Shown here: positions 1 through 64,000 of the stretch, piece after piece | How the letters are laid out: each line of letters starts with the position of its first letter | Position numbering within the stretch: the stretch's first letter is position 1 | Assembly: GCA_030695725.1 (NCBI GenBank) | Contig: JAUYPN010000014.1 | Coordinates: 2,084 to 66,083, forward strand | Length of the DNA stretch: 64,000 nucleotides | Source: Candidatus Omnitrophota bacterium | GTDB taxonomy: Bacteria; Omnitrophota; Gorgyraeia; 2-01-FULL-45-10 | Reading direction: 5' to 3' | Translations under genes and position numbers: made by a program | Notes under the pieces: generated by a model | The model's database searches: none | Seen by the model: the letters and a program-made list of their open reading frames with translations, nothing else | What the model was told of the DNA's origin: nothing

Positions 1-1
1 G

Positions 2-1573
2 GAAGAATTATCAAATATTTATGAAAAAGCTTCCAGAAGAGCCGCAATGTTTATGTCGGCGTCGCGTGGAAATGAGTTTATTGATAGAGCATATAAAACA
101 TTGAATTTATCTGAGGCAAGCGAAGGGGATAGACAAGAATACGTAGATCAAATTGAAAAAACTAATACGCTAAGAGCCACAGTTAGGCAGTTCGTTAGTG
201 AAACAGCAAAAATGAGATTAGAAAAGCCACGCCAAGCTTTACAAGTAAGGGCAACGGATGTGATCGATGTTGGTCAAAAGGAAATGGCTGCAAGTCAATA
301 TTCTCCTCAAAATACTTACCTATGCCGATACTTACAATCTTTTGGGGCAGCAGATTGCGTTGTTTGCACCTTTTATCATCATAATTCTAGAAAAGGGGCG
401 ATGATACATATCGATGGAATGACTAATGTATTGGTTTCTATTCAAAACCTCTTAAATATATTGGATGTCCCCCCAGGTGATCTTGAAATTCGCTTGCTAG
501 GGGGTTATGACGTAGATTTTATCAGTCGTATTTTGGAAACATTTACCATATTAGGGATAAAACCAAAAATTTTAGAGTTAGAAATGAATGCATCTGGTAG
601 CAGTAAAGCCATAATATTAGATCTAATCAATGGTGAAACTTACGATATGATTGGAAGGCCTGTAGCAGCGACTCAAGATGATCTTTCGGTTTTACGCGCA
701 CAATTACCAGGTCCCGCGCATTTAATTCCATTAGGATTAGTTCGCCATGTATTACATGATGAAAAAGCGGCATCTTCATTTGAGGAAAAACGCCTATTCG
801 CAGAAAATACCGATGAAAAGAGATTGCTTACAAAGTCAGCCGAATATCTTGGAAATAGCCCAGTAAACGAACGCATAGACTTATCAGCGATACCCAAAGA
901 AGGATTGACAAAGGAACAGCAGGATGAGCAGCTTGAAAAGAATATGGAAACCCTTGCGCGTCAAATCGCATGGCATAATACCTTTGGTCTAAATATTCGG
1001 TATATACTTGAAAACGATACGCAGGATAAAAGAGCTCACGAAATATTGAAGAATAAAATAATAGAACTTGGCAAGATACCGGGGGTCAATGCTGAAGAAC
1101 TATTATCCCGAATAAATACTCCGCATACTGGAGAGAATGTAATAGAAGTTGTATTGCGAAGCATCGAAAACGTCAAGGCGATGCAACGGGTAGGAGATAG
1201 AGAATTTGTAGTTGCCCTCAAGGACGATTTTACGAAAGAAGGCGTATCTATCCCGAACTACACTGCGGCTTCAGCTATAGGCTTGTCGATAGCCTCGCTA
1301 CGAATAGCTAAAGAAAAAGAAGCCAAACCGGATGAATATAACAGGCTAAAGGATAAGGTCTTTAGAGTGATTAAATCCATATATGAGCGTTACAATATTG
1401 TTACAAAAGAAGACGGTTTTACGCTGGATGACCTAGAATTCATGGTAACCGGATGTCCTGAAAATAAGATATATTACGCGATCCTCTATGCCTTACCACC
1501 TATCGCAAAAGACCTCGTAGAACGAATAGGCAGATATCACGAAACACTGCATTTAATACTACAAGCTGCATAA
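2..1573 (+). CDS. 3' part of a larger ORF running off the left window edge; contains a CheD-like (glutamine deamidase fold) domain, remainder unknown
   Basis: The frame is stop-free from nt 2 (EELSNIYEKASRRAA precedes the ATG at 47), so the ATG is probably internal. Track residues ~95-200 read GAADCVVCTFYHHNSRKGAMIHIDG ... LEIRLLGG ... ILGIKPKILELEMNASGSSKAIILDLINGE. This is colinear with CheD signatures (GSCVAVC..KVGAMAHVMLP, LEAKIxGGA, FGIK...GG..ARSV.YN.ETG). Cys104-to-His121 spacing is 17 residues, as for the CheD catalytic Cys and His. Confidence 0.55.
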   Translation, partial: EELSNIYEKASRRAAMFMSASRGNEFIDRAYKTLNLSEASEGDRQEYVDQIEKTNTLRATVRQFVSETAKMRLEKPRQALQVRATDVIDVGQKEMAASQYSPQNTYLCRYLQSFGAADCVVCTFYHHNSRKGAMIHIDGMTNVLVSIQNLLNILDVPPGDLEIRLLGGYDVDFISRILETFTILGIKPKILELEMNASGSSKAIILDLINGETYDMIGRPVAATQDDLSVLRAQLPGPAHLIPLGLVRHVLHDEKAASSFEEKRLFAENTDEKRLLTKSAEYLGNSPVNERIDLSAIPKEGLTKEQQDEQLEKNMETLARQIAWHNTFGLNIRYILENDTQDKRAHEILKNKIIELGKIPGVNAEELLSRINTPHTGENVIEVVLRSIENVKAMQRVGDREFVVALKDDFTKEGVSIPNYTAASAIGLSIASLRIAKEKEAKPDEYNRLKDKVFRVIKSIYERYNIVTKEDGFTLDDLEFMVTGCPENKIYYAILYALPPIAKDLVERIGRYHETLHLILQAA

Positions 1574-1588
1574 TTTCGAAGAAAACCA

Positions 1589-1620
1589 CAAATGTCCGCC
1601 CTCCCGCACCCGGACATTTG
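1589..1620 (+). terminator. Perfect 10-bp hairpin immediately after the ORF stop (possible terminator, no U-tract)
   Basis: CAAATGTCCG (1589-1598) and CGGACATTTG (1611-1620) are exact reverse complements with a 12-nt loop, 16 nt after the stop at 1573. Confidence 0.4.
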
Positions 1621-1714
1621 CATCTATTGACAGTTAAAAGAGTTACGTATTTTTTACCCTAAAAAGACAGGACATTTCGGACATTCTTGCAGCACAATTG
1701 TCTGTCCGGACATC
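1591..1714. repeat. Cluster of GGACAT(T/C) heptamers (iteron-like)
   Basis: GGACATT at 1612, 1670 and 1679. GGACATC at 1708. Inverted AATGTCC at 1591. GTCCGGAC palindrome at 1705-1712. Confidence 0.4.
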
Positions 1715-2166
1715 GTGTCAACCACCTCTCTGATCTACACAATCTTCCCAATATTCAGCGATATTGCTGTATAATAAGGACGTGTTCAATGTAGAGATAT
1801 AGTTATTGCCTATACCTGCACGGGGAGCCAGTTTACAAATTACAGCGCACCGGAATTCGTCATTGCGCTGTAATGAAATACAGGAAAAGGGAGCTAAGCA
1901 GACGTCCTATTTAGGTACACCCTACTAACCCTTTCAATTCAAAAAACAGCAAAATAAATATTTTCAAAAATAATTGCAAGAATTTAGCCTCTTTTTCCGT
2001 CTTATATAGTACAGGGTATTGTAAGCCTTATATAAAGCGTAAAAGGAGATTTTATTATGCCTACCACAGAAACGGGACAACGCAAGAAGCTGTTGTAACT
2101 GATCGTATTGATGAGTACTTAACAATATATAGATCGGCTGAATCAGATGAGCCAATCGGGTTTAAG

Positions 2167-2373
2167 ATGAAAGATGTGCATGCGTTGATAGAAAAATATG
2201 GCTATGATACGATAGCTGTCCAAGCCGCTGTGACAGGCAAGAAGTTAGTGTTCGTTGTTGCTTTATTATTGTCGGCTTTTAGAGATTTGACACCTTTTAT
2301 AAATAGAACGCAGGGATATACAACGGCTTTAAATGTAGCTCCCAAATCCGATGGGGTGCTAATACCCTGCTAA
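2167..2373 (+). CDS. Small hypothetical protein (68 aa from the ATG; the frame is open further upstream without a canonical start)
   Basis: Track ORF followed by a good intrinsic terminator. The same frame reads on upstream as ...QEAVVTDRIDEYLTIYRSAESDEPIGFK. A 13-codon mini-ORF with a strong AAGGAG RBS (ATG 2057) lies in another frame, so this may be a frameshifted gene. Confidence 0.3.
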   Translation: MKDVHALIEKYGYDTIAVQAAVTGKKLVFVVALLLSAFRDLTPFINRTQGYTTALNVAPKSDGVLIPC

Positions 2374-2400
2374 TATAAAAGAAATGAGATGTGTTGTATA

Positions 2401-2432
2401 AAACCAAACACCTAAAAAGGTTTGGTTTTTTG
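2401..2432 (+). terminator. Rho-independent terminator
   Basis: AAACCAAAC / GTTTGGTTT stem with a 10-nt loop, followed by a T-run (gtttggttttttg). Confidence 0.7.
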
Positions 2433-2613
2433 TTTACTAAAGCACTAAATTAGCCTCTTCAAACAACACTTTTATAATACTTAGGTCAATTTCAAGGTCA
2501 AATCAATATCCCTGTTGCGGAATGCGTCATATACGGGGAGCCAAAATTAGTATAATCCTCTGTAAGTGCAAAAATAAGCGCTACAGCTTCTTATCTATGC
2601 TATAATTATCAAC

Positions 2614-3771
2614 GTGAAAATCTCGCATAATAAAAGATTGCTTTTTATCACGGCTCTTCTTGGCCTGTTTTTATTTTCCTTCTCTTCGCTATCCTTTGGC
2701 GGCGATCAGGCTGAATTTCATCCGGCAAAAGTGAAAGATATTTCCGACAGGAAATATGAACCTGCGGTGATAGAATTGCTGGATAACGCCAAGGAATCGA
2801 TCGTTATCTCCATGTATATAATTCAGGCAGATGAAAAAAGCCCGGTGCAATTACTCATAAAGGATCTGGAAGAGGCGCTTGACAGAGGCGTTTCGGTGGA
2901 TATATATCTGAATACGCGGTTTCAGGAAGGACGGGCTCTTGACGTAGACAAAAACGAGGCCTTTAATACTTTACGGAATAAAGGCGGGAGGATATTTGGC
3001 GTTACCCCTTCCGTTCGTATGCACGACAAGCTCATTATAGTGGATAATCGCTACGTGGTAATAGGAAGCGCCAATTGGAGCATATCGAGCCTGAAGAGTA
3101 ACTATGAAGATGTGACGCTGATAGATTCGCCGGAACTTGCCAAAGACATGTTTATCCGTGTCAGGCGGCATACCCTGAAGGGTGACGAACCGAATAAACC
3201 GGAAAAGGACCGCAAAATAAGAAGGTCTGTAATTTTGAGCGACGATAGCATTGTAGCTTTTGACGACGATCTGTTGACAGATAAAACATTATTCCCGCGC
3301 ATGATGACCGAGCGGGACGCGCGAGCTATGGACACCTATCTTTTGCTTAAAGCATATGCTTTCGAACAGGAGACAGGCGAATATTTTCTCTTTTTGGAGC
3401 AATTGGCTGTGGATCTGGGCATGCCGGCCGACTGGAGCGACTCAGCCTTAAGGCGGCAGGCGATAAAGGCATTGATTAAACTTAAAAACAGGTATAAATT
3501 AATCGATGTCAATTTTAAACACGGGAAAGACGCATGGATAACGCTCAGGGATCTTTCCGCGAACAATTTTGTCTTTAAAGGCAAGTTTTTAAATCCTGAA
3601 TATCTGTCGAAATTCAGCCAGTCAGCTAAATTCGTACTTTTCATAAAGGCATTGCTTGAGAAAGAAGGCGCGACATTTGATTCATTCACGCAGGAAGCGC
3701 TATGCAAGAGATTTAATATCAATAGAAAGACATTTAAAAAAGGCCTTGAGGAAATATTAAGAATTTTTTAG
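2614..3771 (+). CDS. Secreted phospholipase D-like / Nuc-family protein (single HKD motif) with a ~190-aa C-terminal extension of unknown function
   Basis: HDKLIIVDNRYVVIGSANWS matches HxK(x)4D(x)6GSxN. The N-terminus KRLLFITALLGLFLFSFSSLSFG looks like a Sec signal peptide. GTG start. Confidence 0.8.
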   Translation: MKISHNKRLLFITALLGLFLFSFSSLSFGGDQAEFHPAKVKDISDRKYEPAVIELLDNAKESIVISMYIIQADEKSPVQLLIKDLEEALDRGVSVDIYLNTRFQEGRALDVDKNEAFNTLRNKGGRIFGVTPSVRMHDKLIIVDNRYVVIGSANWSISSLKSNYEDVTLIDSPELAKDMFIRVRRHTLKGDEPNKPEKDRKIRRSVILSDDSIVAFDDDLLTDKTLFPRMMTERDARAMDTYLLLKAYAFEQETGEYFLFLEQLAVDLGMPADWSDSALRRQAIKALIKLKNRYKLIDVNFKHGKDAWITLRDLSANNFVFKGKFLNPEYLSKFSQSAKFVLFIKALLEKEGATFDSFTQEALCKRFNINRKTFKKGLEEILRIF

Positions 3772-3804
3772 CCTTTGCAAGGATTGTGTCACCCCCGGTG
3801 GCAC

Positions 3805-3829
3805 AAAAGATATTCTAATCAAGTTAGAA
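3805..3829. repeat. Left copy of a 25-bp direct repeat flanking the DUF1016 cassette
   Basis: AAAAGATATTCTAATCAAGTTAGAA. It contains the inverted repeat TTCTAA-N5-TTAGAA. It matches 5084-5108 with one mismatch. Confidence 0.85.
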
Positions 3830-3972
3830 CGGGTACATAACAATATGAGCTACGATGAGTTACGAAATAAACGTGCCCAGAGATATTTCATCTGTAGCAT
3901 TTAATATCTTAATGAGTTGCGTAAAGCGTCTGCAAACACATATGTGGAAAGCCAAATACAGGAGGTAGTTTT

Positions 3973-5085
3973 GTGAAAAGCAAACCGAAGAAACGGATAG
4001 CACTTTTAAAACAAAATCTTTCAGTAGACAAAACCTCGGGAAAATTATTTAACGATATCCGTTCTATGATAGATGCGATGCGCAATCAGGTGTCCCGCGT
4101 TGTAAACACAGGGCTTACGATGTTGTATTGGCACATTGGCGATAGAATACGAAAAGACATGCTGGGGCAGGAACGCGCGCAATACGGCGAAAAGATTGTT
4201 GCGACGTTGTCGCAACAATTAACAGTCGCATATGGCAAAGGATACACAAGAACGGCATTATCCCGCATGATTAACTTTGCGGAGAAATATCCAAAAAAAG
4301 AGATTGTTGCGATGCTATCGCAACAATTGGGGTGGAGCCACTTTGTTGAGCTTATACCCATAAAAGATAAATTGAAATGTGATTTTTACGCGGAAATGTG
4401 CAGGATAGAGCGATGGAGCGTCGAAACATTACGGAAAAAGATTAGCGGAATGCTTTTTGAGCGTACAGCGCTTTCAAAAAAGCCTAGAAAGCTTGCGGAA
4501 ATTGAAATCAAGGCGCTAAAGAACGAAGATTATATGACGCCTGATATAGCTTTTCGTGATCCATATTTTTTAGATTTCCTTGGATTGAAGGATACCTTCA
4601 GCGAAAGAGATTTAGAATCCGCGATAATAAAAGAGTTAGAGCGTTTTTTAGTTGAAATAGGCACGGATTTTTCTTTCATTGCAAGACAAAAGAGGATAAT
4701 AGTAGACGGGGAAGATTTTTATATTGATTTATTATTTTATCACAGAAGGCTGCGCTGTCTTGTGGCCATAGAATTAAAGATGGATAAATTCCGCCCGCAG
4801 GACAAAGGGCAAATAGAGCTATATTTAAGATGGCTTGAAAAATACGAGATGAGGCCCGGAGAAAATAAGCCAATAGGGCTTGTTCTTTGCGCCGCCAAAA
4901 AACATGAACAAATAGAGCTCTTGGAATTGGACAAAAGCGGAATACGAGTATCTGAATATTGGACGGTACTTCCTCCAAGGAATATTTTTAAGAAAAAACT
5001 GCATGAGATGGTAGAATTAGGAAGAAAATTATACGAGAGCCGAAATAATAGTGGCATAAAATGTGCAAACAAAAGCTTGAACTAA
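3973..5085 (+). CDS. DUF1016 / YhcG-family PD-(D/E)xK nuclease
   Basis: N-terminal helical region (MLYWHIGDRI, GWSHFVELI) and a C-terminal restriction-endonuclease-like core (GEDFYIDLLFYHRRLRCLVAIELK). AGGAGG lies 7 nt upstream of the GTG start. Confidence 0.85.
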   Translation: MKSKPKKRIALLKQNLSVDKTSGKLFNDIRSMIDAMRNQVSRVVNTGLTMLYWHIGDRIRKDMLGQERAQYGEKIVATLSQQLTVAYGKGYTRTALSRMINFAEKYPKKEIVAMLSQQLGWSHFVELIPIKDKLKCDFYAEMCRIERWSVETLRKKISGMLFERTALSKKPRKLAEIEIKALKNEDYMTPDIAFRDPYFLDFLGLKDTFSERDLESAIIKELERFLVEIGTDFSFIARQKRIIVDGEDFYIDLLFYHRRLRCLVAIELKMDKFRPQDKGQIELYLRWLEKYEMRPGENKPIGLVLCAAKKHEQIELLELDKSGIRVSEYWTVLPPRNIFKKKLHEMVELGRKLYESRNNSGIKCANKSLN

Positions 5086-5108
5086 AAGATATTCTAATCA
5101 GGTTAGAA
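5084..5108. repeat. Right copy of the 25-bp direct repeat (overlaps the DUF1016 stop codon)
   Basis: AAAAGATATTCTAATCAGGTTAGAA followed by ttgtttttt. The hairpin plus T-run resembles a weak terminator. Confidence 0.85.
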
Positions 5109-5131
5109 TTGTTTTTTAAGATAGGGTAAAA

Positions 5132-5671
5132 ATGGATGTAAAAATCAATTACAGCAATAAGCGCTCGCGCACGGTCAGCGCGCGCTTGATTGACGGAAAC
5201 TTACTGGTCAATGCGCCCGCAGGCCTGCCGCGCGAGCGCCTCGAGAAGATCATAGATAATTTTAAAGTAAGGTTCCAGCGAAGAAAATTAAAGAAAGAAT
5301 TGAATAAAGAACGGCCGCTCATCGAGATCGCCGCTAAACTTAATAATAAGTATTTCAATGGCAAATTAAAAATTAATTCAGTAGAATACTCTACCGGCCA
5401 GAATAGCATATTTGGATGCTGTAATTGTCGAGACGCGAACATACGCATATCGCACAGGTTAAGCCGGATGCCGGAGTGGGTACGGGACTGTGTCATAATT
5501 CATGAGATGGCGCACCTTATAGAGCCGAATCACGGGCCCGCGTTTTGGAATATTGTTTCCCGCTACGAACTGGCCGAGAGGGCAAAAGGATACCTCATGG
5601 CGGTCGGACTTGATAGCGAGAACGAGCAGGATCTCGAATTTCCGCAGCACAATACTAATCAGAAAACATGA
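5132..5671 (+). CDS. YgjP-like (DUF45, M48-related) metal-dependent hydrolase
   Basis: The zincin motif in VIIHEMAHLIEPNHGPAFW is the typical DUF45 signature HExxHLxExNH..FW. Confidence 0.8.
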   Translation: MDVKINYSNKRSRTVSARLIDGNLLVNAPAGLPRERLEKIIDNFKVRFQRRKLKKELNKERPLIEIAAKLNNKYFNGKLKINSVEYSTGQNSIFGCCNCRDANIRISHRLSRMPEWVRDCVIIHEMAHLIEPNHGPAFWNIVSRYELAERAKGYLMAVGLDSENEQDLEFPQHNTNQKT

Positions 5672-5822
5672 CTGAAGATATAAAAGAACTATTGCAAAAG
5701 ATATGCGCGCGCGAAACAGCATCCTATCCCGTGATAGAGATGGCCATCTCCGCCGCTTACAATAAAAAATGTTGCGGGGGGTCTTTATTTGGAGTAAAAT
5801 AAAACGCAAAAGGAGGTGTTTT

Positions 5823-6101
5823 ATGGCGAAGTTTTTTATGTACGGAAAGTATTCACCGGAAGCGATAAAAGGCATCTCGGCCGAAAGGACGAAGAAGGCT
5901 CTTGATGTGATAGCAGAATCCGGAGGTAAAGTAAATTCAATGTACGCGCTTCTGGGCAAATACGATATCGTGCTGATAGCGGATTTTCCGGCTGTCGCGG
6001 ACGTTATGAAAGCGTCCATTGCGTTAAACAAGCTGACCGGTATAGCTTTTACCAGCTTCCCCGCGATCACTGTCGAGGAATTTGACAAGATCACCGCGTA
6101 A
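5823..6101 (+). CDS. GYD domain protein
   Basis: MAKFFMYGKYSPEAIKGISAERTKKA...GKYDIVLIADFP. AAAGGAGG RBS lies before the ATG at 5823, so the track start at 5769 is rejected. Confidence 0.75.
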   Translation: MAKFFMYGKYSPEAIKGISAERTKKALDVIAESGGKVNSMYALLGKYDIVLIADFPAVADVMKASIALNKLTGIAFTSFPAITVEEFDKITA

Positions 6102-6143
6102 GCTCTCCTCGCGGAAGCGTCGATAAAGGATCAGAATTATTTA

Positions 6144-6887
6144 ATGCGCTCTCTTACTAAGCACGGAAGATACATAAATTCGCGCATAGGCAAAGCTATT
6201 GATGCGTACGACCTCATAAACAACGGCGATAAGATCCTTGTCGCCGTCTCGGGCGGCAAGGACAGCACAACGCTCCTCTCGCTATTGAAAGAGAGGCTCA
6301 GATGGATCCCCGTCAAGTATGAACTTATAGCCTGCCATGTAAAGACAGACTTTCACTGCGGAAGCTGCGCCCACACGAAGACGCTTACGAAATTCTTTAA
6401 GAAGCTTGGCGTAAAATATGTCTTTAAAGATGTAAAAGTCCTGGATACGAAAGGCAAGACTAATTGTTTCTGGTGTTCCTGGAATAAGCGTAAAGCCCTG
6501 TTCGAGACGGCGGACGAATTTAAGTGCGATAAGATAGCGTTCGGACATCATAAGGACGATATAGTAGAGACGGTCCTTATGAATATGATCTATAAAGGCG
6601 AGACCGCGGCCATGAATCCGAAGCAGGAGCTCTTTAAGGGCAAGATCGTCATCATTCGCCCGCTATGTCTTGTCGAAGAAAAATTCATACGTTTATACGC
6701 CAAAGAGAACGCCCTGACCGATAAGTTATGCGCCTGCCCTTTTGGCGCGGATTCCAAAAGAAAATATGTGAAGAAGTTGATAAAAGATATAGCGAAAGAT
6801 TCGCCCGATATAAATGTCAGGACGAACATCTTTAATAGTATCGCCAGGGTGAAGGGCGACTATGTGAAACTGGAGAGCATTTCATAA
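6144..6887 (+). CDS. ttcA: PP-loop ATPase, TtcA-like tRNA 2-thiolation protein
   Basis: SGGKDS PP-loop, CFWCSWNKR Cys motif and GHHKDDIVETVLMN. Confidence 0.75.
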   Translation: MRSLTKHGRYINSRIGKAIDAYDLINNGDKILVAVSGGKDSTTLLSLLKERLRWIPVKYELIACHVKTDFHCGSCAHTKTLTKFFKKLGVKYVFKDVKVLDTKGKTNCFWCSWNKRKALFETADEFKCDKIAFGHHKDDIVETVLMNMIYKGETAAMNPKQELFKGKIVIIRPLCLVEEKFIRLYAKENALTDKLCACPFGADSKRKYVKKLIKDIAKDSPDINVRTNIFNSIARVKGDYVKLESIS

Positions 6888-6995
6888 TAAAAAGGGAGTG
6901 ACGATTTTGCTTGCTTTTTTTCGATCCGTAAGGTACTATACACCGTAGTGTATGCCAATGGGGAACGTCCCCTAAGGGCTAATGAAGGAGGAAGC

Positions 6996-7169
6996 ATGGG
7001 GTTTAATAGTGGTGGTGGTGGTGGTGGATTTGGCGGGAGGCCGCGTGAAATGCACAAGGCTGTCTGCGCGGAGTGTAAAAAAGAGTGTGATGTTCCTTTC
7101 AAGCCGAGCGGAGATCGTCCGGTATATTGCAAGGATTGTTTCTCAAAGCGGAAAGATAGCGGCCGCTAA
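6996..7169 (+). CDS. Small Gly-rich CxxC-x17-CxxC zinc-ribbon protein
   Basis: MGFNSGGGGGGFGG...CAECKKECDVPFKPSGDRPVYCKDC. GAAGGAGG RBS precedes the ATG at 6996. Confidence 0.7.
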   Translation: MGFNSGGGGGGFGGRPREMHKAVCAECKKECDVPFKPSGDRPVYCKDCFSKRKDSGR

Positions 7170-7200
7170 GATAAGTTAGCTTACAAGCGGCTTATAATAT

Positions 7201-7258
7201 AAAACCCCCACTGCTTTGTTTTGCCAACGCAAATCAAAGCAAAACAGTGGGGGTTTTT
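7201..7258 (+). terminator. Strong Rho-independent terminator
   Basis: AAAACCCCCACTG ... CAGTGGGGGTTTTT outer stem with inner partial pairing, then a T-run. Confidence 0.8.
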
Positions 7259-7320
7259 ATTGCATAGCCCTTCCGTTTGTTATAGAATGGGGGCGCAGTA
7301 AACTAAAGCGAGGATATGCC

Positions 7321-7875
7321 ATGAGGATATTTTTAGGAACTGTCATAATGCTCTTTTTTATCGCGATATTGACCAACTTTTACGGAGGCGCATTCGCTAT
7401 GGATGAAAAGATAGTTGTATTGGAAACGAACCGGGGAAATATAGAGATCCGCCTTATGCCCGATGTGGCCCCGAAGGCCTGCGAAAATTTTACCAAATTG
7501 GTCGAGAAGGGATATTATGACGGCCTTATATTTCACAGAGTCATAAAAGGATTCATGATACAGGGTGGAGACCCGACCGGTACCGGCAGGGGCGGACAAT
7601 CTGTCTGGGGTAAGCCCTTCAAGGATGAATTCGACGCGAAAGCAAAATTTGATTCTCCCGGGATGTTGGCCATGGCGAACTCAGGGCCCAATACGAACGG
7701 CAGCCAGTTTTTTATCACTACGGCGGATACTTCCTGGCTGAATAACCACCATACCATATTCGGAAAAGTGATATCGGGCTACGACGTGGTCGAGAAGATG
7801 GAGAATACGGCTACCGGCCCGGGCGACAAACCGTCGACCGAACAAAGAATAGTCAAAGCGTATATGAAAAAATAA
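7321..7875 (+). CDS. Cyclophilin-type peptidyl-prolyl cis-trans isomerase with N-terminal signal/anchor
   Basis: FHRVIKGFMIQGGDPTGTGRGGQSVWG, MANSGPNTNGSQFFITT, HHTIFGKV. The start is moved to ATG 7321 because the track start lies inside the upstream terminator. Confidence 0.9.
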   Translation: MRIFLGTVIMLFFIAILTNFYGGAFAMDEKIVVLETNRGNIEIRLMPDVAPKACENFTKLVEKGYYDGLIFHRVIKGFMIQGGDPTGTGRGGQSVWGKPFKDEFDAKAKFDSPGMLAMANSGPNTNGSQFFITTADTSWLNNHHTIFGKVISGYDVVEKMENTATGPGDKPSTEQRIVKAYMKK

Positions 7876-7885
7876 CGGGGGGTCT

Positions 7886-8464
7886 ATGGATAAATCGATC
7901 AAAGGGACGAAGACTGAGAAGAATCTTTTGAAGGCCTTCGCGGGCGAATCTCAGGCGAGGAACAGATATACTTATTTTGCGAGCGCCGCGAAGAAAGAGG
8001 GTTATGAGCAGATAGCCAATATATTTTTAGAAACCGCGGAGAACGAGAAGGAACACGCCAATGTATTTTTCAAGCATCTTGAGGGCGGCGATGTTGAGAT
8101 CACCGCTTCGTATCCGGCGGGGATCATAAAAGAGACAAAGGCGAATCTCGAAGAGGCCGCCGCCGGAGAGAATCTGGAATGGACCGTACTCTATTCGGAT
8201 TTCTCGCAGGTTGCGAAAAGCGAAGGATTTTCGGAAGTATCGCGTTCATTCGAAGAGATCGCCAAGGTAGAAAGGTTTCACGAATCGAGATACAGAAAAT
8301 TGATCGCCAATATAGCGAACAAGGAAGTCTTTAAGAGAAAATCTTCGGTCAAGTGGCACTGTATTAATTGCGGATACATCACGGAGGGCAGCGAGGCCCC
8401 TAAGGAGTGCCCCGCCTGCAAGCATCCTCAAAGTTATTACGAAGTCCTGGCGGAAAACTTTTGA
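7886..8464 (+). CDS. rbr: Rubrerythrin
   Basis: Diiron four-helix motifs (AGESQARNRYTYFA, ETAENEKEHA) plus a C-terminal rubredoxin-like CINCG...CPACKHP. Confidence 0.9.
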   Translation: MDKSIKGTKTEKNLLKAFAGESQARNRYTYFASAAKKEGYEQIANIFLETAENEKEHANVFFKHLEGGDVEITASYPAGIIKETKANLEEAAAGENLEWTVLYSDFSQVAKSEGFSEVSRSFEEIAKVERFHESRYRKLIANIANKEVFKRKSSVKWHCINCGYITEGSEAPKECPACKHPQSYYEVLAENF

Positions 8465-8490
8465 AAAATAGGGCGCTGTCCCCTATTTTT
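8464..8490 (+). terminator. Rho-independent terminator after rbr
   Basis: AAAAATAGGG cgctgt CCCCTATTTTT. Confidence 0.7.
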
Positions 8491-8529
8491 GGGATTGATG
8501 ACGCCGCCGCCAGGAACGATATAAAAAGC

Positions 8530-8907
8530 ATGGTCCTGATCAGCTGTCCGTCAAGATTCAGCGCCATAGATTACCATTTCTGGGAGTCGGGCATGTGGGC
8601 GGACCTCAAAGACAATATCGACTGCAAATGGGAGGGCAAAGGCGCCCGGACCGGAAGTATCTTATTGTCCAAGGACCCTCCCATCGATTCCATAGGCAAC
8701 ATTAAGGATACCGCCCTGCTATTTATTCACGGAGATAGGGATTGGGTGGTGAAGCCCAGGCACTCGAAGGCGCTGTATGATAAAGCCGGCACCTACAAAA
8801 ATATAGAAATAATAAAAGGCGGATTTCACGCCGAGAGGCTTATAGAGTTCCACTACGCAAGGATGAGGTCTCTCATCCTTGACTGGTTTTCAAAAACCTT
8901 GCGGTAG
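8530..8907 (+). pseudogene. C-terminal remnant of an alpha/beta hydrolase (Asp and His regions present, nucleophile elbow missing)
   Basis: LFIHGDRDWVV and GGFHAE are present but there is no GxSxG. The upstream in-frame sequence is the rbr terminator. Confidence 0.45.
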
Positions 8908-8992
8908 AGTGCGCATATGGTGAATAATTCAATGATGTTAAGATATAAAAAAGTGATTTTGTATTATCTCCTCTTCGCGGTATAATGTTTAC

Positions 8993-9601
8993 ATGCAGAA
9001 TATCCTGGTAAGAAAAGGAAGGCCGGAAGACGCCCACCATTTTTCAGAACTCGTCACATTGACTTCTCCCGCGATATTTCCGATAGTCTTTGGCTCCACC
9101 GTGAAAAAAATGATGAAGAATTTATTTCCCCATAAAAGGCACTACTACAGCTTTGACCGCTCTTTTTTTGCCGAGATAGACGGCAAGATCGTAGGGATGG
9201 CGCAGCTGCACAAATTAATAACCAGAAAAGGGCAGACGGCCCGCTTAAGCCTTCTACTGTTGAAATATTTTAAGTGGAGATTGCCCGCGAAGGCCGTGAA
9301 CTTGCTTAAATTCGACCGCCTAATAAAATTTGTCGCGCGCGAAGATTGCTACATCAGTAATGTTGCCGTATATCCTGAATTCAGGTCGTTCGGTATCGGG
9401 ACAAAATTGCTGGCGGCGATCGAGGAAGAAGCCAAAAATATCGGCAAAAAAAGAGTAGTACTGCATGCCGAAACTCACAACGCGAGAGCCATCTCTTTTT
9501 ACGAGCGCCTCGGTTATAAGATCGAATCCAGGTCCTCGGCCCTTAAGATCAAGAACAGGCTTTTCGAATCGTTCACGATGGCCAAGTCGGTCACCCCTTA
9601 A
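8993..9601 (+). CDS. GNAT family N-acetyltransferase
   Basis: ISNVAVYPEFRSFGIGTKLLAAIEEEAK ... NARAISFYERLGYKI (acetyl-CoA binding motif A). Confidence 0.85.
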   Translation: MQNILVRKGRPEDAHHFSELVTLTSPAIFPIVFGSTVKKMMKNLFPHKRHYYSFDRSFFAEIDGKIVGMAQLHKLITRKGQTARLSLLLLKYFKWRLPAKAVNLLKFDRLIKFVAREDCYISNVAVYPEFRSFGIGTKLLAAIEEEAKNIGKKRVVLHAETHNARAISFYERLGYKIESRSSALKIKNRLFESFTMAKSVTP

Positions 9602-9662
9602 TTTTACGCTTGCCCAATACCGGATTATGATATATCCTATCAATTAACAGATAGGCGGTGAT

Positions 9663-11321
9663 ATGAGCATAGCGCGTCTTGTCCTGAAAGCGCTGGCGTA
9701 TAAAGCGAAAGTATTCGAAAAGAGTACGATTGAGCCGATGAGGGCTCAAGAGAAGACCCTCCTTCGATATCTTGCCCGAAACAAAAATACCGAGTACGGA
9801 AAAAAATACCATTTCTCCGAAGTCAGATCCATAACGGACTATCAGATGTTGGTCCCGATGAGCGACTCCGAGAGCATCTTCCCTTATGTGGAAAGGATCG
9901 TAAACGGTGAGCGGAACGTTCTGACAAAAGATGAGGTTGTGTTTTTCGGACTCACGAGCGGCACCACCGGCAAACCGAAGCTTATCCCCGTAACAAGATT
10001 TTCCCGCGCCAAAAAATCCGAAACGCTCGATCTATGGGCGTACTACATATCGCGCGACCATCCCGGCGTGCTCGACGGCAAGATCCTGGCGATAATAAAT
10101 CCGGAGGATGAGGCGTTCACCAAAAACGGCATACCGTACGGCGCGGAGAGCGGGCATGCGTATAAAAATCTGCCGGCCATAATAAAAGGTCTTTACGCCA
10201 TACCTTACGAAGTATTCCGTATAAAAGATTACGAGTCGAGGTACTATTGTATCCTGAGGATAGCGATAGGTCAGAACATAACCACTATCGCGACGTTAAA
10301 TCCCTCTACCATCATCATCCTGTGCCAGAAGATAAAAAAGTATAAGGATGTCCTGATAGATGACATTGAAAACGGCACGCTCTACCGAGGCATAAAAGTA
10401 CCCGCCGACATAAGAAAAATTATCGAGAGATCGCTTAAGCCTGATCAAAAAAGAGCCCGCGAGCTTAAAAATATATTGAAAGAGAAAAAAGCGCTTCTGC
10501 CGGAATATTTCTGGCCGAACCTCGAGCTGATAGAGTGCTGGAAGGGCGGGACGGTCAAGATATATTTAAAAGAGCTGCCGCAGTATTTCGGCGACACCCC
10601 GATAAGGGATTTTGGGTGCCTTTCCACTGAGACGCGCGCATCCATACCGCTGGGCGATGAGAACCCGGGAGGAGTCCTCGCCATCAATACGAATTTTTAC
10701 GAATTCATTCCGAAGGAGGATATGGCCAAGCGTCAGAAGCGGTTCCTCCTCTCTGATGAACTGGAAAAGGGCAGAGAATATTTTATAATAATCACCACCC
10801 CGGGCGGTTTATACAGGTATAATATAGATGATATAGTCATGGTCAATGGTTTCTTTAATAATACGCCCATGATAGAGTTCGTCCAGAAGGGCCTGAATGC
10901 CGTCTCCGTCATGGGAGAGAAGCTTTATGAATCTCAGCTGAATGAAGCTGTTAACAGGGCGGTGGACAAGAATAAGCTTCTCTTGGAATTCTTCTCGGCT
11001 TCCGTGCAGTCGGACAAGCCGCCGCGCTATGTATTTCTGGTAGAATTTGACGGGAGCGTCCCTTCCGGCGGCGAAAGAGAGCTGCTTAAGTCCATAGAGG
11101 AGGAGCTCAGACTCGAGAACGCCGAATATAAATACGTAAGAGACGCGCAGTTCCTGGATTCGCCGATCCTTAAGGTGGTTAAGAAGGGCGAATTTGAAAG
11201 ATACCGGGCGAGGCGCGTTATGGAAGGGGCCAATGACAGTCAGTTCAAAATCCCTGAGCTTACGTCCGACGAAAATTTTCAGAAGAACTTTGTTATAGAG
11301 GAAGAGATTAGTCTTGATTGA
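9663..11321 (+). CDS. GH3-family acyl-acid amido synthetase-like adenylating enzyme (paralog 1, 552 aa)
   Basis: FFGLTSGTTGKPKLIPVT, YGAESG, TTPGGLYRYNIDDIV, EFVQKG. Colinear with the second copy at 14550. Confidence 0.75.
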   Translation: MSIARLVLKALAYKAKVFEKSTIEPMRAQEKTLLRYLARNKNTEYGKKYHFSEVRSITDYQMLVPMSDSESIFPYVERIVNGERNVLTKDEVVFFGLTSGTTGKPKLIPVTRFSRAKKSETLDLWAYYISRDHPGVLDGKILAIINPEDEAFTKNGIPYGAESGHAYKNLPAIIKGLYAIPYEVFRIKDYESRYYCILRIAIGQNITTIATLNPSTIIILCQKIKKYKDVLIDDIENGTLYRGIKVPADIRKIIERSLKPDQKRARELKNILKEKKALLPEYFWPNLELIECWKGGTVKIYLKELPQYFGDTPIRDFGCLSTETRASIPLGDENPGGVLAINTNFYEFIPKEDMAKRQKRFLLSDELEKGREYFIIITTPGGLYRYNIDDIVMVNGFFNNTPMIEFVQKGLNAVSVMGEKLYESQLNEAVNRAVDKNKLLLEFFSASVQSDKPPRYVFLVEFDGSVPSGGERELLKSIEEELRLENAEYKYVRDAQFLDSPILKVVKKGEFERYRARRVMEGANDSQFKIPELTSDENFQKNFVIEEEISLD

Positions 11322-11337
11322 CATAAAGGGACCTAAA

Positions 11338-11664
11338 ATGGAGTTCGATGAGATAAAGGCCCGGATCAGGAAGACGGAGCCGGACATGATGCGTATGGAT
11401 AGCGAAAATTACTTCGAAGCGGTTATAGGCCATGCGCGTCTCGAAGAGGCAGTCTGTGCGCTCGAAGGCGTCTTTGGAGCTCCTGCATGGCCATCGGACA
11501 AGAAGCTGTCCAGGGATACGGAAAGACTGATAAAGAACATAGGGGGTTTAAGAAAAGGCCAGACGCTGTATATTCTGAATGATGGAAGCGGATGCTCGGT
11601 ATTCGCCATGCTCTGGCCGTGGCAGGACGGCCAGAGGGTAACGATCAAGATGTCAAAGATCTAG
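11338..11664 (+). CDS. Hypothetical protein (108 aa)
   Basis: ORF packed between GH3-1 and the SDR gene. No motif recognised. Confidence 0.5.
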   Translation: MEFDEIKARIRKTEPDMMRMDSENYFEAVIGHARLEEAVCALEGVFGAPAWPSDKKLSRDTERLIKNIGGLRKGQTLYILNDGSGCSVFAMLWPWQDGQRVTIKMSKI

Positions 11665-11674
11665 GAGTACGGAT

Positions 11675-12676
11675 ATGAGGAATCTTGTAACGGGCGCGGC
11701 GGGTTTTATAGGCAGCCACATAGCCGAGAGGCTTATTAAGAACGGCGAGGAAGTAATAGCGCTGGTGAGGAAGACGAGCAATACGAAATTCCTCTCCGGA
11801 TTAGGCGTGAAGTTCGCGTACGGCGATATAAACGACCCTGGATCCGTAAAGAGAGCCATGCAGGGGATAGATATCGTGTATCACAGCGCGGCTCTAGCAG
11901 ACGAATGGATATCCCCCAAGGAGGCGTACCGCGTCAACGTAGAAGGCACGAAAAACATTCTCGACGCCGCTATGGAAGCGAAGGTGAAGCGTTTTGTGTT
12001 TATAAGTTCCCTTGCCGTGCTGGGCATGAAGGACCATCATGGCACGCCGGCGGATGCCCCATATCATAAGACGGGGGACAGCTACATAGATACAAAGATA
12101 GATTCGGAACGGCTCGTCATGGATTATTACAGGAAATACGGCCTTCCCGTTACGGTAGTGCGGCCGGGATTCGTATTCGGCCCGCGCGATAATAAACTCA
12201 TACCGAGGCTCTCCGACAGGCTCGGGAAGAAGCAGTTCATGTTCGTAGGCAGCGGCAAGAATAAGATAAACGCCGTATACATAGAGAATCTCACCGATGC
12301 CATAATAAGCGCGGGCCTAAGCGAAAAGGCCGTCGGCCAGAAGTACAATGTCACCAATGACAGCGGCATGACGCTCGAAGCCCTGGTATTGAGCATAGTG
12401 GATATATGGAAGTTCGAAAGACCTAAGAAACATATACCCAAGTTCATGGCGTACCTTGTATGCAATGTTCTTACCGCCATGGCGAGGCTTGCAAAAGCCA
12501 AAGAGCCGCCATATATTACCAGGACCAGGATAAAATTCTTAAGCCTTAACCTCGATTTCGATATCGATAAGACGAAGAAAGATCTCGGGTACAGCCCGCG
12601 CGTTTCGATAGAAGAGGGCTTAAGGCGCACAAAGGACTGGATGGATAAGAATGCAAGTAGGGCAGTTCGAAACTGA
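11675..12676 (+). CDS. NAD-dependent epimerase/dehydratase-family SDR
   Basis: VTGAAGFIGSHIAERL Rossmann motif and YIDTK (YxxxK) catalytic motif. Confidence 0.85.
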   Translation: MRNLVTGAAGFIGSHIAERLIKNGEEVIALVRKTSNTKFLSGLGVKFAYGDINDPGSVKRAMQGIDIVYHSAALADEWISPKEAYRVNVEGTKNILDAAMEAKVKRFVFISSLAVLGMKDHHGTPADAPYHKTGDSYIDTKIDSERLVMDYYRKYGLPVTVVRPGFVFGPRDNKLIPRLSDRLGKKQFMFVGSGKNKINAVYIENLTDAIISAGLSEKAVGQKYNVTNDSGMTLEALVLSIVDIWKFERPKKHIPKFMAYLVCNVLTAMARLAKAKEPPYITRTRIKFLSLNLDFDIDKTKKDLGYSPRVSIEEGLRRTKDWMDKNASRAVRN

Positions 12677-13466
12677 AGACAGCTCAAGATTATATTACAA
12701 CTGCTGGCCGGCCGGTCCGGATGATCCTTGCGTAATATATCTGCACGGCCTCGAGAGCCATATGGGCTGGTTCTCGAACCTTGCGGAGTTCCTGAACTTA
12801 AAACATATCAATGTGTACGCTTTTGACAGGCGCGGATCGGGAATTAATAAGAATAACTCCAGAAATTTCACTTCCAGGTATTTATCGAGCGACCTGAAGA
12901 TATTCATAGACCTCGTAAAGAGAGAACACCCTAAAAGCGGTATATTTTTAATAGGGTTGTGCCTCGGGGGCAGGATCGCCGTAGATTTTTTCTCGTACCA
13001 TCAGGATCGCTTGGACGGCCTCATACTCATATCGCCGTCGCTTAAGAATAAGCTGAAATTTTCCCTGCTAGAGAAGCTCTCCATTCTCTTCAGGCCCAAT
13101 AGCCTGCTTAAAGTTCCGATAGAAGATGCCATGTTCACCTCGAATAAAAGATACCTCGATTATATAGCTAACGATTTTCTCCGCTTAAGATATATTCCGG
13201 CGCAGCATCTTTTGGAGATAGCTAAGATGGGGCGGCATCTGAAAAAAGCTTCAGGACTTATAAAGCTGCCGATCCTTTTGATGCTTGCGGGGATAGATGA
13301 GATCATAGATACCGACGGCGTGAGAAGATGGTTTGAATTATTGCCGTCCCCGGACAAGACCCTGAAATTTTACAAGGATTTCCATCATCTCTTGACGTTT
13401 GAAGAGAATGCTGACCTGGTGATGGAAGAGATTGCCGCATGGATAAAGGGAAGGGCCTATGCCTAA
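12651..13466 (+). CDS. Alpha/beta hydrolase (lysophospholipase/monoacylglycerol-lipase-like) with Cys in the nucleophile elbow
   Basis: IYLHGLESH, FDRRGSG, FLIGLCLGG (GxCxG instead of GxSxG) and a C-terminal DFHHL. Overlaps the SDR stop by 26 nt. Confidence 0.75.
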   Translation: MQVGQFETEDSSRLYYNCWPAGPDDPCVIYLHGLESHMGWFSNLAEFLNLKHINVYAFDRRGSGINKNNSRNFTSRYLSSDLKIFIDLVKREHPKSGIFLIGLCLGGRIAVDFFSYHQDRLDGLILISPSLKNKLKFSLLEKLSILFRPNSLLKVPIEDAMFTSNKRYLDYIANDFLRLRYIPAQHLLEIAKMGRHLKKASGLIKLPILLMLAGIDEIIDTDGVRRWFELLPSPDKTLKFYKDFHHLLTFEENADLVMEEIAAWIKGRAYA

Positions 13467-14553
13467 AATTTCCGGATTAGAAGTATTTAAGGTGGATATT
13501 CCGTTCAGAGCCGCTTTCAAACATTCTCTTAAATCGAGGCAGAATAGCGAAAGCATATTTGTAAAAGCGTCTCTCGATAGTGGCGTGACGGGTTTTGGAG
13601 AATCTTTGCCGAGAAGCTATGTTACGGGCAATACCCAGGATGCTGTCTATGCGCAATTAAAAGAGTTCCTGCCGAAATTGCTGGGCGCCGAACTGAACGG
13701 GCTGAACGAAGGAGCTCTCTTTATAAGATCTCTTGACGGAATAGAGGCCGAAGCGCGCTGCGCTCTTGAGATAGCGCTCCTCGACTGCCTCGGGAAAGTT
13801 TCAAACGTTCCGGTTCATGATATCCTTGGGGAAACTTTAAATCAGAGCTTCGCCTCGAGTGCCGTAATATCGGAAGGCTCCGTATTAAAGACCGCCGTTG
13901 CCGCAATTTACTTTAAATCCAAGGGATACAGATTCTTTAAGGTGAAGGTTGGGTCCTACAACGATCCGGGCAGGATCCGCCTTGTGAGGCGGCTGGTAGG
14001 CGATGCCGATATAAGGATCGATGCCAACGGCGCATGGGATGTCATGAGAGCGCTTGAAATGGTGGAGAAGATCCGACGGTTCGATATTTCATGCGTGGAA
14101 CAGCCCACTCCCAAGGATGACTTCGACGCGATGCAGGAGATGGCGGACTTCTGTACCGAGCCGGTGATGGCGGACGAATCCTTATGCACCGTAAACGATG
14201 CCCTGAAGCTCGCCCAGATCAGGGGCTGTGATATGTTCAATGTGAGGCTCTCCAAATGCGGCGGTATAAACAAGTGCATGGAGATCATCAAGATAGCCTT
14301 GGACCATGAGATGGGCTATCAGATAGGCTGCCATGTCGGTGAATCCGGCGTATTGACCGCGGCCGCCATGCACCTGGCGGCGGTATCGAAAAGAATGGCG
14401 TATTTCGAGGGAGGTTATTCGAGGCTCCTTCTAAAAGAGGATATTATCGAAGAAGATTTGACGCCAAGGAGAGGTATCGGGTACACTTTGAATAAGCCCG
14501 GCCTCGGCGTAACGGTCAACGAAGATATCTTAAGAAAGTATGTAGTAGAATGA
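13459..14553 (+). CDS. Enolase-superfamily enzyme, MLE subgroup (dipeptide epimerase / N-acyl-amino-acid racemase / OSBS-like)
   Basis: FFKVKVG (KxK), IRIDANGAW, VEQP, MADES and VRLSKCGG supply the metal ligands and general bases typical of the muconate-lactonizing-enzyme subgroup. Confidence 0.8.
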   Translation: MPKISGLEVFKVDIPFRAAFKHSLKSRQNSESIFVKASLDSGVTGFGESLPRSYVTGNTQDAVYAQLKEFLPKLLGAELNGLNEGALFIRSLDGIEAEARCALEIALLDCLGKVSNVPVHDILGETLNQSFASSAVISEGSVLKTAVAAIYFKSKGYRFFKVKVGSYNDPGRIRLVRRLVGDADIRIDANGAWDVMRALEMVEKIRRFDISCVEQPTPKDDFDAMQEMADFCTEPVMADESLCTVNDALKLAQIRGCDMFNVRLSKCGGINKCMEIIKIALDHEMGYQIGCHVGESGVLTAAAMHLAAVSKRMAYFEGGYSRLLLKEDIIEEDLTPRRGIGYTLNKPGLGVTVNEDILRKYVVE

Positions 14554-16208
14554 ACCTCATAAAGCTCCTCATGAGAACCCGCGTTCTCGACAGTATTTCG
14601 TTCGACCGGTGCACTATAAATCCTATTAAAACTCAAAAGAAGCTGCTTTTCAACATCATAAAGAAGAACAGGAATACGCTGTACGGCAGGGAGCACGGAT
14701 TCTCGCTGGTCAGGACAGTGGAAGATTTTCAGAGAAGAGTTCCCGTCAATAATTACGAATCGCTGAGGCCTTACATAAAGAGGATGATGAAGGGAGACCT
14801 GGGGATACTCACGAAGGATAAGGCCATATTCTTCGGCATAACGAGCGGCACCACCAGTAAGCCTAAATTTATTCCCGTAACTAAGCGTTCCCGCCGGCAA
14901 AAGTCAAAAGTGATGAGCGTCTGGCTCTACCGTGTCCTTACCGATCACCCCGAAGCGTTGAAAGGCAAGGCCCTTGTCATCATGAGCCCGGCGGTGGAAG
15001 GTTACGCCCCGTCGGGAGTTCCCTACGGCTCGGAATCCGGAGACGCCTATAGGAACATGCCTTCCATGATTAAAAAGCATTACGCGCTCCCCTATGAAGT
15101 GTTCTGCATAAAGGATTACGAGGCGCGCTATTACACCATGTTAAGGATAGGTATAGAGGCGGATGTTACTAACATATCCACGATGAACCCCCTGACGATA
15201 CTTGTGCTTTGCCAGAAGATAGATAAATACGCCAAGGACATAATAGAGGACATAAGGAAGGGCTCGCTCAACAAATCCCTGAATATAGATTCGCGCCTAC
15301 GAGCCGCCATAGAAAAAACGATCGATCCAAATCCGGGGAGAGCGGAGTTTTTAGAGAAGCTCCTTATAGAAAAAGGCGCTCTGTTACCGAAAGACTTTTG
15401 GAAGGACCTCGCTCTCATAGCGTGCTGGACCGGCGGGACGGTGGGATTATACTTAAAGGCGCTCGCCAAATATTTTCCGGAAAAGATAAGAATGCGTGAC
15501 TTCGGCTACGTCTCCACCGAGGCGCGGGTATCGGTGCCGATATCGGACGACGGCCCGAGCGGAGTCCTCACGGCCGGCTCGAATTTTTATGAATTCATAC
15601 CGGAGGAGGATATCGAAAAGCCGGCTCCAAGGTACCTTACGGTAGACAGGCTGAAGAAGGGCGGGCGTTATTATATAATATTTACAACTCCCGGGGGCCT
15701 TTATCGGTACAACATCGACGACATAATAAGGGTGGCGGGCTTCCGAAAAGCCGCGCCCGTGATAGAATTCATTCAGAAAGGAAAGAATGTATCCTCCGCT
15801 ACCGGCGAGAAGCTGTATGAGGCCCAGATCATAGATGCGATAAGCAAAGCGAAGGAAACGACCGGCATAGACGTGGAGTTTTTCTGCGCGTGCTTAGAAT
15901 GGCAGATACCTCCGAGCTATTCCTTCCTCGTAGAGTTCACCCAGGAGCACGACGCGAGCAGGAAGAAACATTTTTTGAGCCATGTCGAGGATAACCTGGG
16001 CAAGATCAACATAGAATACAAAGCTAAGCGCAGCTCCCAGCGCCTGGGTGATCCTAAATTAAAGATCCTGGAGAAAGGCTCTTTTGAAAGGTTCCGAAAA
16101 GCGCGCCTGGCGGTCCTCCAGCATGACAGCCAGTTCAAAGCCTGCCACTTGCGCTGTGATTTTAAGATCCCGCCTGAATTCAAGATAATCGAAGAGATAC
16201 CTTTGTAA
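14550..16208 (+). CDS. GH3-family acyl-acid amido synthetase-like adenylating enzyme (paralog 2, 552 aa)
   Basis: FFGITSGTTSKPKFIPVT, YGSESG, TTPGGLYRYNIDDII, EFIQKG. The ATGA overlap with the enolase-superfamily gene indicates translational coupling. Confidence 0.75.
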   Translation: MNLIKLLMRTRVLDSISFDRCTINPIKTQKKLLFNIIKKNRNTLYGREHGFSLVRTVEDFQRRVPVNNYESLRPYIKRMMKGDLGILTKDKAIFFGITSGTTSKPKFIPVTKRSRRQKSKVMSVWLYRVLTDHPEALKGKALVIMSPAVEGYAPSGVPYGSESGDAYRNMPSMIKKHYALPYEVFCIKDYEARYYTMLRIGIEADVTNISTMNPLTILVLCQKIDKYAKDIIEDIRKGSLNKSLNIDSRLRAAIEKTIDPNPGRAEFLEKLLIEKGALLPKDFWKDLALIACWTGGTVGLYLKALAKYFPEKIRMRDFGYVSTEARVSVPISDDGPSGVLTAGSNFYEFIPEEDIEKPAPRYLTVDRLKKGGRYYIIFTTPGGLYRYNIDDIIRVAGFRKAAPVIEFIQKGKNVSSATGEKLYEAQIIDAISKAKETTGIDVEFFCACLEWQIPPSYSFLVEFTQEHDASRKKHFLSHVEDNLGKINIEYKAKRSSQRLGDPKLKILEKGSFERFRKARLAVLQHDSQFKACHLRCDFKIPPEFKIIEEIPL

Positions 16209-16444
16209 TGGGAGAGCTCCTTATACAGGAAAAACGCAGGCAGAACTTAGTCATAGCCGTGATCTCGGCGTCCGTATTCATGTTCAGCGTCGATTACAGG
16301 AGCCAGTGAGCGAATAGATTCTACTGACCACTCACAACGCCCCTCGCACTGTCAAAGTCTCAATATTTCTCAAACTGAGCACCGCGCGCGCAGGCGGACC
16401 TGGCGGGGTTCGCCTGAAGGGTGGGTAAAAAAATAATTGAAAGG

Positions 16445-17713
16445 ATGAATGTGAGTAAGCTGCTGACAGCGGATCGTAAGGGGAAGATATTCGAGCTGCC
16501 CCGGCTTGAGGCGGTTGGGATGAAGGCGGGGAAGTTCTTCGTCCTGAAGATGCCCGACCTGATAAGGCTGCCCTTGGTGAGCGAGATCTTTCATCTGCCC
16601 GGCAGGGCGGCCATAGCGTATGATCCGGTTGACCGGTCTTTTGTAGAAGACAAAGATCATTTGGCAGTCGCAGCTTTTTTACCGCCGGGATATACGGTTA
16701 CGTATAACAGCGCCTACAGTGAGATCGGCAGGCCCAAACCTCTGCCGCTCTTTGCTTATGCGGCGTGCGCTATCCATGACGGAAATATATATGCCGCGGC
16801 GATCCGCGTGGACAGGTCGCTCTGCCATGATCCGCGTTTTATGGATATGAAACCTGTGAAACACGGCGCCGCAAAGCTAAAAAAGATCTTCCCGAAGAAT
16901 AGATTAGTCAAGCATCTTGAAAGATGCGCTCTATGTTACGGTTGTCCCAATGCCAAGAATCTCTTCCTGAACAGATACGAGGCGCCGCTTCCGGTGTCTC
17001 CCGCGTGCAATGCCCAATGCGCCGGATGTATTTCGTATCAACCCAAAAAAAGATGTCCGGTCACTCAGCCGAGGATAAAGTTTATCCCCACGCCCGGAGA
17101 AATAGCCCAGATAGCGCTGTACCATATCTATAACGTCAAGCGGCCAATAGTAAGTTTTGGTCAGGGTTGTGAGGGCGAGCCGCTGATCTCAGCCGACGTC
17201 ATAGAAAAGGCCATACGATCTATCAGAAAATGCTCTTCGAAGGGCGTTATAAATATGAATACCAACGCAAGCCGGCCCAACGCTATTGCGAAGCTCTTCG
17301 ACTCGGGCCTCGACTCTATCCGTGTAAGTTTGAACAGCGCGCGCGAAGAGTACTATACTGAATATTATAAACCGAAAGATTATTCGTTCAGCGATGTCGC
17401 AAGATCCATTAAAGAGGCCAAAAAAAGGAGCGGATTCGTCTCTCTGAACTATCTTACCATGCCGGGGTTCACCGATTCTAAAGATGAGGTCGGCGCCTTA
17501 AAGAAGTTCGTAGAGAAGAACCTCGTAGATATGATACAATGGCGTAATTTAAATTACGATCCTTTGAGGTATTTTGAGGGGCTGAAGATATCGGTAAAGA
17601 GAGAAGAGATGTTCGGCGTGAAAGAGACGATCGATATGTTAAAAAAAGATTTTCCCGCGGTCAAGATAGGATACTTTAATTCGTATGAAGGTGTTAATAG
17701 TAGACGGATATAA
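16445..17713 (+). CDS. Radical SAM protein with a ~180-aa N-terminal extension
   Basis: CNAQCAGC (Cx3Cx2C) and GQGCEGEPL. ATG 16445 is preferred over GTG 16421 because GAAAGG sits at a proper spacing. Confidence 0.75.
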   Translation: MNVSKLLTADRKGKIFELPRLEAVGMKAGKFFVLKMPDLIRLPLVSEIFHLPGRAAIAYDPVDRSFVEDKDHLAVAAFLPPGYTVTYNSAYSEIGRPKPLPLFAYAACAIHDGNIYAAAIRVDRSLCHDPRFMDMKPVKHGAAKLKKIFPKNRLVKHLERCALCYGCPNAKNLFLNRYEAPLPVSPACNAQCAGCISYQPKKRCPVTQPRIKFIPTPGEIAQIALYHIYNVKRPIVSFGQGCEGEPLISADVIEKAIRSIRKCSSKGVINMNTNASRPNAIAKLFDSGLDSIRVSLNSAREEYYTEYYKPKDYSFSDVARSIKEAKKRSGFVSLNYLTMPGFTDSKDEVGALKKFVEKNLVDMIQWRNLNYDPLRYFEGLKISVKREEMFGVKETIDMLKKDFPAVKIGYFNSYEGVNSRRI

Positions 17714-18113
17714 CGCAATACATAAGATACCCGATCTCGATGATCTGCTGGATGAAAGCCTCGAGGACGCCCGTAATGCGGTAACGGATATGGCCAGAGA
17801 GTATCAGCGCCGCCAGGGAGGTATAGCCGAAGTCCATGTCGTATTCGACGGCAGGGACGAATACAGCGGCCTCTCATTCAATCCCTCGACTTCGCTCGGG
17901 ATTGACCCTGAGCGGAGTCGAAGGGTCAATAAACCCGGCCAGGTATTTTCAAAGACCGGCGAAGGTGATAGATCTATAATACGTCTGGCACAGGAAAAGT
18001 CGGGTAAATTCCATGTCATAGTCGTTTCGGACGATAATCGTGTCGGAAACTCCTGCCGCGCCGCGGGCGCCACGGTCATACCTGTTAAAAAATTCTATGA
18101 ATTTATTAAATAA
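17685..18113 (+). CDS. YacP/Rae1-like NYN-domain ribonuclease carrying an in-frame repeat insertion
   Basis: MKVLIVDGYNAIH ... VVFDG ... VVSDD. Residues NPSTSLGIDPERSRRV are encoded by a palindromic repeat. Confidence 0.7.
   Translation: MKVLIVDGYNAIHKIPDLDDLLDESLEDARNAVTDMAREYQRRQGGIAEVHVVFDGRDEYSGLSFNPSTSLGIDPERSRRVNKPGQVFSKTGEGDRSIIRLAQEKSGKFHVIVVSDDNRVGNSCRAAGATVIPVKKFYEFIK
17883..17925. repeat. Family A palindromic repeat inside the NYN CDS
   Basis: CCCTCGACTTCGCTCGGG attga CCCTGAGCGGAGTCGAAGGG. The arms are near reverse complements. Confidence 0.8.
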
Positions 18114-19308
18114 TCTCAAGCACATGTTCCGCGCGCTTAAGCATAAAAATTACCGGCTATTTTTTACGGGCCAGACAATATCCCTCACCGGCACATGGAT
18201 GCAGCAGATGGCCATAGGCTGGCTTATCTACAGGCTCACGAACTCTCCTTTCATGCTGGGCTTTGTAGGATTTCTGGGAAATATCCCGACGTTCATCTTC
18301 ACTCCTTTCGCCGGCGTTCTGGCCGACAGAGTGAGCAGGCAGCGTATGCTGATAGTAACTCAAACTTTGGAGATGGTGCAGGCCCTGATCCTAGCGGCTC
18401 TGATAATGACGGGAAAGATAGAGGTGTGGCATATATTGGCGCTTACTATTTTTTTAGGCATAGTGGTGGCCTTCGATTCTCCGGCGAGGCATGCTTTCAT
18501 CGTTGAGATGGTGGCTGAAAAAAAAGACCTGCCCAACGCTATAGCGCTGAATTCATTAGTATTCAACTCCGCCAGGCTTATCGGCCCCTCCATCGCCGGT
18601 ATACTCGTAGCGCTCTTCGGAGAAGGAATATGCTTTCTTGCAAACGGCCTCAGCTATATAGCCGTTATAGCGGCGCTCTTCGGTATGCATATTACGCGCC
18701 AGGCAGCGGCCCGGCACGATAAACATATAATGCATGACCTGAAAGAAGGTTTCAGTTATGCCTTTAACGACCGATTGATCAGGTCGGTATTACTGCTGAC
18801 AGGTCTTGTCAGCATGATGGGCATGTCTTATGTGGTCCTTATGCCTGTATTCGCGAAGGATATACTTAAGGGGAACGCCGGCACTCTCGGACTTCTCATG
18901 GGTTCGACCGGCCTTGGCGCTTTAGTCGGGGCTTTTTTCCTTGCGGCCCGGAAAGGAGCCAAAGGGCTTGATAAGGTGGTGGTCTTGACTACGAATATGT
19001 TCGGCGTGGGTCTAATAGCCTTCTCGTTCTCGAAGGTGCTGTGGTTATCCATGGCGACGCTCTTATTTATAGGTTTCGGCATGATGGTCCAGATGGCTTC
19101 CAATAATATCATTTTGCAGACGGTGGTCCACGACGATAAGCGAGGCCGCGTCATGAGCCTGTTCATGGTCGCTTTCCTGGGGATGGTGCCTTTCGGGTGC
19201 CTGATAGCCGGGGCTCTGGCCGGCAGATTCGGCGCGCCGAACGCGATCGTGGTGAGCGGTTTTTTCTGCGTGGCCGGCTCATTCCTTTTGCGTGATAATA
19301 ATAATTGA
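18097..19308 (+). CDS. MFS transporter
   Basis: About 12 hydrophobic segments, N-terminus YRLFFTGQTISLTGTWMQ, LADRVSRQRML loop motif. ATG 18097 is chosen because the track start lies in NYN coding sequence. Confidence 0.85.
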   Translation: MNLLNNLKHMFRALKHKNYRLFFTGQTISLTGTWMQQMAIGWLIYRLTNSPFMLGFVGFLGNIPTFIFTPFAGVLADRVSRQRMLIVTQTLEMVQALILAALIMTGKIEVWHILALTIFLGIVVAFDSPARHAFIVEMVAEKKDLPNAIALNSLVFNSARLIGPSIAGILVALFGEGICFLANGLSYIAVIAALFGMHITRQAAARHDKHIMHDLKEGFSYAFNDRLIRSVLLLTGLVSMMGMSYVVLMPVFAKDILKGNAGTLGLLMGSTGLGALVGAFFLAARKGAKGLDKVVVLTTNMFGVGLIAFSFSKVLWLSMATLLFIGFGMMVQMASNNIILQTVVHDDKRGRVMSLFMVAFLGMVPFGCLIAGALAGRFGAPNAIVVSGFFCVAGSFLLRDNNN

Positions 19309-19362
19309 CTAATTTTTTTCAAGTGATATACTGTTAGGAAATATAAAAAGGAGGAATAGGTA

Positions 19363-19929
19363 ATGAGGAAAGATATAGTATTGATCGCGCTTATAGGGGT
19401 GCTCTTCGTATTGGTCGCGGGAAGCATAGTCGCGAGCTTCTCCTTTTATAAGGAGTATAAGGATAAGATGGACTATCTGGAACAGCAGAATATGTCCGGA
19501 AAGAGCAAGGTGGAGGGTCTCGAAGCCAAGCTCGATAATTTTAAATCCACCGTGGATGATATAGGCTCCCAGATAAAAAGTTACAACGACAATATTAAAG
19601 CCATACAGAACACAGTAAATTTAAGCGAAGAGGAGAGAAAGAGCCTCATGTCGAAACTCGAGGAGATGAAGAAAGACCTTCAGGGCTGGCAGAAAGATTA
19701 TTCATCCACAGTTATCGATATCAGGCAGAGCATGATGGTATTGAAAGATAACCTCGATGCGATGGGCAGCAAAGCAAAGGAAGTTGAGCTGGGCAAGATC
19801 ACGGTGAAGCAAAGCGAAAAGAAAATCGAGGCTCCGGCGGCGGCTATAGCTCCGGTAGTCCCCGAGAAGAAGAACATACTCGGATTTAATTTCAAATCCG
19901 GTAACGTAAGAAAAGTAGGCACTCAATAA
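19363..19929 (+). CDS. Membrane-anchored coiled-coil protein, unknown function
   Basis: N-terminal TM segment IVLIALIGVLFVLVAGSIVASF followed by heptad-rich sequence. AAGGAGG RBS. Confidence 0.6.
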   Translation: MRKDIVLIALIGVLFVLVAGSIVASFSFYKEYKDKMDYLEQQNMSGKSKVEGLEAKLDNFKSTVDDIGSQIKSYNDNIKAIQNTVNLSEEERKSLMSKLEEMKKDLQGWQKDYSSTVIDIRQSMMVLKDNLDAMGSKAKEVELGKITVKQSEKKIEAPAAAIAPVVPEKKNILGFNFKSGNVRKVGTQ

Positions 19930-19930
19930 T

Positions 19931-21049
19931 ATTTCACTATATATACATATACCTTTCTGCAGAAGCAAATGCCGCTACTGCGGCTTCTATAGCGCCCCTT
20001 ACGAAGGGGTGCTCTCTTTTGCCTATTGTGATGCGTTGGCGCTCCAGATCGATTCTCTGGAAGGGGAATTCCGCACCATATATATAGGAGGCGGCACTCC
20101 CACCGTTCTGGATCTCGGGCAGTTAAGGAAGATACTCTTCTCCTTAAGAAAGTTTTCCGGAATCTCCTTCGAGTTTACGATAGAGGCGAACCCCGAGAGC
20201 CTTACCGCGGAAAAACTATCTCTGTTTCTGGATGAAGGCGTAAACAGAATAAGCATAGGGGTCCAGTCTTTTGATAACTCCAAATTAAAGAAGTTGGGCA
20301 GGCTTCATGACGATTCCGGCGCTGTGGAGGCCGTTGCGAAGGCAGAAAAAAGCGGTTTCAGAAATATCGGCATCGATCTTATCTTCGGGGTATGGGATGA
20401 ATCTATTCCGTCATGGAAGAAAGATCTGAAGATAGCGGCGGGCTTACCCGTAACGCACATATCCTGCTACGGCCTCACCTACGAACCGCACACCTCCATT
20501 AAAGAATGCTTAAAAGACGGGTCCATTACGCCGCTTCCGGAAGAGAGGTCTGCCGATATGTATGATCTGGCCATCTCCTATCTGGCGGATAAGGGTTTCG
20601 CGCAGTATGAGATATCCAATTTCTCCAAACCCGGATTTCAATGCAGGCATAATCACACCTATTGGAATAACGATCCCTATACGGGCCTGGGCCCGTCGGC
20701 GGTTTCGTATTCCGGAAGCGTGAGGATAGAGAATATTCGGGACGTTCCGGAGTATGTTGAAAAAGTCAGGTCAGGCGAAAGCTTATTCGGATCGAGTGAA
20801 AAGTTATCGCCCGAAGAGAGGGCTAAAGAGACGGCCGCGGTCAAGATACGGACCATGGAGGGAATAGATTTCGATTGGTTCAGGAAGAAGACTCTTTTTG
20901 AGCTGCCGGATCTGGAGAGAGAAGCGCTCCCTAAGCTTATCGCGGACGGTTTGATCGAACAGAGTTCTCCCTGCTCCGCGGCCGAAGGAGTGCGCCTTAC
21001 CCGCAAAGGCGTCCTCTTTTGTGATACGGTCTCGGGCGCATTTCTATAA
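19931..21049 (+). CDS. hemW: HemW-like radical SAM heme chaperone / coproporphyrinogen oxidase-like protein; start codon unresolved (possibly ATT)
   Basis: In-frame LYIHIPFCRSKCRYCGFY (Cx3Cx2C at nt 19958-19981) lies upstream of the first GTG/ATG (20009). IYIGGGTPT and ISIGVQSF lie downstream. The frame opens at 19919 after a TAG. Confidence 0.7.
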   Translation: MSLYIHIPFCRSKCRYCGFYSAPYEGVLSFAYCDALALQIDSLEGEFRTIYIGGGTPTVLDLGQLRKILFSLRKFSGISFEFTIEANPESLTAEKLSLFLDEGVNRISIGVQSFDNSKLKKLGRLHDDSGAVEAVAKAEKSGFRNIGIDLIFGVWDESIPSWKKDLKIAAGLPVTHISCYGLTYEPHTSIKECLKDGSITPLPEERSADMYDLAISYLADKGFAQYEISNFSKPGFQCRHNHTYWNNDPYTGLGPSAVSYSGSVRIENIRDVPEYVEKVRSGESLFGSSEKLSPEERAKETAAVKIRTMEGIDFDWFRKKTLFELPDLEREALPKLIADGLIEQSSPCSAAEGVRLTRKGVLFCDTVSGAFL

Positions 21050-21076
21050 ACCAATACAATATGGTATAATAAATCT

Positions 21077-22819
21077 ATGGCAAAAACGCTCAGAAGAAGA
21101 GCCGGAATACTTGCGCCCCTGTTTTCAATATACTCTAAGAATAGCCTCAAGGTAGGAGACTTCGAAGACCTGAAGCTATTGGTCGACTGGTGCTCGAAGT
21201 GCGGTTATTCCATAATCCAGCTCCTGCCGATGAACGAGATCGGCCCCACGTTCTGTCCGTACGATTCCATCAGCTCCTTTGCTCTCGAACCGGTGTACGC
21301 GCGCCTAAAACTTTCCTCGCCAGGTTTGCTTAACCCGTCGCAAGGATCACCTTTGCATGTCGATTATAATATTAAAGATGAAAAGATGCGGTTACTAAAA
21401 AGCTTGTACAGTAAAGAAAAGTCTCTTGCCTCAAATAAAGAGTTTGCCCTATTCGTAGAAGAGAACCATTATTGGATAGACGACTATAGCCTGTTCAAGG
21501 CTCTTAAAGGTTATCATAATCACGCTCCCTGGTATGAATGGGGTGACGGATACAGGAACCGCGACAGCTGCCTGCTGGAGCAGTTTGAAAAAGAGCATGA
21601 AGATGAAATCTCCTTTTATAAATGGATCCAGTGGATATTGTTCAAGCAATTCGAAGATGCGAAGAATTACGCCGGATCGAAAAAAATTTTGATCAAAGGC
21701 GACCTGCCCATACTCGTCTCCCGCGACAGCGCGGATGTATGGGCGCACCCGGAATTTTTCAAGCTGGAGTTTGCCGCGGGGGCACCCCCTGATATGTACT
21801 GTGCCAAGGGCCAGCGCTGGGGCATGCCGACTTACAACTGGGACCGTATAGGAGCGGATAATTTCACATACATCAAGGAGAAGCTGAAGTTCGCGGAAAA
21901 TTTTTATGATATGTTGAGGATAGACCATGTGGTGGGGCTCTTTAGGATATGGAGCATACCGTATGGTGAGCCCGCCCGGAACCAGGGCCTGAACGGTTTC
22001 TTCGATCCCGGCGATGAAAATGTGTGGGGCTCCCGCGGCAGGGACCTGTTATCGGCCCTGCAAGATAGCACGTCATTATCCTTATGCGCCGAGGATCTGG
22101 GTGTGATACCCAAAGTATGCCGTGACGCTCTCGCGGATATGAGTATTCCCGGTAATGACGTTCAGAGATGGACGAAAGACTGGCGGGTCAAACATGATTT
22201 TCTTGATCCGGACGAATACAGGAAGCTGTCGGTAGCGATGCTCTCCACCCACGATACCACCGATTGGTCCGCATGGTGGGAGAACGAGGCCGGTACCGTT
22301 GATGAAGAGCTCTTCGTAAGAAAGTGTAATGACCGCGGGATCGATCACGATCACGCTAAGGAAAGGCTCTTTTGTCCCGACCGCTCGAAACACGGAAGGC
22401 TGCGCTGGAGAGAAGAGGTCGATTCCATAGAAAAATATATAGGAATTCTCGGTAAGAAGCCGGATGAGCTAAAAGATTTTACCGAACTCTATGAAAATTC
22501 TTATCTCGAGAAAGAGAAGCTCTGGAAACGCTTGAAGCTGAAGGGCCCGATGAGGGAGAAGTCCGACGCTGAAATAGTCCGGGCCGCGCTCGATATAACG
22601 GCTTCGTCCGATTCCATATTTTGTATAGAGCTGATATTCGATCTTCTGGATCTCGCGGGCCTCTGTAAGGGCGATCCTTATAAATACAGGGTAAATTTTC
22701 CCGGCACGGTGAGCGCGAATAATTGGTCCATAAAGATCCCGCTTCCTCTTGAGAAATTGCTGGCGCATAAAGTCACGAAAGAGCTGAAAGAGATAGTAAC
22801 GGCTTCCGGAAGAGCGTGA
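21077..22819 (+). CDS. malQ: 4-alpha-glucanotransferase (amylomaltase, GH77)
   Basis: GILAPLFSI, IQLLPMNE, LRIDHVVGLFRIWSIP, CAEDLG, STHDT. Confidence 0.9.
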   Translation: MAKTLRRRAGILAPLFSIYSKNSLKVGDFEDLKLLVDWCSKCGYSIIQLLPMNEIGPTFCPYDSISSFALEPVYARLKLSSPGLLNPSQGSPLHVDYNIKDEKMRLLKSLYSKEKSLASNKEFALFVEENHYWIDDYSLFKALKGYHNHAPWYEWGDGYRNRDSCLLEQFEKEHEDEISFYKWIQWILFKQFEDAKNYAGSKKILIKGDLPILVSRDSADVWAHPEFFKLEFAAGAPPDMYCAKGQRWGMPTYNWDRIGADNFTYIKEKLKFAENFYDMLRIDHVVGLFRIWSIPYGEPARNQGLNGFFDPGDENVWGSRGRDLLSALQDSTSLSLCAEDLGVIPKVCRDALADMSIPGNDVQRWTKDWRVKHDFLDPDEYRKLSVAMLSTHDTTDWSAWWENEAGTVDEELFVRKCNDRGIDHDHAKERLFCPDRSKHGRLRWREEVDSIEKYIGILGKKPDELKDFTELYENSYLEKEKLWKRLKLKGPMREKSDAEIVRAALDITASSDSIFCIELIFDLLDLAGLCKGDPYKYRVNFPGTVSANNWSIKIPLPLEKLLAHKVTKELKEIVTASGRA

Positions 22820-22838
22820 GGCGTTTAAAGATAAAGAT

Positions 22839-22867
22839 TTGTATAAAAAATGATCGTGTGGTAATAT
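22839..22867 (+). promoter_or_regulatory. Candidate sigma70-type promoter (TTGTAT-17-TAATAT with TG extension) ending 9 nt before the ATG
   Basis: TTGTAT at 22839-22844 and tgg-TAATAT at 22862-22867. No Shine-Dalgarno before ATG 22877. Confidence 0.4.
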
Positions 22868-22876
22868 TTACTGTAT

Positions 22877-24982
22877 ATGAGCGATAATACCGTAAAAGTT
22901 CTGCTTATAGAGGATGACTCACTCGACGCCGACCTTATCCATGGTATGCTGAAGGATGCCGGGAAGGCCAGTTTTATCGTGGAGGTCCGCGATACCCTTG
23001 TAAAAGGACTGGAACGGCTGGCAAAAGGCGGTATAGACATAGTCCTTCTCGATCTCACTCTCCCCGACAGCATCGGCCTCGACACGTTCGGCAGGGTCCA
23101 TGCGCACGCTCCGCTGGTGCCGATAGTTGTGATCACAAGTTCCGCGGACGAGAATCAGGCGGCGACGGCTTTCCAGAAAGGCGCCCAGGAGTACCTCGTA
23201 AAAGAGCAGTTGAACGCGGAACTTGTGTCAAGATCGATACGCTATGCTATTGAGCGTAATAAGGTCAGGGTGGAACTGCATAGCGTGCAGGAGAGGTTGG
23301 AGAAGATCAATAGTTGCTTCCTGAAATTCGGCGAAGAACCGTATGAGAACATCCGTCATTTGACATCCGTCTTCGGCGAACTGCTCGGCGCGACGTGCGC
23401 GCTTTATAACTGCCTTGACAGGGACGGAATGCTCTGTTCTATGAGTCAGTGGCAGGCGCCCGCGGACTACAAGCTCAAAAATAGGCCCGAAGGGCGTATA
23501 TGTTATGATGTTATAAAAGAGGGCGACGGCGGGGCTTTTATAGTGCGCAACCTTCAGAACACCAAGTACGCCGAAACCGATCCGAATGTAAAACGTTATA
23601 AACTCGAGACATATATAGGGTATCCCATTAAATTGAATGGCGAGGTCATCGGCTCGCTCTGTGCCGTTTACCAGAAAGACTTTGTGCCGAGCGAGGACGA
23701 TATGAGGCTCGTCAGTGTTATAGCGGCCGGAGTGGAGGTTGAAGAGCGGCGCGCCTGCGCGGAGGATGAACTGCGCAGAGTTAACAGGGACCTTCTGGTC
23801 TCGAATAAGAGGCTGAACCAGCTCTCTTTACGCGATCTGCATACCGGATTATACAATCACAGGTATCTTGCCGAAATAGTCGACGCCGAATTCCACCGCT
23901 CCAGGAAACTCGGCGGCGCTATAGCCGTGATCATGCTTGACGTCGATTACTTCAAGTCGATCAATGATATTTATGGCCATCCGTTCGGAGATATGGTGCT
24001 GAAGCAGCTCGCCCAGCAGCTTAAGATGATGACGCGCCAATATGATGTCGTCATAAGATACGGCGGCGAGGAGTTCATAATAATGTCTCCCGGAACCGAC
24101 CGGGCCCATGCGCTGATGCTGGCGCAGAGAATACTTGAGGCAGTCAACCTGCACAGCTTCGGTAATACAGAGACATCCGTCAAATTAAAGGTAAGCCTCG
24201 CCGCGATCTCCTATCCGGAAGATAAGGTAACGTATGCGATGGATCTCGTAAAATTATCCGAGACTATTCTTGTCAAAGCCAAGGAGGATGGAGGCAGCAG
24301 GGTATATTCGTCGATGGATAAGGGCTCAAGGAGCAAGAGCGCCCAACAGCGCGACAAGAGCCCGAATATCGGCATATTACGGCACAGGCTGGATAAGCTT
24401 CACAAAGAGGCCAATGAAAGCCTCACGGAGTCGGTATTGGCTTTTGCGAAGACGATAGAGGTCAAGGACCATTACACCGGAGAGCATGTTGAGAGGACCG
24501 TTAAATATGCTACCGGTATAGCGAAAGCCCTTGACCTGTCGCCATCCGAAATAGAGATGGTGCGCCAGGCCGCGATGCTTCACGACCTCGGTAAGATAGG
24601 CATAAGCGAATCCATATTGAACAAAAAGGCCAAGCTCACGGATAAAGAGATCGAAGATATAAGGAAGCATCCGAAGATAGCGGCGGATATATTAAGGCCC
24701 ATACATGTGCTTAACGCCATTATACCTTTCATACTGTACCATCATGAAAGGTGGGATGGCAAAGGATACCCGACCAAGCTTAAGGGCGAGGATATACCCC
24801 TCGGCGCCCGGATAGTGGCCATAGCGGATGTCTATCAGGCCCTTGTATCCAAGCGCCCCTACCGCAAAGCCTTTTCAAAATTGAAGGCCCTTAAGATCAT
24901 AAAAGAGGCCTCCGGCACCCAATTCGACCCCCACATAGTAGACATCTTCCTCGATGTAATAAAGAAAGAAAAATCCGAGTAA
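22877..24982 (+). CDS. Response regulator with REC, GAF-like, GGDEF and HD-GYP domains
   Basis: VLLIEDDSLDA...VLLDLTLPD (REC), RYGGEEFIIM (GGDEF), HDLGKIG and HHERWDGKGYP (HD-GYP). Confidence 0.9.
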   Translation: MSDNTVKVLLIEDDSLDADLIHGMLKDAGKASFIVEVRDTLVKGLERLAKGGIDIVLLDLTLPDSIGLDTFGRVHAHAPLVPIVVITSSADENQAATAFQKGAQEYLVKEQLNAELVSRSIRYAIERNKVRVELHSVQERLEKINSCFLKFGEEPYENIRHLTSVFGELLGATCALYNCLDRDGMLCSMSQWQAPADYKLKNRPEGRICYDVIKEGDGGAFIVRNLQNTKYAETDPNVKRYKLETYIGYPIKLNGEVIGSLCAVYQKDFVPSEDDMRLVSVIAAGVEVEERRACAEDELRRVNRDLLVSNKRLNQLSLRDLHTGLYNHRYLAEIVDAEFHRSRKLGGAIAVIMLDVDYFKSINDIYGHPFGDMVLKQLAQQLKMMTRQYDVVIRYGGEEFIIMSPGTDRAHALMLAQRILEAVNLHSFGNTETSVKLKVSLAAISYPEDKVTYAMDLVKLSETILVKAKEDGGSRVYSSMDKGSRSKSAQQRDKSPNIGILRHRLDKLHKEANESLTESVLAFAKTIEVKDHYTGEHVERTVKYATGIAKALDLSPSEIEMVRQAAMLHDLGKIGISESILNKKAKLTDKEIEDIRKHPKIAADILRPIHVLNAIIPFILYHHERWDGKGYPTKLKGEDIPLGARIVAIADVYQALVSKRPYRKAFSKLKALKIIKEASGTQFDPHIVDIFLDVIKKEKSE

Positions 24983-24994
24983 TTATTATCACTC

Positions 24995-25019
24995 GTCATT
25001 GCTCGCAATGACAGTTTTT
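24995..25019 (+). terminator. Hairpin plus T-run built from a family C repeat core
   Basis: GTCATTG ctcg CAATGAC followed by agttttt, 13 nt after the stop. Confidence 0.55.
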
Positions 25020-25040
25020 CAGCAATCCCCATGTCCACCC

Positions 25041-25069
25041 TTGACATCTTCCATTTCTGATGATATATT
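25041..25069 (+). promoter_or_regulatory. Promoter TTGACA-17-TATATT for the marR-efflux operon
   Basis: TTGACA at 25041-25046, 17-nt spacer, TATATT at 25064-25069. Confidence 0.6.
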
Positions 25070-25077
25070 TAATGAGG

Positions 25078-25104
25078 TTAATAGTTAACTACATTAACTA
25101 TTAA
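25078..25104. promoter_or_regulatory. Perfect 11-bp inverted repeat, candidate MarR operator
   Basis: TTAATAGTTAA ctaca TTAACTATTAA between the -10 box and the RBS of the MarR gene. Confidence 0.6.
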
Positions 25105-25115
25105 GGAGATTAAAT

Positions 25116-25568
25116 ATGCCCGATCTTACGCTTTCCGATTTTGCAGAGAGAATAGAAGATGTCATGTCTACCGTAATGAAGGGCTTTGCCAAGATGCAGA
25201 CCAACGAACTCTTCAAAGGCGAGATCACCCTGCCCCAATTCTTTATCTTGAGTCATCTCGATAAGCACGGTGAATCGAAGATGAATGAATTGGCGAAATT
25301 TATGGATGTGACCACAGCCGCGGCCACCGGCATAGTCGATAGATTAGTGCGCTGCGGGTATGCGGCGCGCGTCTACGATCCCAAAGACAGGCGCGTTATC
25401 AATATCAGGCTCACCCGGAAAGGCTCGAATCTTGTGAAAAGGATCGGACGCCAGAGAAGAGAGGTCACCTCGGAAGTATTCGGCAGGATATCCAAAGAAG
25501 AGCGCGAGAACTATCTGGCCATAATGCTCCATATACGCGATGTTCTGACGGAAGACAGAAAGAATTGA
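25116..25568 (+). CDS. MarR family transcriptional regulator
   Basis: LTLPQFFILSHLDKHGESKMNELAKFMDVTTAAATGIVDRLV...DRRVINIRLTRKG (winged helix). Confidence 0.85.
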   Translation: MPDLTLSDFAERIEDVMSTVMKGFAKMQTNELFKGEITLPQFFILSHLDKHGESKMNELAKFMDVTTAAATGIVDRLVRCGYAARVYDPKDRRVINIRLTRKGSNLVKRIGRQRREVTSEVFGRISKEERENYLAIMLHIRDVLTEDRKN

Positions 25569-25579
25569 AGAGAACGAAT

Positions 25580-27115
25580 ATGAACAGATTTATCGCATTT
25601 ATAATAGTGATACCGGCGGTAATATCAGGCGGCCTTCTAGGCGCCGAAGAGATAAGCTATTTTGACAAAGACGATTATATGGCATCCGCGCGGTACCCCG
25701 AAACCCTCGAACTTGCCATGGTCGACTGTATCGCGATGGCGCTTAAGAGCAATTCCGAGATCAGCATCAAGAGGATAACCCCTTACATAGAGGATAACAA
25801 TATACTTATACAGAAATCGCGGTTCGAGCCGCATTTTACATTCGACGGCTCTTTGAGTGATTCGGTGGAGCAGGATCCGTCCACCCTTTTGGGCGCCAAT
25901 ATATTAAAGACGGGGGAGGAGGCCTTCGATTTCGGATATAACCAGAAGTTCACGACAGGCGCCGATCTGGAACTCGATTTTTTTAATACAAGGACAAACT
26001 CCAATTCGCCCACATTCGTCCCAAATCCTGCGTATGAGTCCGAGGCCGAGATTACGATAACCCAGCCTCTCCTTAAGGGCGGGGGAATAGCGGTGAACAC
26101 GGCCGATTTCCGCATAGCGAAAAATAATAAATTGAAATCGGCTCAGGATTTCAAGACGGAGGTTATAAAGGTTTTGACCAATGTCAAAAAATCGTATTAT
26201 GATTTCCAATACAGCCGCGAGCAGTATATAGTGGCGCAAAAATCGCTAATGAGGGTAGAGGACCTGCACAGGATAAACAAGGAAAAGTACGCCAAGGGGC
26301 TGGCGAGCGACATAGATATCACCGAGTCGGAAGCCGAAGTCGCGCGCATTCGGCAGGCGCTTTATGAAGCGGAAGCCATAATGAAGCTTGCCGAAGACAG
26401 CCTCAAGCTGATCACGAACTTAGTCGATGACCCCGCCCTCTGGAATGCTCGCATAGTGCTTTTAGAAGGACTCGAGTACGAGAAGAGAGACGTGGACCTG
26501 CCCGGAGCCATAAAGACCGCCTTTATCTACAGGCCCGATTACGAGGCCGCCAAGATAGACCTCCGCAACAGGGATATCGCCATAGTGGTCACCGCCAACG
26601 GCATGCTTCCGACGATCAATTTACTGGCGAGTTTTGGTTTGAACGGCCTGGACGCCATATATGCCAAAGATCTCGCGAATGTAGGAGGAGGCAAATATAA
26701 TAACTGGACCGTAGGCTTCAACGTCGACGTGCCTTTGATAGGGGATGAGAACAGAGGAAAATATGAAAGATCGAAGTCCGAGAAAGAACAGGCTCTTCTG
26801 GCCTTTCAGAGGCTGGAGCAGAAGATAATACTCGATGTCAGGAACGTCGCGAGGAACATAGATATAAACTACAGAAAGCTTGAAGCAAGTTCGATAAGCA
26901 AAGAGTCCGAAGACAAGAATTACACCGCCCAGGAGCTGCGTTTTAAGGCGGGCCTCGTATCAACTCTCGATATCGTAATATACCAGGAGAGGCTGGCGCG
27001 AGCCGAAGTGAGCTATGTAAAAAGTATTATAGATTATAACGTTTCTCTGATAGAATTATCGAGGGCGCAGGGCACAATGCTTTTTGACGACAATATAACC
27101 TTGGAGGAGAGTTGA
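25580..27115 (+). CDS. TolC-like outer membrane efflux protein
   Basis: Signal sequence and two repeated OEP halves with coiled-coil segments. Sits in an operon with the MFP and RND genes. Confidence 0.8.
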   Translation: MNRFIAFIIVIPAVISGGLLGAEEISYFDKDDYMASARYPETLELAMVDCIAMALKSNSEISIKRITPYIEDNNILIQKSRFEPHFTFDGSLSDSVEQDPSTLLGANILKTGEEAFDFGYNQKFTTGADLELDFFNTRTNSNSPTFVPNPAYESEAEITITQPLLKGGGIAVNTADFRIAKNNKLKSAQDFKTEVIKVLTNVKKSYYDFQYSREQYIVAQKSLMRVEDLHRINKEKYAKGLASDIDITESEAEVARIRQALYEAEAIMKLAEDSLKLITNLVDDPALWNARIVLLEGLEYEKRDVDLPGAIKTAFIYRPDYEAAKIDLRNRDIAIVVTANGMLPTINLLASFGLNGLDAIYAKDLANVGGGKYNNWTVGFNVDVPLIGDENRGKYERSKSEKEQALLAFQRLEQKIILDVRNVARNIDINYRKLEASSISKESEDKNYTAQELRFKAGLVSTLDIVIYQERLARAEVSYVKSIIDYNVSLIELSRAQGTMLFDDNITLEES

Positions 27116-27121
27116 TTTAAA

Positions 27122-28000
27122 ATGAAAAGAGCATACACTTATTTATTAGCAGTATTTCTAACAGCAGCTTTCGTCACAGGCTGCGGGGAGAATAAAGAAA
27201 AGGGCAAATACAAAGAAGAGCCGATCCCCGTAAAGGTCATGAAGATCAAAGCGCAAGATCTCGATAAGGCCCTCGAGTACGTAGGCAATATCCAGGGAGA
27301 AGACGAGGCTCAGGTCTATCCCAAGGTGAGCGGAAAGATAATTGAGAAGGTAAAGAGAGAGGGAGATTTCGTATCGAAAGGGGATGTTATAGCGTATATC
27401 GACAGGGACGAGGTAGGTTTGAAGTTCGAGAAGGCTCCCGTCGAGAGCCCGTTGGTAGGTGTAGTCGGAAGAGTGTATGTTGATATAGGTTCGAGCGTGA
27501 ATACCGCTACTCCGGTGGCGTTGGTGGCCAATTTAGACAGGGCGGAGATACATCTCGACATCCCGGAAAAATATCTGCCGAATATCTCACTGGCTCAGGA
27601 CGCCGACATTACGGTGGACGCTTATCCCGGTGAGAAATTCTTAGGAAAAGTCACCATGATCAGCCCCATAGTGGACCTTCAGACGCGCGCCGCGCCCATA
27701 GAGATAAAGATAGAGAACGCCGATCACAGGCTTCAGTCCGGCATGTTCGCTAAAGTAAAATTGGTCATTGAGGAGCAGAAAAATCGGCCCGTCATACTGA
27801 AAGAGGCTATAATAGGAAGAGGCGCTAATACGTACGTATACATAGTGGACGGCAAGAGGGCGTTCCTGAAGAATGTGATATTGGGGATACGTCAGGGCCC
27901 TTACTACGGAGTTGAAAGCGGATTAAAGACAGGCGATAAAGTCGTCATAGTGGGGCAGCAGCGGCTGCGCGACGGGTGCCTTGTAGAACCGGAAGAGTGA
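27122..28000 (+). CDS. Efflux RND periplasmic adaptor (MFP/HlyD family) lipoprotein
   Basis: Lipobox LTAAFVTGC, a biotinyl-lipoyl-like segment (V.PKVSGKI..V..EGD.V.KGDVIA) and a beta-barrel region. Confidence 0.85.
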   Translation: MKRAYTYLLAVFLTAAFVTGCGENKEKGKYKEEPIPVKVMKIKAQDLDKALEYVGNIQGEDEAQVYPKVSGKIIEKVKREGDFVSKGDVIAYIDRDEVGLKFEKAPVESPLVGVVGRVYVDIGSSVNTATPVALVANLDRAEIHLDIPEKYLPNISLAQDADITVDAYPGEKFLGKVTMISPIVDLQTRAAPIEIKIENADHRLQSGMFAKVKLVIEEQKNRPVILKEAIIGRGANTYVYIVDGKRAFLKNVILGIRQGPYYGVESGLKTGDKVVIVGQQRLRDGCLVEPEE

Positions 28001-28004
28001 TTAC

Positions 28005-31000
28005 ATGAAGTTTCCTGAATTTGGCGTAAAGAAGCCCGTAACCAACCTGATGATATTTTCTTCCATAATCATCATCGCTTTCTACGGCATTTCAAAGCTC
28101 GGCGTCGACATGATGCCCGAAATAGAGCCGCCTTCGATAACGGTCGTCTCTTCCTATCCCGGCGCAAGCCCAGACGATGTTGAAGTGAAGGTGACCGAGC
28201 CCCTAGAAAACCAGCTTGCCACTACTCCGGGCGTGGAAAAGATCACATCGCGTTCATCCGAGAGTTCGTCCGTAGTAAGCCTCAAATTTAAATGGGGGAC
28301 CAATCTGGACGAAGCCTCGAACGATATCCGTGACCGTATAGAGCTGACGAAGCGTTATCTGCCGGATATACCCGATGAGATGGATAATCCATTCATATTT
28401 AAATTCAATACGGCCAACATTCCGATAATGTATATGGGGATAACCGCTGACCAGAGTTATCCTGAGCTTTATGACATCATAGATAAGAGGGTTGGGGATG
28501 CGCTGAAGCAGCTTGCCGGAGTCGGCACCGTTCAGCTTATAGGCGGTATGGAGCGCCAGATAAATGTCTGGATAGACAGAGAGCGTCTCGAGGGCTACGG
28601 TTTTTCGATCATTGATATACAGAATACGCTGAAGCAGGAGAATATAACTCAGCCTTTAGGCAGCATAAAGAGCGGGCTCACAGATTATATGTTGAGGCTT
28701 CCGGGTGAATTCACGGAACCTGAAGAGATGAATCTCGTGATACTGGGAAAACGCGATAATAAGTTCGTGTATTTAAAGGATGTGGCCCGCGTCGAAGATA
28801 GTTTCAGAGAGATAACGACCATGATAAGGATGAACAGGAATCCCGCCATGATGATGATGATCCAGAAACAGTCCGGGACTAATACCGTCGAGGTTGCCCG
28901 GAATGTAAAGAAGAGATTGGCGGAAATCCAGAGGACTCTTCCTTCAGACATAAAGATATACACGATCTTCGATACGTCCAAAGATATCATAAACGCTCTC
29001 GATTCGCTTAAGACATCCTTATGGATCGGCATAATATTGGTCATATTAGTCGTCTGGTTCTTCTTAAGGCAATTCTACGGAAGCCTCATCATAGCGCTGA
29101 CGATACCATTCTCGCTTTTGATAGCTTTCATATACCTGTTTATGGCGGGAAAGACGATAAATATAATGGGTCTTTCGTCGCTGGCTATAGCTTGCGGCAT
29201 GGTAGTGGATAACGCTATAGTGGTGGTGGATAATATTTACAGGCATCTGGAAAGGGGGCAGAGGCCTCGTGAGGCGGCGATCTTCGGAACTCAGGAGATG
29301 TTCCTTTCGATAAGTGCATCTACGCTTACCACGATGGTCGTATTTTTACCAATGTTATTTGTTACGGGCGTGGTCGGTATCATGTTCGGTGAGCTCGCCA
29401 TGATAGTAACGGTTACGCTGCTCGCATCGCTCTTCACGGCGGCGACCTTCACTCCCATGCTCTGTGCCAGATGGCTGCGTGTCAGAGACAAGAGCATATC
29501 AGCTGAACTGTCATTGCGAGGAGGTGCGGAGCACCGACGAAGCAATCTCATAAACAAGTTCTACGACATATCAGAAGGTTGGTTCAGGTCATGGGAGGAT
29601 TGGTATGCACAGGCCCTCGCCTGGAGCCTGAAACACAAAAGAATAATAATACTTGGTTTTCTATCAGTATTTATATTGAGTTTATTCTCGATGCGTTTTA
29701 TAGGTAATGAGTTTATTCCCGAGGAGGATTCCGGAGATATACGTATTACGATAGAGTTGCCGGTGGGAACAAGGGTGGAGGAAACAGATAAAGTAGCCAA
29801 AAAGGTGGAGGACATCTTCGAGAGGACGGCTCCCGAATCAAAAGTTATGTATGTAAGAAGCGGTGAGTCTTCGCGCGGATTGGGCCGCATATTCGGCGGC
29901 GCCTCGGGAACGCATGTTGTAAGCGCGGGCGCAAAGTTGATCCCTAAGAATGAGAGAAAGCGCTCTGTGGCAGAAGTCGGCCAGGCCCTCAGAAAAGAGA
30001 TAAGAAAGATCCCCGGCGTACTAAAGGCTGATGTCTCGACCGGCAACCCGATAGGGAGGATGATAACCGGTATGGGCGGAAAAGCCATCCAGGTCGAAAT
30101 AATAGGCCATTCTTTTGCGGATACCAATGCTTTTGCCGAGAAATTGAAGACGATGATGGAGATTGTTCCGGGCGTCGTCGATGCCAGCATCTCCAGGGAT
30201 ATAAGTCTGCCCGAACTTAAGATAGAGGTTGACAGGGAGAAGGCCACGTCGCTCGGGCTTACAATGAATACGATAGCTTCGAGCGTCAAAACTTTTATAG
30301 AAGGCGCCACCGCCACCAAATACAGGGAGAAGGGCAAGACGTATGACATATATGTGAGGCTTCAGGAATCTTCCAGGACCAAGATAGAAGATATAGAGAG
30401 CCTTTCTATAGTGTCGCCTCTCACCGGAAAACAGATAAAGCTCGTGAATGTCGCGAAGGTTTATGAGATAAAAGGACCCATCCGCATTGAACGCATGAAC
30501 AGAGAAAGAGTCGTAAAGGTCGAGAGCAACGTTTACAAGCGATCGCCCGGTAAGGTGATAGAGGATATCAGGGCCGGTTTGAAGAAGCTTACGTTGCCGT
30601 CCGATACCATGGTCAATTTTGGCGGCGAAGCTGAGGAGCAGGGCAAGGCGTTCATGGACCTGACCCTTCTTTTGGTATTGGGCATCATACTTGTCTACAT
30701 GGTCATGGCGGCGCAATTTGAGTCGCTTATGGATCCATTGATAATCATGTTCTCCGTGCCGTTCACTTTCACCGGAGTATTGCTCGGATTTTTGATTACC
30801 CGCACGACGCTCAGCGTCATAACATTTTTAGGCATGGTGATGCTGATGGGTATAGTCGTGAATAACGCTATAGTCCTGATAAGTTACATAGCGATATTGC
30901 GCCAGAGAGGATATTCAATGATAGAGGCTGTAACTCAAGGCGGTAAGGATAGATTGAGGCCCGTTCTTATGACGACTATCACTACCCTGGCGGGGTTGCT

Positions 31001-31184
31001 GCCCATGGCGCTTTCGCGCGGTGAAGGTTCGGAGACATGGAAGCCGCTCGGCATAACTATGATAAGCGGACTTACGCTCTCCACTCTTATCACAATGATA
31101 TTCGTTCCTACGCTGTATGCGATAGTCGAGGCCAGAGTGAAAAAATCCGATATGTCATTCCCGCCCCCGCTTTCGCGGGGGTAA
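28005..31184 (+). CDS. RND efflux permease (AcrB/HAE1-like) with repeat-derived insert and C-terminus
   Basis: 1059 aa and a 12-TM layout, with GMVVDNAIVVVDNI and GIVVNNAIVLI motifs. Residues SLRGGAEHRRSNL and the final MSFPPPLSRG plus stop are encoded by repeat elements. Confidence 0.9.
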   Translation: MKFPEFGVKKPVTNLMIFSSIIIIAFYGISKLGVDMMPEIEPPSITVVSSYPGASPDDVEVKVTEPLENQLATTPGVEKITSRSSESSSVVSLKFKWGTNLDEASNDIRDRIELTKRYLPDIPDEMDNPFIFKFNTANIPIMYMGITADQSYPELYDIIDKRVGDALKQLAGVGTVQLIGGMERQINVWIDRERLEGYGFSIIDIQNTLKQENITQPLGSIKSGLTDYMLRLPGEFTEPEEMNLVILGKRDNKFVYLKDVARVEDSFREITTMIRMNRNPAMMMMIQKQSGTNTVEVARNVKKRLAEIQRTLPSDIKIYTIFDTSKDIINALDSLKTSLWIGIILVILVVWFFLRQFYGSLIIALTIPFSLLIAFIYLFMAGKTINIMGLSSLAIACGMVVDNAIVVVDNIYRHLERGQRPREAAIFGTQEMFLSISASTLTTMVVFLPMLFVTGVVGIMFGELAMIVTVTLLASLFTAATFTPMLCARWLRVRDKSISAELSLRGGAEHRRSNLINKFYDISEGWFRSWEDWYAQALAWSLKHKRIIILGFLSVFILSLFSMRFIGNEFIPEEDSGDIRITIELPVGTRVEETDKVAKKVEDIFERTAPESKVMYVRSGESSRGLGRIFGGASGTHVVSAGAKLIPKNERKRSVAEVGQALRKEIRKIPGVLKADVSTGNPIGRMITGMGGKAIQVEIIGHSFADTNAFAEKLKTMMEIVPGVVDASISRDISLPELKIEVDREKATSLGLTMNTIASSVKTFIEGATATKYREKGKTYDIYVRLQESSRTKIEDIESLSIVSPLTGKQIKLVNVAKVYEIKGPIRIERMNRERVVKVESNVYKRSPGKVIEDIRAGLKKLTLPSDTMVNFGGEAEEQGKAFMDLTLLLVLGIILVYMVMAAQFESLMDPLIIMFSVPFTFTGVLLGFLITRTTLSVITFLGMVMLMGIVVNNAIVLISYIAILRQRGYSMIEAVTQGGKDRLRPVLMTTITTLAGLLPMALSRGEGSETWKPLGITMISGLTLSTLITMIFVPTLYAIVEARVKKSDMSFPPPLSRG
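29511..29550. repeat. Family C repeat half-element inside the RND CDS
   Basis: GTCATTGCGAGG aggtgcggagcacc GACGAAGCAATCTC. It has the same termini as the copies at 36898 and 43939. Confidence 0.75.
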
Positions 31185-31199
31185 ACTCCAGCGGGAATC
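31154..31199. repeat. Family B repeat, 46-nt unit, copy 1
   Basis: GTCATTCCCGCCCCCGCTTTCGCGGGGGTAAACTCCAGCGGGAATC. Identical to 31533-31578 and the exact reverse complement of 34592-34637. Confidence 0.9.
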
Positions 31200-31220
31200 T
31201 ACTATCAAGGAGCAGTCCCA

Positions 31221-31511
31221 GTGAAGATGATTATGATATCATATAATGAGGCCGTCGAATCCGAAGTCATGGATTCTATTGCAGGATGCGGTCTAAAAAA
31301 TTATACAAAGATAACGGATACATATGGCAGCGGCCTGACGTCGGGGACGCATCTGGGCAATGACATATGGCCGGGCAAAAACAGTGTCCTATATGTCGCA
31401 TGTGAGGATAGAGAGGCGAAGGAGTTATTGTCCTGTATAAAAGAGTTGCGTAAGACCCTGGGCAAAGAAGGCTTAAAGGCGTTCCTTTTGCCGCTCGAGG
31501 ATATGACTTAG
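31221..31511 (+). CDS. Small PII-like, transporter-associated protein
   Basis: MIMISYNEAVESEVMD...YTKITDTYGSGLTSGTHLGNDIWPGKNSVLYVACED resembles the ~100-aa PII-fold proteins found downstream of RND pumps. AAGGAG lies 7 nt before the GTG. Confidence 0.55.
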   Translation: MKMIMISYNEAVESEVMDSIAGCGLKNYTKITDTYGSGLTSGTHLGNDIWPGKNSVLYVACEDREAKELLSCIKELRKTLGKEGLKAFLLPLEDMT

Positions 31512-31601
31512 TCATTGTCATACCCGCCCCGTGTCATTCCCGCCCCCGCTTTCGCGGGGGTAAACTCCAGCGGGAATCCATGCACGGGGCGGGAATGACA
31601 G
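31511..31601. repeat. Nested palindrome containing family B copy 2
   Basis: The outer arms CCCGCCCCGTG / CACGGGGCGGG and GTCATT.../...AATGAC enclose the 46-nt unit at 31533-31578. Confidence 0.85.
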
Positions 31602-31619
31602 TAAAATGGGGGTTCAAAA

Positions 31620-32099
31620 ATGGATTCGGGAAATGTTTATCTGTCCAATGAAGGTTACGAGAAACTGAGAAAAGAGCTGGAGCAGCTGAAGACCATAAAA
31701 CGCAGAGAGATCTCCAAAGCCATAGGAGAGGCGCGCGCTCACGGGGACTTAAGCGAGAACGCCGAATATACATACGCCAAAGAGGCTCAAGGATTGAACG
31801 AGAAGAAGATAGCCGAGCTGGAAGACAAGCTCTCCCGCGCGAAACTTATAGACGAGAGCGAGATGTCCAAGGACGAGATCTTGATAGGCGCCAAAGTGAA
31901 ACTTAAAGACCTGAACTCCCAAGAAGAATTGGAGTACTCGCTCGTTGCGGAAGAGGAGGCCGACTATGCGGCCGGTAAGATCTCCGTCACTTCGCCCGTC
32001 GGTGAGGCGCTATTGGGGCACAAAGAGAAAGACATAGTCAATATAAAGATTCCGGCCGGGACATTAAAGTATAAGGTCATCAAAATATCCAGAGAATGA
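31620..32099 (+). CDS. greA: Transcription elongation factor GreA
   Basis: EARAHGDLSENAEYTYAKEAQ plus a C-terminal FKBP-like domain with SPVGEALLG. Confidence 0.9.
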   Translation: MDSGNVYLSNEGYEKLRKELEQLKTIKRREISKAIGEARAHGDLSENAEYTYAKEAQGLNEKKIAELEDKLSRAKLIDESEMSKDEILIGAKVKLKDLNSQEELEYSLVAEEEADYAAGKISVTSPVGEALLGHKEKDIVNIKIPAGTLKYKVIKISRE

Positions 32100-33274
32100 C
32101 GCCTTGCGAAATTACGCCATACCAAATAGCGGGCCTGTGTAAACATTTCGGACTTTGCGGAGGATGTGATTCGCAGGACCTGCCTTACGCCGAGCAATTA
32201 AAGAATAAAGAAGCCCGCATCACAGAGCTCTTCTCCCGATTTAAGATCAAAGAGATCATGAGCATCATCCCTTCCCCCGAGATCTGTCACTACAGGAATA
32301 AGATGGAGTACGCCGTAGGCGTATGGGATGGTATTAAAGTCGTAGGATTGAGGCAGAAGAATAGGTTCTATCGCGTGGTCGGCCTTGACGAATGCAGGAT
32401 ATTCAATAAAGACCTCCCGCGCATATTCGGTATCTTCTCCGATTGGATCACGGCTAATAATATAGAGCCGTATCATAATTCGAAGGGTACCGGATTTTTA
32501 AAATATCTGGCATTGAGGCATTCAAAATATTATGATGATCTGATGGCTATAGTCGTCGTCAGATCGGGCCTGATGGATATATCTGCCCTCGTAAATGAAT
32601 TTCGCAAGTTCAAAAAAATCAGATCCATATATTTATGCGTAAACGACTCTCTCTCCGATGTCGCGGCGGCCGGGGATATAAAACTTATATATGGAGATGA
32701 GCGTATAAGAGAGAGGATAAACGGCATAGATTATTCAATAGGCCCGGAGTCCTTCTTTCAGACCAACTCCCTGGCTTGCGGCTCTCTTTACGCGGCCATA
32801 AAAGAGGAAGCGAAAGGAATGAGTGGAAGCGCGCTTGATGTGTGCTGTGGTCTGGGCGGCATAACACTACAGGTGGCGGATATATTCAGCGATATGACCG
32901 GCGTGGACATATCGGGCTGCAGCATCGAGGACGCCTCTATTAACGCGAAATTGAACAATATAAATAATGTGAATTTTGTGTGCCGGGACGCGGAACTTTA
33001 TATTCCGGAATTGGCCGCTTCGGGCGGGATCAAAAGATTCTCCACGATCATACTCGATCCGCCGCGCGCGGGACTCAGTAAGAAGACGAGACCGGCCGTC
33101 CGCGATAGCGGCGTAAAAAACATTATATACGTATCTTGCAGCCCAAAAAACCTGGCAGAGGACCTGAAAGTCCTTACGGAGGCCTACGACATAGAAAAGC
33201 TGATCCCTGTGGACATGTTCCCGCACACGAGACACGCAGAGGTTATTGCTATTCTCAAATCGAATAAGGTATAA
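32096..33274 (+). CDS. RumA/TrmA-family RNA (uracil-5)-methyltransferase
   Basis: CKHFGLCGGC Fe-S cysteines, FFQTN, LDVCCGLGGITL (SAM motif I), ILDPPRAGL, YVSCSP. Confidence 0.85.
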   Translation: MTPCEITPYQIAGLCKHFGLCGGCDSQDLPYAEQLKNKEARITELFSRFKIKEIMSIIPSPEICHYRNKMEYAVGVWDGIKVVGLRQKNRFYRVVGLDECRIFNKDLPRIFGIFSDWITANNIEPYHNSKGTGFLKYLALRHSKYYDDLMAIVVVRSGLMDISALVNEFRKFKKIRSIYLCVNDSLSDVAAAGDIKLIYGDERIRERINGIDYSIGPESFFQTNSLACGSLYAAIKEEAKGMSGSALDVCCGLGGITLQVADIFSDMTGVDISGCSIEDASINAKLNNINNVNFVCRDAELYIPELAASGGIKRFSTIILDPPRAGLSKKTRPAVRDSGVKNIIYVSCSPKNLAEDLKVLTEAYDIEKLIPVDMFPHTRHAEVIAILKSNKV

Positions 33275-33300
33275 TCATATAAAGAGGAGAAGATAAAATA

Positions 33301-34161
33301 ATGAAGAAAAAGATCTATTATTACGATACGGATTGCGGCGGAGTCGTCTATTACGCGAATTATCTTAAGTATCTGGAAGAGGCGAGGAGCGAATATTTTG
33401 AATCGCGCGGCCTTGTCGTAAAGGATATGTTAAAGAACGGTATAGGTTTTGTCGTGGCGCGGCAGGAGATAGACTACAAGTCGCCTTCCTTTTACGGAGA
33501 CACCCTGGAGGTGAAGACGCGCGTCACGGACGCGTCGTTGACGAGGGTCAATTTCGAGTACGATATAGTGAAGGATTCCGGAATTCTCGCGGCGAGCGCC
33601 AAGACCGTTTTGGTATTTGTGGATGCTTCGGCAGGCTCAGCATCCATCCCGAGCTCTTGTCGAGGGATGGACAAGACGCTTAAACCAAAAAGAATACCGG
33701 AAGATATATTAAAGAAGCTGGAGGCCGCGGGAGATACAGATTACATGCTGACCAAGCAAGGACAGGGGCCGTTCGTGGCAGCCGACGCTATAATAGAGAT
33801 AAACGGCGGCATAGTGATAATAGAGCGTTCCAATCCGCCGTTCGGATGGGCTCTGCCCGGAGGATTTGTGGATTACAACGAAAGCCTCGAGGACGCCGTG
33901 AGGCGGGAGATGAAGGAAGAGACGAACCTCGAGCTATCGGATCTCAAGCAGTTTCACGCGTACTCCAAGCCGGGCCGCGACCCGCGCTTCCACACGATAG
34001 GCGTCGTATTCACAGCGAATGGCATAGGCACGCCGAAAGCGGGCGACGACGCGGCCAATTTAAAAATCATCAAGCTAACTGACATCGACAAGATCCCCTT
34101 CGCCTTCGACCACAATCAGATCCTCAAAGACTACATCGCGTCCAAAAAATCCACTGTATAA
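33301..34161 (+). CDS. Fusion protein: YbgC/4HBT-type acyl-CoA thioesterase plus NUDIX hydrolase
   Basis: N-terminal YYDTDCGGVVYYANYLKYLEEAR (hotdog thioesterase). C-terminal GGFVDYNESLEDAVRREMKEETNL (Nudix box GX5EX7REUXEEXGU). Confidence 0.8.
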   Translation: MKKKIYYYDTDCGGVVYYANYLKYLEEARSEYFESRGLVVKDMLKNGIGFVVARQEIDYKSPSFYGDTLEVKTRVTDASLTRVNFEYDIVKDSGILAASAKTVLVFVDASAGSASIPSSCRGMDKTLKPKRIPEDILKKLEAAGDTDYMLTKQGQGPFVAADAIIEINGGIVIIERSNPPFGWALPGGFVDYNESLEDAVRREMKEETNLELSDLKQFHAYSKPGRDPRFHTIGVVFTANGIGTPKAGDDAANLKIIKLTDIDKIPFAFDHNQILKDYIASKKSTV

Positions 34162-34395
34162 AATTCTCGGGGTCCTGCCGCTCAGCCACCCTGTGATGCT
34201 CCGCGCAAGCATGGGGTTTACAATTGACACGTAATAGAATCGGGTATCTGTATGCCCGCCAGGATTGCCTGCCAGTCTGACTCCTTGCATAGCTATAGTA
34301 TAATCCCGCATGCAATCCTAGCGGCAGGCACCCCCATCCCATGCTTGCTTGTGCGCTTCTCGGGTTGGGCCTCGCGTCACCCCGAGAATTTTTTT
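34160..34395. other. ~235-nt element closed by a perfect 14-bp inverted repeat and a T7 run (structured RNA or MITE-like element)
   Basis: AAAATTCTCGGGGT (34160-34173) pairs with ACCCCGAGAATTTT (34379-34392), then ttt. Internal complementarities include CCTGCCGCT (34174) with AGCGGCAGG (34320) and GGATTGC (34261) with GCAATCC (34311). Confidence 0.45.
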
Positions 34396-34548
34396 CAGCC
34401 ACAGCGCATTGGTAATTTTTCGCTCTCATTGCAGGCGGAACACCCGGTGTCCCAGCCTGACGCTGATGTAGATTGGCATTAGGCATCACTCGTGTCTAAA
34501 TTAAGGTTGTATACTCGTCGAGAAGATTATTTTGAGATACCAAATCAT

Positions 34549-34637
34549 GTCATGCCCGCGAAAGCGGGCATCCATAAACAATTCTCGTCTGGATTCCCGC
34601 TGGAGTTTACCCCCGCGAAAGCGGGGGCGGGAATGAC
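34549..34637. repeat. Family B repeats (variant unit plus 46-nt unit in reverse orientation)
   Basis: GTCATGCCCGCGAAAGCGGGCATCC at 34549-34573. 34592-34637 is the exact reverse complement of 31154-31199. Confidence 0.9.
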
Positions 34638-34727
34638 AAACGGGCTAATTTGGACAGCAATGTTGCCCAATCCAAATTTATGTCCGCTGAGGCAACGCCC
34701 CGCAAGGTTCCGGCCTGCCTGTGTTTG

Positions 34728-34946
34728 CTACAGAATTTCGAATATTTTGCTCTTGGACTTTTCTCCGCTGATCAGGATGACGCGGGATTTGGGGATACTG
34801 AAATGGTCCGCCAGCGCTTCGCGGACGGCGTAGTTCGCTTTTCCTTCTTGAGGCTTCTCTTTGACCCATACCGAGAAGCTGGTGTCGGATAATCTCTCTA
34901 TTCGCGTCTCTTTCCGCCCGGCTTTCACAGAAACCTTTATTTTCAT
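34728..34946 (-). CDS. DUF167 (YggU) family protein
   Basis: MKIKVSVKAGRKETRIE...VWVKEKPQEGKANYAVREALADHFSIPKSRVILISGEKSKSK, with the EGKAN motif and the typical length. Confidence 0.8.
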   Translation of the reverse strand: MKIKVSVKAGRKETRIERLSDTSFSVWVKEKPQEGKANYAVREALADHFSIPKSRVILISGEKSKSKIFEIL

Positions 34947-34996
34947 ACCAGTTATTCTACTCTTTTCATTGGATAAATCAATTAGTTTGGAATATA

Positions 34997-36886
34997 ATGA
35001 ACTTCGATATGATATATGACCGTTTTCAGAAAGAGGCGATCGATCACATAAATAACGGCCACTCTGTTATCGTCTCCGCCCCCACCGGCGCCGGCAAGAC
35101 GGCCATCGCCGAGCACGTCATCAGCAAGTGCCTCGACGAGAAGATAGGCGTGATATATACGGCGCCTTTAAAAGCGCTCTCGAACCAGAAGTTCCGGGAC
35201 TTTCAGGTGAACTTTAAGGATGACATAGGTATCCTCACCGGCGACGTCTCACTGAACGCCAACGCCCCCGTCCTGATAATGACCACCGAGATATTCCGCA
35301 ACAAGATCCTCGACGACCCGGAGAGCCTCGCGCAGTATCAATGGATAATATTCGACGAGATACACTATATAGATAACCCTGAGCGCGGGACCGTCTGGGA
35401 GGAGTCTCTGATATTCCTGCCCAAACACATGAAGATACTCGGCCTATCCGCTACAATACCTAATATAAGGCAGTTTGCGTCCTGGATAGAGTCCATCCAT
35501 AAGAAGGATGTTAAGGTCGTCATCGAGGAGACCAGGCCCGTACCTCTACACTTCTTTTACCAGTGCCATAATCAGGTGGTCGATAAGATAGAGCTTCTCA
35601 GGAAGATGCGCGTGAAGAGGCCGAACGTCTTAAGCACGATCATACACTACATAAAAGACAGGAACAATCTACCGTGCATATATTTCGTTTTCGGCAGACG
35701 GCGCGCCGAAGAACTTGCCTTCGAGCTATTCAGTTACAACTTTCTTACCAAGGAAGATCAGATAAAAATAATGGATATGTATGACTCCCTGTGTGAACAC
35801 TACGATCTATTGCGCGAAAAGACTGCAAACTCTCTGAGGCAGCTGATAACAAGGGGCATAGCTTATCATCATGCCGGAATGCTCCCCACGCTTAAAGAGG
35901 TGGTCGAGAGACTCTTTACGAGCAGGCTATTGAAAGTCATTTTCACCACGGAGACATTCGCTCTCGGCATAAACATGCCGAGCCGTTCCGTAGTATTCGA
36001 TGATTTGAGGAAGTTCTACGGCAGCTTCATCAGAAATCTTAAGACGCGGGATTTTTACCAGATGGCCGGACGGGCCGGGAGACGCGGCATAGATACCGAA
36101 GGGTTCGTCTACTGCCGCGTAAATCCCAGACGGATCGAATTCAACGAAGTGCGCCGCATCATTTACGGAAAACCGGAAGAGGTCAGGAGCCAGCTCAATA
36201 CATCATATGCCACCATACTGAATCTCTATGAAAAGCACAAGGATAACCTGTACAACATGTATCCTCTTTCTCTGCACTATTACCAGAGTAAACCTCATCA
36301 TCAGCGTGAAGCGCTGCGCCTCATGGAATCGAAGCTGAAGCTATTGAAAGAGCTTGGCCACATAGAGAACGGCATCCTCACGTCGAAGGGAAAGTTCGCC
36401 AAGGCCGTCTACGGCTACGAACTTTTGTTGGGTGAGTTTTTTCAGGAAAATATATTCGAACAGCTCGATGAGCTCGGCATAGGCATGCTGGCGGCCGGAG
36501 TTGTGTTTGAGCCAAGAAAAAATCAAAGCGGGGTCGTAGTTCCTAAAGAAGGCGTGCAATTGGAAAAGATGTGCCGCGCCATTCACGAGAATATCCGGCG
36601 CAAAGAGATAAAGTATAATATCTATCCCTTTTCCAAAGCTCCGCATTTTCATATGGCAAAGGCTATAGATATGTGGATGCGTGGAGAGGAGTTCTCCAAG
36701 ATCCTGCGTTTCACCGACACGGATGAGGGAGAAGTGGTGCGGTATTTCCGCATGTCGATACAGATACTTCGTGAGATGGCGGAGTCTGAGGCATCCTCAT
36801 ATCTCTTAAAGGACAGGATCAGGAATACCATACGTCTGATAAACCGCGATGTCGTGGACGCGGAAAAACAGCTGCGCGAAGGGTAG
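34997..36886 (+). CDS. Ski2-like superfamily 2 DExH helicase
   Basis: SAPTGAGKT (motif I), FDEIHY (motif II), LSATIPN (III), HHAGM, QMAGRAGRRG (VI). The true start may be ATG 35009. Confidence 0.85.
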   Translation: MNFDMIYDRFQKEAIDHINNGHSVIVSAPTGAGKTAIAEHVISKCLDEKIGVIYTAPLKALSNQKFRDFQVNFKDDIGILTGDVSLNANAPVLIMTTEIFRNKILDDPESLAQYQWIIFDEIHYIDNPERGTVWEESLIFLPKHMKILGLSATIPNIRQFASWIESIHKKDVKVVIEETRPVPLHFFYQCHNQVVDKIELLRKMRVKRPNVLSTIIHYIKDRNNLPCIYFVFGRRRAEELAFELFSYNFLTKEDQIKIMDMYDSLCEHYDLLREKTANSLRQLITRGIAYHHAGMLPTLKEVVERLFTSRLLKVIFTTETFALGINMPSRSVVFDDLRKFYGSFIRNLKTRDFYQMAGRAGRRGIDTEGFVYCRVNPRRIEFNEVRRIIYGKPEEVRSQLNTSYATILNLYEKHKDNLYNMYPLSLHYYQSKPHHQREALRLMESKLKLLKELGHIENGILTSKGKFAKAVYGYELLLGEFFQENIFEQLDELGIGMLAAGVVFEPRKNQSGVVVPKEGVQLEKMCRAIHENIRRKEIKYNIYPFSKAPHFHMAKAIDMWMRGEEFSKILRFTDTDEGEVVRYFRMSIQILREMAESEASSYLLKDRIRNTIRLINRDVVDAEKQLREG

Positions 36887-36897
36887 AAAAAGACTTC

Positions 36898-36943
36898 GTC
36901 ATTGCGAGGACTGCGAGCGAAGCGAAGCAGGACGAAGCAATCT
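36898..36943. repeat. Family C repeat
   Basis: GTCATTGCGAGGACTGCGAGCGAAGCGAAGCAGGACGAAGCAATCT. Confidence 0.75.
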
Positions 36944-37018
36944 TAAAACTTATATGTTGCGGTTTTACATTCTTTGGAGTAGAATATACCCGCTGATTAA
37001 AACAAGAGGAGAATCGCC

Positions 37019-37960
37019 ATGAAGAGATTCATATCCGTCATCTTAATATGTCTGTTTGTAACAGTTTCGATCGGCTATTGCTATGCTGCGGAACTCGAAG
37101 GAAAACATAAGGCCGAGATGGAAGAGCTGCAGAAAAAATTCCATTGGTGGCCGACGGATGCCAAGCCTAATCCGGTGAAGGATGAGCGAGGCGGCTACTG
37201 GTGGTGGCCTAAAGAAAAAGGCGCGACGAGCGGGCTCTGGGGCAACAGAGGATATATCTACGTATACAAGATCATCTACGACTACAAAGAAGGCCTGCCG
37301 GAGCCGAAGAAAGATGAGCTCAGAGCGTCGCTCTTAGTCAAGAAGATACATAAGAACGTAAAGGTATATTTTGATTTCGATAAATCCGACATCCGCGAGG
37401 ACGCCGTTGCCGTGCTCGAACAGGGAGTGGCGTTATTGGAAAAGAATCCCGAAACCGACATACTGATCACGGGAAATTGCGATATACGCGGTTCCGAAAA
37501 GTACAATGAGAAGCTCGGACTTCGCCGCGGAGATAGCGTAAAGAAATTTATAGTGGACAGAGGCATACCTGAGAGCCGCATAAAGATCGTAAGCCGCGGT
37601 AAGCTCGATGCCATCGCGTATGTTAAAGATCTTTTAGGCATGGCCAAGGACAGGAACGCGCAGTTTATGGTAGCCGAGGTAGAGGAGATCAATATACCTT
37701 ACGCCGGCGATATTCCCGAGGGCGCTACGGCGGTTGAAGAGGGCAAATATGTCGAAGAGAAGCAGGAGACCGTCGAGTCCGAGACCAAAGTTTCTACAAA
37801 AGAATATGTCATAAGACAGAATGATTCTCTGTGGAAGATAGCCGAGAGCCAGATGGGTAGCGGCCACCGTTGGAAATATTTATATGAATTAAACAAGGAT
37901 AGAATAAAGAACCCGAAGAAACTAAAAGCAGGCACGAAGATAATCATACCTGTGGAGTAA
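37019..37960 (+). CDS. OmpA-family protein with C-terminal LysM domain
   Basis: Signal peptide. VYFDFDKSDIRED...ITGNCDIRGSEKYNEKLGLRRG (OmpA_C-like). YVIRQNDSLWKIAE...LKAGTKIIIP (LysM). Confidence 0.85.
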   Translation: MKRFISVILICLFVTVSIGYCYAAELEGKHKAEMEELQKKFHWWPTDAKPNPVKDERGGYWWWPKEKGATSGLWGNRGYIYVYKIIYDYKEGLPEPKKDELRASLLVKKIHKNVKVYFDFDKSDIREDAVAVLEQGVALLEKNPETDILITGNCDIRGSEKYNEKLGLRRGDSVKKFIVDRGIPESRIKIVSRGKLDAIAYVKDLLGMAKDRNAQFMVAEVEEINIPYAGDIPEGATAVEEGKYVEEKQETVESETKVSTKEYVIRQNDSLWKIAESQMGSGHRWKYLYELNKDRIKNPKKLKAGTKIIIPVE

Positions 37961-37965
37961 AGTAT

Positions 37966-38454
37966 ATGATCGAGGTAGATGCGGCGTCTATAAAGCTCTC
38001 GAGCCTTTTAAAAGAAAATGTTATAGAGCTTGAGCTCGAGGGCAAAGATAAATCGGAAATAATCGACGAATTAGTAGACATAATAGTAGCATCCGGCAAA
38101 GCAAGGAACAAAAAAGCTCTTGTCACTGCGATCATGGGACGCGAAAACCTGGGGTCCACGGCCATAGGTAACGGCGTTGCCGTGCCTCACGCCAAGATCG
38201 ATAATATAAAGCAGACCGTGCTGGCATTCGGCAGGTCGGCCGCCGGTGTGGATTTTAACTCACTTGACGGCGAAAAGACACATCTCTTCTTCATGCTCAT
38301 CTCTCCGAAAGAGGATATAGGCGCCCACTTAAAGATCCTCGCGAAGATCTCCCATCTCATCAAAGACCGCTTCATGGTAGGCCTATTCAAGAAAGCGAAG
38401 AGTAAAAAAGAAGCCCTCTCCATAATCACCACCCTCGAAAAATCCCAAAGCTAG
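37966..38454 (+). CDS. ptsN: PTS EIIA (nitrogen-regulatory, PtsN-like)
   Basis: RENLGSTAIGNGVAVPHAK with the phosphorylatable His, and LFFMLISP. Confidence 0.85.
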   Translation: MIEVDAASIKLSSLLKENVIELELEGKDKSEIIDELVDIIVASGKARNKKALVTAIMGRENLGSTAIGNGVAVPHAKIDNIKQTVLAFGRSAAGVDFNSLDGEKTHLFFMLISPKEDIGAHLKILAKISHLIKDRFMVGLFKKAKSKKEALSIITTLEKSQS

Positions 38455-38465
38455 CTAAAGCATTA

Positions 38466-38486
38466 ATCCCACCGACGCGGTGGGAT
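38466..38486 (+). terminator. 9-bp hairpin after ptsN (no U-tract)
   Basis: ATCCCACCG acg CGGTGGGAT, 12 nt after the stop. Confidence 0.35.
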
Positions 38487-38595
38487 CGTTGTTAGCATAT
38501 AAAAAAGCAAGCTTCCATTCATGTTAATCATGTGGTATACTATATGGTGTAGAAGGAAGAGGTGTATTTTTTTTAACCACTTTGTAAATAATTTT

Positions 38596-38645
38596 AAAAA
38601 CCCTTTGACTGGTTCAGGGTTTTTATCCTGAGCTTTTGTCGAAGG
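38596..38645. repeat. Family A repeat (degenerate left arm, exact 19-mer right arm) with a terminator-like hairpin
   Basis: AAAAACCCT ttgactggttc AGGGTTTTT, then CCTGAGCTTTTGTCGAAGG (38627-38645). The 19-mer recurs at 54834 and, reverse-complemented, at 50055. Confidence 0.8.
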
Positions 38646-38681
38646 ATATAAAGTGATGTAGTTTAAAAAAAAGAGAAGGAT

Positions 38682-41600
38682 GTGTTAGATATGTTTGACG
38701 CTAGATCTAATACGCCAATTTCTGTGTTTGCATGGTCGCAAAATGTAAGGCGAATCAGGCTTACGTTGCGGCCATTTTTTATTTCATTACTCGCCTTAGT
38801 ATTCTTATTAAACTCAATAGGAGGTGACATGTTGATAGGTGAAGTTTGGGCTGCCAGATCGTCTTCAGGGCTTACTAGCGTCGGCCTTGACAGCGCGGGC
38901 AGCCCATCACCTCTTAAAGATTTGAGCGCGTCCACTTTTACGCTTCCGCGCGAACTGGGGACTATCCAGGAATCGAACGAGGTCCCGGGATCCGATAAGA
39001 CCGTGATACATATCCAGGACGCCCACTGTAACTACGCCGCGCAGACGGCCATCTCCGGAATATTGGATTATGTCACAACGGAATATGGCGTATCGGCTGT
39101 GAATTGCGAAGGCGGAGCCGAAAGTTATGACCTGTCGCCCTTTACCGACATACCCGAAAAGGGTATACGGAAAAAGACCGCCGACTTTTTCGTGAGGGAG
39201 GGCGTTGTGAGCGCGGCGGAATATTACGCCGTTAATAATCCCGAGAAGGTGAAACTGTGGGGGGTGGAGGACGCGGACCTTTACATAAAAGATCTTAAGA
39301 TATACAGGGATTCGCTCTCCCACAAAGATGAGATCGACAGATATCTGAAATCGATCGGTTACATGCTCGACAATTTAAAAAGGCACATATATCCGGAAGA
39401 TCTCTCGGAATTGGACAGTTACTATACAAGATATAAAGACGACAAAATAGGCTTTAAAGAGTACATCACCTATCTTCTCATGGCAGCCGGCAAGCGGCTC
39501 ATAGATGTAAAATCATATTCGAATATCTATCTTTTAAGTCAAACGCTCGATCAGGAGGATAAGATAAATTTTAAGAAGGCGAATAACGAAAAGGACGAGG
39601 TCGTCGATAAGCTTAAAAAGGTCCTTTCCAAAAACGAGCTCAAGGAGCTGATAACGAAGGTGGGAGAGCTGAAAATAGAGAGGATATCTCAAGCCGATTT
39701 CTACGCATATTTAGTAAAAAAAACCAAATCGATAAAACTGGACCTGAACGGTTATTCGGAACTGCAGAAATACATAATATACATTTCACTATACAGCGCC
39801 ATCGACAGGACGAAGATAATGCAGGAGATGGAATCGCTCGAGGATAAGATAAAAGATACTTTGTATGAGAACGATACGCAAAGGGAGCTCGGGATCCTCT
39901 CCAAGAACCTGGCGATCGAGAAGAACTTCTTCAACATCTCGCTGACCCGCGAAGATTATACATACTATAAAGAGCGCGCCTCTTCATTCGCCGTCTCAAA
40001 TTACGTAAAATTTATAGATGCCAGGGCGCCGCTTTATAAGATACGTTCCACGCTCGATAGCAATATAGGTATGTTGGATGTATACCGCGAGAAGATGGAG
40101 GGATTTTACGAATGTTCGCTCGAAAGGGACAAGGCTTTCATAAAGAATATCAAATTCACCGACCACGGCAGGCCGAGCTCCATCATAATAACCGGAGGTT
40201 TCCATACCCAGAACCTGCGCGAGCTATTCAATAAAGAGAAGGTCTCCTACGTATCGATAATGCCCAAGTTCACGAACCCTCCCGGCTACAAGAGCCCGTA
40301 CATGAAACGTCTTGCCGGCCAGAGGACAGCCCTCGAGAACGTCATCGACACTGCCATCCCTGCGGTTTTGAATTTACAGGTAGTCGAGATACTGTCAAGG
40401 CTCGGTCCTATGGTAGAGGGTAAGTTTAACATGGCACAGTTTAAGCTTGCTGTCATGATAGTTGCGGCATTGATGGAGGGGAAGGAGTTTGTAGTAAAAA
40501 TCTCCGTGAAAGGTTCGCCGAAAGACGAAGGGCAGGAAGAGGATAAAGTAGTTATATTCTCTAGAGGCGAAGGGGCGGATGCTGTTACGTCAGTGATGAA
40601 ATCGGGTGCTGAAGCTACCCCATATCTGGCAAATGTTGGCGCGATAATAACAGATTTTAGCTCCACATCCTTCGCGTTCTCTCTTCCATCGCAGGCCGGC
40701 GCAGTAAAAGTGGCTCTGACCTCGCCAACCGGTGGTGTAACTTCACACGCACAAACAGGTACGCGCGCCTCAGCGCCTGTCCGCCGAAGCCCATCCGGAC
40801 AAGACACGTTCACCGGCGAAGGCGGAAGCGCAGCGGCGGAGTTTAGAGATTGGGTGAGCAATATGCCGCAAGAGCTCATGGTATCCAAAATAAATTTTAT
40901 AAAGCATTTAGATAAACTCGTCTCCGGCCTGAGCGATCCTTATGGCCATATGCGCTCAGGAAGCGCCTTGGCGATCAAATCCCTCATAGATTCAGGGCTG
41001 ATCTCAAGGGAAGATATAGACGTAAAACCGCTTTTAGATAAACTCGTCTCCGGCCTGAGCGATTCGGATGGCTATATGCGTTTACAAAGCGCCTCCGCGA
41101 TCAAATCCCTCATAGATTCAGGGCTGATCTCAAGGGAAGATATAGCAAGGATCTATTATAAAGATTTTAACAAAGGATTCCAGAGAATATACGATGAGCC
41201 GTTGGAGCCAAGATTCTTCTATTACTATATGCGGCTTCTTAGCCTATTAAACAAAAAGACAGATGCGGCATATCGTATAATAGACTACCTTGATGACGGC
41301 CTGCTTGAGTTATCAAGATTTTCTTCGGAAGATTCTATATCTGAATTCTTCTTTGATAAACTGTCGGGCCTTATAAGGGATAATATTTCTCCTGACAGGG
41401 CCGCGGCCATATTGACAGAAGCTATCTTGGATTATCTTACCGATCGTATTGATGGTTCAGGCGAGGAAAACCACGCCGCTTTTAGCTCTGCGCTAGGAAG
41501 GCTCATCGTTATGTCAAGAAAGACCGGATTTACAGTAGCTCCGGATAAGATCAGGGATGCCATAAGGTTGTTTAACATAGGCTTTATGGATGGAGGCAAC

Positions 41601-43799
41601 AGCCCCACGAATGCCTCTCTTATAGCGGAAGAAATGGTGCTGAGTTCCCCCGCGCTTAATCTTAATAACCCTCCCTTAGCGCCTCCGGAGTTTAAGCCAA
41701 CTAAGGTATCCGCCTTAAAAGAAGCGGCATTTCCGGATATAAACGAATTGATCAAGAAATGCGAATTCTACGCCATTATGGGCAGGACCGTTATATACGA
41801 GAAGAAAGGCGGCGGGTTTATAGCGCTGAAGTTACTGAAGCATCAGGAGATACTCCTGCCGAACGGCGCAATCCACAGAGAAGACGAAGATCCCGGCAAG
41901 CTTATTTTAGAAAGCGAATTCTTCGATTACATGAATGCCTTAAAAGACTCCGGCGCGAACATAAGAGGATATTACCCCTTATCGTGCCCTATAAGCGGAC
42001 AAAGGGTTGTAAGGATAAATAAAGACGCCCTGGGCGCGGCGCTGAAGGGTTATATACACGAAATATCAAAACAGTCCTCAAAGCCAGACCAGAAGTTTGA
42101 AGCGTCATTGCAGGACAACCGTTACGTTGTGATGGCATACACAATAGATGATCCCGGCTATATAACATATCTACACCAGGCATCGGACGAGGCCATAGAT
42201 GAGGCATCCTTGAGAAACATCCACGACCTATTTACTCTGGCAGGATACGGCACCATACATCCGGACATCATAGAGCTGTTCCATAATCTCATACAGATCG
42301 GCAGGGGAGACAGGGGAAGATATCTGCTTATGGTTGATATTATACGTCCCATGAGGACAAGGACCGGCGCGGGCAGGCTGCATGCGTGGGAGAACGCGGT
42401 TCAATATCCTAATTACCGCCTTTCATCACCGGGCGATTTCGCGGAGATGTGCGGCTTAGATACATTGGTTAGTTTAGAAAGTCCAAATTCAATCTATATG
42501 CGCGATAACCTTCAAAGATTCCATGAAAATGACAGGCGTAAATTTCTCTCGGTCCATTTTATGAGTAATTATCTCCTTGGATGGGTACTTGATGAAGGTA
42601 AGCGTTGTAAGAGGCTTGGTGAACTAAAATGGAACGATAAACCATCAATGGAAAAACTCGCGGACCGTATAAGAAGGGTGTATCAGGAAGCGTATTTCGC
42701 GTACACCGGAAAAGAAGACGCGGATATCAAAGATCTCGTAGACTGGCGGATGTTCGCAAGGCAGATGGCTTTTTTCATGACAGACGCGTATGTTAAACCT
42801 TTAACAAACCGCAGCATACCGGAAGGCATATTCCCTAAAGATACTGGAATAGCCTATCCCTATAACATAACCTCATCCCGCGGATGGACAAAAGATGGTT
42901 GGAAGTCTGACGGGGAAAACTCCGATCTCGGTCCCGTGAACGGCCCGATCCCTCTGCAGGAGATGGTGAAGGCGAATTATCTCTACACCGCTTTTATGAT
43001 GCTTGACGGACCCGCGCCTTCCCGCCGCGCTTCAGCGAGCGGAGCGGCGGAAGAAAAAATAGTATCGCAATCTCCCAATTACGGAGATGCGAACCTGAGC
43101 ATGCAGGCTATTAATGGATCTCTGAGGCGCGGTGCATGGATGCTCGATATTGCTCCGGCTTTGTCGGAAGATGGAATGCAACCCTATCCGGACAGCAGAA
43201 GATATGATGAACAGATGCTTGATAAGACAGGTCACAATATTCGTACTGAGAGATATCTGGCGAAAGGTAAATGGATAGAGGAATTAAAAGAAAAGGTAGC
43301 GAGGCATATGGATGAGTTCATTAAAGAGGTTGCGCTGGCGTCATCTGCAAGAATGGTAATACGCCTTACGACCGATGATAAGGGTACGGAAAAAACCGAT
43401 ATTGAAAATCTGATTAAAGAATATCTTAAGAAAACATATACGGAAGATAAGGCGGATCAAATATTTAATAAGCATGTTAAGTTTGTACCTGTGAGCTTCG
43501 CAGGGGTGACCAATACCAATGCGCCTATCGATCTATATGTAGATATTGGTATGATGGAGATAGATCGTTACTTAAATGACGACTACCCGGGAGAAATCCT
43601 GCCAGCGGAGCTTAAGGATAATTTTGTCACGCTGCTAAGATTATCTATAACAAACTTCGATGCCTTTAAGACGGATGATGTAAAAAGTATATTGGATAAG
43701 ATATTCAAAATGGTTGTTACTTTAGAGATCAGGCCTATAAATTGGAGTACGGTGGACCAGTGGAGGAAAGCTAATCAGGCATTGTTGCAATCCGTTTAA
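38682..43799 (+). CDS. 1705-aa membrane-anchored protein of unknown function (Tiki/ChaN/TraB-like region, HEAT-like repeats, possible atypical kinase-like region)
   Basis: Uninterrupted ORF with AGAGAAGGA 6 nt before the GTG. TM segment FFISLLALVFLLNSIGG. VIHIQDAHCNYAAQ...NCEGG and IIITGGFH. Two 42-aa repeats LDKLVSGLSD..G.MR..SA.AIKSLIDSGLISREDI. IHPDIIELFHN...LLMVDII. Confidence 0.8.
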   Translation: MLDMFDARSNTPISVFAWSQNVRRIRLTLRPFFISLLALVFLLNSIGGDMLIGEVWAARSSSGLTSVGLDSAGSPSPLKDLSASTFTLPRELGTIQESNEVPGSDKTVIHIQDAHCNYAAQTAISGILDYVTTEYGVSAVNCEGGAESYDLSPFTDIPEKGIRKKTADFFVREGVVSAAEYYAVNNPEKVKLWGVEDADLYIKDLKIYRDSLSHKDEIDRYLKSIGYMLDNLKRHIYPEDLSELDSYYTRYKDDKIGFKEYITYLLMAAGKRLIDVKSYSNIYLLSQTLDQEDKINFKKANNEKDEVVDKLKKVLSKNELKELITKVGELKIERISQADFYAYLVKKTKSIKLDLNGYSELQKYIIYISLYSAIDRTKIMQEMESLEDKIKDTLYENDTQRELGILSKNLAIEKNFFNISLTREDYTYYKERASSFAVSNYVKFIDARAPLYKIRSTLDSNIGMLDVYREKMEGFYECSLERDKAFIKNIKFTDHGRPSSIIITGGFHTQNLRELFNKEKVSYVSIMPKFTNPPGYKSPYMKRLAGQRTALENVIDTAIPAVLNLQVVEILSRLGPMVEGKFNMAQFKLAVMIVAALMEGKEFVVKISVKGSPKDEGQEEDKVVIFSRGEGADAVTSVMKSGAEATPYLANVGAIITDFSSTSFAFSLPSQAGAVKVALTSPTGGVTSHAQTGTRASAPVRRSPSGQDTFTGEGGSAAAEFRDWVSNMPQELMVSKINFIKHLDKLVSGLSDPYGHMRSGSALAIKSLIDSGLISREDIDVKPLLDKLVSGLSDSDGYMRLQSASAIKSLIDSGLISREDIARIYYKDFNKGFQRIYDEPLEPRFFYYYMRLLSLLNKKTDAAYRIIDYLDDGLLELSRFSSEDSISEFFFDKLSGLIRDNISPDRAAAILTEAILDYLTDRIDGSGEENHAAFSSALGRLIVMSRKTGFTVAPDKIRDAIRLFNIGFMDGGNSPTNASLIAEEMVLSSPALNLNNPPLAPPEFKPTKVSALKEAAFPDINELIKKCEFYAIMGRTVIYEKKGGGFIALKLLKHQEILLPNGAIHREDEDPGKLILESEFFDYMNALKDSGANIRGYYPLSCPISGQRVVRINKDALGAALKGYIHEISKQSSKPDQKFEASLQDNRYVVMAYTIDDPGYITYLHQASDEAIDEASLRNIHDLFTLAGYGTIHPDIIELFHNLIQIGRGDRGRYLLMVDIIRPMRTRTGAGRLHAWENAVQYPNYRLSSPGDFAEMCGLDTLVSLESPNSIYMRDNLQRFHENDRRKFLSVHFMSNYLLGWVLDEGKRCKRLGELKWNDKPSMEKLADRIRRVYQEAYFAYTGKEDADIKDLVDWRMFARQMAFFMTDAYVKPLTNRSIPEGIFPKDTGIAYPYNITSSRGWTKDGWKSDGENSDLGPVNGPIPLQEMVKANYLYTAFMMLDGPAPSRRASASGAAEEKIVSQSPNYGDANLSMQAINGSLRRGAWMLDIAPALSEDGMQPYPDSRRYDEQMLDKTGHNIRTERYLAKGKWIEELKEKVARHMDEFIKEVALASSARMVIRLTTDDKGTEKTDIENLIKEYLKKTYTEDKADQIFNKHVKFVPVSFAGVTNTNAPIDLYVDIGMMEIDRYLNDDYPGEILPAELKDNFVTLLRLSITNFDAFKTDDVKSILDKIFKMVVTLEIRPINWSTVDQWRKANQALLQSV
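40907..41158 (+). repeat. Tandem duplication, 2 x 126 bp, inside the giant ORF
   Basis: Copies start at about 40907 and 41033. The flanks of each unit are identical (tttagataaactcgtctccggcctgagcgat..., ...gcgatcaaatccctcatagattcagggctgatctcaagggaagatatag), with substitutions confined to a ~35-nt centre. Confidence 0.9.
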
Positions 43800-43923
43800 C
43801 CTTCCATACTAATCCCACCGCCGCGACGGGAGCACATCTATGGTGGAAAAATATCAGGAAAGAGTAGAACCCGCCTATTACTTAATTCCAAAATGGTGAT
43901 AAGATCGGTATCAGTTCAACCGT

Positions 43924-44048
43924 CAGAAGCACTACATCGTCATTGCGAGCCCGAACGAAGTGAGGGCGAAGCAATCTCGCTTTTTGAGATTGCTTCGTCG
44001 CCCAATGTAAAATTTACAGGCTCCTCGCAATGACGGCATGTGCTTCTC
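43924..44048. repeat. Complete nested palindromic family C element
   Basis: AGAAGCAC...GTGCTTCT outer arms, GTCATTGCGAG...CTCGCAATGAC middle arms and GAAGCAATCTC gcttttt GAGATTGCTTC core. Confidence 0.85.
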
Positions 44049-44082
44049 ATAGGTGATTTGGCAATAAGATTTATTATTGTGC

Positions 44083-44111
44083 TTGACAAATGATACCAAT
44101 ATGGTATCATT
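44083..44111 (+). promoter_or_regulatory. Promoter TTGACA-16-TATCAT overlapped by a perfect 10-bp inverted repeat (candidate Rrf2 operator)
   Basis: TTGACA at 44083-44088 and TATCAT at 44105-44110. AATGATACCA ata TGGTATCATT spans 44089-44111. Confidence 0.6.
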
Positions 44112-44126
44112 ACGTACGAGGTCAAG

Positions 44127-44531
44127 ATGAAGCTCATATCAAGAAATACGGATTACGCGATACGCGCATTGTGCTACATGGCGGCGCGGGAAAAAGATAC
44201 CTTATCTGTTACTGAGTTAGTGGAAGCGTTGCGGATACCGAGACCGTTTTTAAGAAAGATATTGCAGGCGCTTAATAAGAAGGGCATTCTAAAGTCACGC
44301 AAAGGTATGGATGGCGGTTTCAGTTTAGCGCGTAAAAGCGATAAAATTTATCTGGTAGATCTGATAGAGGCGTTCCAGGGGCCGCTTAAACTGAACGAAT
44401 GTTTATTTAAGAAAAAAGTTTGTCCTGATAGGAATAGTTGCTGGCTTAAGAGTAAGATAGATTCGATAGAAAGGTATGTTGTGTCCGAGCTTAAACCGGT
44501 CAGTATCAAAACCATATTGAAAGGGAGCTAA
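44127..44531 (+). CDS. Rrf2 family transcriptional regulator (IscR/NsrR-like, Cys-containing)
   Basis: MKLISRNTDYAIRALCYMA...LRKILQALNKKGILKSRKGMDGGFSLAR, plus C-terminal cysteines CLFKKKVCPDRNSC. Confidence 0.85.
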   Translation: MKLISRNTDYAIRALCYMAAREKDTLSVTELVEALRIPRPFLRKILQALNKKGILKSRKGMDGGFSLARKSDKIYLVDLIEAFQGPLKLNECLFKKKVCPDRNSCWLKSKIDSIERYVVSELKPVSIKTILKGS

Positions 44532-44535
44532 AGAG

Positions 44536-45375
44536 ATGGCAAAAAGAAAGATAATAAAGATCGTAGAAGACAAGTGTAATGGCTGCGGCCAATGTATCCC
44601 GAATTGCCCGGAAGGCGCGCTGCAGATAATAGACGGCAAGGCCCGGCTTATAAGCGATCTATTCTGTGATGGCCTGGGCGCATGTATCGGCCACTGTCCT
44701 CAGGGAGCCATCATTATAGAGGAAAGGGAAGCCGAAAAGTACGATGAGAAGAAGGTCATGGATAATATAATTAAACAGGGAAAGAATACGATCGTCGCTC
44801 ATTTAAAGCATTTGAAAGAGCACAACGAGTTTGGATATCTCAAAGAGGCAATGGACTATCTTGTAACCAAAGGTATAAAGGTAAGGCCCGGCGACCTGAT
44901 GGACACGCCATGCGCGGGTTCGGGCGGATGCCCAGGATCAAGGGTTGTGGATTCCCGTAAGAAAGAAACAGCGAAATTGGATGCGTCGCCGCTGGATTAC
45001 AAGGGCACGCCCAGACTTGATACATGGCCGGTACAGTTAAAGTTAGTGCCGGCGTTCGCTCCGTTCCTGAACGGCGCGGATATACTGATAGCGGCGGACT
45101 GTGTGCCGTTCGCTTACGCTGACTTTCATGAAGACCTGTTAAAAGGCAAGGTATTGTTGGTAGGATGTCCTAAACTGGATGATGTTGCCTATTATAAGGA
45201 GAAGATATCTCAGATATTGGCGAATAATGATATCAAATCCATAACATACGCGCACATGGAAGTGCCTTGCTGTTTCGGGCTCATAGGCGTTATACAAGGC
45301 GCGATAACGGATTCTGGTAAAGATGTCCCATTCCATGATGTCATGATAAGTATCAAAGGAGAAAGATTAAAATGA
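44536..45375 (+). CDS. 4Fe-4S dicluster protein with a C-terminal Cys-rich domain of unknown function
   Basis: CNGCGQCIPNCP and CDGLGACIGHCP ferredoxin motifs. The C-terminal part carries AADCVPFAY, VGCPKLDD and MEVPCC. Confidence 0.75.
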   Translation: MAKRKIIKIVEDKCNGCGQCIPNCPEGALQIIDGKARLISDLFCDGLGACIGHCPQGAIIIEEREAEKYDEKKVMDNIIKQGKNTIVAHLKHLKEHNEFGYLKEAMDYLVTKGIKVRPGDLMDTPCAGSGGCPGSRVVDSRKKETAKLDASPLDYKGTPRLDTWPVQLKLVPAFAPFLNGADILIAADCVPFAYADFHEDLLKGKVLLVGCPKLDDVAYYKEKISQILANNDIKSITYAHMEVPCCFGLIGVIQGAITDSGKDVPFHDVMISIKGERLK

Positions 45376-45620
45376 TTATTCAATGTCCGGGGTCAGGCAG
45401 GTTTAAGCAGCCTTATCCGGAAGCGATAAAATGCAGCGCATGCGGCCAGGAGGCTGAGATATGGAGCGATGAGATCAAGACCGCCTGCTTTAGCTGCGGA
45501 GCCATTATTTCAAAAAATATAGAGCAGGGCTGTTTTATGTGGTGTAAATATGCCAAGGAATGCATTGGCAGGGATGTATATAGTAAGTATGCAGGCGATA
45601 AAAAAGAAAGGGAGGGGTAA
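45372..45620 (+). CDS. Small Cys-rich (zinc-ribbon-like) protein
   Basis: CPGSG...CSACG...CFSCG...CFMWC...C. ATGA overlap with the upstream gene. Confidence 0.55.
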   Translation: MIIQCPGSGRFKQPYPEAIKCSACGQEAEIWSDEIKTACFSCGAIISKNIEQGCFMWCKYAKECIGRDVYSKYAGDKKEREG

Positions 45621-45621
45621 G

Positions 45622-46908
45622 ATGTTTTGCAATCAGTGTGAACAGGCGGCAAGAGGCACAGGGTGCGAGAAGTTGGGCGTATGCGGTAAAGATGAGGACA
45701 TACAAAGCCTTCAGGACACGCTTTTGTACGGCCTGAAAGGAATAGCAGCTTACGCGTATCACGCGCGGGAGCTAGGCGCTCGCAGCGAAGAGGTGGATGC
45801 TTTCATGCATGAAGCGCTATTTAAGACATTGACTAACGTCAGCTTTGATTTGAAACAGCATCTGGCTTATGTGTTGAAATGCGGCGAGATGAACTTAAAG
45901 ATCATGGAACTTCTGGACCAGGCGCATACCGACAGATTCGGGAATCCCACGCCGACGGAAGTTGATACCGGGACGAGGGCCGGCCCCGGCATAGTTGTAA
46001 CCGGCCATGATCTCCTTACTCTTTATGAACTTCTGGAACAGGCTGAAGGGACAGGTATAAATATATATACCCACGGCGAGATGCTTCCGGCACACGGATA
46101 TCCGGAGCTGCGCAAGTTTAAACACCTCGCGGGTAATTATGGAGGGGCATGGCAGGAACAAAGAAAAGAGTTTCAGGCTTTCTCGGGTCCTATACTCGTG
46201 ACGACAAACTGCGTTATGATACCTCAGTCTAACACGTATCTGGAACGTTTGTATACATGTGACATTGCGGGCGTTTCCGGAGCTGCGCACATAGAGAATC
46301 ATGATTTTTCCGCGATCATAGAACAAGCTAAGAAACTGCCTCCTTTGCCGGAAGCGCCGGGGAAGAAGATAATGACGGGCTTTCACCATACCGCTATATT
46401 GGGGCTGGCTGATAAGATAGTGGGCCTCGTGAAGTCTGGCAAGATAAAGAGGTTTTTCCTGATCGGCGGATGCGACGGAGCGAAGCCCGGCAGAAATTAT
46501 TATACGGAGTTTGCCGAAAGAGTTCCAATGGACTGTATCATACTGACGGTAGCCTGCGGTAAATACCGTTTCAATAAATTAGACTTCGGAAATATAGAAG
46601 GCGTGCCGAGGCTATTGGATCTGGGACAGTGCAATAACGCTTACTCAGGGATCCAGGTCGCGCTTGCCCTGGCCAAAGCCTTTAACTGTGGGGTTAACGA
46701 GCTGCCTCTATTTTTCGTATTATCCTGGTATGAGCAGAAAGCAGTAGCTATCCTTTTAACTCTATTACATCTTGGCATAAAAGGGATAAGACTAGGGCCA
46801 ACTATGCCGGCATTTATCACGCCTAATGTATTTAAAGTGCTTAAAGAAGCGTACGATCTAAAACCGATAACGACTCCCGAGGCCGATTTAAAAGAGATGT
46901 TGAAATAA
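45622..46908 (+). CDS. hcp: Hybrid cluster protein (hydroxylamine reductase), short class
   Basis: MFCNQCEQAARGTGCEKLGVCGK is the N-terminal Cys motif. GGCDG and LGQCNNAY follow. GGAGGGG RBS precedes ATG 45622. Confidence 0.9.
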   Translation: MFCNQCEQAARGTGCEKLGVCGKDEDIQSLQDTLLYGLKGIAAYAYHARELGARSEEVDAFMHEALFKTLTNVSFDLKQHLAYVLKCGEMNLKIMELLDQAHTDRFGNPTPTEVDTGTRAGPGIVVTGHDLLTLYELLEQAEGTGINIYTHGEMLPAHGYPELRKFKHLAGNYGGAWQEQRKEFQAFSGPILVTTNCVMIPQSNTYLERLYTCDIAGVSGAAHIENHDFSAIIEQAKKLPPLPEAPGKKIMTGFHHTAILGLADKIVGLVKSGKIKRFFLIGGCDGAKPGRNYYTEFAERVPMDCIILTVACGKYRFNKLDFGNIEGVPRLLDLGQCNNAYSGIQVALALAKAFNCGVNELPLFFVLSWYEQKAVAILLTLLHLGIKGIRLGPTMPAFITPNVFKVLKEAYDLKPITTPEADLKEMLK

Positions 46909-46948
46909 CGTCTAACTATGGTATTATGTGTTAAACAAGGAGGACGCA

Positions 46949-47170
46949 ATGAAAGAAAAAGTAGAAGCCGCGCTAAAGAAGATACGCCCTATGCTTCAGG
47001 CCGATGGAGGCGATATAGAGCTTGTGGATGTCTCTAAGGATGGCGTTGTGAAGGTAAAGTTGACAGGCGCCTGCGGATGCTGCCCTATGAGCCAGATGAC
47101 GCTGAAGAATGCCGTGGAGCAGAAACTGAAGAAGGAAGTTCCGGGGATAAAAACGGTCATCGCTGCGTAA
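46949..47170 (+). CDS. NifU C-terminal-domain (Nfu-like) Fe-S scaffold protein
   Basis: IRPMLQADGGDIELVDV...VKLTGACGCCPMSQMTLK. AAGGAGG RBS. Confidence 0.85.
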   Translation: MKEKVEAALKKIRPMLQADGGDIELVDVSKDGVVKVKLTGACGCCPMSQMTLKNAVEQKLKKEVPGIKTVIAA

Positions 47171-47188
47171 AAAAGTTAAGGAGGTGAA

Positions 47189-47347
47189 ATGAATAAATAT
47201 AAGTGCTCAATATGCGGTTATATTTATGATCCGGCTTTGGGCGATCCCGATAGAGGCGTTAAGCCCGGGACAGCATTTGAAGCCTTACCGAATGATTGGG
47301 TCTGCCCCGAATGCGGCGCCCCAAAAAGCGAATTTGAAAAGATATAA
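47189..47347 (+). CDS. Rubredoxin (52 aa, absent from the supplied ORF track)
   Basis: My translation is [52 protein letters not shown], with CxxCG...CPxCG. AAGGAGG lies 7 nt upstream. Confidence 0.9.
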
Positions 47348-47370
47348 TTAAAACCAAAAGGAGCGCGCGG

Positions 47371-47556
47371 ATGAAGGCGATAGTTGATGCTGATACATGT
47401 ATAGGTTGTGGTTTGTGCGAAAGTACATGTCCTGAAGTTTTTAAAATGGAAGGTGACAAGGCTGTAGTAATAGGTTCCGTAGTGCCCAAAGACGCTGAAG
47501 AGACCTGCAAAAAGGCCGCGGAAGACTGCCCGGTTACCGCTATAACGATTAAGTAA
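47371..47556 (+). CDS. Small [4Fe-4S] ferredoxin
   Basis: DADTCIGCGLCESTCPEVF...EDCPVTAI. Confidence 0.85.
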   Translation: MKAIVDADTCIGCGLCESTCPEVFKMEGDKAVVIGSVVPKDAEETCKKAAEDCPVTAITIK

Positions 47557-47586
47557 GAACTTATCTTACAGATAGGGGTAGTGCGG

Positions 47587-49257
47587 ATGGAAAATTTGTC
47601 CATTCTCATAGGTGGGAGAGCCGGTTTTGGTATAGACAAATCCGGCTCTATCATCTCATATATGATCAACCGCCTCGGTTATCGTACTTATGTGTACAGG
47701 GACTACCCTTCCATCATCAGGGGCGGGCACACATTTTCTGTAATACGCTCATCCGAAAAAAAGATCTTAGCCCACCGGGAAGCCGTAGATTATCTTCTTG
47801 CGTTAAATCAGGACACGATAACTCTCCATAAGAATAAGCTCAAAGATAGCTCGATAATAGTTTACGATGCCGATACCGTGAAGTGCGATGGCGTGTGTCC
47901 TGTGAAAAACTCTCTCGGCATTCCCGTCGGAAAGATATTGAAAGAGGAGCAGGCCCCTGAAATAATGCGTAATACGTGCATCATAGGGGGTTTTTCAAAG
48001 ACAATAGGGATCGGATGGGATGTGGTTGAGGCGGTATTGAGAAAAGAGATCTCTAAAGACATAGAGATTAATCTGAAAGTGGCGCGGCGCGGTTACGACG
48101 AAGCAAAGCAGGTAGTTGCGACAAAATCATTAAATAGAGAGCCTTTGCCTTTACTGACAGGGAATGAGGCCATAAGCCTTGGTTTGATAAGGGGAGGGCT
48201 AAAGACATATATATCATATCCGATGACGCCGACTTCACCGATCCTGCATTTTCTTGCCGCAGCGGCTGATGAGTTTTCATTAAAAGTAATACATCCGGAG
48301 AGTGAGATCGCAGTGATCTTGATGGCTCTCGGCTCTTCTTATTGCGGGGAACCGGTAGCTGTGGGGACGTCCGGAGGCGGATTCTGTCTTATGACAGAGG
48401 GCTTAAGTTTTTCCGGGATAGCGGAACTGCCGGTAGTTATCGTCTTGGGGCAAAGGCCGGGCCCCAGCACGGGGCTTCCTACCTATTCATCGCAGACTGA
48501 GCTGCATTTCGCATTGAGCGCCGGCCAGGGTGAGTTCACGCGTTTTGTTGTCGCTCCTGGGGATACCGAAGAGGCTTATTTCTGGTCGGGCGTAAGCTTA
48601 GGCCTCTCAAAAATGTTCCAGATACCTTCTATAGTGCTCGTAGACAAAACTTTATGCGAAGGCACTTATAACTTCGATCTCGATTCTGTCACAAAACTTA
48701 AAGAATATACTTATCCTGTATGGGACAGGAAGGCTCCGTATAAAAGATATGCTTTTACCGAATCCGGCGTATCGCCGTTAGCTTTCGCTCAGGATAAAGA
48801 TGCGGTAATAAAAATTAATAGTTATGAGCATGACGAATATGGCTTAACCACAGAGGATCCTCTGATAACGGTCAAGATGAATGACAAGCGTTTAGCTAAG
48901 AGGCGGTCCCTGATAAAAGAACTGGAAGGATACGAGGCCGTCAAAACTTATGGCGCCAAAGATTCTTCAACTGTCCTGTTGTGCTGGGGTTCGAATAAAG
49001 GCGTCTGTAAAGAAGTGGCTGAAGACTTGAATATAAAGGCCGTGCAGCCCGTAGTTCTATCGCCTTTTCCCGCAGATGGGCTAAAAGACGCTTTAAAGGA
49101 CGCTAAAAAAATAATATCAGTAGAAAATAATGCTACCGGACAATTGAGATCACTTATAACAGGCTTCGGCATCAATGTGAACGATGAGATCTTAAAATAT
49201 GACGGCAGGCCGTTCTCCGTAGATGAATTAGAAGAAAAAGTGAAAAGTAAATTATGA
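47587..49257 (+). CDS. korA: 2-oxoacid:ferredoxin oxidoreductase, fused gamma-alpha subunit
   Basis: N-terminal gamma-like IGGRAGFGIDKSGSII...PSIIRGGH. Alpha-like LLTGNEAISLGLIRGGLKTYISYPMTPTSPILH. Confidence 0.8.
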   Translation: MENLSILIGGRAGFGIDKSGSIISYMINRLGYRTYVYRDYPSIIRGGHTFSVIRSSEKKILAHREAVDYLLALNQDTITLHKNKLKDSSIIVYDADTVKCDGVCPVKNSLGIPVGKILKEEQAPEIMRNTCIIGGFSKTIGIGWDVVEAVLRKEISKDIEINLKVARRGYDEAKQVVATKSLNREPLPLLTGNEAISLGLIRGGLKTYISYPMTPTSPILHFLAAAADEFSLKVIHPESEIAVILMALGSSYCGEPVAVGTSGGGFCLMTEGLSFSGIAELPVVIVLGQRPGPSTGLPTYSSQTELHFALSAGQGEFTRFVVAPGDTEEAYFWSGVSLGLSKMFQIPSIVLVDKTLCEGTYNFDLDSVTKLKEYTYPVWDRKAPYKRYAFTESGVSPLAFAQDKDAVIKINSYEHDEYGLTTEDPLITVKMNDKRLAKRRSLIKELEGYEAVKTYGAKDSSTVLLCWGSNKGVCKEVAEDLNIKAVQPVVLSPFPADGLKDALKDAKKIISVENNATGQLRSLITGFGINVNDEILKYDGRPFSVDELEEKVKSKL

Positions 49258-50156
49258 TAAATTTAAATACTACAGCGCAGAATACATGGTGCATAGGATG
49301 CGGTAACTTTTCTATCCTCGGCGCCATGAAGACCGTCCTGCAGTCATTGGTTGCGGAGGGATTGCCTCCGGAAAATGTGGTGATCGTCTCGGGTATAGGA
49401 TGCCACGCGAAGATAGTCGACTATATTAACGTCAATAGTTTCTATTCCCTACACGGCAGGGCCACGCCCGCCGCGGAGGGTATAAAGCTGTCCATGCCCG
49501 ATACAAAAGTGATATGTTTCTCAGGTGACGGCGACGCATACGGCGAAGGTATAGAACATCTGATATTCGCCGCCAAGAGAAATATCGATATAACGATGAT
49601 AATCCACAATAACCGTGTCTATGGCCTCACGACAGGTCAGTATACGCCGACCTCACCGCTGGGATTCAAAGGCAGGTCAACGCCTTTCGGTACGAAAGAA
49701 GCGCCTATAAATCCTCTGGATCTGATGCTCGCCGCCGGCGCCACATTTTTGGGACGCGGAACATCGCACGGGCTGGAATTATTGAAGAAGTTGTTCAGAG
49801 AAGCGATCCTGCATAAAGGTTTTTCACTTATCGATGTCCTGCAGGTCTGCGTAACGTATAACAATCTGTATGAATACTACGAGAAAAAAGTTTATGAATT
49901 AAAAGATCATGATCCCGCTGATCGCACCGCGGCATTGGCAAAGATAAGAGAGTGGAATTATAATAATGATAACAAGATATCTCTGGGCGTGTTATACAAG
50001 ATCGGGGCGCCCACATTTGATGAAAATTTCAAAATGGAGAATAAAACATTCGATCCTTCGACAAAAGCTCAGGATCGATCCCGAGCAAACGAAGTGCGTC
50101 GAGGGATCGACAGGGATTCGAAGATCCGTGAATATCTGCAAAGGAGCTGCTTATGA
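49254..50156 (+). CDS. korB: 2-oxoacid:ferredoxin oxidoreductase beta (TPP-binding) subunit with repeat-derived C-terminal tail
   Basis: WCIGCGNFSIL and GDGDAYGEGIEH. The last ~35 residues (FDPSTKAQDRSRANEVRRGIDRD...) are encoded by a family A repeat. Confidence 0.85.
   Translation: MINLNTTAQNTWCIGCGNFSILGAMKTVLQSLVAEGLPPENVVIVSGIGCHAKIVDYINVNSFYSLHGRATPAAEGIKLSMPDTKVICFSGDGDAYGEGIEHLIFAAKRNIDITMIIHNNRVYGLTTGQYTPTSPLGFKGRSTPFGTKEAPINPLDLMLAAGATFLGRGTSHGLELLKKLFREAILHKGFSLIDVLQVCVTYNNLYEYYEKKVYELKDHDPADRTAALAKIREWNYNNDNKISLGVLYKIGAPTFDENFKMENKTFDPSTKAQDRSRANEVRRGIDRDSKIREYLQRSCL
50055..50111. repeat. Family A repeat inside the 3' end of korB
   Basis: CCTTCGACAAAAGCTCAGG (exact reverse complement of the 19-mer at 38627 and 54834), atcgat, then CCCGAGCAAACGAAGTGCGTCGAGGG. 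Confidence 0.85.
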
Positions 50157-50764
50157 GCCCCAGGATAATGATCCTATATTACAGCATGTTCGGCAATAAC
50201 TACATTATGGCGAAAGCCGTATTCGAAGGAATAAAAGAAGCGGGTGGCCAGCCCATGTTGAGGACAGTGCCTGAACTTTTGCCTCAAGAGGCTATAGATA
50301 AGGACCCCAGGATAAAGAAAGCAAAAGATATGCAAAAGGGCGTCCAGATAGCAAAGGTGGAGGAACTCGAAAAGATCGACGGTATAATACTGGGTTCGCC
50401 GACGCGGTTCGGCAATATGTGCGCCCAGATGAGAAATTTTCTTGATCAGACGGGCGGTATTTGGGCCAAAGGTTCTCTCATTGATAAGCCGGCAGGGGTT
50501 TTCTGCTCTACGGCATCCCTGCACGGCGGACAGGAGACTACGCTTGTATCGATGATGTTCACGCTGCTTCATCATGGCGCTATAGTTATGGGAATACCTT
50601 ACAGCGTGCCGGAACTCGTTGCGACCACCAGAGGAGGTACTCCATACGGTCCGACTGCCGTTGTGGGGACTATGGGCGACGCGGCGCCGACCGAAACTGA
50701 CCTGAAGATAGCAAAAGAGCTTGGCAAAAGGATCTCCAGGATAGCGTCTAAAACAGGGGTATAG
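50153..50764 (+). CDS. wrbA: WrbA-type NAD(P)H:quinone oxidoreductase (flavodoxin-like)
   Basis: ILYYSMFGN, GSPTRFGNMCAQMRNFLDQTG, STASLHGGQETT. Confidence 0.85.
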   Translation: MSPRIMILYYSMFGNNYIMAKAVFEGIKEAGGQPMLRTVPELLPQEAIDKDPRIKKAKDMQKGVQIAKVEELEKIDGIILGSPTRFGNMCAQMRNFLDQTGGIWAKGSLIDKPAGVFCSTASLHGGQETTLVSMMFTLLHHGAIVMGIPYSVPELVATTRGGTPYGPTAVVGTMGDAAPTETDLKIAKELGKRISRIASKTGV

Positions 50765-50768
50765 CGTA

Positions 50769-51296
50769 ATGGATCCGAATGTACTTCATAATATAAGCTA
50801 CGGGATGTTCATAATCTCGTCGAGCAAAGGGAAAACCCTGAACGGCCAGATAGCGAACGCCGTCTTCCAGATAACGAGCGAACCCGTTACCATAGCTATC
50901 AGTATAAATAACAAGAATCTGACCAATGAATTTATAAAGACAAGCGGCATATTCGGCGTATCTATATTAAGCGAAGACGCGGCCCTTCCTTTTATAGGAA
51001 AGTTCGGTTTTAAGTCGGGCAGGACCGAAGATAAATTCAAGGACGTGAATTACAAAATTCTGCCTTCGGGGTGTCCCATAGTAACGGATTATTCTATAGC
51101 GTATATCGAAGCAAAGGTGATAAACTGTTTCGACTGTCTCACGCATACGTTATTTTTAGGCGAGATGACCGATTCAAGCCTTTTGAAAGATGGTAAGCCC
51201 ATGACATATGATTATTACCATCAGGTGAAGCGCGGGTTTACACCGTCGTCGGCGCCTACATTTATAAAGGGGGAAAAGAGGGGGATGCCTAAATGA
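50769..51296 (+). CDS. Flavin reductase-like FMN-binding protein
   Basis: YGMFIISS...NGQIANAVFQITSEPVTIAISINN...FGVSIL (flavin reductase domain). Confidence 0.75.
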   Translation: MDPNVLHNISYGMFIISSSKGKTLNGQIANAVFQITSEPVTIAISINNKNLTNEFIKTSGIFGVSILSEDAALPFIGKFGFKSGRTEDKFKDVNYKILPSGCPIVTDYSIAYIEAKVINCFDCLTHTLFLGEMTDSSLLKDGKPMTYDYYHQVKRGFTPSSAPTFIKGEKRGMPK

Positions 51297-52477
51297 AACC
51301 GATCGAGATCAAAAATGGGATTTACTGGGTCGGCGCGGTCGACTGGAGCGTGAAGTCATTCCATGGCCACACCTATACTACGCAAAGAGGAACTACATAT
51401 AATTCTTATCTCATAGTGGATGAGAAGATAGCGCTGATCGATACCGTATACAGCCCATTTACCGAAGAATTGATCGAAAAGATCCGCAGTATTGTACCTC
51501 CGGAAAAAATAGACTATGTGATAGCAAATCATGTTGAGAGAGACCACTCAGGCGCCATGCCCGCCCTGATGAAGCTGTGCCCGAAGGCCAAAGTGTACGG
51601 CACCGCCAAATGCAAGGAGGGCCTGTACAGGAATTATTATGAGAATTGGGATTTCCAGATCGTCAAGACGGGCGATTCGCTGAAGCTCGGCAAAAAGACG
51701 CTCACATTTTTGGAAGCGCCCATGATACATTGGCCCGACAGCATGTTCACGTATTGCCCGGAAGAGAAGCTCCTGATGCCGAATGACGCTTTTGGCCAGC
51801 ACTACGCAACGAGCGAGCGCTACGATGATGAGGTGGATCAGGCCGAGCTCATGGACGAGGCGGCGAAGTATTACGGGAATATATTATGGCCGTTAAGTTC
51901 CCTGATACTCAGGAAGATCGAAGAAGTCGTGAATATGAAGATACCTATAGATATGATAGCTCCCAGCCACGGAATAATATGGCGTAAGGACCCTGCTAAG
52001 ATAATCAATGCGTATGTTTCTTGGGCCAAGAACGAGACAAAGAAGAAGGTTGTGGTCATTTATGAGACGATGTGGGGATCTACCGAGAAGATGGCTCGCA
52101 AAATGGTCGAGGGTATAACGTCTGCCGGGGTAGATGTAAAGCTTGTAGATATGAATCAGTCGGACAGGACCGAGGTTATAAAAGAGATGCTTACCGCAAA
52201 GGGCTATCTCATCGGCTCATCTACGCACGATAACGATATGCTGCCCTCACTGGCAGGTTTCCTGGAGTTTCTGAATGGACTGAAGCCGAAGTCCAGGATC
52301 GCCGCGGCGTTCGGTTCTTATGGTTGGGCAGGAGGCGCGGTCGCCAATATCGAAGAGATGATCAAAAAGGCGGGCATCGCGCTGGCGATGCCGTCCATTT
52401 CATTCAAGTATCTTCCTGATGGGGATGAGATGAAGAAATGTTATGAGTTCGGGAAGGAATTCTCCGCAAAATTATAA
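51293..52477 (+). CDS. Flavodiiron protein (FprA / rubredoxin:oxygen or NO reductase)
   Basis: Metallo-beta-lactamase-like NHVERDHSGA (HxExDH) and a C-terminal flavodoxin domain (VVIYETMWGSTEKMA). Confidence 0.9.
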   Translation: MKPIEIKNGIYWVGAVDWSVKSFHGHTYTTQRGTTYNSYLIVDEKIALIDTVYSPFTEELIEKIRSIVPPEKIDYVIANHVERDHSGAMPALMKLCPKAKVYGTAKCKEGLYRNYYENWDFQIVKTGDSLKLGKKTLTFLEAPMIHWPDSMFTYCPEEKLLMPNDAFGQHYATSERYDDEVDQAELMDEAAKYYGNILWPLSSLILRKIEEVVNMKIPIDMIAPSHGIIWRKDPAKIINAYVSWAKNETKKKVVVIYETMWGSTEKMARKMVEGITSAGVDVKLVDMNQSDRTEVIKEMLTAKGYLIGSSTHDNDMLPSLAGFLEFLNGLKPKSRIAAAFGSYGWAGGAVANIEEMIKKAGIALAMPSISFKYLPDGDEMKKCYEFGKEFSAKL

Positions 52478-52491
52478 ACAAGGAGGGTTGT

Positions 52492-52887
52492 ATGGCAGAG
52501 CTGAAGGACCTGATCCAGTCCGCCGACTGGAAAAAAGAAAAGCATGTACCCGTGATCGATTTTCCCGATAAAGGCAAGAAGGGCGAATTGATAAAGGCGA
52601 TATTCACGGTAGGCAAAGAGATAGCGCATCCCAATACAACGGAGCATCATATCAGATGGATATCCGTATTCTTTTTGCCGGATGGGGAAAAGTTCCCTCT
52701 CCAGATAGCGAGGTTTGAATTCGACGCCCACGGCGAGTCGGCCGGCGGACCGAATATGAGCACCGTCTACGCTTATCCGGAGGCGTCGGCAAATTTTAAG
52801 ACCGATAAATCGGGCACGATCCTCGCGTCCAGTTACTGCAATATACACGGGTTATGGCAGAGCTCAAAAAGACTGGAGATAGCATGA
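52492..52887 (+). CDS. Superoxide reductase (1Fe-SOR / neelaredoxin type)
   Basis: EKHVPVI, HPNTTEHHIRWI, YCNIHGLW (His and Cys iron ligands). Confidence 0.85.
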   Translation: MAELKDLIQSADWKKEKHVPVIDFPDKGKKGELIKAIFTVGKEIAHPNTTEHHIRWISVFFLPDGEKFPLQIARFEFDAHGESAGGPNMSTVYAYPEASANFKTDKSGTILASSYCNIHGLWQSSKRLEIA

Positions 52888-53120
52888 GCAAAAAAGTGAA
52901 AGTTTATTCCACGCCCGCGTGCCCTTTCTGCGTCAGGGCGAAGCAGTTCTTAAAAGAGAGCGCCGTGGTCTTTGAAGATATCGATGTCTCTATTAACCAT
53001 GAGGCCGCGCAGGATATGATAAAGAGATCCGGGCAGATGGGCGTGCCGGTGATCGATATCGATGGCGAGTTAATCGTAGGATTTGATAAGGAAAAGATCA
53101 AAAAGTCGTTAGGACTGTAA
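52884..53120 (+). CDS. Glutaredoxin-like protein
   Basis: VKVYSTPACPFCVRAKQFL...GVPVIDIDGELIVGFD. ATGA overlap with the SOR stop. Confidence 0.85.
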   Translation: MSKKVKVYSTPACPFCVRAKQFLKESAVVFEDIDVSINHEAAQDMIKRSGQMGVPVIDIDGELIVGFDKEKIKKSLGL

Positions 53121-53164
53121 AATAATCGAAATTCAAATTATTTGTTGCCAAAATCAGTCTTACT

Positions 53165-53226
53165 GTCATTCCCGCGAAAGCGGGAATCTAGAATTATGTA
53201 TGGATGCCCGCTTCCGCGGGCATGAC
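53165..53226. repeat. Family B repeat pair (two short units in opposite orientation)
   Basis: GTCATTCCCGCGAAAGCGGGAATC at 53165-53188. GGATGCCCGCTTCCGCGGGCATGAC at 53202-53226. Confidence 0.85.
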
Positions 53227-53251
53227 ATGATTCGAATTTAGGATTTAAAGT

Positions 53252-54154
53252 ATGTACGACTTGATAATTATCGGTGCCGGCCCTGCGGGGATAACCGCTA
53301 CGGTATACGCCGCCAGAAAAAAGATGAATTTCCTGGTGATCTCCGGCGATATCGGCGGCCAGGCGGGATGGAGCGGGGATATAGAGAATTACACCGGTTA
53401 CCAGTTCATCACGGGCCCGGAGCTCGCGTCGAAGTTCGAAGAGCACATGCGTAAATATGGCATAGCTATGAAGGAAGGCGAGCTCGTGACGGATCTCAAG
53501 AGGGTCGACGACAGAGTCATTATAAAGACCGATAAGGCCCAGTATGAATCTAAGACCGCGATCGTCGCTTCTGGTAAGAGATCAAGAGAGCTGTCGGTTC
53601 CGGGAGAAAAAGAGTTTAAAAATAAAGGATTGACATACTGTGCCACATGCGATGGGCCGCTCTTCGCGGGCAAGGATGTGGCTGTGATAGGCGGCGGTAA
53701 CTCCGCTCTCGACGCCGTGCTCCAGTTAATTAAGATAGCCCATCGTATCTATCTTATCAACATGGTGTCGCATTTGACGGGCGACCCGGTCATGATAGAG
53801 AAAGTGCATGAAAGCGGTATAGTGACCGTAATGAACAACGCAAAGGTGCTCGAGATCACAGGCGACCAAATGGTGAGCGGTATCAAAGTAAGGTTCGATG
53901 GCGAAGATAAGGTGCTTTCGGTCGGGGGAATATTTGTGGAGATAGGACTTATGCCAAATTCCTATTTTGCGGCGACACTGGACAAGAACGCGCTCGGCGA
54001 GATAAAGGTGGATTGTCATAATCGTACCAATATTCCAGGGATATTTGCCGCCGGAGACGTTACGAATGTTCCCGAGAAACAGATAATAATAGCCGCAGGC
54101 GAAGGTTCGAAGGCAAGCCTTTCGGCGTTCAAATATTTGAATCAGCGTAGATGA
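53252..54154 (+). CDS. trxB: Thioredoxin reductase-like FAD-dependent disulfide oxidoreductase
   Basis: YDLIIIGAGPAGITA, redox-active CATCDG, VIGGGNSALD, GIFAAGDV. Confidence 0.85.
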   Translation: MYDLIIIGAGPAGITATVYAARKKMNFLVISGDIGGQAGWSGDIENYTGYQFITGPELASKFEEHMRKYGIAMKEGELVTDLKRVDDRVIIKTDKAQYESKTAIVASGKRSRELSVPGEKEFKNKGLTYCATCDGPLFAGKDVAVIGGGNSALDAVLQLIKIAHRIYLINMVSHLTGDPVMIEKVHESGIVTVMNNAKVLEITGDQMVSGIKVRFDGEDKVLSVGGIFVEIGLMPNSYFAATLDKNALGEIKVDCHNRTNIPGIFAAGDVTNVPEKQIIIAAGEGSKASLSAFKYLNQRR

Positions 54155-54167
54155 GCTTTAAGAGATC

Positions 54168-54788
54168 ATGACTCCCCGCAGAAAATTGCTCGAAGAATAT
54201 AAGCATAAGAAAGGTGACATCAGGAAACGCCTGCGTGAATTCAGAAAGATAGGTAAAGGCAGCGCCGAAGATATATTTACAGAGCTATGTTTCTGCATAC
54301 TGACGCCGCAATCCAATGCCCGCCAGTGCGATAAAGCTATTCAGGAACTTAAGAAGAAGAGGCTGCTTTTTAAAGCTCCGGCCGGATTGATATACCCTGT
54401 CTTAAAAGGCAGGTCGAGATTCCATAATAAGAAGGCCGAATATTTGGTGGAGGCGCGCCGGTCTTTTGACAGAAGCATCCTCTCTGATGGCAGTGTTCTC
54501 GATATGCGTGAAAAAATAGTAGAAGACGTAAAGGGCGTCGGATACAAAGAGGCAAGCCATTTTTTGAGAAATATCGGGCTAGGTAAAGATGTCGCCATAC
54601 TCGACAGGCATATACTGAAGAATTTAAAGAGATATGGTGTAATAGACAGGGTGCCGTCATCGATCTCAGTGAAATCTTACCTTAATATAGAGAAAGATGC
54701 GCGAGCCTTCGCGAAAAAAATAGGCATCGCCCTGGAAGAGCTGGATCTGTTATTCTGGTCTCGAGAGACCGGCGAGATATTCAAATGA
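54168..54788 (+). CDS. 8-oxoguanine DNA glycosylase/AP lyase, Ogg2 type
   Basis: LCFCILTPQSNARQCDKAI, GVGYKEASHFLRNIG (HhH-GPD with catalytic Lys), AILDRHIL. Confidence 0.8.
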   Translation: MTPRRKLLEEYKHKKGDIRKRLREFRKIGKGSAEDIFTELCFCILTPQSNARQCDKAIQELKKKRLLFKAPAGLIYPVLKGRSRFHNKKAEYLVEARRSFDRSILSDGSVLDMREKIVEDVKGVGYKEASHFLRNIGLGKDVAILDRHILKNLKRYGVIDRVPSSISVKSYLNIEKDARAFAKKIGIALEELDLLFWSRETGEIFK

Positions 54789-54810
54789 TTATTATTCTTG
54801 ATCCTTCGGC

Positions 54811-54852
54811 CCTTCGACTTTGCTCAGGGCCGTCCTGAGCTTTTGTCGAAGG
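54811..54852. repeat. Family A repeat, complete hairpin
   Basis: CCTTCGACTTTGCTCAGGG ccgt CCTGAGCTTTTGTCGAAGG. Confidence 0.85.
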
Positions 54853-54897
54853 ACGGCTTCGCTGGAGGGTCAAGCGTTGTACTTTTATAGAATCTGC

Positions 54898-54927
54898 TTG
54901 ACAGGAAATCCGTTAAGGGATTATAAT
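54898..54927 (+). promoter_or_regulatory. Promoter TTGACA-18-TATAAT
   Basis: TTGACA at 54898-54903 and TATAAT at 54922-54927, upstream of the lipoprotein gene. Confidence 0.55.
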
Positions 54928-54966
54928 CCAAAATCAGCGATTTCGCGCGAAAAAAAGGAGGAGTAG

Positions 54967-55431
54967 ATGAATAGAAGTTTGATGTTGGTTTTTGCAGCTG
55001 CTTTAATGATAGCGCCGCTTGCTGTAGTCGGCTGTAAGGGTAAAGTCGACAAGGAAGCCGAGATGGCCAAGCTTGAGACGACTGAGGCTTTTGCCCCTAT
55101 GGAAGATGTTGTGGTGACCCAGTCGCCTGTTACAGAATCTGTTCAAGCGCAATCCTCAAGCCAGGAAACGATTCCCCCGACCGCGATGGTGCCGCCTACG
55201 GACGAAACCGCGACAGCAGCCGGACGGGACTCGCTCGGCAGAAATAAGGATATACAGACCGCGCTTAAGGCCTCGGGTTTCTATGCCGGAAATATAGACG
55301 GTAAGATCGGCCCGAAGACGAAGAGAGCGATAGTGGAGTTCCAGAAGGCGAAGGGCCTGAAGGCGGACGGCAAGGTCGGCCCGAAAACATGGATGGAGCT
55401 CGAAAAGTATTTGACAACTCAGCAGCAGTAG
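54967..55431 (+). CDS. Lipoprotein with C-terminal peptidoglycan-binding (PG_binding_1) domain
   Basis: Lipobox LAVVGC. IQTALKASGFYAGNIDGKIGPKTKRAIVEFQKAKGLKADGKVGPKTW. Confidence 0.8.
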   Translation: MNRSLMLVFAAALMIAPLAVVGCKGKVDKEAEMAKLETTEAFAPMEDVVVTQSPVTESVQAQSSSQETIPPTAMVPPTDETATAAGRDSLGRNKDIQTALKASGFYAGNIDGKIGPKTKRAIVEFQKAKGLKADGKVGPKTWMELEKYLTTQQQ

Positions 55432-55433
55432 AA

Positions 55434-55479
55434 CCCTTCGGCAGCAGCTCAGGGTTCTATCCCGAGCTAAAGTCGAGGG
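55434..55479. repeat. Family A repeat variant
   Basis: CCCTTCGGCAGCAGCTCAGGG ttctat CCCGAGCTAAAGTCGAGGG, directly after the stop codon. Confidence 0.75.
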
Positions 55480-55501
55480 ATAGAAGGGGGCGCATTTTTT
55501 T

Positions 55502-55861
55502 ATGAGACTATTGAAATTGATCTCTTTTATTACCCTCATTACGGTCGTCTCGCTTTCGCTCACAGGATGCGGTGTCGCCAAGAATAAATACGAGGCTCTT
55601 CTTAACGAAAAGATAGCGCTTGAGGAGAAGCTGAATCTGCTCACCAAATCGAGAGACGCTCTAAGAAGCGAATACGAGAACATCTTGAAAGATAAGATGG
55701 ATCTGGCGTCTAAGGTAGATACGCTGGCGAACGAGAAGAACGCGCTCAAAGGCGAGTATGATAAACTTCTTGACGAGAAGGTTTCCCTGAAGGCAGCCTA
55801 TGACAAAGTCTCCTTGGTCAAAGAGGCGGCGCCGGCGCAGGCAAAGGCCGCAAAAAGATAA
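55502..55861 (+). CDS. Coiled-coil lipoprotein, unknown function
   Basis: Lipobox SLTGC followed by heptad-rich sequence with repeated ...EKxxLxxEYD... segments. Confidence 0.6.
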   Translation: MRLLKLISFITLITVVSLSLTGCGVAKNKYEALLNEKIALEEKLNLLTKSRDALRSEYENILKDKMDLASKVDTLANEKNALKGEYDKLLDEKVSLKAAYDKVSLVKEAAPAQAKAAKR

Positions 55862-55926
55862 GACATTGACATTTGTATCGTGATTGTGATAGCATACAAT
55901 CGGTAACGTTTACGAGGAGGTGTGGA

Positions 55927-56394
55927 ATGAAGAAGCATTTTGTGTGCATAACGGTCATCTTTGCGTTAATGACTTTATCGGCCATGTCGGCGTTCTCTCA
56001 AGGCCCAGAGTCTCCCGCCAAGGACAACACGGCCCCGTCTCAAGGGACGCAGGAAGCGGCGGTTCAGGCCCCCCAGGCCGTTCCGGCGGAAGCGGCTGCC
56101 AGGACGAATGAGCTCTCCATTTACGGCGAGGTTCAGGCCGTTAATGTACAGGGCGCCTCGATGTCAGTTCAGTATTATGACTATGACAATGACGAAGAGA
56201 AGACCCTGGAAGTCTCTCTCGATAAAGATTCTCGGCTGGAAAACGTGAAGGCGATCGGCGAAGTCAAGAAGGGCGATTGGGTGGATGTCACATACACCGT
56301 GGCCGGCGGCAGGAATATGGCCAAGTCGGTCAGCGTTGAGACCGAAGAGGTCGGCGCGGAAGAGAATGCTCCGGTAAATATCACTGACGAATAG
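55927..56394 (+). CDS. Secreted protein of unknown function
   Basis: Signal peptide MKKHFVCITVIFALMTLSAMSAFSQ. GAGGAGG RBS before ATG 55927. Confidence 0.6.
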   Translation: MKKHFVCITVIFALMTLSAMSAFSQGPESPAKDNTAPSQGTQEAAVQAPQAVPAEAAARTNELSIYGEVQAVNVQGASMSVQYYDYDNDEEKTLEVSLDKDSRLENVKAIGEVKKGDWVDVTYTVAGGRNMAKSVSVETEEVGAEENAPVNITDE

Positions 56395-56412
56395 CGCCAT
56401 AAGGAGGCCCTT

Positions 56413-57219
56413 TTGCGTACAAAGGAAAAAAAGCAATTCAGGTTTCCTCAGGGATATGGCGATCAAAAAATAGTCATATTGGTGCGCGATCCTTGGTGGA
56501 TATTCGCATACTGGGAGATACGCCGCGAAAGAGAAGAAGAGATAATAAGTAAGATAAAGAGCGCCGGCGACTCTCCCGTCAAGACGGTCCTGCGCGTCTA
56601 CGATGTTACCGACGTAAATTTCAATGGAAAGAACGCGCATTCCCATTTTGACATAGAGCTGAGGGGCCTTGCCGCCAACTGGTATATAAACGTCGGCTCT
56701 CCCGACAGGTCCTGGATAGTCGATATAGGCATAATCACAAAGAACGGCTCCTTCTACCTCCTCGCCAGATCCAATACGGTAAAGACTCCCAGATATGGCA
56801 TGTCCGACAAATTAGACGCCGAATGGATGATGCCGGAGGAAGACTACTGGAAGATGTTCGGGCTCTCCGGGGGCTTCGGCGTGGGCAAGGGTTCTCTGGA
56901 AGTGAGAGAGATGGTGAAGAAGAGGCTCGAAGAGCAGATCACCTCCGCGCAAATATCGAGCGGCGCCTCGTTTTACAGAAAAATGCAGGAGAGGAAATTC
57001 TGGCTGGTCGTTAATACGGAGCTTATAGTCTACGGAGCGACTGAGCCCGATGCTAAACTCACTGTGCAGGGAAAAGATGTAAAGCTCGAGCCGGATGGAA
57101 CATTCACGTTAAGGTTTTCTTTACCGGATGGTAAACAGGTTATACCGGTAGAAGCCGTCTCCTCGGATGGCATTGACCACCGCAAGATCACGCCGATAGT
57201 CACGAGAAAGACGGAATAG
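56413..57219 (+). CDS. DUF4912 domain protein (GH57-associated)
   Basis: LVRDPWWIFAYWEI...LRVYDVTD matches the DUF4912 signature. TTG start 6 nt after AAGGAGG. Lies directly upstream of the GH57 genes. Confidence 0.7.
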   Translation: MRTKEKKQFRFPQGYGDQKIVILVRDPWWIFAYWEIRREREEEIISKIKSAGDSPVKTVLRVYDVTDVNFNGKNAHSHFDIELRGLAANWYINVGSPDRSWIVDIGIITKNGSFYLLARSNTVKTPRYGMSDKLDAEWMMPEEDYWKMFGLSGGFGVGKGSLEVREMVKKRLEEQITSAQISSGASFYRKMQERKFWLVVNTELIVYGATEPDAKLTVQGKDVKLEPDGTFTLRFSLPDGKQVIPVEAVSSDGIDHRKITPIVTRKTE

Positions 57220-57225
57220 CCCATT

Positions 57226-58815
57226 ATGCCCAAAGGATATCTCTCGATAGTTCTTCACGCGCACCTTCCTTATATCCGCCACCCTGAACACGAAAATTTT
57301 CTTGAAGAGGACTGGTTCTTCGAAGCCATAACGGAAACATATATACCCCTGATAAGGGCTTTCGGCGCTCTCGTCAGGGATAACATAGATTTCAGACTCA
57401 CCATCTCGATATCCCCGACGCTTATGTCCATGTTCATGGACGAGCACCTCCAGGGTAAGTACATAAAACACATAGATAAACTCATAGAGCTCTCCTGTAA
57501 AGAGATAGAGCGCACCAAGTGGGATCCGGCCTTCAACAAGCTTGCGCACATGTACCACAACACCTTTATCGATTCGAAGCGCATATTCGTGGACGAATAT
57601 AAGAAGGACCTCAACCGGGCGTTCAAGCGTTTTCAGGACCTGGGAAGGCTCGAAGTCATCACATGCTGCGCGACGCACGGGTACCTGCCGCTGATGGAGG
57701 TTGAGAGGAAGGCTTCCGTAAGAGCTCAGGTAAAAGTGGCCGCCGACCTTTATCAAAAAGTTTACGGAAAGCGTACTTTAGGTATATGGCTGCCCGAGTG
57801 CGGATATAATCCGGGCGACGAGGAGATACTTAAAGAAGAGGGCATCAAATACTTTTTTGTGGATACCCACGGCATCCTCTTCGGCGCTCCGCGTCCGAGG
57901 TTCGGGGTCTTTAATCCGTATATGTGCAAGAACGGCGTCGCGGTGTACGGCCGTGATATGGAGACGTCGAAAGCCGTCTGGAGCGCCGTGGAGGGCTATC
58001 CCGGAGATTATGCCTACAGGGAATTTTACAGAGATATAGGTTTCGACCTGGAATATGAATATATAAAGCCGTATATAAACCCCGACGGTGTAAGAATAAA
58101 TACCGGCATAAAATATTACAGGATCACCGGCACGGGAGGCAATAAGGAGCCTTACGATCCGGATGCGGCGAGAGAGAAGGCCGCCTATCATGCGGGAAAT
58201 TTTATGTTCAACAGGGAGAAGCAGGTTGAGTTTTTGCAGGCCCAGATGGGCGGCAGGCTTCCGATATTAGTCTCTCCTTACGACGCCGAGCTTTACGGCC
58301 ATTGGTGGTACGAAGGCCCCGAATGGCTCGAGTTCCTTGTGCGCAAGATCAAGTATGACCAGAATACGCTCGCTCTTGCCACTCCGGGCGATTATCTTAA
58401 ACTCTATAAGAAGTTCCAGGTGCTCGCCCCGGCGTATTCGAGCTGGGGATGGAAGGGCTACTCCGAGGTGTGGCTTGAGGGCTCCAATGACTGGGTCTAT
58501 CGTCATGTCCATAAGATGACCGAAAGAATGGTGGAACTTGCCGGATCCTTCAAGAATGCCAAGGGGCTTTTGCGCCGCGCGCTGAATCAGATGGCCAGAG
58601 AGCTTCTTCTGGCGCAGTCGAGCGACTGGGCTTTCATAATGAAGACCGGCTCCCACGTGCCTTACGCGGTGGAACGGTTAAGGGAACATACCGAGCACTT
58701 CACTGAAATTTACGAAGAGATAAAAGAGGATTCCATTGATGAAGCGTATATCAAGGAATGTGAAGACAAATATAATATCTTTCCGGACATAGATTACTCC
58801 GTATACAGTCCTTAA
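57226..58815 (+). CDS. GH57 1,4-alpha-glucan branching enzyme
   Basis: GYLSIVLHAHLPYIRHPE, CCATHGYLPL, WLPECGY, SPYDAELYGHWWYEG. Confidence 0.85.
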   Translation: MPKGYLSIVLHAHLPYIRHPEHENFLEEDWFFEAITETYIPLIRAFGALVRDNIDFRLTISISPTLMSMFMDEHLQGKYIKHIDKLIELSCKEIERTKWDPAFNKLAHMYHNTFIDSKRIFVDEYKKDLNRAFKRFQDLGRLEVITCCATHGYLPLMEVERKASVRAQVKVAADLYQKVYGKRTLGIWLPECGYNPGDEEILKEEGIKYFFVDTHGILFGAPRPRFGVFNPYMCKNGVAVYGRDMETSKAVWSAVEGYPGDYAYREFYRDIGFDLEYEYIKPYINPDGVRINTGIKYYRITGTGGNKEPYDPDAAREKAAYHAGNFMFNREKQVEFLQAQMGGRLPILVSPYDAELYGHWWYEGPEWLEFLVRKIKYDQNTLALATPGDYLKLYKKFQVLAPAYSSWGWKGYSEVWLEGSNDWVYRHVHKMTERMVELAGSFKNAKGLLRRALNQMARELLLAQSSDWAFIMKTGSHVPYAVERLREHTEHFTEIYEEIKEDSIDEAYIKECEDKYNIFPDIDYSVYSP

Positions 58816-60486
58816 ATGATAACCCGCTTTAAAAAACTATCCATAGCTTTTCTCTGGCACATGCACCAACCGTGCTATAAAGACACCGTCACCGGCAAGT
58901 ATCTTCTGCCCTGGGTGCGTTTCCACGCCGTGAAGGACTATTTTCCCATGGCCGCTCTTCTTCAGGGATTCGACAACGTCAGAGCGACGTTCAACCTCGT
59001 CCCGTCCTTATTGGAACAGATAAACGACTACGCGCTCAATGGCGCGACCGATATATTTCTCGACCTGGCGGCAAAGAAGGCCTCATCGCTTACCCTCGAC
59101 GACAAATTGGATATACTGGAGAACTTTTTCAGGGTCAACTTCAAGCATTTTATAGAGCCCAATGAGCGCTATACCGAGCTTCTCATGAAGAAGGGCCCGT
59201 ATAATACTTCCGACAAGTCGTTAAAAAGAATAGTAAATAGCTTTTCGGATCAGGATATGCTGGACCTGCAGGTGCTCTTTAATCTCGTATGGTTCCACTC
59301 GATCAGCATAGACGAGGATATGAACTTAAAGGATCTGATACGTAAGGCATCCTCCTACACCGAAGAAGATAAGGAGTATGTGCTGCTGAAGCAAAAAGAG
59401 ATAATCTCCCAAGTCATACCTCTTTACAGAAAACTTCAGGATGCCGGACATATAGAGATATCGGCGGCTCCTTTTTATCACCCCATAACTCCGCTTCTTT
59501 GCGACACATCGATAGCCAGGATCTCGATGCCGGATATCGGCCTTCCAAAAAGAAGGTTCTCCCATCCCGAGGACGCCCGGTGGCATATCGGGGAGGCTAT
59601 TAAATATCACGAGGAGCAGTTTGGGTCCGCGCCTCGCGGCATGTGGCCTTCCGAGGGCAGCGTATCCGATGAAGCCCTGGAGATCATGGCTTCAAACGGC
59701 ATAAAGTGGGCCGCCACGGACGAAGATATACTCTTTAAAAGCTTAAGTTTGCAGGGCGCCAAACGTAGGCACGCTTCGCATCCGGACAGAAGGATCGTAT
59801 ACGAGCCGTATAAATTCAAAAAGGGCTCAAACTCCTTGTCGCTCATATTCAGGGACAAGAACCTGTCGGATATCATAAGCTTCAACTACAATTCGTGGGA
59901 TCAGAAAGCGGCAGCCGAAGATCTAATGGCGCACTTTAGAAGGATATCCGGGAATCTGAGGCGCGGGACAGACAGGCCGTTGGTCACGATAGCGATGGAC
60001 GGGGAGAACGCGTGGGAATTTTTTGCGGATAACGGCAGGACATTCTTTGAGGCTCTGTACGAAGATCTCGATGATGATGACGAATTAGAGGCCGTTACCA
60101 TCAGCGATCATCTGGGGCTGGGAGGCACCAGGCGCAAGACCCTCGATACCGTATTTCCCGCATCATGGATAAACCATGACTTTAAGGTATGGATAGGCGA
60201 GGAGCAGGACAACGTATCATGGGATTACCTGTCCGCGGTGAGGAAGGACCTCGTAAAATACACCAAAGAACTTGAGAAGGCCGGCGAGGGCAAGAGCGAA
60301 CATCTGCGCAAAGCCTGGAGAGAGTTTTACATAGCCGAAGGCAGCGACTGGAACTGGTGGTATAGCGGGAAGGCGCACATGGGATCCGACAATCCTTTTG
60401 ATAAATTGTACAGGATGCACCTGCAGAACGTATACAAATACCTCAAAAAGGGCGTCCCGGACTTTTTAAAGATTTCTATTGCGTAA
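58816..60486 (+). CDS. GH57 family glycoside hydrolase (amylase / glucanotransferase-like)
   Basis: FLWHMHQPCYKD, AAPFYHPITPLL, MWPSEGSVS, MDGENAWEF. Confidence 0.8.
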   Translation: MITRFKKLSIAFLWHMHQPCYKDTVTGKYLLPWVRFHAVKDYFPMAALLQGFDNVRATFNLVPSLLEQINDYALNGATDIFLDLAAKKASSLTLDDKLDILENFFRVNFKHFIEPNERYTELLMKKGPYNTSDKSLKRIVNSFSDQDMLDLQVLFNLVWFHSISIDEDMNLKDLIRKASSYTEEDKEYVLLKQKEIISQVIPLYRKLQDAGHIEISAAPFYHPITPLLCDTSIARISMPDIGLPKRRFSHPEDARWHIGEAIKYHEEQFGSAPRGMWPSEGSVSDEALEIMASNGIKWAATDEDILFKSLSLQGAKRRHASHPDRRIVYEPYKFKKGSNSLSLIFRDKNLSDIISFNYNSWDQKAAAEDLMAHFRRISGNLRRGTDRPLVTIAMDGENAWEFFADNGRTFFEALYEDLDDDDELEAVTISDHLGLGGTRRKTLDTVFPASWINHDFKVWIGEEQDNVSWDYLSAVRKDLVKYTKELEKAGEGKSEHLRKAWREFYIAEGSDWNWWYSGKAHMGSDNPFDKLYRMHLQNVYKYLKKGVPDFLKISIA

Positions 60487-60536
60487 TCTCTGGAAAGTTG
60501 TATAATGGACCCCATATGGAAAGGGGGGACGTAGTT

Positions 60537-60725
60537 ATGGCAAGGATATCAACCATAAAGCTTGGCAGATCTTCAAATCCATCCATGTCGACCGAAGATT
60601 TGAATAAGCTGGTAGCGAAGAAGGCGTACGAGCTTTACGAAAAGAGAGGCCGCAAATCGGGACATTCTCTAAATGACTGGTTAGAAGCGGAGAGGATCGT
60701 AAAGGGTAAGTTCTGCGGCAAATAG
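60537..60725 (+). CDS. DUF2934 domain protein
   Basis: AKKAYELYEKRGRKSGHSLNDWLEAERIV. Confidence 0.65.
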   Translation: MARISTIKLGRSSNPSMSTEDLNKLVAKKAYELYEKRGRKSGHSLNDWLEAERIVKGKFCGK

Positions 60726-60750
60726 GATTTTTCAGACCCGTTAAATTTAT

Positions 60751-60790
60751 AAAGGCAGGGTGTATTTCGCCCTGCCTTTCTTGTTCTTTA
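60751..60790 (+). terminator. Rho-independent terminator
   Basis: AAAGGCAGGG tgtatttcg CCCTGCCTTT followed by cttgttcttt. Confidence 0.75.
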
Positions 60791-60824
60791 TCCGGTTTCA
60801 TGATATAATAATAGGCTAATAATC

Positions 60825-61418
60825 ATGGATAATTTCCTGCTTTCATTCATACCCATATTCGTGGCGATGGACGCTATAGGGATACTTCCTATGTTCATCG
60901 GGTTCACCGAACATCTCAAAAAAAGAGAGAGACAGCGCACGATCATCCAGTCGATCATAACCGCTTTCATAATAGGTATAGTATTCCTCTTCCTGGGCAG
61001 ATGGATATTTAAGATACTCGGCGTGCAGGTATCGGACTTCAAGATAGCGGGCGGCGCGGTGCTCCTGGCAATATCATTAAGAGATATATTGCAGCATGAG
61101 AGGGCACGCAGGCTCCCGAGCGAGACGATGGGGGCCGTTCCTATCGGCACGCCCCTCGTGGTGGGCCCCGCCGTTCTTACCACCATAATTATACTGCTCG
61201 ATTCCTACGGCCCCTACATGACTGTGCTCTCCTTCGTAATAAATCTCATGTTCACCTGGATCGTATTTCATTACGCCGCGAATATATCCAACTTTCTGGG
61301 CAAGGCGGGCTCGAAGGCATTTTCGAAGATAGCGAGCCTTCTTTTGGCCGCCATAGCCGTTATGATGATGCGCAAAGGGATCATCGATACTATAGCGCTC
61401 TTCTCGGGGAAAGTTTAA
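60825..61418 (+). CDS. MarC family (UPF0056) integral membrane protein
   Basis: FIPIFVAMDAIGILPMFI, about 6 TM segments and the typical length. Confidence 0.8.
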   Translation: MDNFLLSFIPIFVAMDAIGILPMFIGFTEHLKKRERQRTIIQSIITAFIIGIVFLFLGRWIFKILGVQVSDFKIAGGAVLLAISLRDILQHERARRLPSETMGAVPIGTPLVVGPAVLTTIIILLDSYGPYMTVLSFVINLMFTWIVFHYAANISNFLGKAGSKAFSKIASLLLAAIAVMMMRKGIIDTIALFSGKV

Positions 61419-61443
61419 ACAAAAGAAAGGGAATAAGTCGAAA

Positions 61444-62064
61444 ATGACCTGGTTATTCATAAAAGGCGGCCCTGTAATGTATCCGATACTGTTGGCCTCG
61501 ATCCTGGGGCTTGCGGTAATAATAAAGAAGCTGTGGGAGCTATACAGCATGAGGCTCAATGTGCAGAAGTTCTCCAAAGAGATATTTGCGCTTCTTACGG
61601 TACATGAATTTGATAAAGCGTTAAAGCTTTGCGAGAAGAGATCGAAGCATCCGATAGCCGTACTCTTCAAGGCGGGTATAGAAAGACGCTCCCTGCCGGT
61701 AAGCGATCTTGAAAGGCTCCTGGAGAGGATGGGGGGCGGCGAGATGAACAGGATCGAGAAGCATATAGGGGGGCTCATATCGGTAATAGGCATAGAGCCG
61801 CTTCTCGGATTTTTGGGTACGATCACGGGCCTGATACGCGCCTTTATGGCCTGGGAACAGGCCGGCTCCAATATAACGGTATCGGCGCTCGCCTCCGGCA
61901 TTTACGAGGCTATGATAACGACCGCCGCCGGGCTTTCGGTAGCCGTGCCCTATTACCTCATCTGTAACTTCATAATCAGCAGGAATAAGTATATCTCATA
62001 TGAGCTCAGCAACTATTCGATGCAGTTAGTCGAGGTACTGCATACTCAAAAAGGCAAAACGTGA
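61444..62064 (+). CDS. MotA/TolQ/ExbB proton channel protein
   Basis: GGPVMYPILLASILGLAVII and a C-terminal GLLGTITGLIRAF...TTAAGLSVAVP. Confidence 0.85.
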   Translation: MTWLFIKGGPVMYPILLASILGLAVIIKKLWELYSMRLNVQKFSKEIFALLTVHEFDKALKLCEKRSKHPIAVLFKAGIERRSLPVSDLERLLERMGGGEMNRIEKHIGGLISVIGIEPLLGFLGTITGLIRAFMAWEQAGSNITVSALASGIYEAMITTAAGLSVAVPYYLICNFIISRNKYISYELSNYSMQLVEVLHTQKGKT

Positions 62065-62486
62065 TAAAGATACGACAGCAGAATAATTATCTCGTCGCTT
62101 TGGAGTCCGTGGCGATGACGGACATAGTGATGAATATGTTCATATTCTTCTTCATATCTTTCTCCATACTCTACACATTCAATCCCGCGAGAGTATCCAA
62201 GGTGGATGTGAGGCTGCCCAAGGCGTCGAGCGCGGTCTCCCTGGAGGGATCCGAAAAGACGATTCTCGCCATAACGAAGGACGGCGGGTATCTGATCAAT
62301 GACGAGAAGAAAGACGCCGGGAGCCTGAAAGAGTATCTGGCGGCAAGAGTTAAAGACGACCCTTCGATGAGCCTGCTGCTTAAGGTGGACAGCCGCACGA
62401 AGTTCTCAAATGTGGTGAACGTTCTCGATATTATAAACGAGCTGCATATAGAAAGAGTGAGCGTAGCTGCGATAAAGAAACAGTAA
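62061..62486 (+). CDS. ExbD/TolR biopolymer transport protein
   Basis: MTDIVMNMFIFFFISF...VDVRLPKAS...LLKVDSRTKFSNVVNVLD. ATGA-type overlap with the upstream gene. Confidence 0.85.
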   Translation: MIKIRQQNNYLVALESVAMTDIVMNMFIFFFISFSILYTFNPARVSKVDVRLPKASSAVSLEGSEKTILAITKDGGYLINDEKKDAGSLKEYLAARVKDDPSMSLLLKVDSRTKFSNVVNVLDIINELHIERVSVAAIKKQ

Positions 62487-62499
62487 TCGGAGGCACACA

Positions 62500-63144
62500 A
62501 TGAATATAATGATCGTCGGGTGCGGCAGGGTGGGCTCACAGCTGGCGGTCCTTCTCTCTCAGGAAGGGCATAACGTCACTATAATCGATAAGAATGCCGA
62601 TTCGTTCAAGAGGCTCGGCGGGACGTTCAACGGAGTGACGGCCGTCGGTAACGCTTTTGACGAAAAACTGCTGCGCGAACTAAAAATAGATAAACAGGAC
62701 GCTTTCGTTTCGGTCACGAGCGGTGATAATACCAATCTGATGGCGAGCCAGATAGCCAGGAAGATGTTCAAGATCCCCAGGGTGATAGCCCGCGTTTACG
62801 ATCCCGAGAGAGCCGATATTTATAAAAAATTTGACCTCGATATCATAAGCGGGACTATACTAGTGGCGGCCATGATAAGGGACAAGATAATCGAGAACCG
62901 TTTTACAGGGTATCTTATAGAGACCGGGGAGCTCGGAGTAATAGAGATAATTGCGGACAAGAGCCTGGAAGCCAAGCGCGTCAGCGACCTGAACATACCG
63001 AACGAATTCTCGGTCGTAGTCATAGAGAGAAACAAGAAGGTCATAATAACAGAAACGTTTACCAAGATAGAGCTCGGCGATAAGATCATGGGGCTAGTCA
63101 GGACGACGAGCCTTAAGAAGGTTAAACAGATCTTCAAGCTGTAA
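62500..63144 (+). CDS. trkA: TrkA-type K+ transport NAD-binding protein (TrkA-N plus TrkA-C)
   Basis: IMIVGCGRVGSQLA Rossmann motif. C-terminal RCK_C-like segment. Confidence 0.85.
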   Translation: MNIMIVGCGRVGSQLAVLLSQEGHNVTIIDKNADSFKRLGGTFNGVTAVGNAFDEKLLRELKIDKQDAFVSVTSGDNTNLMASQIARKMFKIPRVIARVYDPERADIYKKFDLDIISGTILVAAMIRDKIIENRFTGYLIETGELGVIEIIADKSLEAKRVSDLNIPNEFSVVVIERNKKVIITETFTKIELGDKIMGLVRTTSLKKVKQIFKL

Positions 63145-63163
63145 GTTATATAAGGAGATAACC

Positions 63164-63829
63164 ATGTACATAGTCATCGTTGGAGCGGGGAGGATCGGAT
63201 TCAATCTGGCCCAGAAGCTCATACAGGATAAGCATGCCGTTACCGTGATAGAGAAGGACAAGGCCCGCGCGGAAGGGATATCGCAGAATCTCGATGCTAT
63301 GGTCATACAGGGCGACGGCTGTGAGCCCAGGTACCTGGAGGATGCCCAGGTGCGGCGGGCCGACGTCATCGCCGCGGTCACCGCGGATGACGAAGATAAC
63401 CTTATAGTATGCCAGCTGGCTAAGGAGGTCTTTGGCGTCAGGAGAACGGTCGCCAGGGTCAATAACCCGAGAAATGAGCATGTATTCAATGAACTCGGCG
63501 TGGATGTTCCGGTAAACGCTACTACAATAATCGCGAAGATAATCGAGGAAGAGGTATCATTCGAGGATGTCATAAATCTCATGACCTTCAAGCGCGGGAA
63601 ACTCGCTTTGGTGCGCGTGGACATTACCGACGATTCTCCGACCGTAGGCAGATATGTCAAAGATATAAAGATCCCGGAGAACTCCGTGCTGGTTTCGATA
63701 GTGAGGGGGGAGTCGGTGATAGTTCCCAAGGGAGAGACGATTTTGCAAAAAGGCGATGACGTCATAGCCCTCACTACGATAGAGAACGAACAGCAGCTTC
63801 TCGACCAACTGATGGGCAAGGTAAAATGA
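63164..63829 (+). CDS. trkA: TrkA-type K+ transport NAD-binding protein, second copy
   Basis: IVIVGAGRIGFNLA. C-terminal RCK_C-like segment (LVRVDITDDSPTVGRYVKDI). Confidence 0.85.
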   Translation: MYIVIVGAGRIGFNLAQKLIQDKHAVTVIEKDKARAEGISQNLDAMVIQGDGCEPRYLEDAQVRRADVIAAVTADDEDNLIVCQLAKEVFGVRRTVARVNNPRNEHVFNELGVDVPVNATTIIAKIIEEEVSFEDVINLMTFKRGKLALVRVDITDDSPTVGRYVKDIKIPENSVLVSIVRGESVIVPKGETILQKGDDVIALTTIENEQQLLDQLMGKVK

Positions 63830-63960
63830 GACGCGTAAAGACGCCGTTTAAAACTGTCTGGAACGCTATTTTAGGCATATCGCTCGAGTTGGTACTCGTT
63901 TACGTATTCATTTTCGCGGGTCTGGCGGTATGTTTCGTATGGTGGACCATACTTAAATGA
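63826..63960 (+). CDS. Possible 44-aa single-pass membrane peptide between trkA and the next gene
   Basis: My translation is MRRVKTPFKTVWNAILGISLELVLVYVFIFAGLAVCFVWWTILK. ATGA overlaps at both ends suggest translational coupling. Confidence 0.35.
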   Translation: MRRVKTPFKTVWNAILGISLELVLVYVFIFAGLAVCFVWWTILK

Positions 63961-64000
63961 TCTTAAGACCGCACTTAGACGATTATAAGATAATAGGGTA
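63957..64000 (+). CDS. 5' end of a further ORF (possibly the TrkH/KtrB-type channel subunit), truncated by the window edge
   Basis: MILRPHLDDYKIIG begins with an ATGA overlap. The call rests only on its position after two trkA genes. Confidence 0.25.
   Translation, partial: MILRPHLDDYKIIG

Follow-up and report, generated by a model that had tools for sequence, protein, structure and literature searches.

The DNA analysed here (64,000 nt, referred to as the window; C8:2084-66083 of the 80.8-kb contig C8), probably derived from an uncultivated bacterium of the phylum Omnitrophota, carries the 3' part of a gene for a large modular protein (P0001), in which a cysteine amidohydrolase (amidase) domain follows an adaptor domain (Table 1). 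Sequence comparison and structure prediction assign a CNF1/YfiH-like fold (an alpha-beta-beta sandwich) to this domain, with an intact (predicted) Ser-Cys-His triad at the spacing found in CheD and NTAN1. The original prediction, a CheD-fold Cys/His deamidase-type domain within a large non-chemotaxis protein, was borne out by the fold, profile, and Cys/His alignment, and the amidase domain is unrelated to chemoreceptor maturation. The adaptor and amidase form an optional cassette of a protein that we propose to be exported.

Table 1. Features of the P0001 gene. Positions refer to the window unless a contig coordinate is given.
Feature	Position	Strand	Remarks
Large modular protein gene, 3' part	2..1573	+	1572 nt; entire ORF >=3654 nt (>=1217 aa, P0001)
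Adaptor domain, C-terminal part, including the long helix leading into the amidase	2..202	+	P0001 ~561-765; begins at ~C8:1683
CheD/NTAN1-type (CNF1/YfiH-like fold) cysteine amidohydrolase domain (predicted)	203..739	+	Window-frame residues ~68-246 = P0001 762-940
Ser113 (P0001 Ser807), predicted triad residue at Cys -6	338..340	+	= CheD Thr21, NTAN1 Ser69; Thr/Ser in 41/41 relatives
Cys119 (P0001 Cys813), predicted nucleophile	356..358	+	= CheD Cys27, NTAN1 Cys75; invariant in 41/41
His136 (P0001 His830), predicted general base	407..409	+	= CheD His44, NTAN1 His92; invariant in 41/41
Carrier C-terminal domain, ~270 aa, alpha/beta plus helices	752..1570	+	Linker motif is its first helix
Linker repeat, copy 2	799..841	+	Protein LFAENTDEKRLLTKSA; DNA self-match
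Linker repeat, copy 1	C8:1634-1676 (upstream of the window)		LYAENTDEKKLFTESA; DNA self-match to copy 2
ORF stop codon	1571..1573	+	

Gene structure and genomic context

The reading frame is open through the 5' edge of the window to base 3 of contig C8, and the protein is thus 5'-truncated by the contig end. It had been claimed that the ORF runs off the window edge and that the protein is longer than the part visible there, and this proved correct: recovery of the upstream contig extended it to at least 1217 aa, although the N-terminus is still cut at the start of C8. The ORF at C61:934-83 (minus strand), the sole one in the genome bearing the leader of the carrier family (see below), could not simply be added to C8 as the missing N-terminus: its stop codon lies 80 nt before the end of its own contig, and there is no overlap with the start of C8. 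Neither tblastn nor the family HMM on six-frame ORFs revealed a duplicate of any P0001 segment in the genome, and no Rfam families were detected in the window. Downstream of the P0001 gene lie genes for an exported PLD-like protein, a DUF1016 nuclease, a YgjP-like peptidase, and a GYD protein; none of its neighbors is a gene for secretion or immunity.

From the N-terminal side, P0001 consists of an HExxH (zincin-like) region, domain B, a linker, the adaptor, the amidase, a second linker, and the C-terminal domain. Domain B bears an HSHP motif, for which a JAMM-like reading may be considered.

Relationship with CheD and NTAN1

No match with the Pfam CheD model (PF03975) was obtained even at E<=10, using the 523-aa piece, the domain alone, or the six-frame translation of the whole genome. 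NTAN1 (PF14736) was the sole Pfam match of the domain, with 25.3 bits for the domain alone and 22.7 bits for the 523-aa piece (cut-off, 24); where reported, the match was confined to positions 5-96 of the 270-position model. It was not reported for the 1217-aa protein, for which Pfam gave a weak PhageMetallopep match and nothing else. NCBIfam yielded no match. Single-sequence PDB searches detected neither CheD nor NTAN1, and the matches that they returned with Elp5, DapA, and StayGold were discarded as spurious; in PDB searches, homology with CheD and NTAN1 was seen only with a family profile.

The domain had been regarded as an orphan, a view that was not sustained, since the family to which it belongs comprises at least 41 representative clusters. 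A scan of species genomes with a five-sequence alignment located a single locus, in an Elusimicrobia MAG. Members of the family occur in exported, membrane-anchored, multi-enzyme, and giant proteins. Among the 41 members, Pfam NTAN1 was matched by 35 and Pfam CheD by eight (at E<=1).

When the profile of 41 relatives was compared by HMMER with CheD from Thermotoga maritima (2F9Z chain C), an E value of 5.6e-9 was obtained, profile positions 27-145 aligning with chain residues 10-143, that is, along nearly the whole of CheD. The value for human NTAN1 (6A0E) was 3.6e-8, and the catalytic Cys and His were aligned in both cases. The score of the NTAN1 C75S mutant chain was 9 bits below that of the wild type, confirming that the catalytic Cys of NTAN1 is the aligned residue. 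A weak match with the YfiH-type protein 7FBG was also observed. The blocks aligned with CheD (GAGPCV/GLGSCV, ALAHi/AMAHV, ariiGG/AKIAGG, and iilDletGe/VEYNIETGK) were the same as those matched by eye in the original prediction. The CheD-profile search suggested there gave no match with PF03975; Cys and His aligned with those of CheD through the 41-relative profile. Because PF03975 does not match and the nearest Pfam model is that of NTAN1, the domain is classified not as CheD proper but as a member of an unnamed sister family to CheD and NTAN1.

Predicted structure and catalytic residues

An AlphaFold (AF2) model of the cassette was obtained with pLDDT of 87.6 and pTM of 0.77. The Foldseek matches were, best first, NTAN1 (E 1.8e-10, TM 0.43), CheD (E 6.2e-7, TM 0.67), YfiH/DUF152 (weak; E 3e-4 to 1e-2, TM 0.2-0.3), and CNF1 (E 0.17). 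The match with CheD covered all 154 of its residues, with an rmsd of 3.3 over 155 columns; superposition on CheD, which had been suggested as a check, was thus successful, as was that on NTAN1.

The motif SFGAADCVVC...GAMIHI was present as quoted in the earlier description, with the candidate Cys and His 17 residues apart, as in CheD, and Ser and Cys six residues apart; both Cys and His were invariant in the family. The triads of CheD (Thr21/Cys27/His44) and NTAN1 (Ser69/Cys75/His92) and the deamidation chemistry of the superfamily have been described (PMC7022378).

Adaptor-amidase cassette

The adaptor (~200 aa) and amidase (~170 aa; family HMM envelope on P0001, 762-929) constitute a two-domain cassette. 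The adaptor is common to P0003, P0005, P0006, and P0007, and was modeled with high confidence as a beta-sheet plus helices; beyond the amidase part, Foldseek found no solved relatives of the cassette in the PDB. The two linker copies show 81% DNA identity over 43 nt and bracket the cassette of 416 codons, the amidase domain ending ~15 residues before the second linker and the C-terminal domain. The relative L018 (the contig of P0002), with 83-84% nucleotide identity, has one linker and lacks the 1248 nt (416 codons) between the copies. The same cassette occurs in an unrelated signal-peptide protein of 1563 aa (P0003) and as a stand-alone protein adjoining integrase and IstB (P0005). Since exactly 416 codons are absent from the relative in L018, and the cassette is found in unrelated and stand-alone proteins, these sequences identify it as an optional insert, removable from the carrier.

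Carrier protein and export

The ~300 residues after the amidase domain had been described as unknown sequence. This description held in that the C-terminal domain (AF2; pLDDT 84, pTM 0.84) belongs to no Pfam family and has no significant fold match in the PDB (Foldseek; best E 0.056), but not in that the region is conserved in a carrier family: the domain is common to at least 15 other large proteins, with 43-90% identity, and is always C-terminal. A Bud32-like match of its profile in the PDB (E 0.0066) was weak, contained no significant stretch, and was rejected. In most of the proteins with this domain, the N-terminus is formed by a conserved Sec-like leader, KIIAIAMVCLFLVNDIAWA|xPD, and several of the proteins carry other enzymes between the leader and the C-terminal domain; the modules of the family include radical SAM and SAM-methyltransferase. 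Since these two enzymes need cytoplasm, the proteins either stay inside the producer or reach the cytoplasm of another cell.

Several relatives bear features of exported or anchored proteins. In P0059, an N-terminal homologue, a TM helix follows a positively charged N-tail; signal peptides or TM anchors are present in L005 and L007, which are cassette proteins of Omnitrophota; and the Elusimicrobia relative P0006 has TM helices at the C-terminus. No signal peptide was visible in P0002 (the carrier without the cassette) or P0005. We infer the export of P0001, whose own N-terminus is missing, from its relatives only. On two other contigs, no secretion or immunity genes were found near genes of the carrier family.

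Possible function and alternative explanations

The main reading, which we regard as reasonably probable by analogy with the characterized relatives, is that of a two-domain amidase cassette in an exported modular carrier, which deamidates Gln or Asn and acts beyond the cytoplasm of the producer. Cys813 would attack the carboxamide to form a thioester, whose hydrolysis would leave Glu in place of Gln, or Asp in place of Asn, in the targeted protein or peptide, as in the reactions of CheD, NTAN1, CNF1, and BLF1. The target would be recognized by the adaptor domain, and the whole protein, exported or membrane-anchored, may act on the envelope of its own cell or on another cell that is host or prey. 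The substrate and reaction type (deamidase, methylesterase, or other amide/ester hydrolysis) are extrapolated from relatives at 14-18% identity. A bolder form, in which adaptor-amidase is a plug-in warhead recombining at the linker helix into phylum-specific, Sec-exported Omnitrophota carriers, which ferry radical SAM, SAM methyltransferase, phosphodiesterase, and deamidase into host or prey, seems doubtful to us.

YfiH, which belongs to the same superfamily, edits UDP-MurNAc-peptides. Its presence among the fold matches is consistent with a substrate that is an amide or ester of the cell wall or of a small molecule (for example, D-iso-glutamine or amidated diaminopimelate in the stem peptides of peptidoglycan); the cassette would then serve a predatory or epibiotic cell in modifying walls. 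The cassette proteins bear export signals or anchors, and a preprint links giant proteins of Omnitrophota to the degradation of cell walls (bioRxiv 10.1101/2023.11.21.568195). This possibility is nevertheless unlikely, because the YfiH-type matches lay far behind those with NTAN1 and CheD, both of which act on proteins or peptides, and none of the wall-binding domains LysM, SPOR, and PG_binding were detected in the protein.

A bacterial equivalent of NTAN1, an N-terminal Asn amidase that may follow cuts by the HExxH peptidase-like region, is suggested by the sole Pfam match (above the cut-off with the domain alone), the top Foldseek match, and the triad Ser shared with NTAN1; the HExxH motif upstream of the cassette is kept in P0059 and P0060. 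On the other hand, the domain is CheD-sized, with the linker directly after it, and CheD was aligned over its full length with the higher TM value. In NTAN1, an appended C-terminal region (Ser254, Thr255, and Glu260) recognizes the free N-terminal Asn (PMC7022378); this region was not found in P0001, and no alignment extended past model position 96. An equivalent of NTAN1 is, therefore, quite improbable.

We give a similarly low chance to action in cis or on the producer's own proteins, such as the maturation of carrier or envelope proteins. The tethering of the domain inside multi-enzyme and giant proteins, with no delivery system or immunity gene nearby, would fit such a role, but the cassette is dispensable, as the carrier P0002 is without it, and also occurs stand-alone or in a signal-peptide protein without the carrier.

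A decayed, inactive relic, or a pseudogene fragment at the contig end, might account for the truncated ORF and for the GC content of the gene (0.378), far under that of the genome (0.486). This is very improbable: all invariant residues of the family are intact, 1217 codons are open, the fold is predicted with confidence, and dN/dS values for the P0001 gene against the relative L018 were 0.03-0.07 over the shared segments, which are under strong purifying selection.

No MCP or che genes had been noticed in the 64-kb window, and this observation extends to the assembled genome, in which no match with MCPsignal, CheW, or CheD was found, the window included; no che gene is present on the 80.8-kb contig. 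However, the assembly is small (0.95 Mb, vs. 1.2-2.1 Mb for most sampled genomes of the same family) and a genome of the same genus carries a che cluster (MCP, CheW, and CheA genes); genome-wide absence is, therefore, weak evidence. Two relatives with che clusters have neither a CheD domain nor a domain of the present family. Although the fold and triad agree with CheD, and che genes may have been left out of so small an assembly, there is hardly any likelihood that the domain is a true CheD (a receptor glutamine deamidase with CheC as its partner) fused in a larger protein, given the silence of PF03975, the predominance of NTAN1 over CheD matches among family members, the che-bearing relatives without either domain, the contig without che genes, and the association of the domain with the adaptor in exported or membrane proteins, beside mobile-element genes.

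Comparison with known systems

CheD is a chemoreceptor glutamine deamidase and glutamate methylesterase. The P0001 domain resembles it in fold, domain size, and a Thr/Ser-Cys-His triad at -6/+17, in addition to the profile alignment, but differs in the lack of a PF03975 match, its position behind an adaptor in a protein of at least 1217 aa, and the absence of an MCP/CheC/CheA context. NTAN1 is alike as the best fold match and the sole, borderline Pfam match, with a Ser-Cys-His triad; however, only the N-terminal third of its model is matched, and P0001 is a bacterial modular protein, whereas NTAN1 acts in the eukaryotic N-degron pathway.

CNF1 and BLF1 are deamidases of the superfamily that are delivered as warheads within larger multi-domain proteins (PMC7022378). 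They share the superfamily fold with P0001 and, by analogy, may share the Cys-His chemistry; they are, however, very distant, with no sequence similarity, and P0001 has none of their receptor-binding or translocation domains and shows no evidence of toxicity. MARTX-type and polymorphic toxins similarly have swappable enzyme modules between conserved ends, and gain or loss of a cassette at a repeated linker. In the P0001 carriers, unlike these toxins, an N-terminal Sec-like leader and the C-terminal domain are conserved and the enzymes between them vary; neither repeats-in-toxin motifs nor an autoprocessing protease, an immunity gene, or dedicated secretion genes were detected. The layout of polymorphic toxins (a variable C-terminal toxin followed by an immunity gene) differs from that of P0001, in which the amidase is internal and the C-terminus conserved. 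The carrier family, as seen in sequences and models, suggests an undescribed modular delivery scheme, in which swappable enzymes lie between a leader and a C-terminal domain that are both conserved, the latter without a solved-structure match.

The available parts of two preprints on giant Omnitrophota proteins make no mention of CheD, NTAN1, or deamidase domains. If members of the P0001 family deamidate the proteins of other cells, they would constitute a new class of effector chemistry in bacteria, separate from the known toxins, and would open a way to study the attack on hosts, or their manipulation, by Omnitrophota nanobacteria. To our knowledge, among close members of this branch of the deamidase fold, only two have been well studied: CheD, in chemotaxis, and NTAN1, in the eukaryotic N-degron pathway. 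Beside them, the sequences define a third, unnamed bacterial branch with intact (predicted) catalytic residues, which appears as a movable cassette within proteins (exported, membrane-anchored, and giant) of uncultivated bacteria that depend on hosts.

Extent and state of the gene

The original prediction of a large ORF truncated at its 5' end was borne out when the upstream contig was recovered from the source assembly (0.95 Mb in 80 contigs; window, C8:2084-66083): the frame was uninterrupted through the 2083 bases upstream of the window, up to contig base 3. Since the frame is open to this base, the protein (P0001) has at least 1217 amino acid residues and its N-terminus is still truncated; residue i of the window frame is P0001 residue i+694. 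Comparison with P0059, a homologue of the N-terminal part, suggested that roughly 600 residues may be missing. At its N-terminus, P0059 has a tail of positive charge and then a TM helix; the head domain that follows is present also in P0003, a cassette-bearing relative. In P0001, an HExxH motif (HEFMH; 155-159) is conserved in P0059 and in a second homologue, P0060, and the region around it matched no Pfam family. "Domain B" of the N-terminal 545 residues is common to P0002, a relative without the cassette, and has an HSHP motif that recalls JAMM/MPN metalloenzymes.

In the segments common to P0001 and P0002, the dN/dS values were 0.07 and 0.03, indicating that the gene is functional. The GC content of the gene (0.378) was far below that of the genome (0.486), and was 0.39-0.42 at window positions 1-6000 vs 0.47-0.50 elsewhere. 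The low values are consistent with a region that is variable or was acquired, and the target gene and the four genes downstream have that appearance.

Coordinates of the gene, its parts, and the downstream genes
Feature	Coordinates	Strand	Remark
P0001 residues 1-545	C8:3-1660		upstream of window
Linker copy 1	C8:1634-1676		LYAENTDEKKLF
P0001 ORF, window part	window 2-1573	+	frame open at window 5' edge
Codons of Ser807, Cys813, His830	window nt 338, 356, 407		triad
Carrier C-terminal domain	window 752-1570		last 270 residues of P0001
Linker copy 2	window 799-841		LFAENTDEKRLL
PLD-like protein with signal peptide	window 2614-3771		low-GC stretch
DUF1016/YhcG PD-(D/E)xK nuclease	window 3973-5085		low-GC stretch
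YgjP/SprT-like metallopeptidase	window 5132-5671		low-GC stretch
GYD-domain protein	window 5769-6101		low-GC stretch

The predicted amidase domain lies between CheD and NTAN1

Pfam CheD (PF03975) gave no match for the single sequence (hmmscan, E≤10), nor when the genome was searched in six frames, and both CheD and NTAN1 were absent from the results of a single-sequence PDB search. The sole Pfam match of the domain was NTAN1 (PF14736), at 25.3 bits for the domain alone and 22.7 bits for the 523-residue piece (cut-off, 24), in an alignment limited to positions 5-96 of the 270 in the model. When 1.84 billion representatives were searched exhaustively with HMMER, 41 relatives emerged, 39 of which were aligned with the domains of P0001 and P0003 (41 sequences). 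Cys813, His830, Gly862, and Gly905 were invariant, and the position six residues before the cysteine was always Thr (29) or Ser (12). The resulting profile matched Thermotoga maritima CheD (2F9Z chain C; E 5.6e-9) along almost all of its length, and human NTAN1 (6A0E; E 3.6e-8), pairing the cysteine with Cys27 (CheD) and Cys75 (NTAN1) and the histidine with His44 and His92. The score of the C75S mutant chain of NTAN1 was lower by 9 bits, which fixes the identity of the aligned cysteine. CheD and NTAN1 are CNF1/YfiH-like cysteine hydrolases with the triads Thr21/Cys27/His44 and Ser69/Cys75/His92, respectively (PMC7022378); that of P0001, Ser807/Cys813/His830, has the same spacing. Against Pfam (E≤1), 35 of the 41 members matched NTAN1 and 8 matched CheD.

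An AlphaFold2 model of P0001 561-950 (24-sequence alignment) was confident: pLDDT 87.6 and pTM 0.77. Its top Foldseek match in the PDB was NTAN1 (E 1.8e-10; 204 columns), followed by CheD (E 6.2e-7; TM 0.67; rmsd 3.3 Å; all 154 residues), YfiH/DUF152 proteins (E 3e-4 to 1e-2), and CNF1 (E 0.17). The alignment to CheD made by eye, and the Cys and His chosen from it, were therefore right, as the profile alignment and fold matches agree; the original prediction of a CheD-like domain holds for the superfamily fold and the Cys-His pair, and the domain is not a member of the CheD family. The fold is of the CheD/NTAN1 type, the Ser-Cys-His centre is intact and family-invariant, and the domain belongs to an unnamed sister family between CheD and NTAN1.

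A cassette in a modular carrier protein

The contig of P0002 aligned to the gene in two blocks (83-84% nucleotide identity) offset by exactly 1248 nt (416 codons); the piece missing there is the cassette, namely adaptor plus amidase, and one linker copy. The two linker copies were 81% alike in DNA over 43 nt, and the linker forms helix 1 of the carrier C-terminal domain. The adaptor (P0001 561-765), composed of a β-sheet, helices, and a long connecting helix, was homologous to the region before the amidase in P0003, P0005, P0006, and P0007; more distant members keep the layout of an L-x-L-P-E-V-T-like motif, then the long helix. Adaptor and amidase behave as a cassette.

The same cassette was found in P0003 (40-46% identity), an unrelated protein of 1563 residues that has a signal peptide together with HEAT-like repeats; after a classical signal peptide in an Omnitrophota genome (L005); in L007, flanked by TM segments and another domain; and in an Elusimicrobia MAG, together with TM helices at the C-terminus. 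The L007 protein (840 residues; 511-3033, Omnitrophota genome G069) has a C-terminal region with a GESH motif, resembling Tiki/ChaN/TraB-type hydrolases. The closest stand-alone gene, P0005 (394 residues; h950PNpW, ENA ERZ27297570), has a phage-integrase-type recombinase gene on one side and an IS21 IstB-like gene on the other, suggesting carriage on a mobile element. Among 201 sampled genomes of the phylum, 20 matched the amidase family, and none of these was from the same family as the source organism. Strong matches lay in open frames of 430 to 12,257 codons; weak ones in frames of 164-215 residues may be ordinary CheD.

The carrier C-terminal domain was always C-terminal in 15 other large proteins (723-1986 residues; 43-90% identity), one annotated "Candidatus Omnitrophota bacterium". 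Its model was confident (pLDDT 84; pTM 0.84), with no significant solved relative (best E 0.056) and no Pfam family. Most of these proteins begin with a conserved Sec-like leader (K-I-I-A-I-A-M-V-C-L-F-L-V-N-D-I-A-W-A / x-P-D ... T-L-A-R-W), and the enzymes in between vary: radical SAM, GDPD plus methyltransferase, Methyltransf_28, and MTS. They form a modular carrier family. In other metagenomes, members P0004, P0049, P0054, and P0057 have radical SAM or SAM-dependent methyltransferase modules after the leader, which is odd for exported proteins. At locus L021, a carrier gene is followed by a 1824-residue multi-enzyme gene (radical SAM, HAD, NUDT9_N, epimerase).

Just one ORF in the assembly carries the carrier-family leader (MFIYRSKYSILYKAIAIAMVCLFLVNDIAWAAPPD...). 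It lies outside the window (C61:934-83, minus strand), encodes 273 residues, and stops 80 nt before the contig end; its sequence does not overlap the beginning of C8. Possible identities are a small gene in its own right, a carrier gene that has been broken, and the beginning of a P0001-type carrier that became detached from the rest.

Chemotaxis and proposed function

No MCPsignal, CheW, or CheD match was detected in the assembly, in line with the earlier observation of no che or MCP genes in the 64-kb window. Taken alone, this argument is weak, because the assembly is small (0.95 Mb; most sampled genomes of the same family, 1.2-2.1 Mb) and two relatives do have che clusters: G206 (same genus; contig C93) and G211 (same family; contig C66), with MCPs, CheW, and CheA. 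These clusters are compact (two or three CheW-domain genes, one CheA-sized, plus MCPs), and among the 21 genomes of the family just 2 had MCPs. Neither G206 nor G211 matched the amidase family profile or had a CheD-type domain. In addition, P0001 is modular, and its 80.8-kb contig holds no che genes; a role in chemotaxis is therefore very unlikely.

We propose that the amidase would hydrolyze a carboxamide through a thioester, converting Gln or Asn to Glu or Asp in a protein or peptide target that the adaptor may recognize, and that P0001 may act outside the cytoplasm of its producer. The SAM-dependent modules of sister carriers are difficult to square with an exclusively extracellular function, and hint at cytoplasmic retention or delivery into another cell. 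Among other readings, an amidase acting on the cell wall or small molecules is unlikely; an N-terminal-Asn amidase, as in NTAN1, and a cis-acting modification are each improbable. That the domain is an inactive relic is very unlikely.

Giant viruses of eukaryotes (Tupanvirus, Moumouvirus, Fadolivirus, and ChoanoV1) encode 250-300-residue proteins of the CheD/NTAN1 fold (E 4.5e-10 to 1.2e-6 in BFVD against model m2f29592fa3b0), one of them annotated "CheD chemotaxis protein"; this is another use of the fold apart from chemotaxis. The superfamily and its chemistry are already known. The searched papers on Omnitrophota giant proteins made no mention of the bacterial sister family or of cassette use in exported or giant proteins. 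To the known superfamily, the present analysis adds a cleanly delimited cassette indel, and it defines the carrier family.

Follow-up and report, generated by a model that had tools for sequence, protein, structure and literature searches.

A DUF1016 nuclease gene at a doubled REP-type palindrome in Candidatus Omnitrophota: evidence for insertion with duplication of the target site

The DNA analysed here, referred to as the window, is a 64,000-nucleotide stretch of contig JAUYPN010000014.1 (assembly GCA_030695725.1) from a Candidatus Omnitrophota bacterium. The source is a metagenome-assembled draft of an incomplete genome (949 kb, 80 contigs, 5.6% contamination). Three genes lie at the locus on the forward strand, with open reading frames as described in the initial annotation: a PLD-like gene with a single HKD motif (2614-3771; Pfam PLDc_2, 80 bits) as the left neighbour of the site, a DUF1016/YhcG PD-(D/E)xK nuclease gene (3973-5085), and a DUF45/YgjP-like metallopeptidase gene (5132-5671; Pfam YgjP-like, 65 bits) as the right neighbour. 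The PLD-like gene showed weak similarity, below the cut-offs, to the NCBIfam DrmC/NucT models. Its orthologue in genome G017 (75%) lies in another context and is followed by an SPFH gene rather than DUF45; the PLD-like gene is itself an accessory gene. No recombinase was found among the seven ORFs scanned between 47 and 6887, and no Rfam family matched the region or the RAYT loci described below.

The DUF1016 gene is bracketed by two forward-strand copies of a 25-mer, AAAAGATATTCTAATCA(A/G)GTTAGAA, at 3805-3829 and 5084-5108, which match at 24 of 25 positions. When up to three mismatches were allowed, exactly two matches were obtained in the window, compared to none expected from 100 shuffles, and the claim that the pair exceeds chance holds. 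A search of the whole 949-kb assembly for further copies, as had been proposed, returned this pair only. The inverted repeat TTCTAA-N5-TTAGAA can be read directly in both copies, and TTGTTTTTT follows the right copy immediately on its 3' side and is absent after the left one, both as annotated. The left copy is composed of an 8-nt target flank, AAAAGATA, and a 17-nt REP palindrome, TTCTAATCAAGTTAGAA; its native flank is on the left only, where the hairpin GTGTCACCCCCGGTGGCAC occupies 3781-3804. The right copy has its native flank on the right only, a T-run and ribosome-binding region 5' of DUF45 (5109-5131) that is conserved in the contigs L179 and L180 and in genome G007. The last 2 nt of the DUF1016 stop codon, TAA at 5083-5085, already belong to the right copy.

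The DUF1016 gene is intact and encodes 370 aa with two full-length Pfam domains, DUF1016_N at 150.3 bits (gathering score 32.8) and YhcG_C at 167.6 bits (gathering score 32.5), placing it within the family. A D...ELK motif is visible in the translation, and a search of the PDB by sequence gave no solved structure for the protein. Metagenomic genes in other contexts were 90-91% identical in protein and 88-92% in DNA, and paralogues within its own family reached at most 38% protein identity. Close relatives were found in three unrelated contexts: in L130 within a type I R-M operon, in L131 beside a mod stump, and in L167 within radC. The G+C content was 38-41% at the gene versus 45-50% downstream. 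The DNA homology begins at 3945 in L167 and at 3961 in L130 and L131, showing that the conserved ribosome-binding region (3945-3972) travels with the gene, and it ends in all three at 5057-5081, the edge of the right 25-mer. The comparisons indicate that the gene was acquired horizontally and is of foreign origin.

On either side of the gene the inserted DNA is irregular. The orphan leader (3830-3944) had no match in L130, L131, L167, R-M islands or 400 Omnitrophota genomes, and no promoter-like site was found on its forward strand. The right end is formed by ATGTGCAAACAAAAGCTTGAACTAA (MCKQKLEL; 5061-5085, forward strand), 25 nt left over from a type III mod methyltransferase gene; this stump matches ATGAGTAAACAAAAACTTGAATTAA (MSKQKLELTWIGK) of the mod gene in L165. 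The same stump follows the DUF1016 gene in L131 with no DUF45 nearby, indicating that the stump can travel with the gene. The initial annotation had described a single-gene cassette; one intact gene with its own ribosome-binding region is indeed present, but the piece is ragged, ends in a gene stump and has no defined ends. DUF1016 is the only long ORF inside, and no inverted repeat pairs the ends. The 1,254 bp contain neither a transposase with terminal inverted repeats, as in an insertion sequence or transposon, nor an ORF for a site-specific integrase, as in a genomic island. Within the coding sequence of DUF1016_N there are two in-frame DNA palindromes, the first, ATTGTTGCGACGTTGTCGCAACAAT, at 4195-4219 and the second at 4303-4327. 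The position of the second was conserved in 22 of the 22 DUF1016 genes examined; across these genes 85% of cells were paired, compared to 56% in shuffles, with compensatory changes at 12 of 13 pairs.

An empty site was sought as the initial annotation had advised, and it was found in two independent metagenome contigs, L179 from ENA and L180 from JGI (samples ERZ27245787 and JGI 3300013089). In both contigs the left flank, one 25-mer, the right flank and DUF45 are colinear, with the flanks joined through the single 25-mer, and DUF45 is 92% identical to that of the window. The in-silico empty site of the window aligned with these contigs over 556 nt at 90% identity, including the T-run and DUF45. 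On the left, window 3780-3807 matched L179 91-118 at 25 of 28 positions; the right 25-mer is colinear with L179 from 133-156 onwards and with the region upstream of DUF45 in G007, where the same REP is preceded by AAAAAATAT. Each window copy keeps one native flank only, which fits insertion with duplication and not two independent repeat copies. REP position 6 is T in either window copy and C in L179 and G007, which fits duplication of the resident copy. Read against these contigs, the window amounts to the empty site with 1,254 bp of inserted DNA (3830-5083) and one further 25-mer added, bearing out the proposed insertion of a single gene with target duplication.

The empty site differs in part from the one predicted, in which PLD would directly precede DUF45. 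The single-copy site ahead of DUF45 was present; PLD was not seen next to DUF45, and an older DUF1016 remnant was found there in L179. The frame-0 translation of L179 across the left-flank stretch matched Pfam DUF1016_N with 38.1 bits (cut-off 32.8), and the hairpin at 3781-3804 is a relic of that earlier DUF1016 gene, now destroyed, and corresponds to its conserved in-frame palindrome. DUF45 orthologues were present in only 3 of 40 family genomes, and the empty-site search in species representatives was not decisive; in G033 no REP was found upstream of DUF45. The exact 25-mer had no match in the metagenome contig collection and matched only the G007 contig in the genome contig collection, and these public scans gave no case of AAAAGATAT plus REP at unlinked loci of close relatives.

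The core of the 25-mer, with its 17-nt palindrome, matches a family-wide REP, TCTAAYCWGGTTAGA, and the pattern scans indicate that the duplicated site is a REP-type palindrome dispersed in Omnitrophota family f1. Its canonical form in relatives is TCTAACCWGGTTAGA, with or without a third half-site TAACCTG. Copy numbers reached 44, 26, 23 and 16 per f1 genome and ranged from 0 to 44 within one genus, with only 4 copies in the window's own assembly; the reversed control pattern gave none in f1 and a single match in G041, outside f1. The repeats are mainly extragenic, as 48 of 58 unique sites lay outside the deeper parts of frames of 150 codons or more. Inverted doublets resembling REPINs were also observed: most listed pairs had CCAGG followed by CCTGG, 24-36 bp from start to start, with the exception of G022:C82, which had CCAGG in both arms. 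Neither a GTAG nor a CGTC tag was found in the REP unit TTAACCTGRCAAATCTAACCAGGTTAGAAT, which makes this a REP-like family outside the two tagged groups of PMC3733652. A literature search on the palindrome returned no relevant match.

The palindrome is associated with a gene for a REP-associated tyrosine transposase (RAYT), which is bracketed by two REPs about 600 bp apart in G005, G017 and G026, representing three genera. These orthologues are 76-80% identical and score 88 bits against the RAYT model NCBIfam NF047646 (cut-off 80), while the IS200 model stays below its cut-off. In the window's incomplete assembly no cognate RAYT was found, the best Y1 paralogue being 30% identical. The REP core often lies just 5' of ribosome-binding sites, with tpiA, thrC, trkA and tRNA genes among the cases. 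Direct REP copies in G033 enclose a PIN toxin with a Phd-type antitoxin, a DUF3800 gene and an I42 inhibitor; the DUF3800 unit together with both REPs is missing from all congeners at the orthologous tRNA-ptsN locus. Two other readings of the palindrome were rejected. A promoter or operator (-35/-10-like TTAACC-N18-TAGAAT) was rejected as the main explanation because a ribosome-binding site often starts right after the -10-like hexamer, the copy number varies from 0 to 44 within a genus, and the RAYT gene is bracketed by the repeats. A split REPIN doublet, with the insert between the arms as in G007, was rejected because the window copies are both direct and share the same left flank.

The site had also been described as terminator-like. 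A hairpin and a T-run are present at the right copy, but the hairpin folds only weakly, with z = -1.0 and about -3.4 to -4.2 kcal/mol as DNA, and the sequence is a member of the REP family. An intrinsic terminator scan, which looks for a G+C-rich stem with a T-run, called neither 25-mer copy. The hairpin at 3781-3804 gave a DNA fold of -10.7 kcal/mol (z = -2.9). The right REP and T-run may act as at most a weak attenuator before DUF45, and the DUF1016 gene is probably read through from the co-directional PLD gene. The doubt raised at the outset, that the 25-mer might be a common motif, is half justified: the site is a dispersed REP tied to a RAYT transposase, yet the insertion signature is present.

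Elsewhere, DUF45 is an accessory gene of type III R-M operons: orthologues of 85-89% come immediately after res in mod-res operons. Further ones, at 84-92%, occupy other unrelated contexts. In G007 an AlbA_2-type gene is followed by REPs and then DUF45, and the order in L163 is AlbA_2, res, DUF45; the 295-nt spacer of G007 showed no homology to res or to the window leader. Inserts with target duplications were also found at non-REP sites, where about 320 bp of radC in L167, 25 bp of the start of a macB-like gene in G060 and 83 bp of the end of comM in G005 were duplicated. Variable-length duplications at such targets argue for a general repair or replication route. Strong cases of flanking direct repeats were obtained at 8 of 24 DUF1016 loci and at about 8 of 50 other accessory-gene loci, a pattern of some enrichment at DUF1016 loci that is not exclusive to them.

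The data show that a foreign piece of DNA was inserted at the REP hairpin and that 25 bp were duplicated; the event was probably host-mediated and illegitimate. The piece, made up of the orphan leader, the DUF1016 gene with its ribosome-binding site and the first 25 nt of the mod gene that came next in the donor, entered immediately 3' of the resident REP, ahead of DUF45 (3830-5083), and the 25-bp stretch containing the REP was doubled during insertion, leaving one copy on each side. Two routes may be envisaged: a stalled replication fork could have switched template and re-copied the REP, or a staggered break across the REP could have captured a stray fragment, followed by filling in of the gap. 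The ragged, non-repeated ends and the gene stump look like a one-off illegitimate event at a hairpin-forming site, and we infer that no element-encoded recombinase made the insertion. Several observations sit less easily with this explanation. The right junction shares only about 2 nt, and the duplication stops precisely where the palindrome does on the right, which seems neater than chance illegitimate recombination would give and hints at a structure- or sequence-specific cut; the several other single genes found between direct REPs in the family would fit a REP-specific mechanism. As to polarity, L179 could derive from a window-like allele by deletion between two REPs.

A bolder explanation, which we regard as unlikely, is that RAYT, an HUH single-strand enzyme, captured a REP-carrying circle or single-stranded DNA (REP, leader and DUF1016) at the resident REP, making REP-gene-REP units mobilisable modules and an HUH analogue of integron cassettes or cargo-bearing IS200/IS605 elements. 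The RAYT gene in G005, G017 and G026 has the same direct REP-gene-REP layout, genes and gene pairs occupy it in G033, the DUF3800 unit is absent with both REPs from the congeners, and the duplication stops exactly at the palindrome edge. On the other hand, the duplicated 8 nt to the left of the palindrome belong to the target, since they align to DUF1016_N in L179 and lie outside the REP consensus; the REP is present at none of the donor-like DUF1016 loci; and the same insert-plus-duplication architecture occurs at non-REP targets. The missing cognate RAYT also speaks against capture, as weak evidence in an incomplete assembly. In IS200/IS605-type transposition by a Y1 transposase, both hairpins belong to the element, the empty site has no hairpin, and no target duplication is made.

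It is improbable that the locus is a single decayed R-M island, in which an ancestor of the order DUF1016-mod-res-DUF45 lost mod and res and the REPs came to the scar only secondarily, as passengers. Three features would agree with such decay: DUF1016 and DUF45 are separated by a stump from the 5' end of a type III mod gene, the DUF45 genes nearest to this one on long contigs directly follow res of mod-res operons, and the gene order of G007 resembles that of L163. However, L179 and L180 join the outer flanks of the window through one REP, so that what lies between them in the window behaves like an insertion; the order DUF1016-mod-res-DUF45 was not found on any contig; L131 has DUF1016 and the mod stump without DUF45 nearby; and two identical 25-mers with one native flank each would be left unexplained.

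Very little probability attaches to two independent copies of a common motif, whether by a local REP hop or as a shared operator or terminator, with no insertion at all. Many copies of the core palindrome do occur in the family, often just 5' of ribosome-binding sites, but the identity runs 8 nt past the REP core into target-specific sequence, 949 kb hold only the two copies, and a hop would have left a source copy with both of its native flanks, which neither copy has; the empty-site comparison refutes this reading in large part. An assembly artefact that fused two strains at the 25-mer, as might be suspected in a contaminated metagenome-assembled draft of 80 contigs, is hardly credible, as the final k-mers of assemblers are usually longer than 25 bp, the sample would still need to contain both types of junction, and similar insert-plus-duplication layouts were found in other assemblies.

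If illegitimate recombination at a hairpin is all that occurred, the locus is a clear but ordinary example of defence island assembly. It is rare in uncultured bacteria to find a single-gene insertion together with its empty allele, and the two alleles here show base by base how a defence-type nuclease gene from an R-M locus landed at a REP and doubled it. They add to the evidence that DUF1016 and DUF45 move as minimal units of ribosome-binding site and ORF with target duplications of variable length. There is also a slim chance that Omnitrophota REPs serve as landing or exchange sites at which single-strand cutting and joining by RAYT captures, and perhaps excises, REP-bounded single genes. 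The candidates would be DUF1016, the PIN toxin/antitoxin, DUF3800 and peptidase inhibitor genes of G033, and the RAYT gene itself. If true, an HUH enzyme would underlie a cassette platform in the form of REP/RAYT, which to our knowledge no REP system has been shown to be. On the same slim chance, the DUF1016 nuclease, whose own gene carries a conserved palindrome, might cut palindromes and thereby promote its own insertion at one. REPs are known substrates of RAYT enzymes as well as landing sites of insertion sequences, and a REP doubled around foreign cargo is a concrete substrate with which the role of REP/RAYT in gene movement can be tested in vitro.

The repeats were compared with the REP/REPIN-RAYT systems, namely the REPINs of Pseudomonas fluorescens SBW25 and REP/BIME-yafM of E. 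coli (PMC3116915, PMC3337134, PMC3733652, PMC3479197). In common with these, the Omnitrophota repeats are short, scattered, mostly intergenic palindromes occurring as singlets and inverted doublets, their copy number varies widely among relatives, and they bracket a Y1/HUH gene that is present in one copy and scores above the cut-off of the RAYT model. They also supply the stop codons of neighbouring ORFs and overlap the 3' end of RAYT, as reported for GTAG REPs (PMC3733652). They differ in having a near-perfect 15-17-nt palindrome core with a third half-site and no GTAG/CGTC tag, and the REPs around the Omnitrophota RAYT are direct, not inverted. A REP doubled around an unrelated foreign gene is undescribed in PMC3116915, PMC3337134, PMC3733652 and PMC3479197.

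As with REP-targeting insertion sequences, a REP palindrome is the landing site for incoming DNA. Those elements, IS1397 and ISKpn1 included, are autonomous, encode a transposase, have inverted ends and make duplications a few bp long, whereas the window insert has no transposase or inverted ends, consists of a fragment with a nuclease gene and is flanked by a 25-bp duplication of the whole REP. REPs have been reported as targets of insertion sequences (PMC3733652), and ISPpu9 targets REPs in P. putida (PMC8450116). Unlike the IS200/IS605 arrangement, the empty site here keeps one hairpin, and 8 nt of non-REP flank were duplicated with it. Like an integron cassette, the insert brings one gene that has a ribosome-binding site but no promoter, and the hairpin-forming sites at its boundaries sit tightly between co-directional genes. 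Integron cassettes are recombined by IntI between attC and attI or attC, and attC sites of 57-141 nt contain R and L boxes and extrahelical bases, whereas the boundary repeat in the window measures 25 nt, forms a stem of 6-7 bp and lacks the R/L box architecture, the insert carries no IntI gene, one end is a gene stump, and the duplicated site includes ordinary target sequence.

CRISPR spacer acquisition duplicates the repeat, and casposons make 14-15-bp target duplications. The doubling of a whole, partly palindromic unit of about 25 bp around new DNA may be likened to these, and duplication of the whole unit on both sides implies cuts on opposite strands at its two edges; with no Cas1, no array and a coding insert of 1.25 kb, the likeness is an analogy of geometry only. 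The literature describes DUF1016/YhcG genes that hitch-hike in R-M loci and on mobile elements (PMC9881135, PMC4316617, PMC1189080). The window gene agrees with that literature in being a full-length member, with its closest kin placed among the core genes of type I R-M systems or beside type III mod, and departs from it in being stranded without an R-M partner, with its arrival visible through the target duplication and the empty site.

The 25-mer AAAAGATATTCTAATCA(A/G)GTTAGAA occurs at 3805-3829 and 5084-5108 of the window, and the two copies differ at a single position (24/25 identical). A search of the window that tolerated up to three mismatches gave exactly two matches, compared with none in 100 shuffles, which confirmed the direct repeat of the initial annotation in position, identity and significance. 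The genome search for further copies proposed there was performed on the whole assembly (949 kb, 80 contigs) and again returned exactly these two. The three genes named around the repeats were recovered as well: a PLD-like gene at 2614-3771, a full-length DUF1016/YhcG PD-(D/E)xK nuclease gene at 3973-5085, whose stop codon and the right copy overlap by 2 nt, and a DUF45/YgjP-like metallopeptidase gene at 5132-5671.

The 25-mer has as its core a 15-17-nt palindrome, TCTAAYCWGGTTAGA, which is dispersed through the Candidatus Omnitrophota family holding this genome, with 44, 26, 23 and 16 copies in the related genomes G026, G033, G007 and G004, respectively, and no copy in further genomes of those genera; a reversed control pattern gave no match in the family. 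The palindrome was present in two forms, a singlet that includes a third half-site, TTAACCTGRCAAA-TCTAACCAGGTTAGA-AT, and an inverted doublet with arms 24-36 bp apart, and 48 of 58 unique sites were not deep within a long open frame. The singlet often gives the upstream gene its TAA stop and leaves only a few bases to the following gene's ribosome-binding site; tpiA, thrC, trkA and tRNA genes are among those downstream. Two such elements, about 600 bp apart, flank a 195-aa gene in G005, G017 and G026 (three genera). Its product matched Pfam Y1_Tnp, passed the NCBIfam equivalog model for REP-associated tyrosine transposase (RAYT; 88 bits, cut-off 80) and failed the IS200 model. An orthologue in G001 (59%) is preceded by a co-varied palindrome, TCTAATCTGATTAGA, and the T-for-C variant of the window copies is also present in the congeners G001 and G004. 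A search of the window's own assembly, which is incomplete, gave no cognate RAYT (best match 30% identical). The palindrome and the RAYT show the defining features of a REP/RAYT system, the GTAG/CGTC tag excepted (PMC3337134, PMC3733652).

The target had been described as terminator-like, a reading that proved too simple: the repeat hairpin was not called by the terminator scan, its folding was weak (-3.4 to -4.2 kcal/mol, z = -1.0), and the core of the 25-mer is a REP-type palindrome. A common motif at many loci, named in the initial annotation as an argument against insertion, was found for the core, which is dispersed family-wide, but not for the full 25-mer, which occurs only twice in the assembly and carries an insertion signature.

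Singlet REPs occupy whole gene junctions at several loci (L104, L064, L083, L107, L111 and others), where the TAA closes the gene before it and the next one (tpiA, thrC, trkA, an aminotransferase or a tRNA) has its ribosome-binding site and start codon within the following 8-20 nt. Locus L063 (G005:C40, 677-3990) has the order comM (Mg-chelatase-like), DUF1016, REP, RAYT, REP, after which 83 nt of the comM 3' end occur a second time. The comM stop codon sits in the REP third half-site in G017, G024, G026 and G030, giving the order comM-REP(-RAYT-REP); together with G005, these genomes indicate that the position of the RAYT locus next to comM is conserved.

The empty site that had been predicted for related DNA was found on two independent short contigs, L179 (ENA) and L180 (JGI), which carry the nearest relative of the DUF45 gene (92% protein identity). 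Upstream of DUF45, both have aggattgtgtcaccgctggtgacacaa, 14 nt and then AAAGATATTCTAACCAGGTTAGAATTGATTTTTCAAGATAGGTTATAAAATG, that is, the left flank of the window's left copy (25/28), one 25-mer and the right flank of the right copy running into DUF45. The window flanks joined in silico were colinear with L179 over 556 nt at 90%, plus a 28-nt left piece; the left copy therefore has a native left flank only, and the right copy a native right flank only. Such half-native copies are the signature of insertion with target duplication (or of recombination at the target). G007, from another genus, has AAAAAATAT and a REP, as a doublet, in front of a DUF45 pseudogene, so the REP at the DUF45 gene is older than the insertion. 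REP position 6 is T in both window copies and C in L179 and G007, which fits duplication of the resident copy.

The DUF1016 proteins closest to that of the window in a large protein collection were 90-91% identical, compared with only 38% for paralogues of the same bacterial family. At the DNA level, 3945/3961-5057/5081 matched three metagenomic contigs at 88-92% identity, each with an unrelated gene context: between an hsdS remnant and hsdM in a type I restriction-modification (R-M) operon (L130), adjoining a methyltransferase gene stump (L131), and inside radC (L167). Homology to these donor-like loci extends from 12-28 nt 5' of the start codon to the edge of the right 25-mer. The insert closes with 25 nt, ATGTGCAAACAAAAGCTTGAACTAA (5061-5085), that are the opening codons (MCKQKLEL) of a type III mod gene; mod in contig L165 begins ATGAGTAAACAAAAACTTGAATTAA (MSKQKLELTWIGK), and L131 has the same stump. 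The leader (3830-3944, 115 nt) had no match in any of the sequences searched, and the GC content of the insert was 38-41% versus 45-50% downstream. Judged by these sequence comparisons, the insert is of foreign origin. The initial annotation had proposed a single-gene cassette inserted with duplication of the site. Insertion and duplication were supported by L179 and L180, but the insert is not regarded as a defined cassette because it has no recombinase gene, no inverted ends and a gene stump at its end.

The stretch of L179 that matches the window's left flank (L179 91-132) has a frame-0 translation (GFTRRELFRMRQFYETYRIDRIVSPLVTQISWTNKDIL...) that hits Pfam DUF1016_N above the gathering score (38 bits). 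It is the remnant of an older DUF1016 gene, and the hairpin at 3781-3804 is thus a fossil of that gene's in-frame palindrome. The new DUF1016 gene was therefore inserted about 25 nt 3' of what is left of the old one. The 8 nt AAAAGATA duplicated together with the REP palindrome are ordinary target sequence outside the REP consensus.

At one codon-aligned position, immediately ahead of the conserved W-x-H motif, all 22 DUF1016/YhcG genes with DNA in alignment A1 have a DNA palindrome (stem of 8-13 bp, loop of 3 nt); in the window gene, in-frame palindromes lie at 4195-4219 and 4303-4327. The arms vary by lineage, with 85% of cells paired versus 56% in shuffles and 32-37% in slid controls, and compensatory changes were observed in 12 of 13 pairs. 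The near absence of G-U pairs favors DNA over RNA, and no Rfam match was obtained.

DUF1016-bearing inserts between direct copies of the target sequence, of other lengths, were also observed at non-REP targets in L167, G060 and G005. In L167 (Ga0209417_1029324, 1000-2832), a 91% orthologue of the window DUF1016 lies between a truncated 5' radC copy, which also includes ~20 nt from the end of the upstream AlbA_2-type gene, and full radC; the direct duplication covers ~320 bp of the radC 5' region at 94-95% identity, with 5-6 nt of microhomology, GGC(C)AT, at the right junction. G060, which belongs to a different family of the class, has a distant DUF1016 gene (32% identical) with a 25-bp direct repeat (24/25; G060:C230, L036 1367-1391 and 2615-2639) on either side; this site is not a REP, and the repeated sequence comprises the start codon and first 8 codons of the macB-like permease gene downstream. 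In G005, 83 bp of the comM 3' end are duplicated around DUF1016-REP-RAYT-REP. Strong flanking direct repeats were present at 8 of 24 DUF1016 loci and at about 8 of 50 other accessory-gene loci, and duplication-flanked insertion looks like a general route of small-gene gain in these bacteria. A non-coding, highly structured 219-nt sequence on both sides of the DUF1016 gene in G024:C36 (L030 1239-1456 and 2745-2962, 97.7% identity) may represent either a target duplication or a repeat element of its own.

The window thus holds an insertion with a 25-bp duplication, and its target is a REP. Since the same layout occurs at non-REP targets, and repeats occur at other accessory loci, host-mediated illegitimate insertion is favored; that a foreign DUF1016-bearing fragment was inserted in this way at a hairpin-forming site, the REP, with a 25-bp duplication is likely overall, and the exact route is proposed with much less confidence. 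A stalled fork may have switched template and re-copied the REP, or a staggered break may have been filled in after fragment capture.

RAYT-based capture of genes at REPs is rather doubtful as an alternative. The RAYT gene itself has the REP-gene-REP layout, and in G033 direct REPs enclose three further small units (L193 212-1011, L194 1487-2140 and L195 1326-1830), namely a PIN toxin with a Phd-type antitoxin, DUF3800 and a chagasin-type I42 inhibitor. The unit with DUF3800, both REPs included, is located after a tRNA gene and missing at the orthologous tRNA-ptsN locus in congeners, a comparison that covered every other family genome having upstream sequence to compare. However, the duplicated flank includes non-REP sequence, the donor-like loci are without REPs, duplications occur at non-REP targets, and this assembly yielded no cognate RAYT. 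Decay of one DUF1016-mod-res-DUF45 island, suggested by the mod stump in the insert and by DUF45 directly following res in L163 and L165, is very unlikely, since it leaves both the empty-site alignment and the two half-native copies unexplained, and, as L131 shows, the DUF1016 gene can carry the stump along. Two independent copies of the motif, rejected because each window copy keeps just one native flank, are exceedingly improbable, and so is an assembly artefact.

The DUF45 gene is itself a minimal moving unit: its orthologues are 83-92% identical, with homology starting only ~8-14 nt before the ATG (loci compared: window, L163-L166, L179-L182, L228-L231, L044, L045). It follows a REP in the window, L179 and G007, a type III res in L163 and L165, an ABC-2 permease in L229-L231 and a BNR protein in L182, and has other neighbors at further loci. 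In G033:C72, a 122-bp direct repeat (97.5% identity; L045 1363-1484 and 2697-2818) surrounds DUF45 and a Cys-rich gene that overlaps its stop. The PLD-like protein (2614-3771) is weakly similar, below threshold, to the DISARM DrmC and NucT nucleases. Its C-terminal extension of ~190 aa matched no Pfam domain above threshold and is kept in four homologues at 43-50% identity, among the full-length matches listed, since these match out to residue ~381. In the preceding 1 kb or so (1574-2613), no convincing gene was recognized, and the loci compared contain no homologue of it. The GC content of the entire stretch 1-5100 is 37-46% versus 45-50% downstream, which suggests that acquired and decayed genes form a larger mosaic here.

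The repeat family fits REP/REPIN-RAYT systems (PMC3116915, PMC3337134, PMC3733652, PMC3479197), but it is without the GTAG/CGTC tag, consists of a short, near-perfect palindrome plus a third half-site, and has the REPs around the RAYT gene in direct orientation. The REP, IS and DUF1016 literature searched yielded no account of an entire REP being duplicated around a gene fragment that is not an IS. Insertion sequences land at REPs (PMC3733652, PMC8450116); unlike the window insert, these are autonomous elements with short duplications. DUF1016 proteins are predicted PD-(D/E)xK nucleases (PMC1189080), and their genes hitch-hike in R-M loci and mobile elements (PMC9881135, PMC4316617).

What the first reader, a model, noticed from the sequence alone, without database searches (positions are those of the whole stretch)
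38682..43799. 1705-aa membrane-anchored orphan protein with a Tiki/ChaN/TraB-like region and a possible atypical kinase-like region
Seen in the sequence: a single 5.1 kb ORF with a good RBS and an N-terminal TM helix (FFISLLALVFLLNSIGG). At residues ~105-145, VIHIQDAHCNYAAQTAISGILDYV...GVSAVNCEGG is laid out like the ChaN/TraB/Tiki pattern (GExH.N..H...L..L...l.lE). About 390 residues later, IIITGGFHTQNL resembles the second conserved G-x-x-H of that superfamily. A long helical/coiled insert lies between them. At residues ~1030-1260: GGGFIALKLLK, LESEFFDYMNAL, VVMAYTIDDPGYITYLH, IHPDIIELFHN and LLMVDII. This ordering recalls a protein-kinase-like fold (beta3 Lys, alphaC Glu, hinge, HxD...N catalytic loop, metal-binding Asp) but with non-canonical spacing. 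Two HEAT-like repeats lie between these regions. Inference: this is a large envelope-tethered multidomain enzyme of unknown role, sitting between ptsN and an Rrf2 regulon. All domain assignments here come from pattern recognition only and are low confidence.
Basis: inference. Interest (0 to 1): 0.75.

Follow-up and report, generated by a model that had tools for sequence, protein, structure and literature searches.

The report
Exported carrier protein with SidJ-like glutamylase
This 1702-residue protein of an uncultured Omnitrophota bacterium belongs to a large, undescribed, phylum-specific family of exported proteins that pair a Tiki/TraB-like hydrolase head with interchangeable enzyme cassettes, and here the cassette is a close structural cousin of SidJ, the Legionella enzyme that silences other proteins by attaching glutamate to them.

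Summary
The ORF is real, with its likely start at ATG 38691 (1702 aa). It is not an orphan. Every SidJ residue needed for adenylation and glutamate ligation has a counterpart: R1032, K1047, E1076, H1198, R1205, Y1211, R1229, N1241, D1249. No calmodulin IQ motif is present.

The N-terminal region is a conserved ~520-aa module found at 358 loci in GTDB genomes; the best 80 loci all come from Omnitrophota-type MAGs, several per genome. D110-x-H112, E140, R479 and H505 are invariant in 123/123 sequences. A profile-profile match to TraB/GumN scores 28.1, above all 120 shuffles (z~5.7). Foldseek gives only weak hits (Bcr135, ChaN), so the Tiki/TraB assignment is probable, not proven.

The "TM anchor" looks like a ~50-aa extended Sec signal peptide with a conserved AWA|A site. 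Family members share the head and a C-terminal tail but carry different enzymes between them. Syntenic orthologues lack any cargo. Here a 746-aa HEAT + SidJ-like cassette is inserted.

Most likely this is an exported Tiki-like hydrolase carrying an ATP-dependent protein glutamylase. Target and site of action are unknown.

The parts
38691..43799 (+). Whole gene (1702 aa + stop). The start is taken as ATG 38691, not the mechanical GTG 38682.
   Evidence: ORF list and translation. AGGA lies 10 nt upstream. The N-terminus 'M-x-DARSN' is conserved in homologues. The sequence is 100% identical to the MAG Candidatus Omnitrophota protein Q8R14_00820, which NCBI starts at M47.
38691..38840 (+). Extended Sec-type signal peptide (aa 1-50): conserved MxDARSN start, Arg-rich n-region, hydrophobic core aa ~28-45, and a V-W-A|A site (the family consensus is AWA|A).
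   Evidence: Hydropathy scan. Family alignment of N-termini. AF2 helix at 27-44. Cleavage itself is inferred; no SignalP was available.
38946..39275 (+). N-terminal half of the Tiki/TraB-like alpha/beta core (aa 86-195), with invariant D110-x-H112, N114, Q118, E140-G141, R160, E177 and E193.
   Evidence: AF2 secondary structure: b104-110, a115-132, b136-139, b188-192. Invariance in 123 sequences. hhalign to TraB/GumN.
39276..40148 (+). ~290-aa all-helical bundle inserted into the core (aa 196-486); R479-D480 sit in its last helix.
   Evidence: AF2 predicts 13 helices, mostly with pLDDT >90. Foldseek gives only non-significant coiled-coil and ClyA/AhlC-type hits.
40149..40370 (+). C-terminal half of the Tiki/TraB-like core (aa 487-560), with invariant T501-G-G-F-H505.
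   Evidence: AF2: b496-502, a503-515, b519-525. hhalign aligns it in register with TraB 'vGAlH...NL..L'. Invariance.
40371..40778 (+). Long helix, a small beta subdomain and the start of a Ser/Thr/Gly/Ala-rich linker (aa 561-696). This is the end of the scaffold shared with cargo-less orthologues.
   Evidence: AF2. Composition. Alignment with P0002.
40779..43016 (+). Inserted cargo cassette (aa ~697-1442), absent from the syntenic ~950-aa orthologues.
   Evidence: BLASTP against P0002 and other ~950-aa homologues joins query aa ~696 directly to aa ~1443. Synteny of those orthologues. A 14-nt imperfect direct repeat sits at 40827-40840 and 43038-43051.
40905..41156 (+). Two 42-aa HEAT-like repeats (aa 739-822), produced by a recent tandem duplication.
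   Evidence: TRF: 40907-41145, period 126, 91% match. 31/42 residues identical. Pfam Cnd1 (E 0.0014) and HEAT (E 0.013) are sub-threshold here but above threshold in relative P0126. The same repeats precede the SidJ-like domain in many other proteins.
41538..43010 (+). SidJ-type pseudokinase (protein glutamylase-like) domain, aa 950-1440. Key residues with SidJ equivalents: R1032 (R352), K1047 (K367), E1076 (E381), H1198 (H492), R1205 (R500), Y1211 (Y506), R1229 (R522), N1241 (N534), R1243 (R536), D1249 (D542), E1252 (D545).
   Evidence: Residue roles come from PMC6858067 and bioRxiv 10.1101/2021.04.13.439722.
43083..43796 (+). C module (aa ~1465-1702): a Rossmann-like alpha/beta domain with no identifiable family and no invariant residues.
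   Evidence: AF2 pLDDT 83.6, pTM 0.79. Foldseek PDB gives only generic alpha/beta hits with TM<=0.31. The module is shared with ~25 family members.
43668..43796 (+). Family-wide C-terminal tail (...LEIRPINWSTVDQWRKANQALLQSV-COOH).
   Evidence: The tail sits at the extreme C-terminus of most full-length members, including 2000-2900-aa ones with other cargo. A tail HMM also hits a few non-family ORFs.

Best explanation
The gene encodes an exported modular protein of an Omnitrophota bacterium. It is built on a phylum-specific scaffold with four parts: (i) a ~50-aa extended Sec signal peptide; (ii) a ~520-aa head whose alpha/beta core carries the Asp/His-Glu-Arg-His catalytic signature of the Tiki/TraB/GumN (TIKI) hydrolase superfamily, split by a 290-aa helical bundle; (iii) a flexible linker; and (iv) a Rossmann-like C module ending in a conserved tail.

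In paralogues, the linker holds different enzyme cassettes. In this genome, a 746-aa cassette (HEAT-like repeats plus a SidJ-type pseudokinase) has been inserted into a positional orthologue that otherwise has no cargo.

The SidJ-like domain keeps all residues that SidJ uses to adenylate a substrate carboxylate in the kinase-like cleft and to ligate free glutamate in the 'migrated' pocket. It most likely works as an ATP-dependent protein glutamylase (amino-acid ligase). It would be activated or targeted by something other than calmodulin, plausibly through its HEAT repeats. The invariant head is most likely an active hydrolase (protease or esterase).

Shown: the domain identities, the residue conservation, the mosaic architecture and the insertion. 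Inferred: export, enzymatic activity, and that the ATP-dependent cargo acts inside another cell (host or prey) rather than in the producer's ATP-free periplasm.
For: - SidJ homology: (E=2e-75 over SidJ 332-752).
- Catalytic residues map one-to-one. H1198, N1241 and D1249 are invariant, and R1032 and K1047 are conserved wherever that region is present, in 33 relatives.
- Mutational importance of K367, H492, D542 and N534, and dispensability of D545, in SidJ (PMC6858067). R522 binds the donor Glu.
- No IQ motif is present. This matches the published statement that non-Legionella SidJ homologues lack the IQ motif and SidE.
- Head: confident AF2 model; invariant D110, H112, E140, R479 and H505 in 123/123 sequences; H-to-E spacing of 28 as in Bcr135 and RRSP; hhalign to TraB/GumN scores 28.1 against a shuffle maximum of 22.5; weak Foldseek hits to Bcr135 (2rad) and ChaN (2g5g).
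- Scaffold and variable cargo.
- 358 loci in GTDB species genomes, with several paralogues per genome.
- Syntenic cargo-less orthologues.
- Signal peptide with a conserved AxA site.
- The TraB/GumN relatives used as reference also carry signal peptides.
- Many other SidJ-like proteins carry N-terminal signal peptides.
- Omnitrophota are described as host-dependent or predatory, with mosaic multi-enzyme proteins of similar domain content.
Against: - No experimental data exist for any family member.
- An ATP-dependent ligase in an exported protein has no obvious ATP supply unless it reaches another cell. No secretion or translocation machinery is linked to the gene: neighbours are housekeeping genes in both orthologous contexts.
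- The closest relatives of the cassette in Thermodesulfobacteriota MAGs have no signal peptide and look cytoplasmic.
- The TIKI assignment of the head fails Pfam thresholds and Foldseek significance. hhalign does not align the first His motif.
- The score against NCBIfam NF033874 (46.9 bits) is far below its 300-bit cutoff.
- Signal-peptide cleavage is judged by eye only.
Confidence: 0.55

Rival explanations
1. The protein is a secreted inter-cellular effector or carrier. The Tiki-like head (possibly together with its helical bundle and the C-terminal tail) serves for delivery or autoprocessing, as the conserved regions of MARTX or polymorphic toxins do. The SidJ-like cassette is a payload that glutamylates and inactivates a protein inside a host or prey cell. 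This is a stronger version of the best explanation, in which the scaffold is a delivery device rather than an enzyme in its own right.
For: - A conserved N module and C tail bracket highly diverse ATP- or cofactor-dependent enzymes: HATPase, ABC1, PPDK_N, radical SAM, metallophosphatase, patatin and M48/M50 peptidases.
- The family is multi-copy within genomes.
- The signal peptide.
- SidJ itself is a translocated effector.
- TIKI domains occur in the MARTX effector RRSP.
- Omnitrophota have a predatory or episymbiotic lifestyle and conserved T2SS-like loci.
Against: - The commonest close orthologues have no cargo at all (~950 aa), so the scaffold must have a function of its own.
- The invariant catalytic-type residues argue for an enzyme, not a mere carrier.
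- There is no linked secretion system, immunity gene or processing site.
- The helical-bundle hits to pore-forming toxins are not significant.
Confidence: 0.25
2. The protein is an envelope-resident housekeeping enzyme. The Tiki/TraB-like head acts in the periplasm or on the cell surface, for example in peptide or ester hydrolysis as proposed for PrgY/TraB/GumN-type proteins. The SidJ-like domain would then be a catalytically silent pseudokinase used as a binding or scaffolding module, or it would act on the protein itself.
For: - TraB/GumN relatives are typically exported proteins with signal peptides.
- The gene sits in a conserved housekeeping neighbourhood next to OmpA/LysM and PtsN.
- There is no ATP in the periplasm (established knowledge).
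- SidJ shows auto-AMPylation.
Against: - All residues required for SidJ catalysis are conserved, including the donor-glutamate Arg and the migrated pocket. That would be unexpected for a dead scaffold.
- Other paralogues also carry ATP-dependent enzymes.
Confidence: 0.15
3. The protein is cytoplasmic and tethered to the membrane. The N-terminal hydrophobic segment is an uncleaved anchor with the bulk of the protein in the cytoplasm, so the protein is a membrane-tethered multi-enzyme in the manner proposed for inner-membrane-anchored Omnitrophota giant proteins. The SidJ-like domain would then regulate an endogenous protein by glutamylation.
For: - ATP-dependent cargo is found throughout the family.
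- Standalone HEAT + SidJ-like proteins without signal peptides exist in other phyla.
- Giant Omnitrophota proteins with similar domains are described as inner-membrane-anchored.
Against: - Five Arg residues precede the hydrophobic core and a conserved AWA motif follows it. This is the signature of an N-in orientation and signal-peptidase cleavage, which puts the rest outside.
- TIKI-type domains of the TraB/GumN kind are usually extracytoplasmic.
Confidence: 0.12

Closest known systems
Legionella pneumophila SidJ / SdjA (calmodulin-dependent pseudokinase glutamylases; PDB 6K4K, 6PLM, 7MIR)
   Same: The kinase-like domain is homologous over its whole length (profile E=2e-75, SidJ 332-752). The canonical-cleft residues (R352, K367, E381, N534, D542) and the migrated-pocket residues (H492, R500, Y506, R522) are all matched.
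   Different: There is no IQ/calmodulin-binding helix. Nothing outside SidJ's kinase-like domain (residues 332-752) is matched, and the domain is preceded by HEAT-like repeats instead. It is embedded as a cassette inside a Sec-exported scaffold rather than being a T4SS effector. D545 is Glu. The organism is an environmental Omnitrophota bacterium, and no SidE substrate is expected.
NCBIfam NF033874 'SidJ-related pseudokinase' and the diverse SidJ homologues noted by Osinski et al. 2021
   Same: The region aa 1012-1253 matches the model at E 1.8e-12. This fits the published statement that SidJ homologues in diverse organisms keep the active-site residues but lack the IQ motif and the SidE-binding regions.
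   Different: The score of 46.9 bits is far below the 300-bit curated cutoff, so the protein is not a member of that equivalog. It belongs to a distinct HEAT-associated subfamily of 351 representative clusters.
TIKI superfamily: Tiki, TraB/PrgY/GumN (PF01963), erythromycin esterases (Bcr135/EreB), ChaN, and RRSP of MARTX toxins
   Same: Predicted parallel beta-alpha-beta core. A [D/E]-x-H motif is followed 28 residues later by Glu. A conserved Arg lies ~26 residues before a G-x-x-H motif. All of these residues are invariant. The profile-profile match to TraB/GumN is above all shuffles. Like many TraB/GumN proteins, this one is exported.
   Different: There is no Pfam hit. A 290-aa helical bundle is inserted in the core. 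The first acidic residue is Asp, and the first motif reads H-I-Q-D-A-H rather than G-x-x-H. Foldseek similarity is not significant. The head is fused to variable enzyme cassettes.
MARTX toxins and polymorphic toxin systems (conserved delivery regions plus variable effector domains)
   Same: Conserved N-terminal and C-terminal parts bracket interchangeable enzymatic modules, and there are several paralogues per genome.
   Different: There are no repeats-in-toxin regions, no cysteine protease domain, no linked T1SS/T6SS/CDI genes and no immunity genes. Cargo-less members are common. The conserved head looks like an enzyme itself.
Omnitrophota giant multi-enzyme proteins ('archaeovorins' and related; West-Roberts et al. 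2023, Nielsen & Lui 2026)
   Same: Same phylum and the same repertoire of fused domains (HEAT, HATPase_c, PPDK_N, radical SAM, TPR). Signal peptides or TM segments are frequent.
   Different: The proteins here are much smaller (1-3 kaa). They are defined by a specific conserved head and tail that I did not find in the passages of those papers that I read or term-searched. No SidJ-like domain is reported there: 'SidJ' does not occur in the 2023 preprint, and no paper in the held library mentions both SidJ and Omnitroph*.

Membership tests
SidJ-type pseudokinase glutamylases | Protein-kinase-like fold with a beta3 Lys / alphaC Glu pair and a Gly-loop Arg | tested here: met
   The profile matches SidJ 332-752 at E=2e-75 and weakly matches FGFR N-lobes. 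R1032=R352, K1047=K367, E1076=E381. R and K are conserved in 26 and 25 of the 26 relatives that cover the region.
SidJ-type pseudokinase glutamylases | Metal-binding Asn and Asp of the kinase cleft (N534, D542; D545 is dispensable) | tested here: met
   N1241 and D1249 are invariant in 33/33 relatives. Position 545 is Glu here and in 17/33 relatives. The D545A mutation has little effect in SidJ.
SidJ-type pseudokinase glutamylases | Catalytic-loop insertion forming the 'migrated' nucleotide pocket (H492, R500, Y506) and the donor-Glu-binding R522 | tested here: met
   H1198 (33/33), R1205, Y1211 and R1229 align without gaps to SidJ.
SidJ-type pseudokinase glutamylases | C-terminal IQ helix and calmodulin dependence (SidJ/SdjA proper) | tested here: not met
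   No IQxxxR-type motif occurs anywhere in the protein. The domain is followed by the family C module instead.
SidJ-type pseudokinase glutamylases | ATP-dependent glutamylation of a protein substrate | not testable with these tools
   This needs biochemistry. No candidate substrate emerged from the gene neighbourhoods.
NCBIfam NF033874 SidJ_rel_pseudo (equivalog) | Score at or above the curated cutoff (300 bits) | tested here: not met
   46.9 bits, and the match covers only model positions 120-328 of 507.
TIKI superfamily (Tiki/TraB/GumN/ChaN/Ere/RRSP) | Catalytic 2His/2Glu-type signature plus a conserved Arg, at the C-terminal ends of core strands | tested here: met
   D110-x-H112, E140, R479 and H505 are invariant in 123/123 sequences. 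They are positioned after b104-110, after b136-139, in the helix 461-486 and after b496-502. The spacings match RRSP and Bcr135. The first acidic residue is Asp, not Glu.
TIKI superfamily (Tiki/TraB/GumN/ChaN/Ere/RRSP) | Significant sequence-profile similarity to a bona fide member family | tested here: inconclusive
   hhalign against TraB/GumN: score 28.1, P=0.0034, HH probability 9%. None of 120 shuffles reaches this score (maximum 22.5). The E, R and GxxH motifs are in register but the first His motif is not aligned. Pfam PF01963, PF04187 and PF05139 are not hit by any of 40 members at E<=10.
TIKI superfamily (Tiki/TraB/GumN/ChaN/Ere/RRSP) | Central parallel beta-sheet alpha/beta fold superposable on solved members | tested here: inconclusive
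   Foldseek of the whole 656-aa model gives Bcr135 2rad at E 1.2-2.0 and ChaN 2g5g at E 2.7, but no hit with E<=0.001. The search is dominated by the helical insert. The excised core could not be searched.
HEAT/ARM repeat proteins | Pfam HEAT-type repeat models above threshold | tested here: inconclusive
   The query gives Cnd1 at 19.2 bits (cutoff 26.4) and HEAT at 16.1 bits (cutoff 23.5). The homologous region of P0126 passes Cnd1 and RTP1_C1.
Sec-exported proteins with a cleavable signal peptide | Basic n-region, hydrophobic h-region and an AxA signal-peptidase site | tested here: met
   Five Arg residues lie before the core. The hydrophobic core covers aa 28-45. V-W-A|A is present here and AWA|A is the family consensus. 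This was judged by inspection only, the c-region is unusually long, and cleavage is not proven.
Polymorphic toxin / MARTX-like modular effectors | Conserved delivery regions flanking variable effector domains, with a dedicated secretion system and (for polymorphic toxins) immunity genes | tested here: inconclusive
   Variable cargo between a conserved head and tail is shown. No secretion or immunity genes are adjacent in the 81 loci examined.

The most novel reading that the evidence does not exclude
Omnitrophota possess a phylum-wide, previously undescribed class of exported 'cassette carriers'. In this reading, a Tiki-like protease head and a C-terminal sorting or docking tail deliver or process swappable enzyme payloads into host or prey cells. 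This locus would capture a recent acquisition of a calmodulin-independent SidJ-type glutamylase payload. That would make protein glutamylation by kinase-fold enzymes a weapon of predatory or episymbiotic nanobacteria, not only of Legionella.
Probability: 0.2. Interest if true: 0.85.

Novelty: new variant of a known kind. Interest (0 to 1): 0.6.

Why it matters
SidJ is the only kinase-fold protein glutamylase with a known target, and how its many environmental relatives are activated and what they modify is an open question. This protein offers a calmodulin-independent, HEAT-associated version with every catalytic residue intact, so it can be tested directly in vitro.

Separately, the head-plus-tail scaffold defines a large Omnitrophota family: 358 loci in species-representative genomes, several per genome. 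It has no Pfam model and appears to be a new, insertion-bearing branch of the Tiki/TraB hydrolase superfamily, fused to interchangeable enzymes. That gives a tractable 1-3 kaa entry point into the puzzling mosaic multi-enzyme proteins of this uncultured, host-dependent phylum. The pair of a cargo-less orthologue and a cargo-bearing one also gives a natural example of cassette insertion.

Tried and rejected
- Pfam and NCBIfam on the full protein gave only the SidJ-related hit; the head and C module had none.
- A Pfam scan of 40 family members at E<=10 found no TraB, ChaN or Ere model. It returned only spurious helical-region hits such as DUF1722 and HU-CCDC81.
- PADLOC and PHROGs found nothing.
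- An hmmsearch of the family profile against PDB sequences gave only low-complexity or coiled-coil noise.
- hhalign of the head against the single E. coli YbaP sequence, and against a low-diversity YbaP alignment (all >=67% identical), was not informative: P was 0.01-0.05 and the register was inconsistent. Only after I added eight plasmid-borne TraB/GumN sequences of 24-48% identity did the score rise above the controls.
- Foldseek of the head against PDB and BFVD gave no significant hit. The ClyA/AhlC/SMC-type hits reflect the long helices and were not taken as evidence of pore formation.
- Foldseek of the C module gave generic Rossmann-like hits only (Csm6 CARF, HGPRT, flavodoxin-like). I rejected any specific assignment.
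- Gene-neighbourhood analysis of 81 loci for a conserved partner, secretion system or immunity gene found only orthologous housekeeping synteny: helicase-OmpA/LysM-PtsN ... Rrf2-Fer4-HCP in one group, and FabG-FabF-ACAD-EtfBA in another. Neighbourhoods of standalone SidJ-like genes showed no shared partner.
- I found no second copy of the head in the window.
- Base composition showed no clear foreign signature for the cassette.
- The promoter and terminator scan was at chance level.


Full report
**Observation**

The window has one long ORF at 38682..43799 on the + strand. The mechanical start is GTG 38682. An ATG at 38691 lies 10 nt after an AGGA, and the N-termini of homologues begin 'M-x-DARSN' at exactly this Met.

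The protein is 100% identical to a hypothetical protein of a Candidatus Omnitrophota MAG. NCBI starts that protein at M47, which cuts off the hydrophobic N-terminus.

The neighbours are OmpA/LysM and a PTS-EIIA2 (PtsN-like) gene upstream, and Rrf2, a ferredoxin, a hybrid-cluster protein and PFOR downstream.

**The kinase-like region is a SidJ-type pseudokinase**

- NCBIfam gives one hit: 'SidJ-related pseudokinase', E 1.8e-12 at aa 1012-1253, far below the curated cutoff.
- phmmer against PDB finds only Legionella SidJ, at E~1e-13.
- An exhaustive HMMER search of aa 901-1440 finds 351 representative clusters (61 at E<=1e-30). Many of these lie inside proteins of 1000-5500 aa.
- A profile of 33 of these relatives matches SidJ residues 332-752, the complete kinase-like domain, at E=2e-75. 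It also weakly matches FGFR kinase N-lobes.

Reading the alignments, the residue equivalences are:

| This protein | SidJ |
|---|---|
| R1032 | R352 |
| K1047 | K367 |
| E1076 | E381 |
| H1198 | H492 |
| R1205 | R500 |
| Y1211 | Y506 |
| R1229 | R522 |
| N1241 | N534 |
| R1243 | R536 |
| D1249 | D542 |
| E1252 | D545 |

In SidJ, the K367A, H492A and D542A mutations abolish glutamylation and N534A impairs it. D545A has little effect (PMC6858067). R522 binds the donor glutamate (bioRxiv 10.1101/2021.04.13.439722).

H1198, N1241 and D1249 are invariant in the 33 relatives, and the Lys and Arg of the N-lobe are conserved wherever that region is present.

The proposed metal-binding Asp in LLMVDII was not; the true one is D1249.

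No IQ motif exists. This agrees with the published remark that SidJ homologues outside Legionella lack the IQ motif and the SidE-binding regions.

**The cassette**

Upstream of the SidJ-like domain lie two 42-aa HEAT-like repeats. They are a recent 126-bp tandem duplication. Pfam HEAT-type models are sub-threshold here but above threshold in relative P0126.

The same HEAT region precedes the SidJ-like domain in many other proteins. These include standalone ~800-1100-aa proteins whose closest named members are hypothetical proteins of Thermodesulfobacteriota/Deltaproteobacteria MAGs. HEAT + helical linker + SidJ-like domain therefore forms a unit.

Some SidJ-like proteins have classical signal peptides and others have none. 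Two standalone genes show no shared neighbour that could suggest a substrate.

**The scaffold family**

A search with the whole protein returned 170 homologues; every one that carries a source name comes from an Omnitrophota/Omnitrophica MAG. Each covers only 28-47% of the query. BLAST mapping shows three things:
- All homologues share aa ~30-600 at 36-73% identity.
- About 25 also share aa ~1440-1702.
- Most full-length members, including 2000-2900-aa ones, end in the same ~40-aa tail (...IRPxDWKSxDEWKKAQxAxLQSV-COOH).

Between head and tail the longer members carry very different Pfam domains: metallophosphatase, TPR, HATPase_c, ABC1, M48 and M50 peptidases, patatin, PPDK_N/PEP-utilisers, GT2, radical SAM and others.

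A scan of GTDB species genomes found 358 loci. The best 80 are all from Omnitrophota-type MAGs, and at least 18 genomes contribute two to four loci each.

The closest homologues (~950 aa) are positional orthologues. L002 and L005-L008 share the upstream helicase, OmpA/LysM and PtsN genes at 72-94% identity. L004-L006 share the downstream Rrf2/Fer4/HCP genes. In these orthologues the head is joined directly to the C module. P0002 aligns with query aa 27-696 and 1443-1702 at 72-73% identity.

The 746 residues between those points (window ~40779-43016) are thus a lineage-specific insertion of the HEAT + SidJ cassette into the linker. None of the 80 related loci contains a SidJ-like sequence. A 14-nt imperfect direct repeat lies at both junctions. 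By count this is at chance level, but its position is suggestive.

**What the head is**

No Pfam, NCBIfam, PADLOC, PHROG or PDB sequence match exists.

AlphaFold2 with a 40-sequence alignment gives a confident model (pLDDT 81, pTM 0.70). It has an alpha/beta core (b104-110, a115-132, b136-139, b188-192 ... b496-502, a503-515, b519-525) interrupted by a 290-aa helical bundle (aa 196-486).

In 123 family sequences, including members only 22-26% identical, the following are invariant: D110, H112, N114, Q118, E140, G141, R479, G502, G503 and H505. H112, E140 and H505 sit immediately after beta-strands, and R479 lies in the helix preceding the last motif.

This is the pattern that defines the TIKI superfamily: 2His/2Glu plus a conserved Arg, on a parallel beta-sheet core (PMC6254334). 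The H112-to-E140 spacing of 28 equals H85-E113 of Bcr135 and H3902-E3930 of RRSP. The R479-to-H505 spacing of 26 compares with 29 in RRSP.

Foldseek against PDB gave no significant match, because the helical insert dominates the search. Even so, Bcr135 (2rad, E 1.2-2.0) and ChaN (2g5g, E 2.7) appear among the 127 weak hits. Both are named representatives of this small superfamily.

I then built a TraB/GumN alignment from E. coli YbaP and eight plasmid-borne homologues of 24-48% identity.
- hhalign of the head core against it scores 28.1 (P=0.0034; HH probability only 9%). E140 aligns with TraB's 'LE', R479-D480 with 'RN', and TGGFH505 plus the following helix with 'vGAlH..NL..L'.
- Controls: the reversed alignment scores 13.9; 120 shuffled alignments have a mean of ~14, sd ~2.4 and a maximum of 22.5; unrelated profiles score 13-19.5.
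- The first His motif is not part of the local alignment.

I conclude that the head is probably (about 0.75-0.8) a divergent, insertion-bearing member of the TIKI/TraB superfamily with an intact catalytic set, but this is not proven.

**N-terminus, C module and tail**

The only strongly hydrophobic segment is aa ~21-52; a marginal window at 586-604 lies in a predicted soluble helix. Across the family the N-terminus reads M-x-DARSN, then a basic stretch, then RPF-K, then 18-20 hydrophobic residues, then AWA|A, followed by a Ser/Gly/Pro-rich linker. That is an extended Sec signal peptide with a canonical AxA site (V-W-A|A here), although the c-region is long and cleavage is unverified.

The C module folds confidently (pLDDT 83.6) as a Rossmann-like alpha/beta domain. 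It has no specific structural relative (best Foldseek E 0.008, TM<=0.31) and no invariant residues. It is more likely a binding or structural module than an enzyme.

The terminal tail is less confidently placed in the model. It also occurs at the C-terminus of a few ORFs outside the family.

**Mechanism**

Shown:
- The domain identities and the conservation of both catalytic sets.
- The head/cargo/tail architecture and the cassette insertion.

Inferred:
- The protein is exported by Sec.
- The head is an active hydrolase.
- The SidJ-like domain adenylates a carboxylate on a target protein and ligates glutamate (or another amino acid), as SidJ does, with the HEAT repeats replacing calmodulin or the NTD in activation or target recruitment.

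An exported ATP-dependent ligase, like the ATP- or cofactor-dependent cargo of the paralogues, makes most sense if it acts inside another cell. Omnitrophota are described as host-dependent or predatory, with mosaic multi-enzyme proteins of similar domain content. I therefore favour an inter-cellular role, but with low confidence. The reasons for caution are that no secretion or immunity genes are linked, that cargo-less orthologues are the rule at this locus, and that the nearest cassette relatives look cytoplasmic.

**Comparison and novelty**

The SidJ-like domain is a new, calmodulin-independent, HEAT-associated variant of a known enzyme family. It does not meet the NCBIfam equivalog cutoff.

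The scaffold family has no model in Pfam or NCBIfam. I found no description of it in the parts of the Omnitrophota papers I read or term-searched, and no paper in the held library mentions both SidJ and Omnitroph*.

Overall this is a new variant of known kinds: a SidJ-type glutamylase and a TIKI-type hydrolase in an undescribed modular, paralogous, exported architecture. Interest 0.6.

Noticed in passing
L066:2619-5243 and L039:70-2829 (related loci); window 43668-43796: The ~40-aa C-terminal tail of the family also ends ORFs that do not cluster with the head-bearing family ORFs (no BLASTP link at E<=1e-8). One example is an 875-aa protein with its own signal peptide. The tail may be a wider Omnitrophota sorting or docking element.
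   Followed up: partly
window 38691-38840: The family signal peptide is unusually long (~50 aa) and has a conserved 'M-x-DARSN' start, reminiscent of the extended signal peptides of very large exported proteins. The NCBI annotation of this gene starts at M47 and so omits it.
   Followed up: partly
window 40827-40840 and 43038-43051: A 14-nt imperfect direct repeat (13/14; it encodes S-A-A-A-E in one copy and S-G-A-A-E-E in the other) sits at both junctions of the inserted cassette. It may be microhomology used in the insertion, or it may be chance.
   Followed up: partly
window 9663-11321, 14550-16208, 16421-17713; L082:13155-13344: There are two GH3-family (adenylating amido-synthetase) genes and a radical SAM gene in the window. 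A GH3 gene and a PP-binding gene also lie near a standalone SidJ-like gene in another phylum. The possible link was not examined.
   Followed up: no
L014, L019, L020, L023, L029, L036, L037, L041, L057 (upstream 6 kb): A second orthologous group of family paralogues (long, cargo-bearing members) always sits downstream of a FabG - FabF - acyl-CoA dehydrogenase - EtfB - EtfA(ferredoxin-fused) gene block.
   Followed up: partly
window 40907-41145: A 126-bp tandem duplication (91% identical) creates the two HEAT-like repeats. This implies recent repeat expansion inside the cassette.
   Followed up: yes
AF2 model of window 38691-40658 (head): The best BFVD structural hit is an uncharacterised Hokovirus HKV1 protein (A0A1V0SF06; E 7.8e-3, probability 0.77, 574 aligned columns). 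The PDB hits to ClyA/AhlC/XaxA-type alpha-pore-forming toxins are all non-significant and reflect the helical bundle.
   Followed up: no
window 22877-24982 and 25565-31184: The window also holds a response regulator with GAF-GGDEF-HD-GYP domains and a complete RND efflux set (OEP/TolC-like, AcrB-like), which confirms a diderm envelope. ORF 47-1573 (508 aa) has no Pfam hit.
   Followed up: no
window 39900-42600: GC skew is lower (0.01-0.06) inside the gene than in the flanking genes (0.15-0.27), while GC content is unremarkable. This is no clear sign of foreign origin.
   Followed up: no
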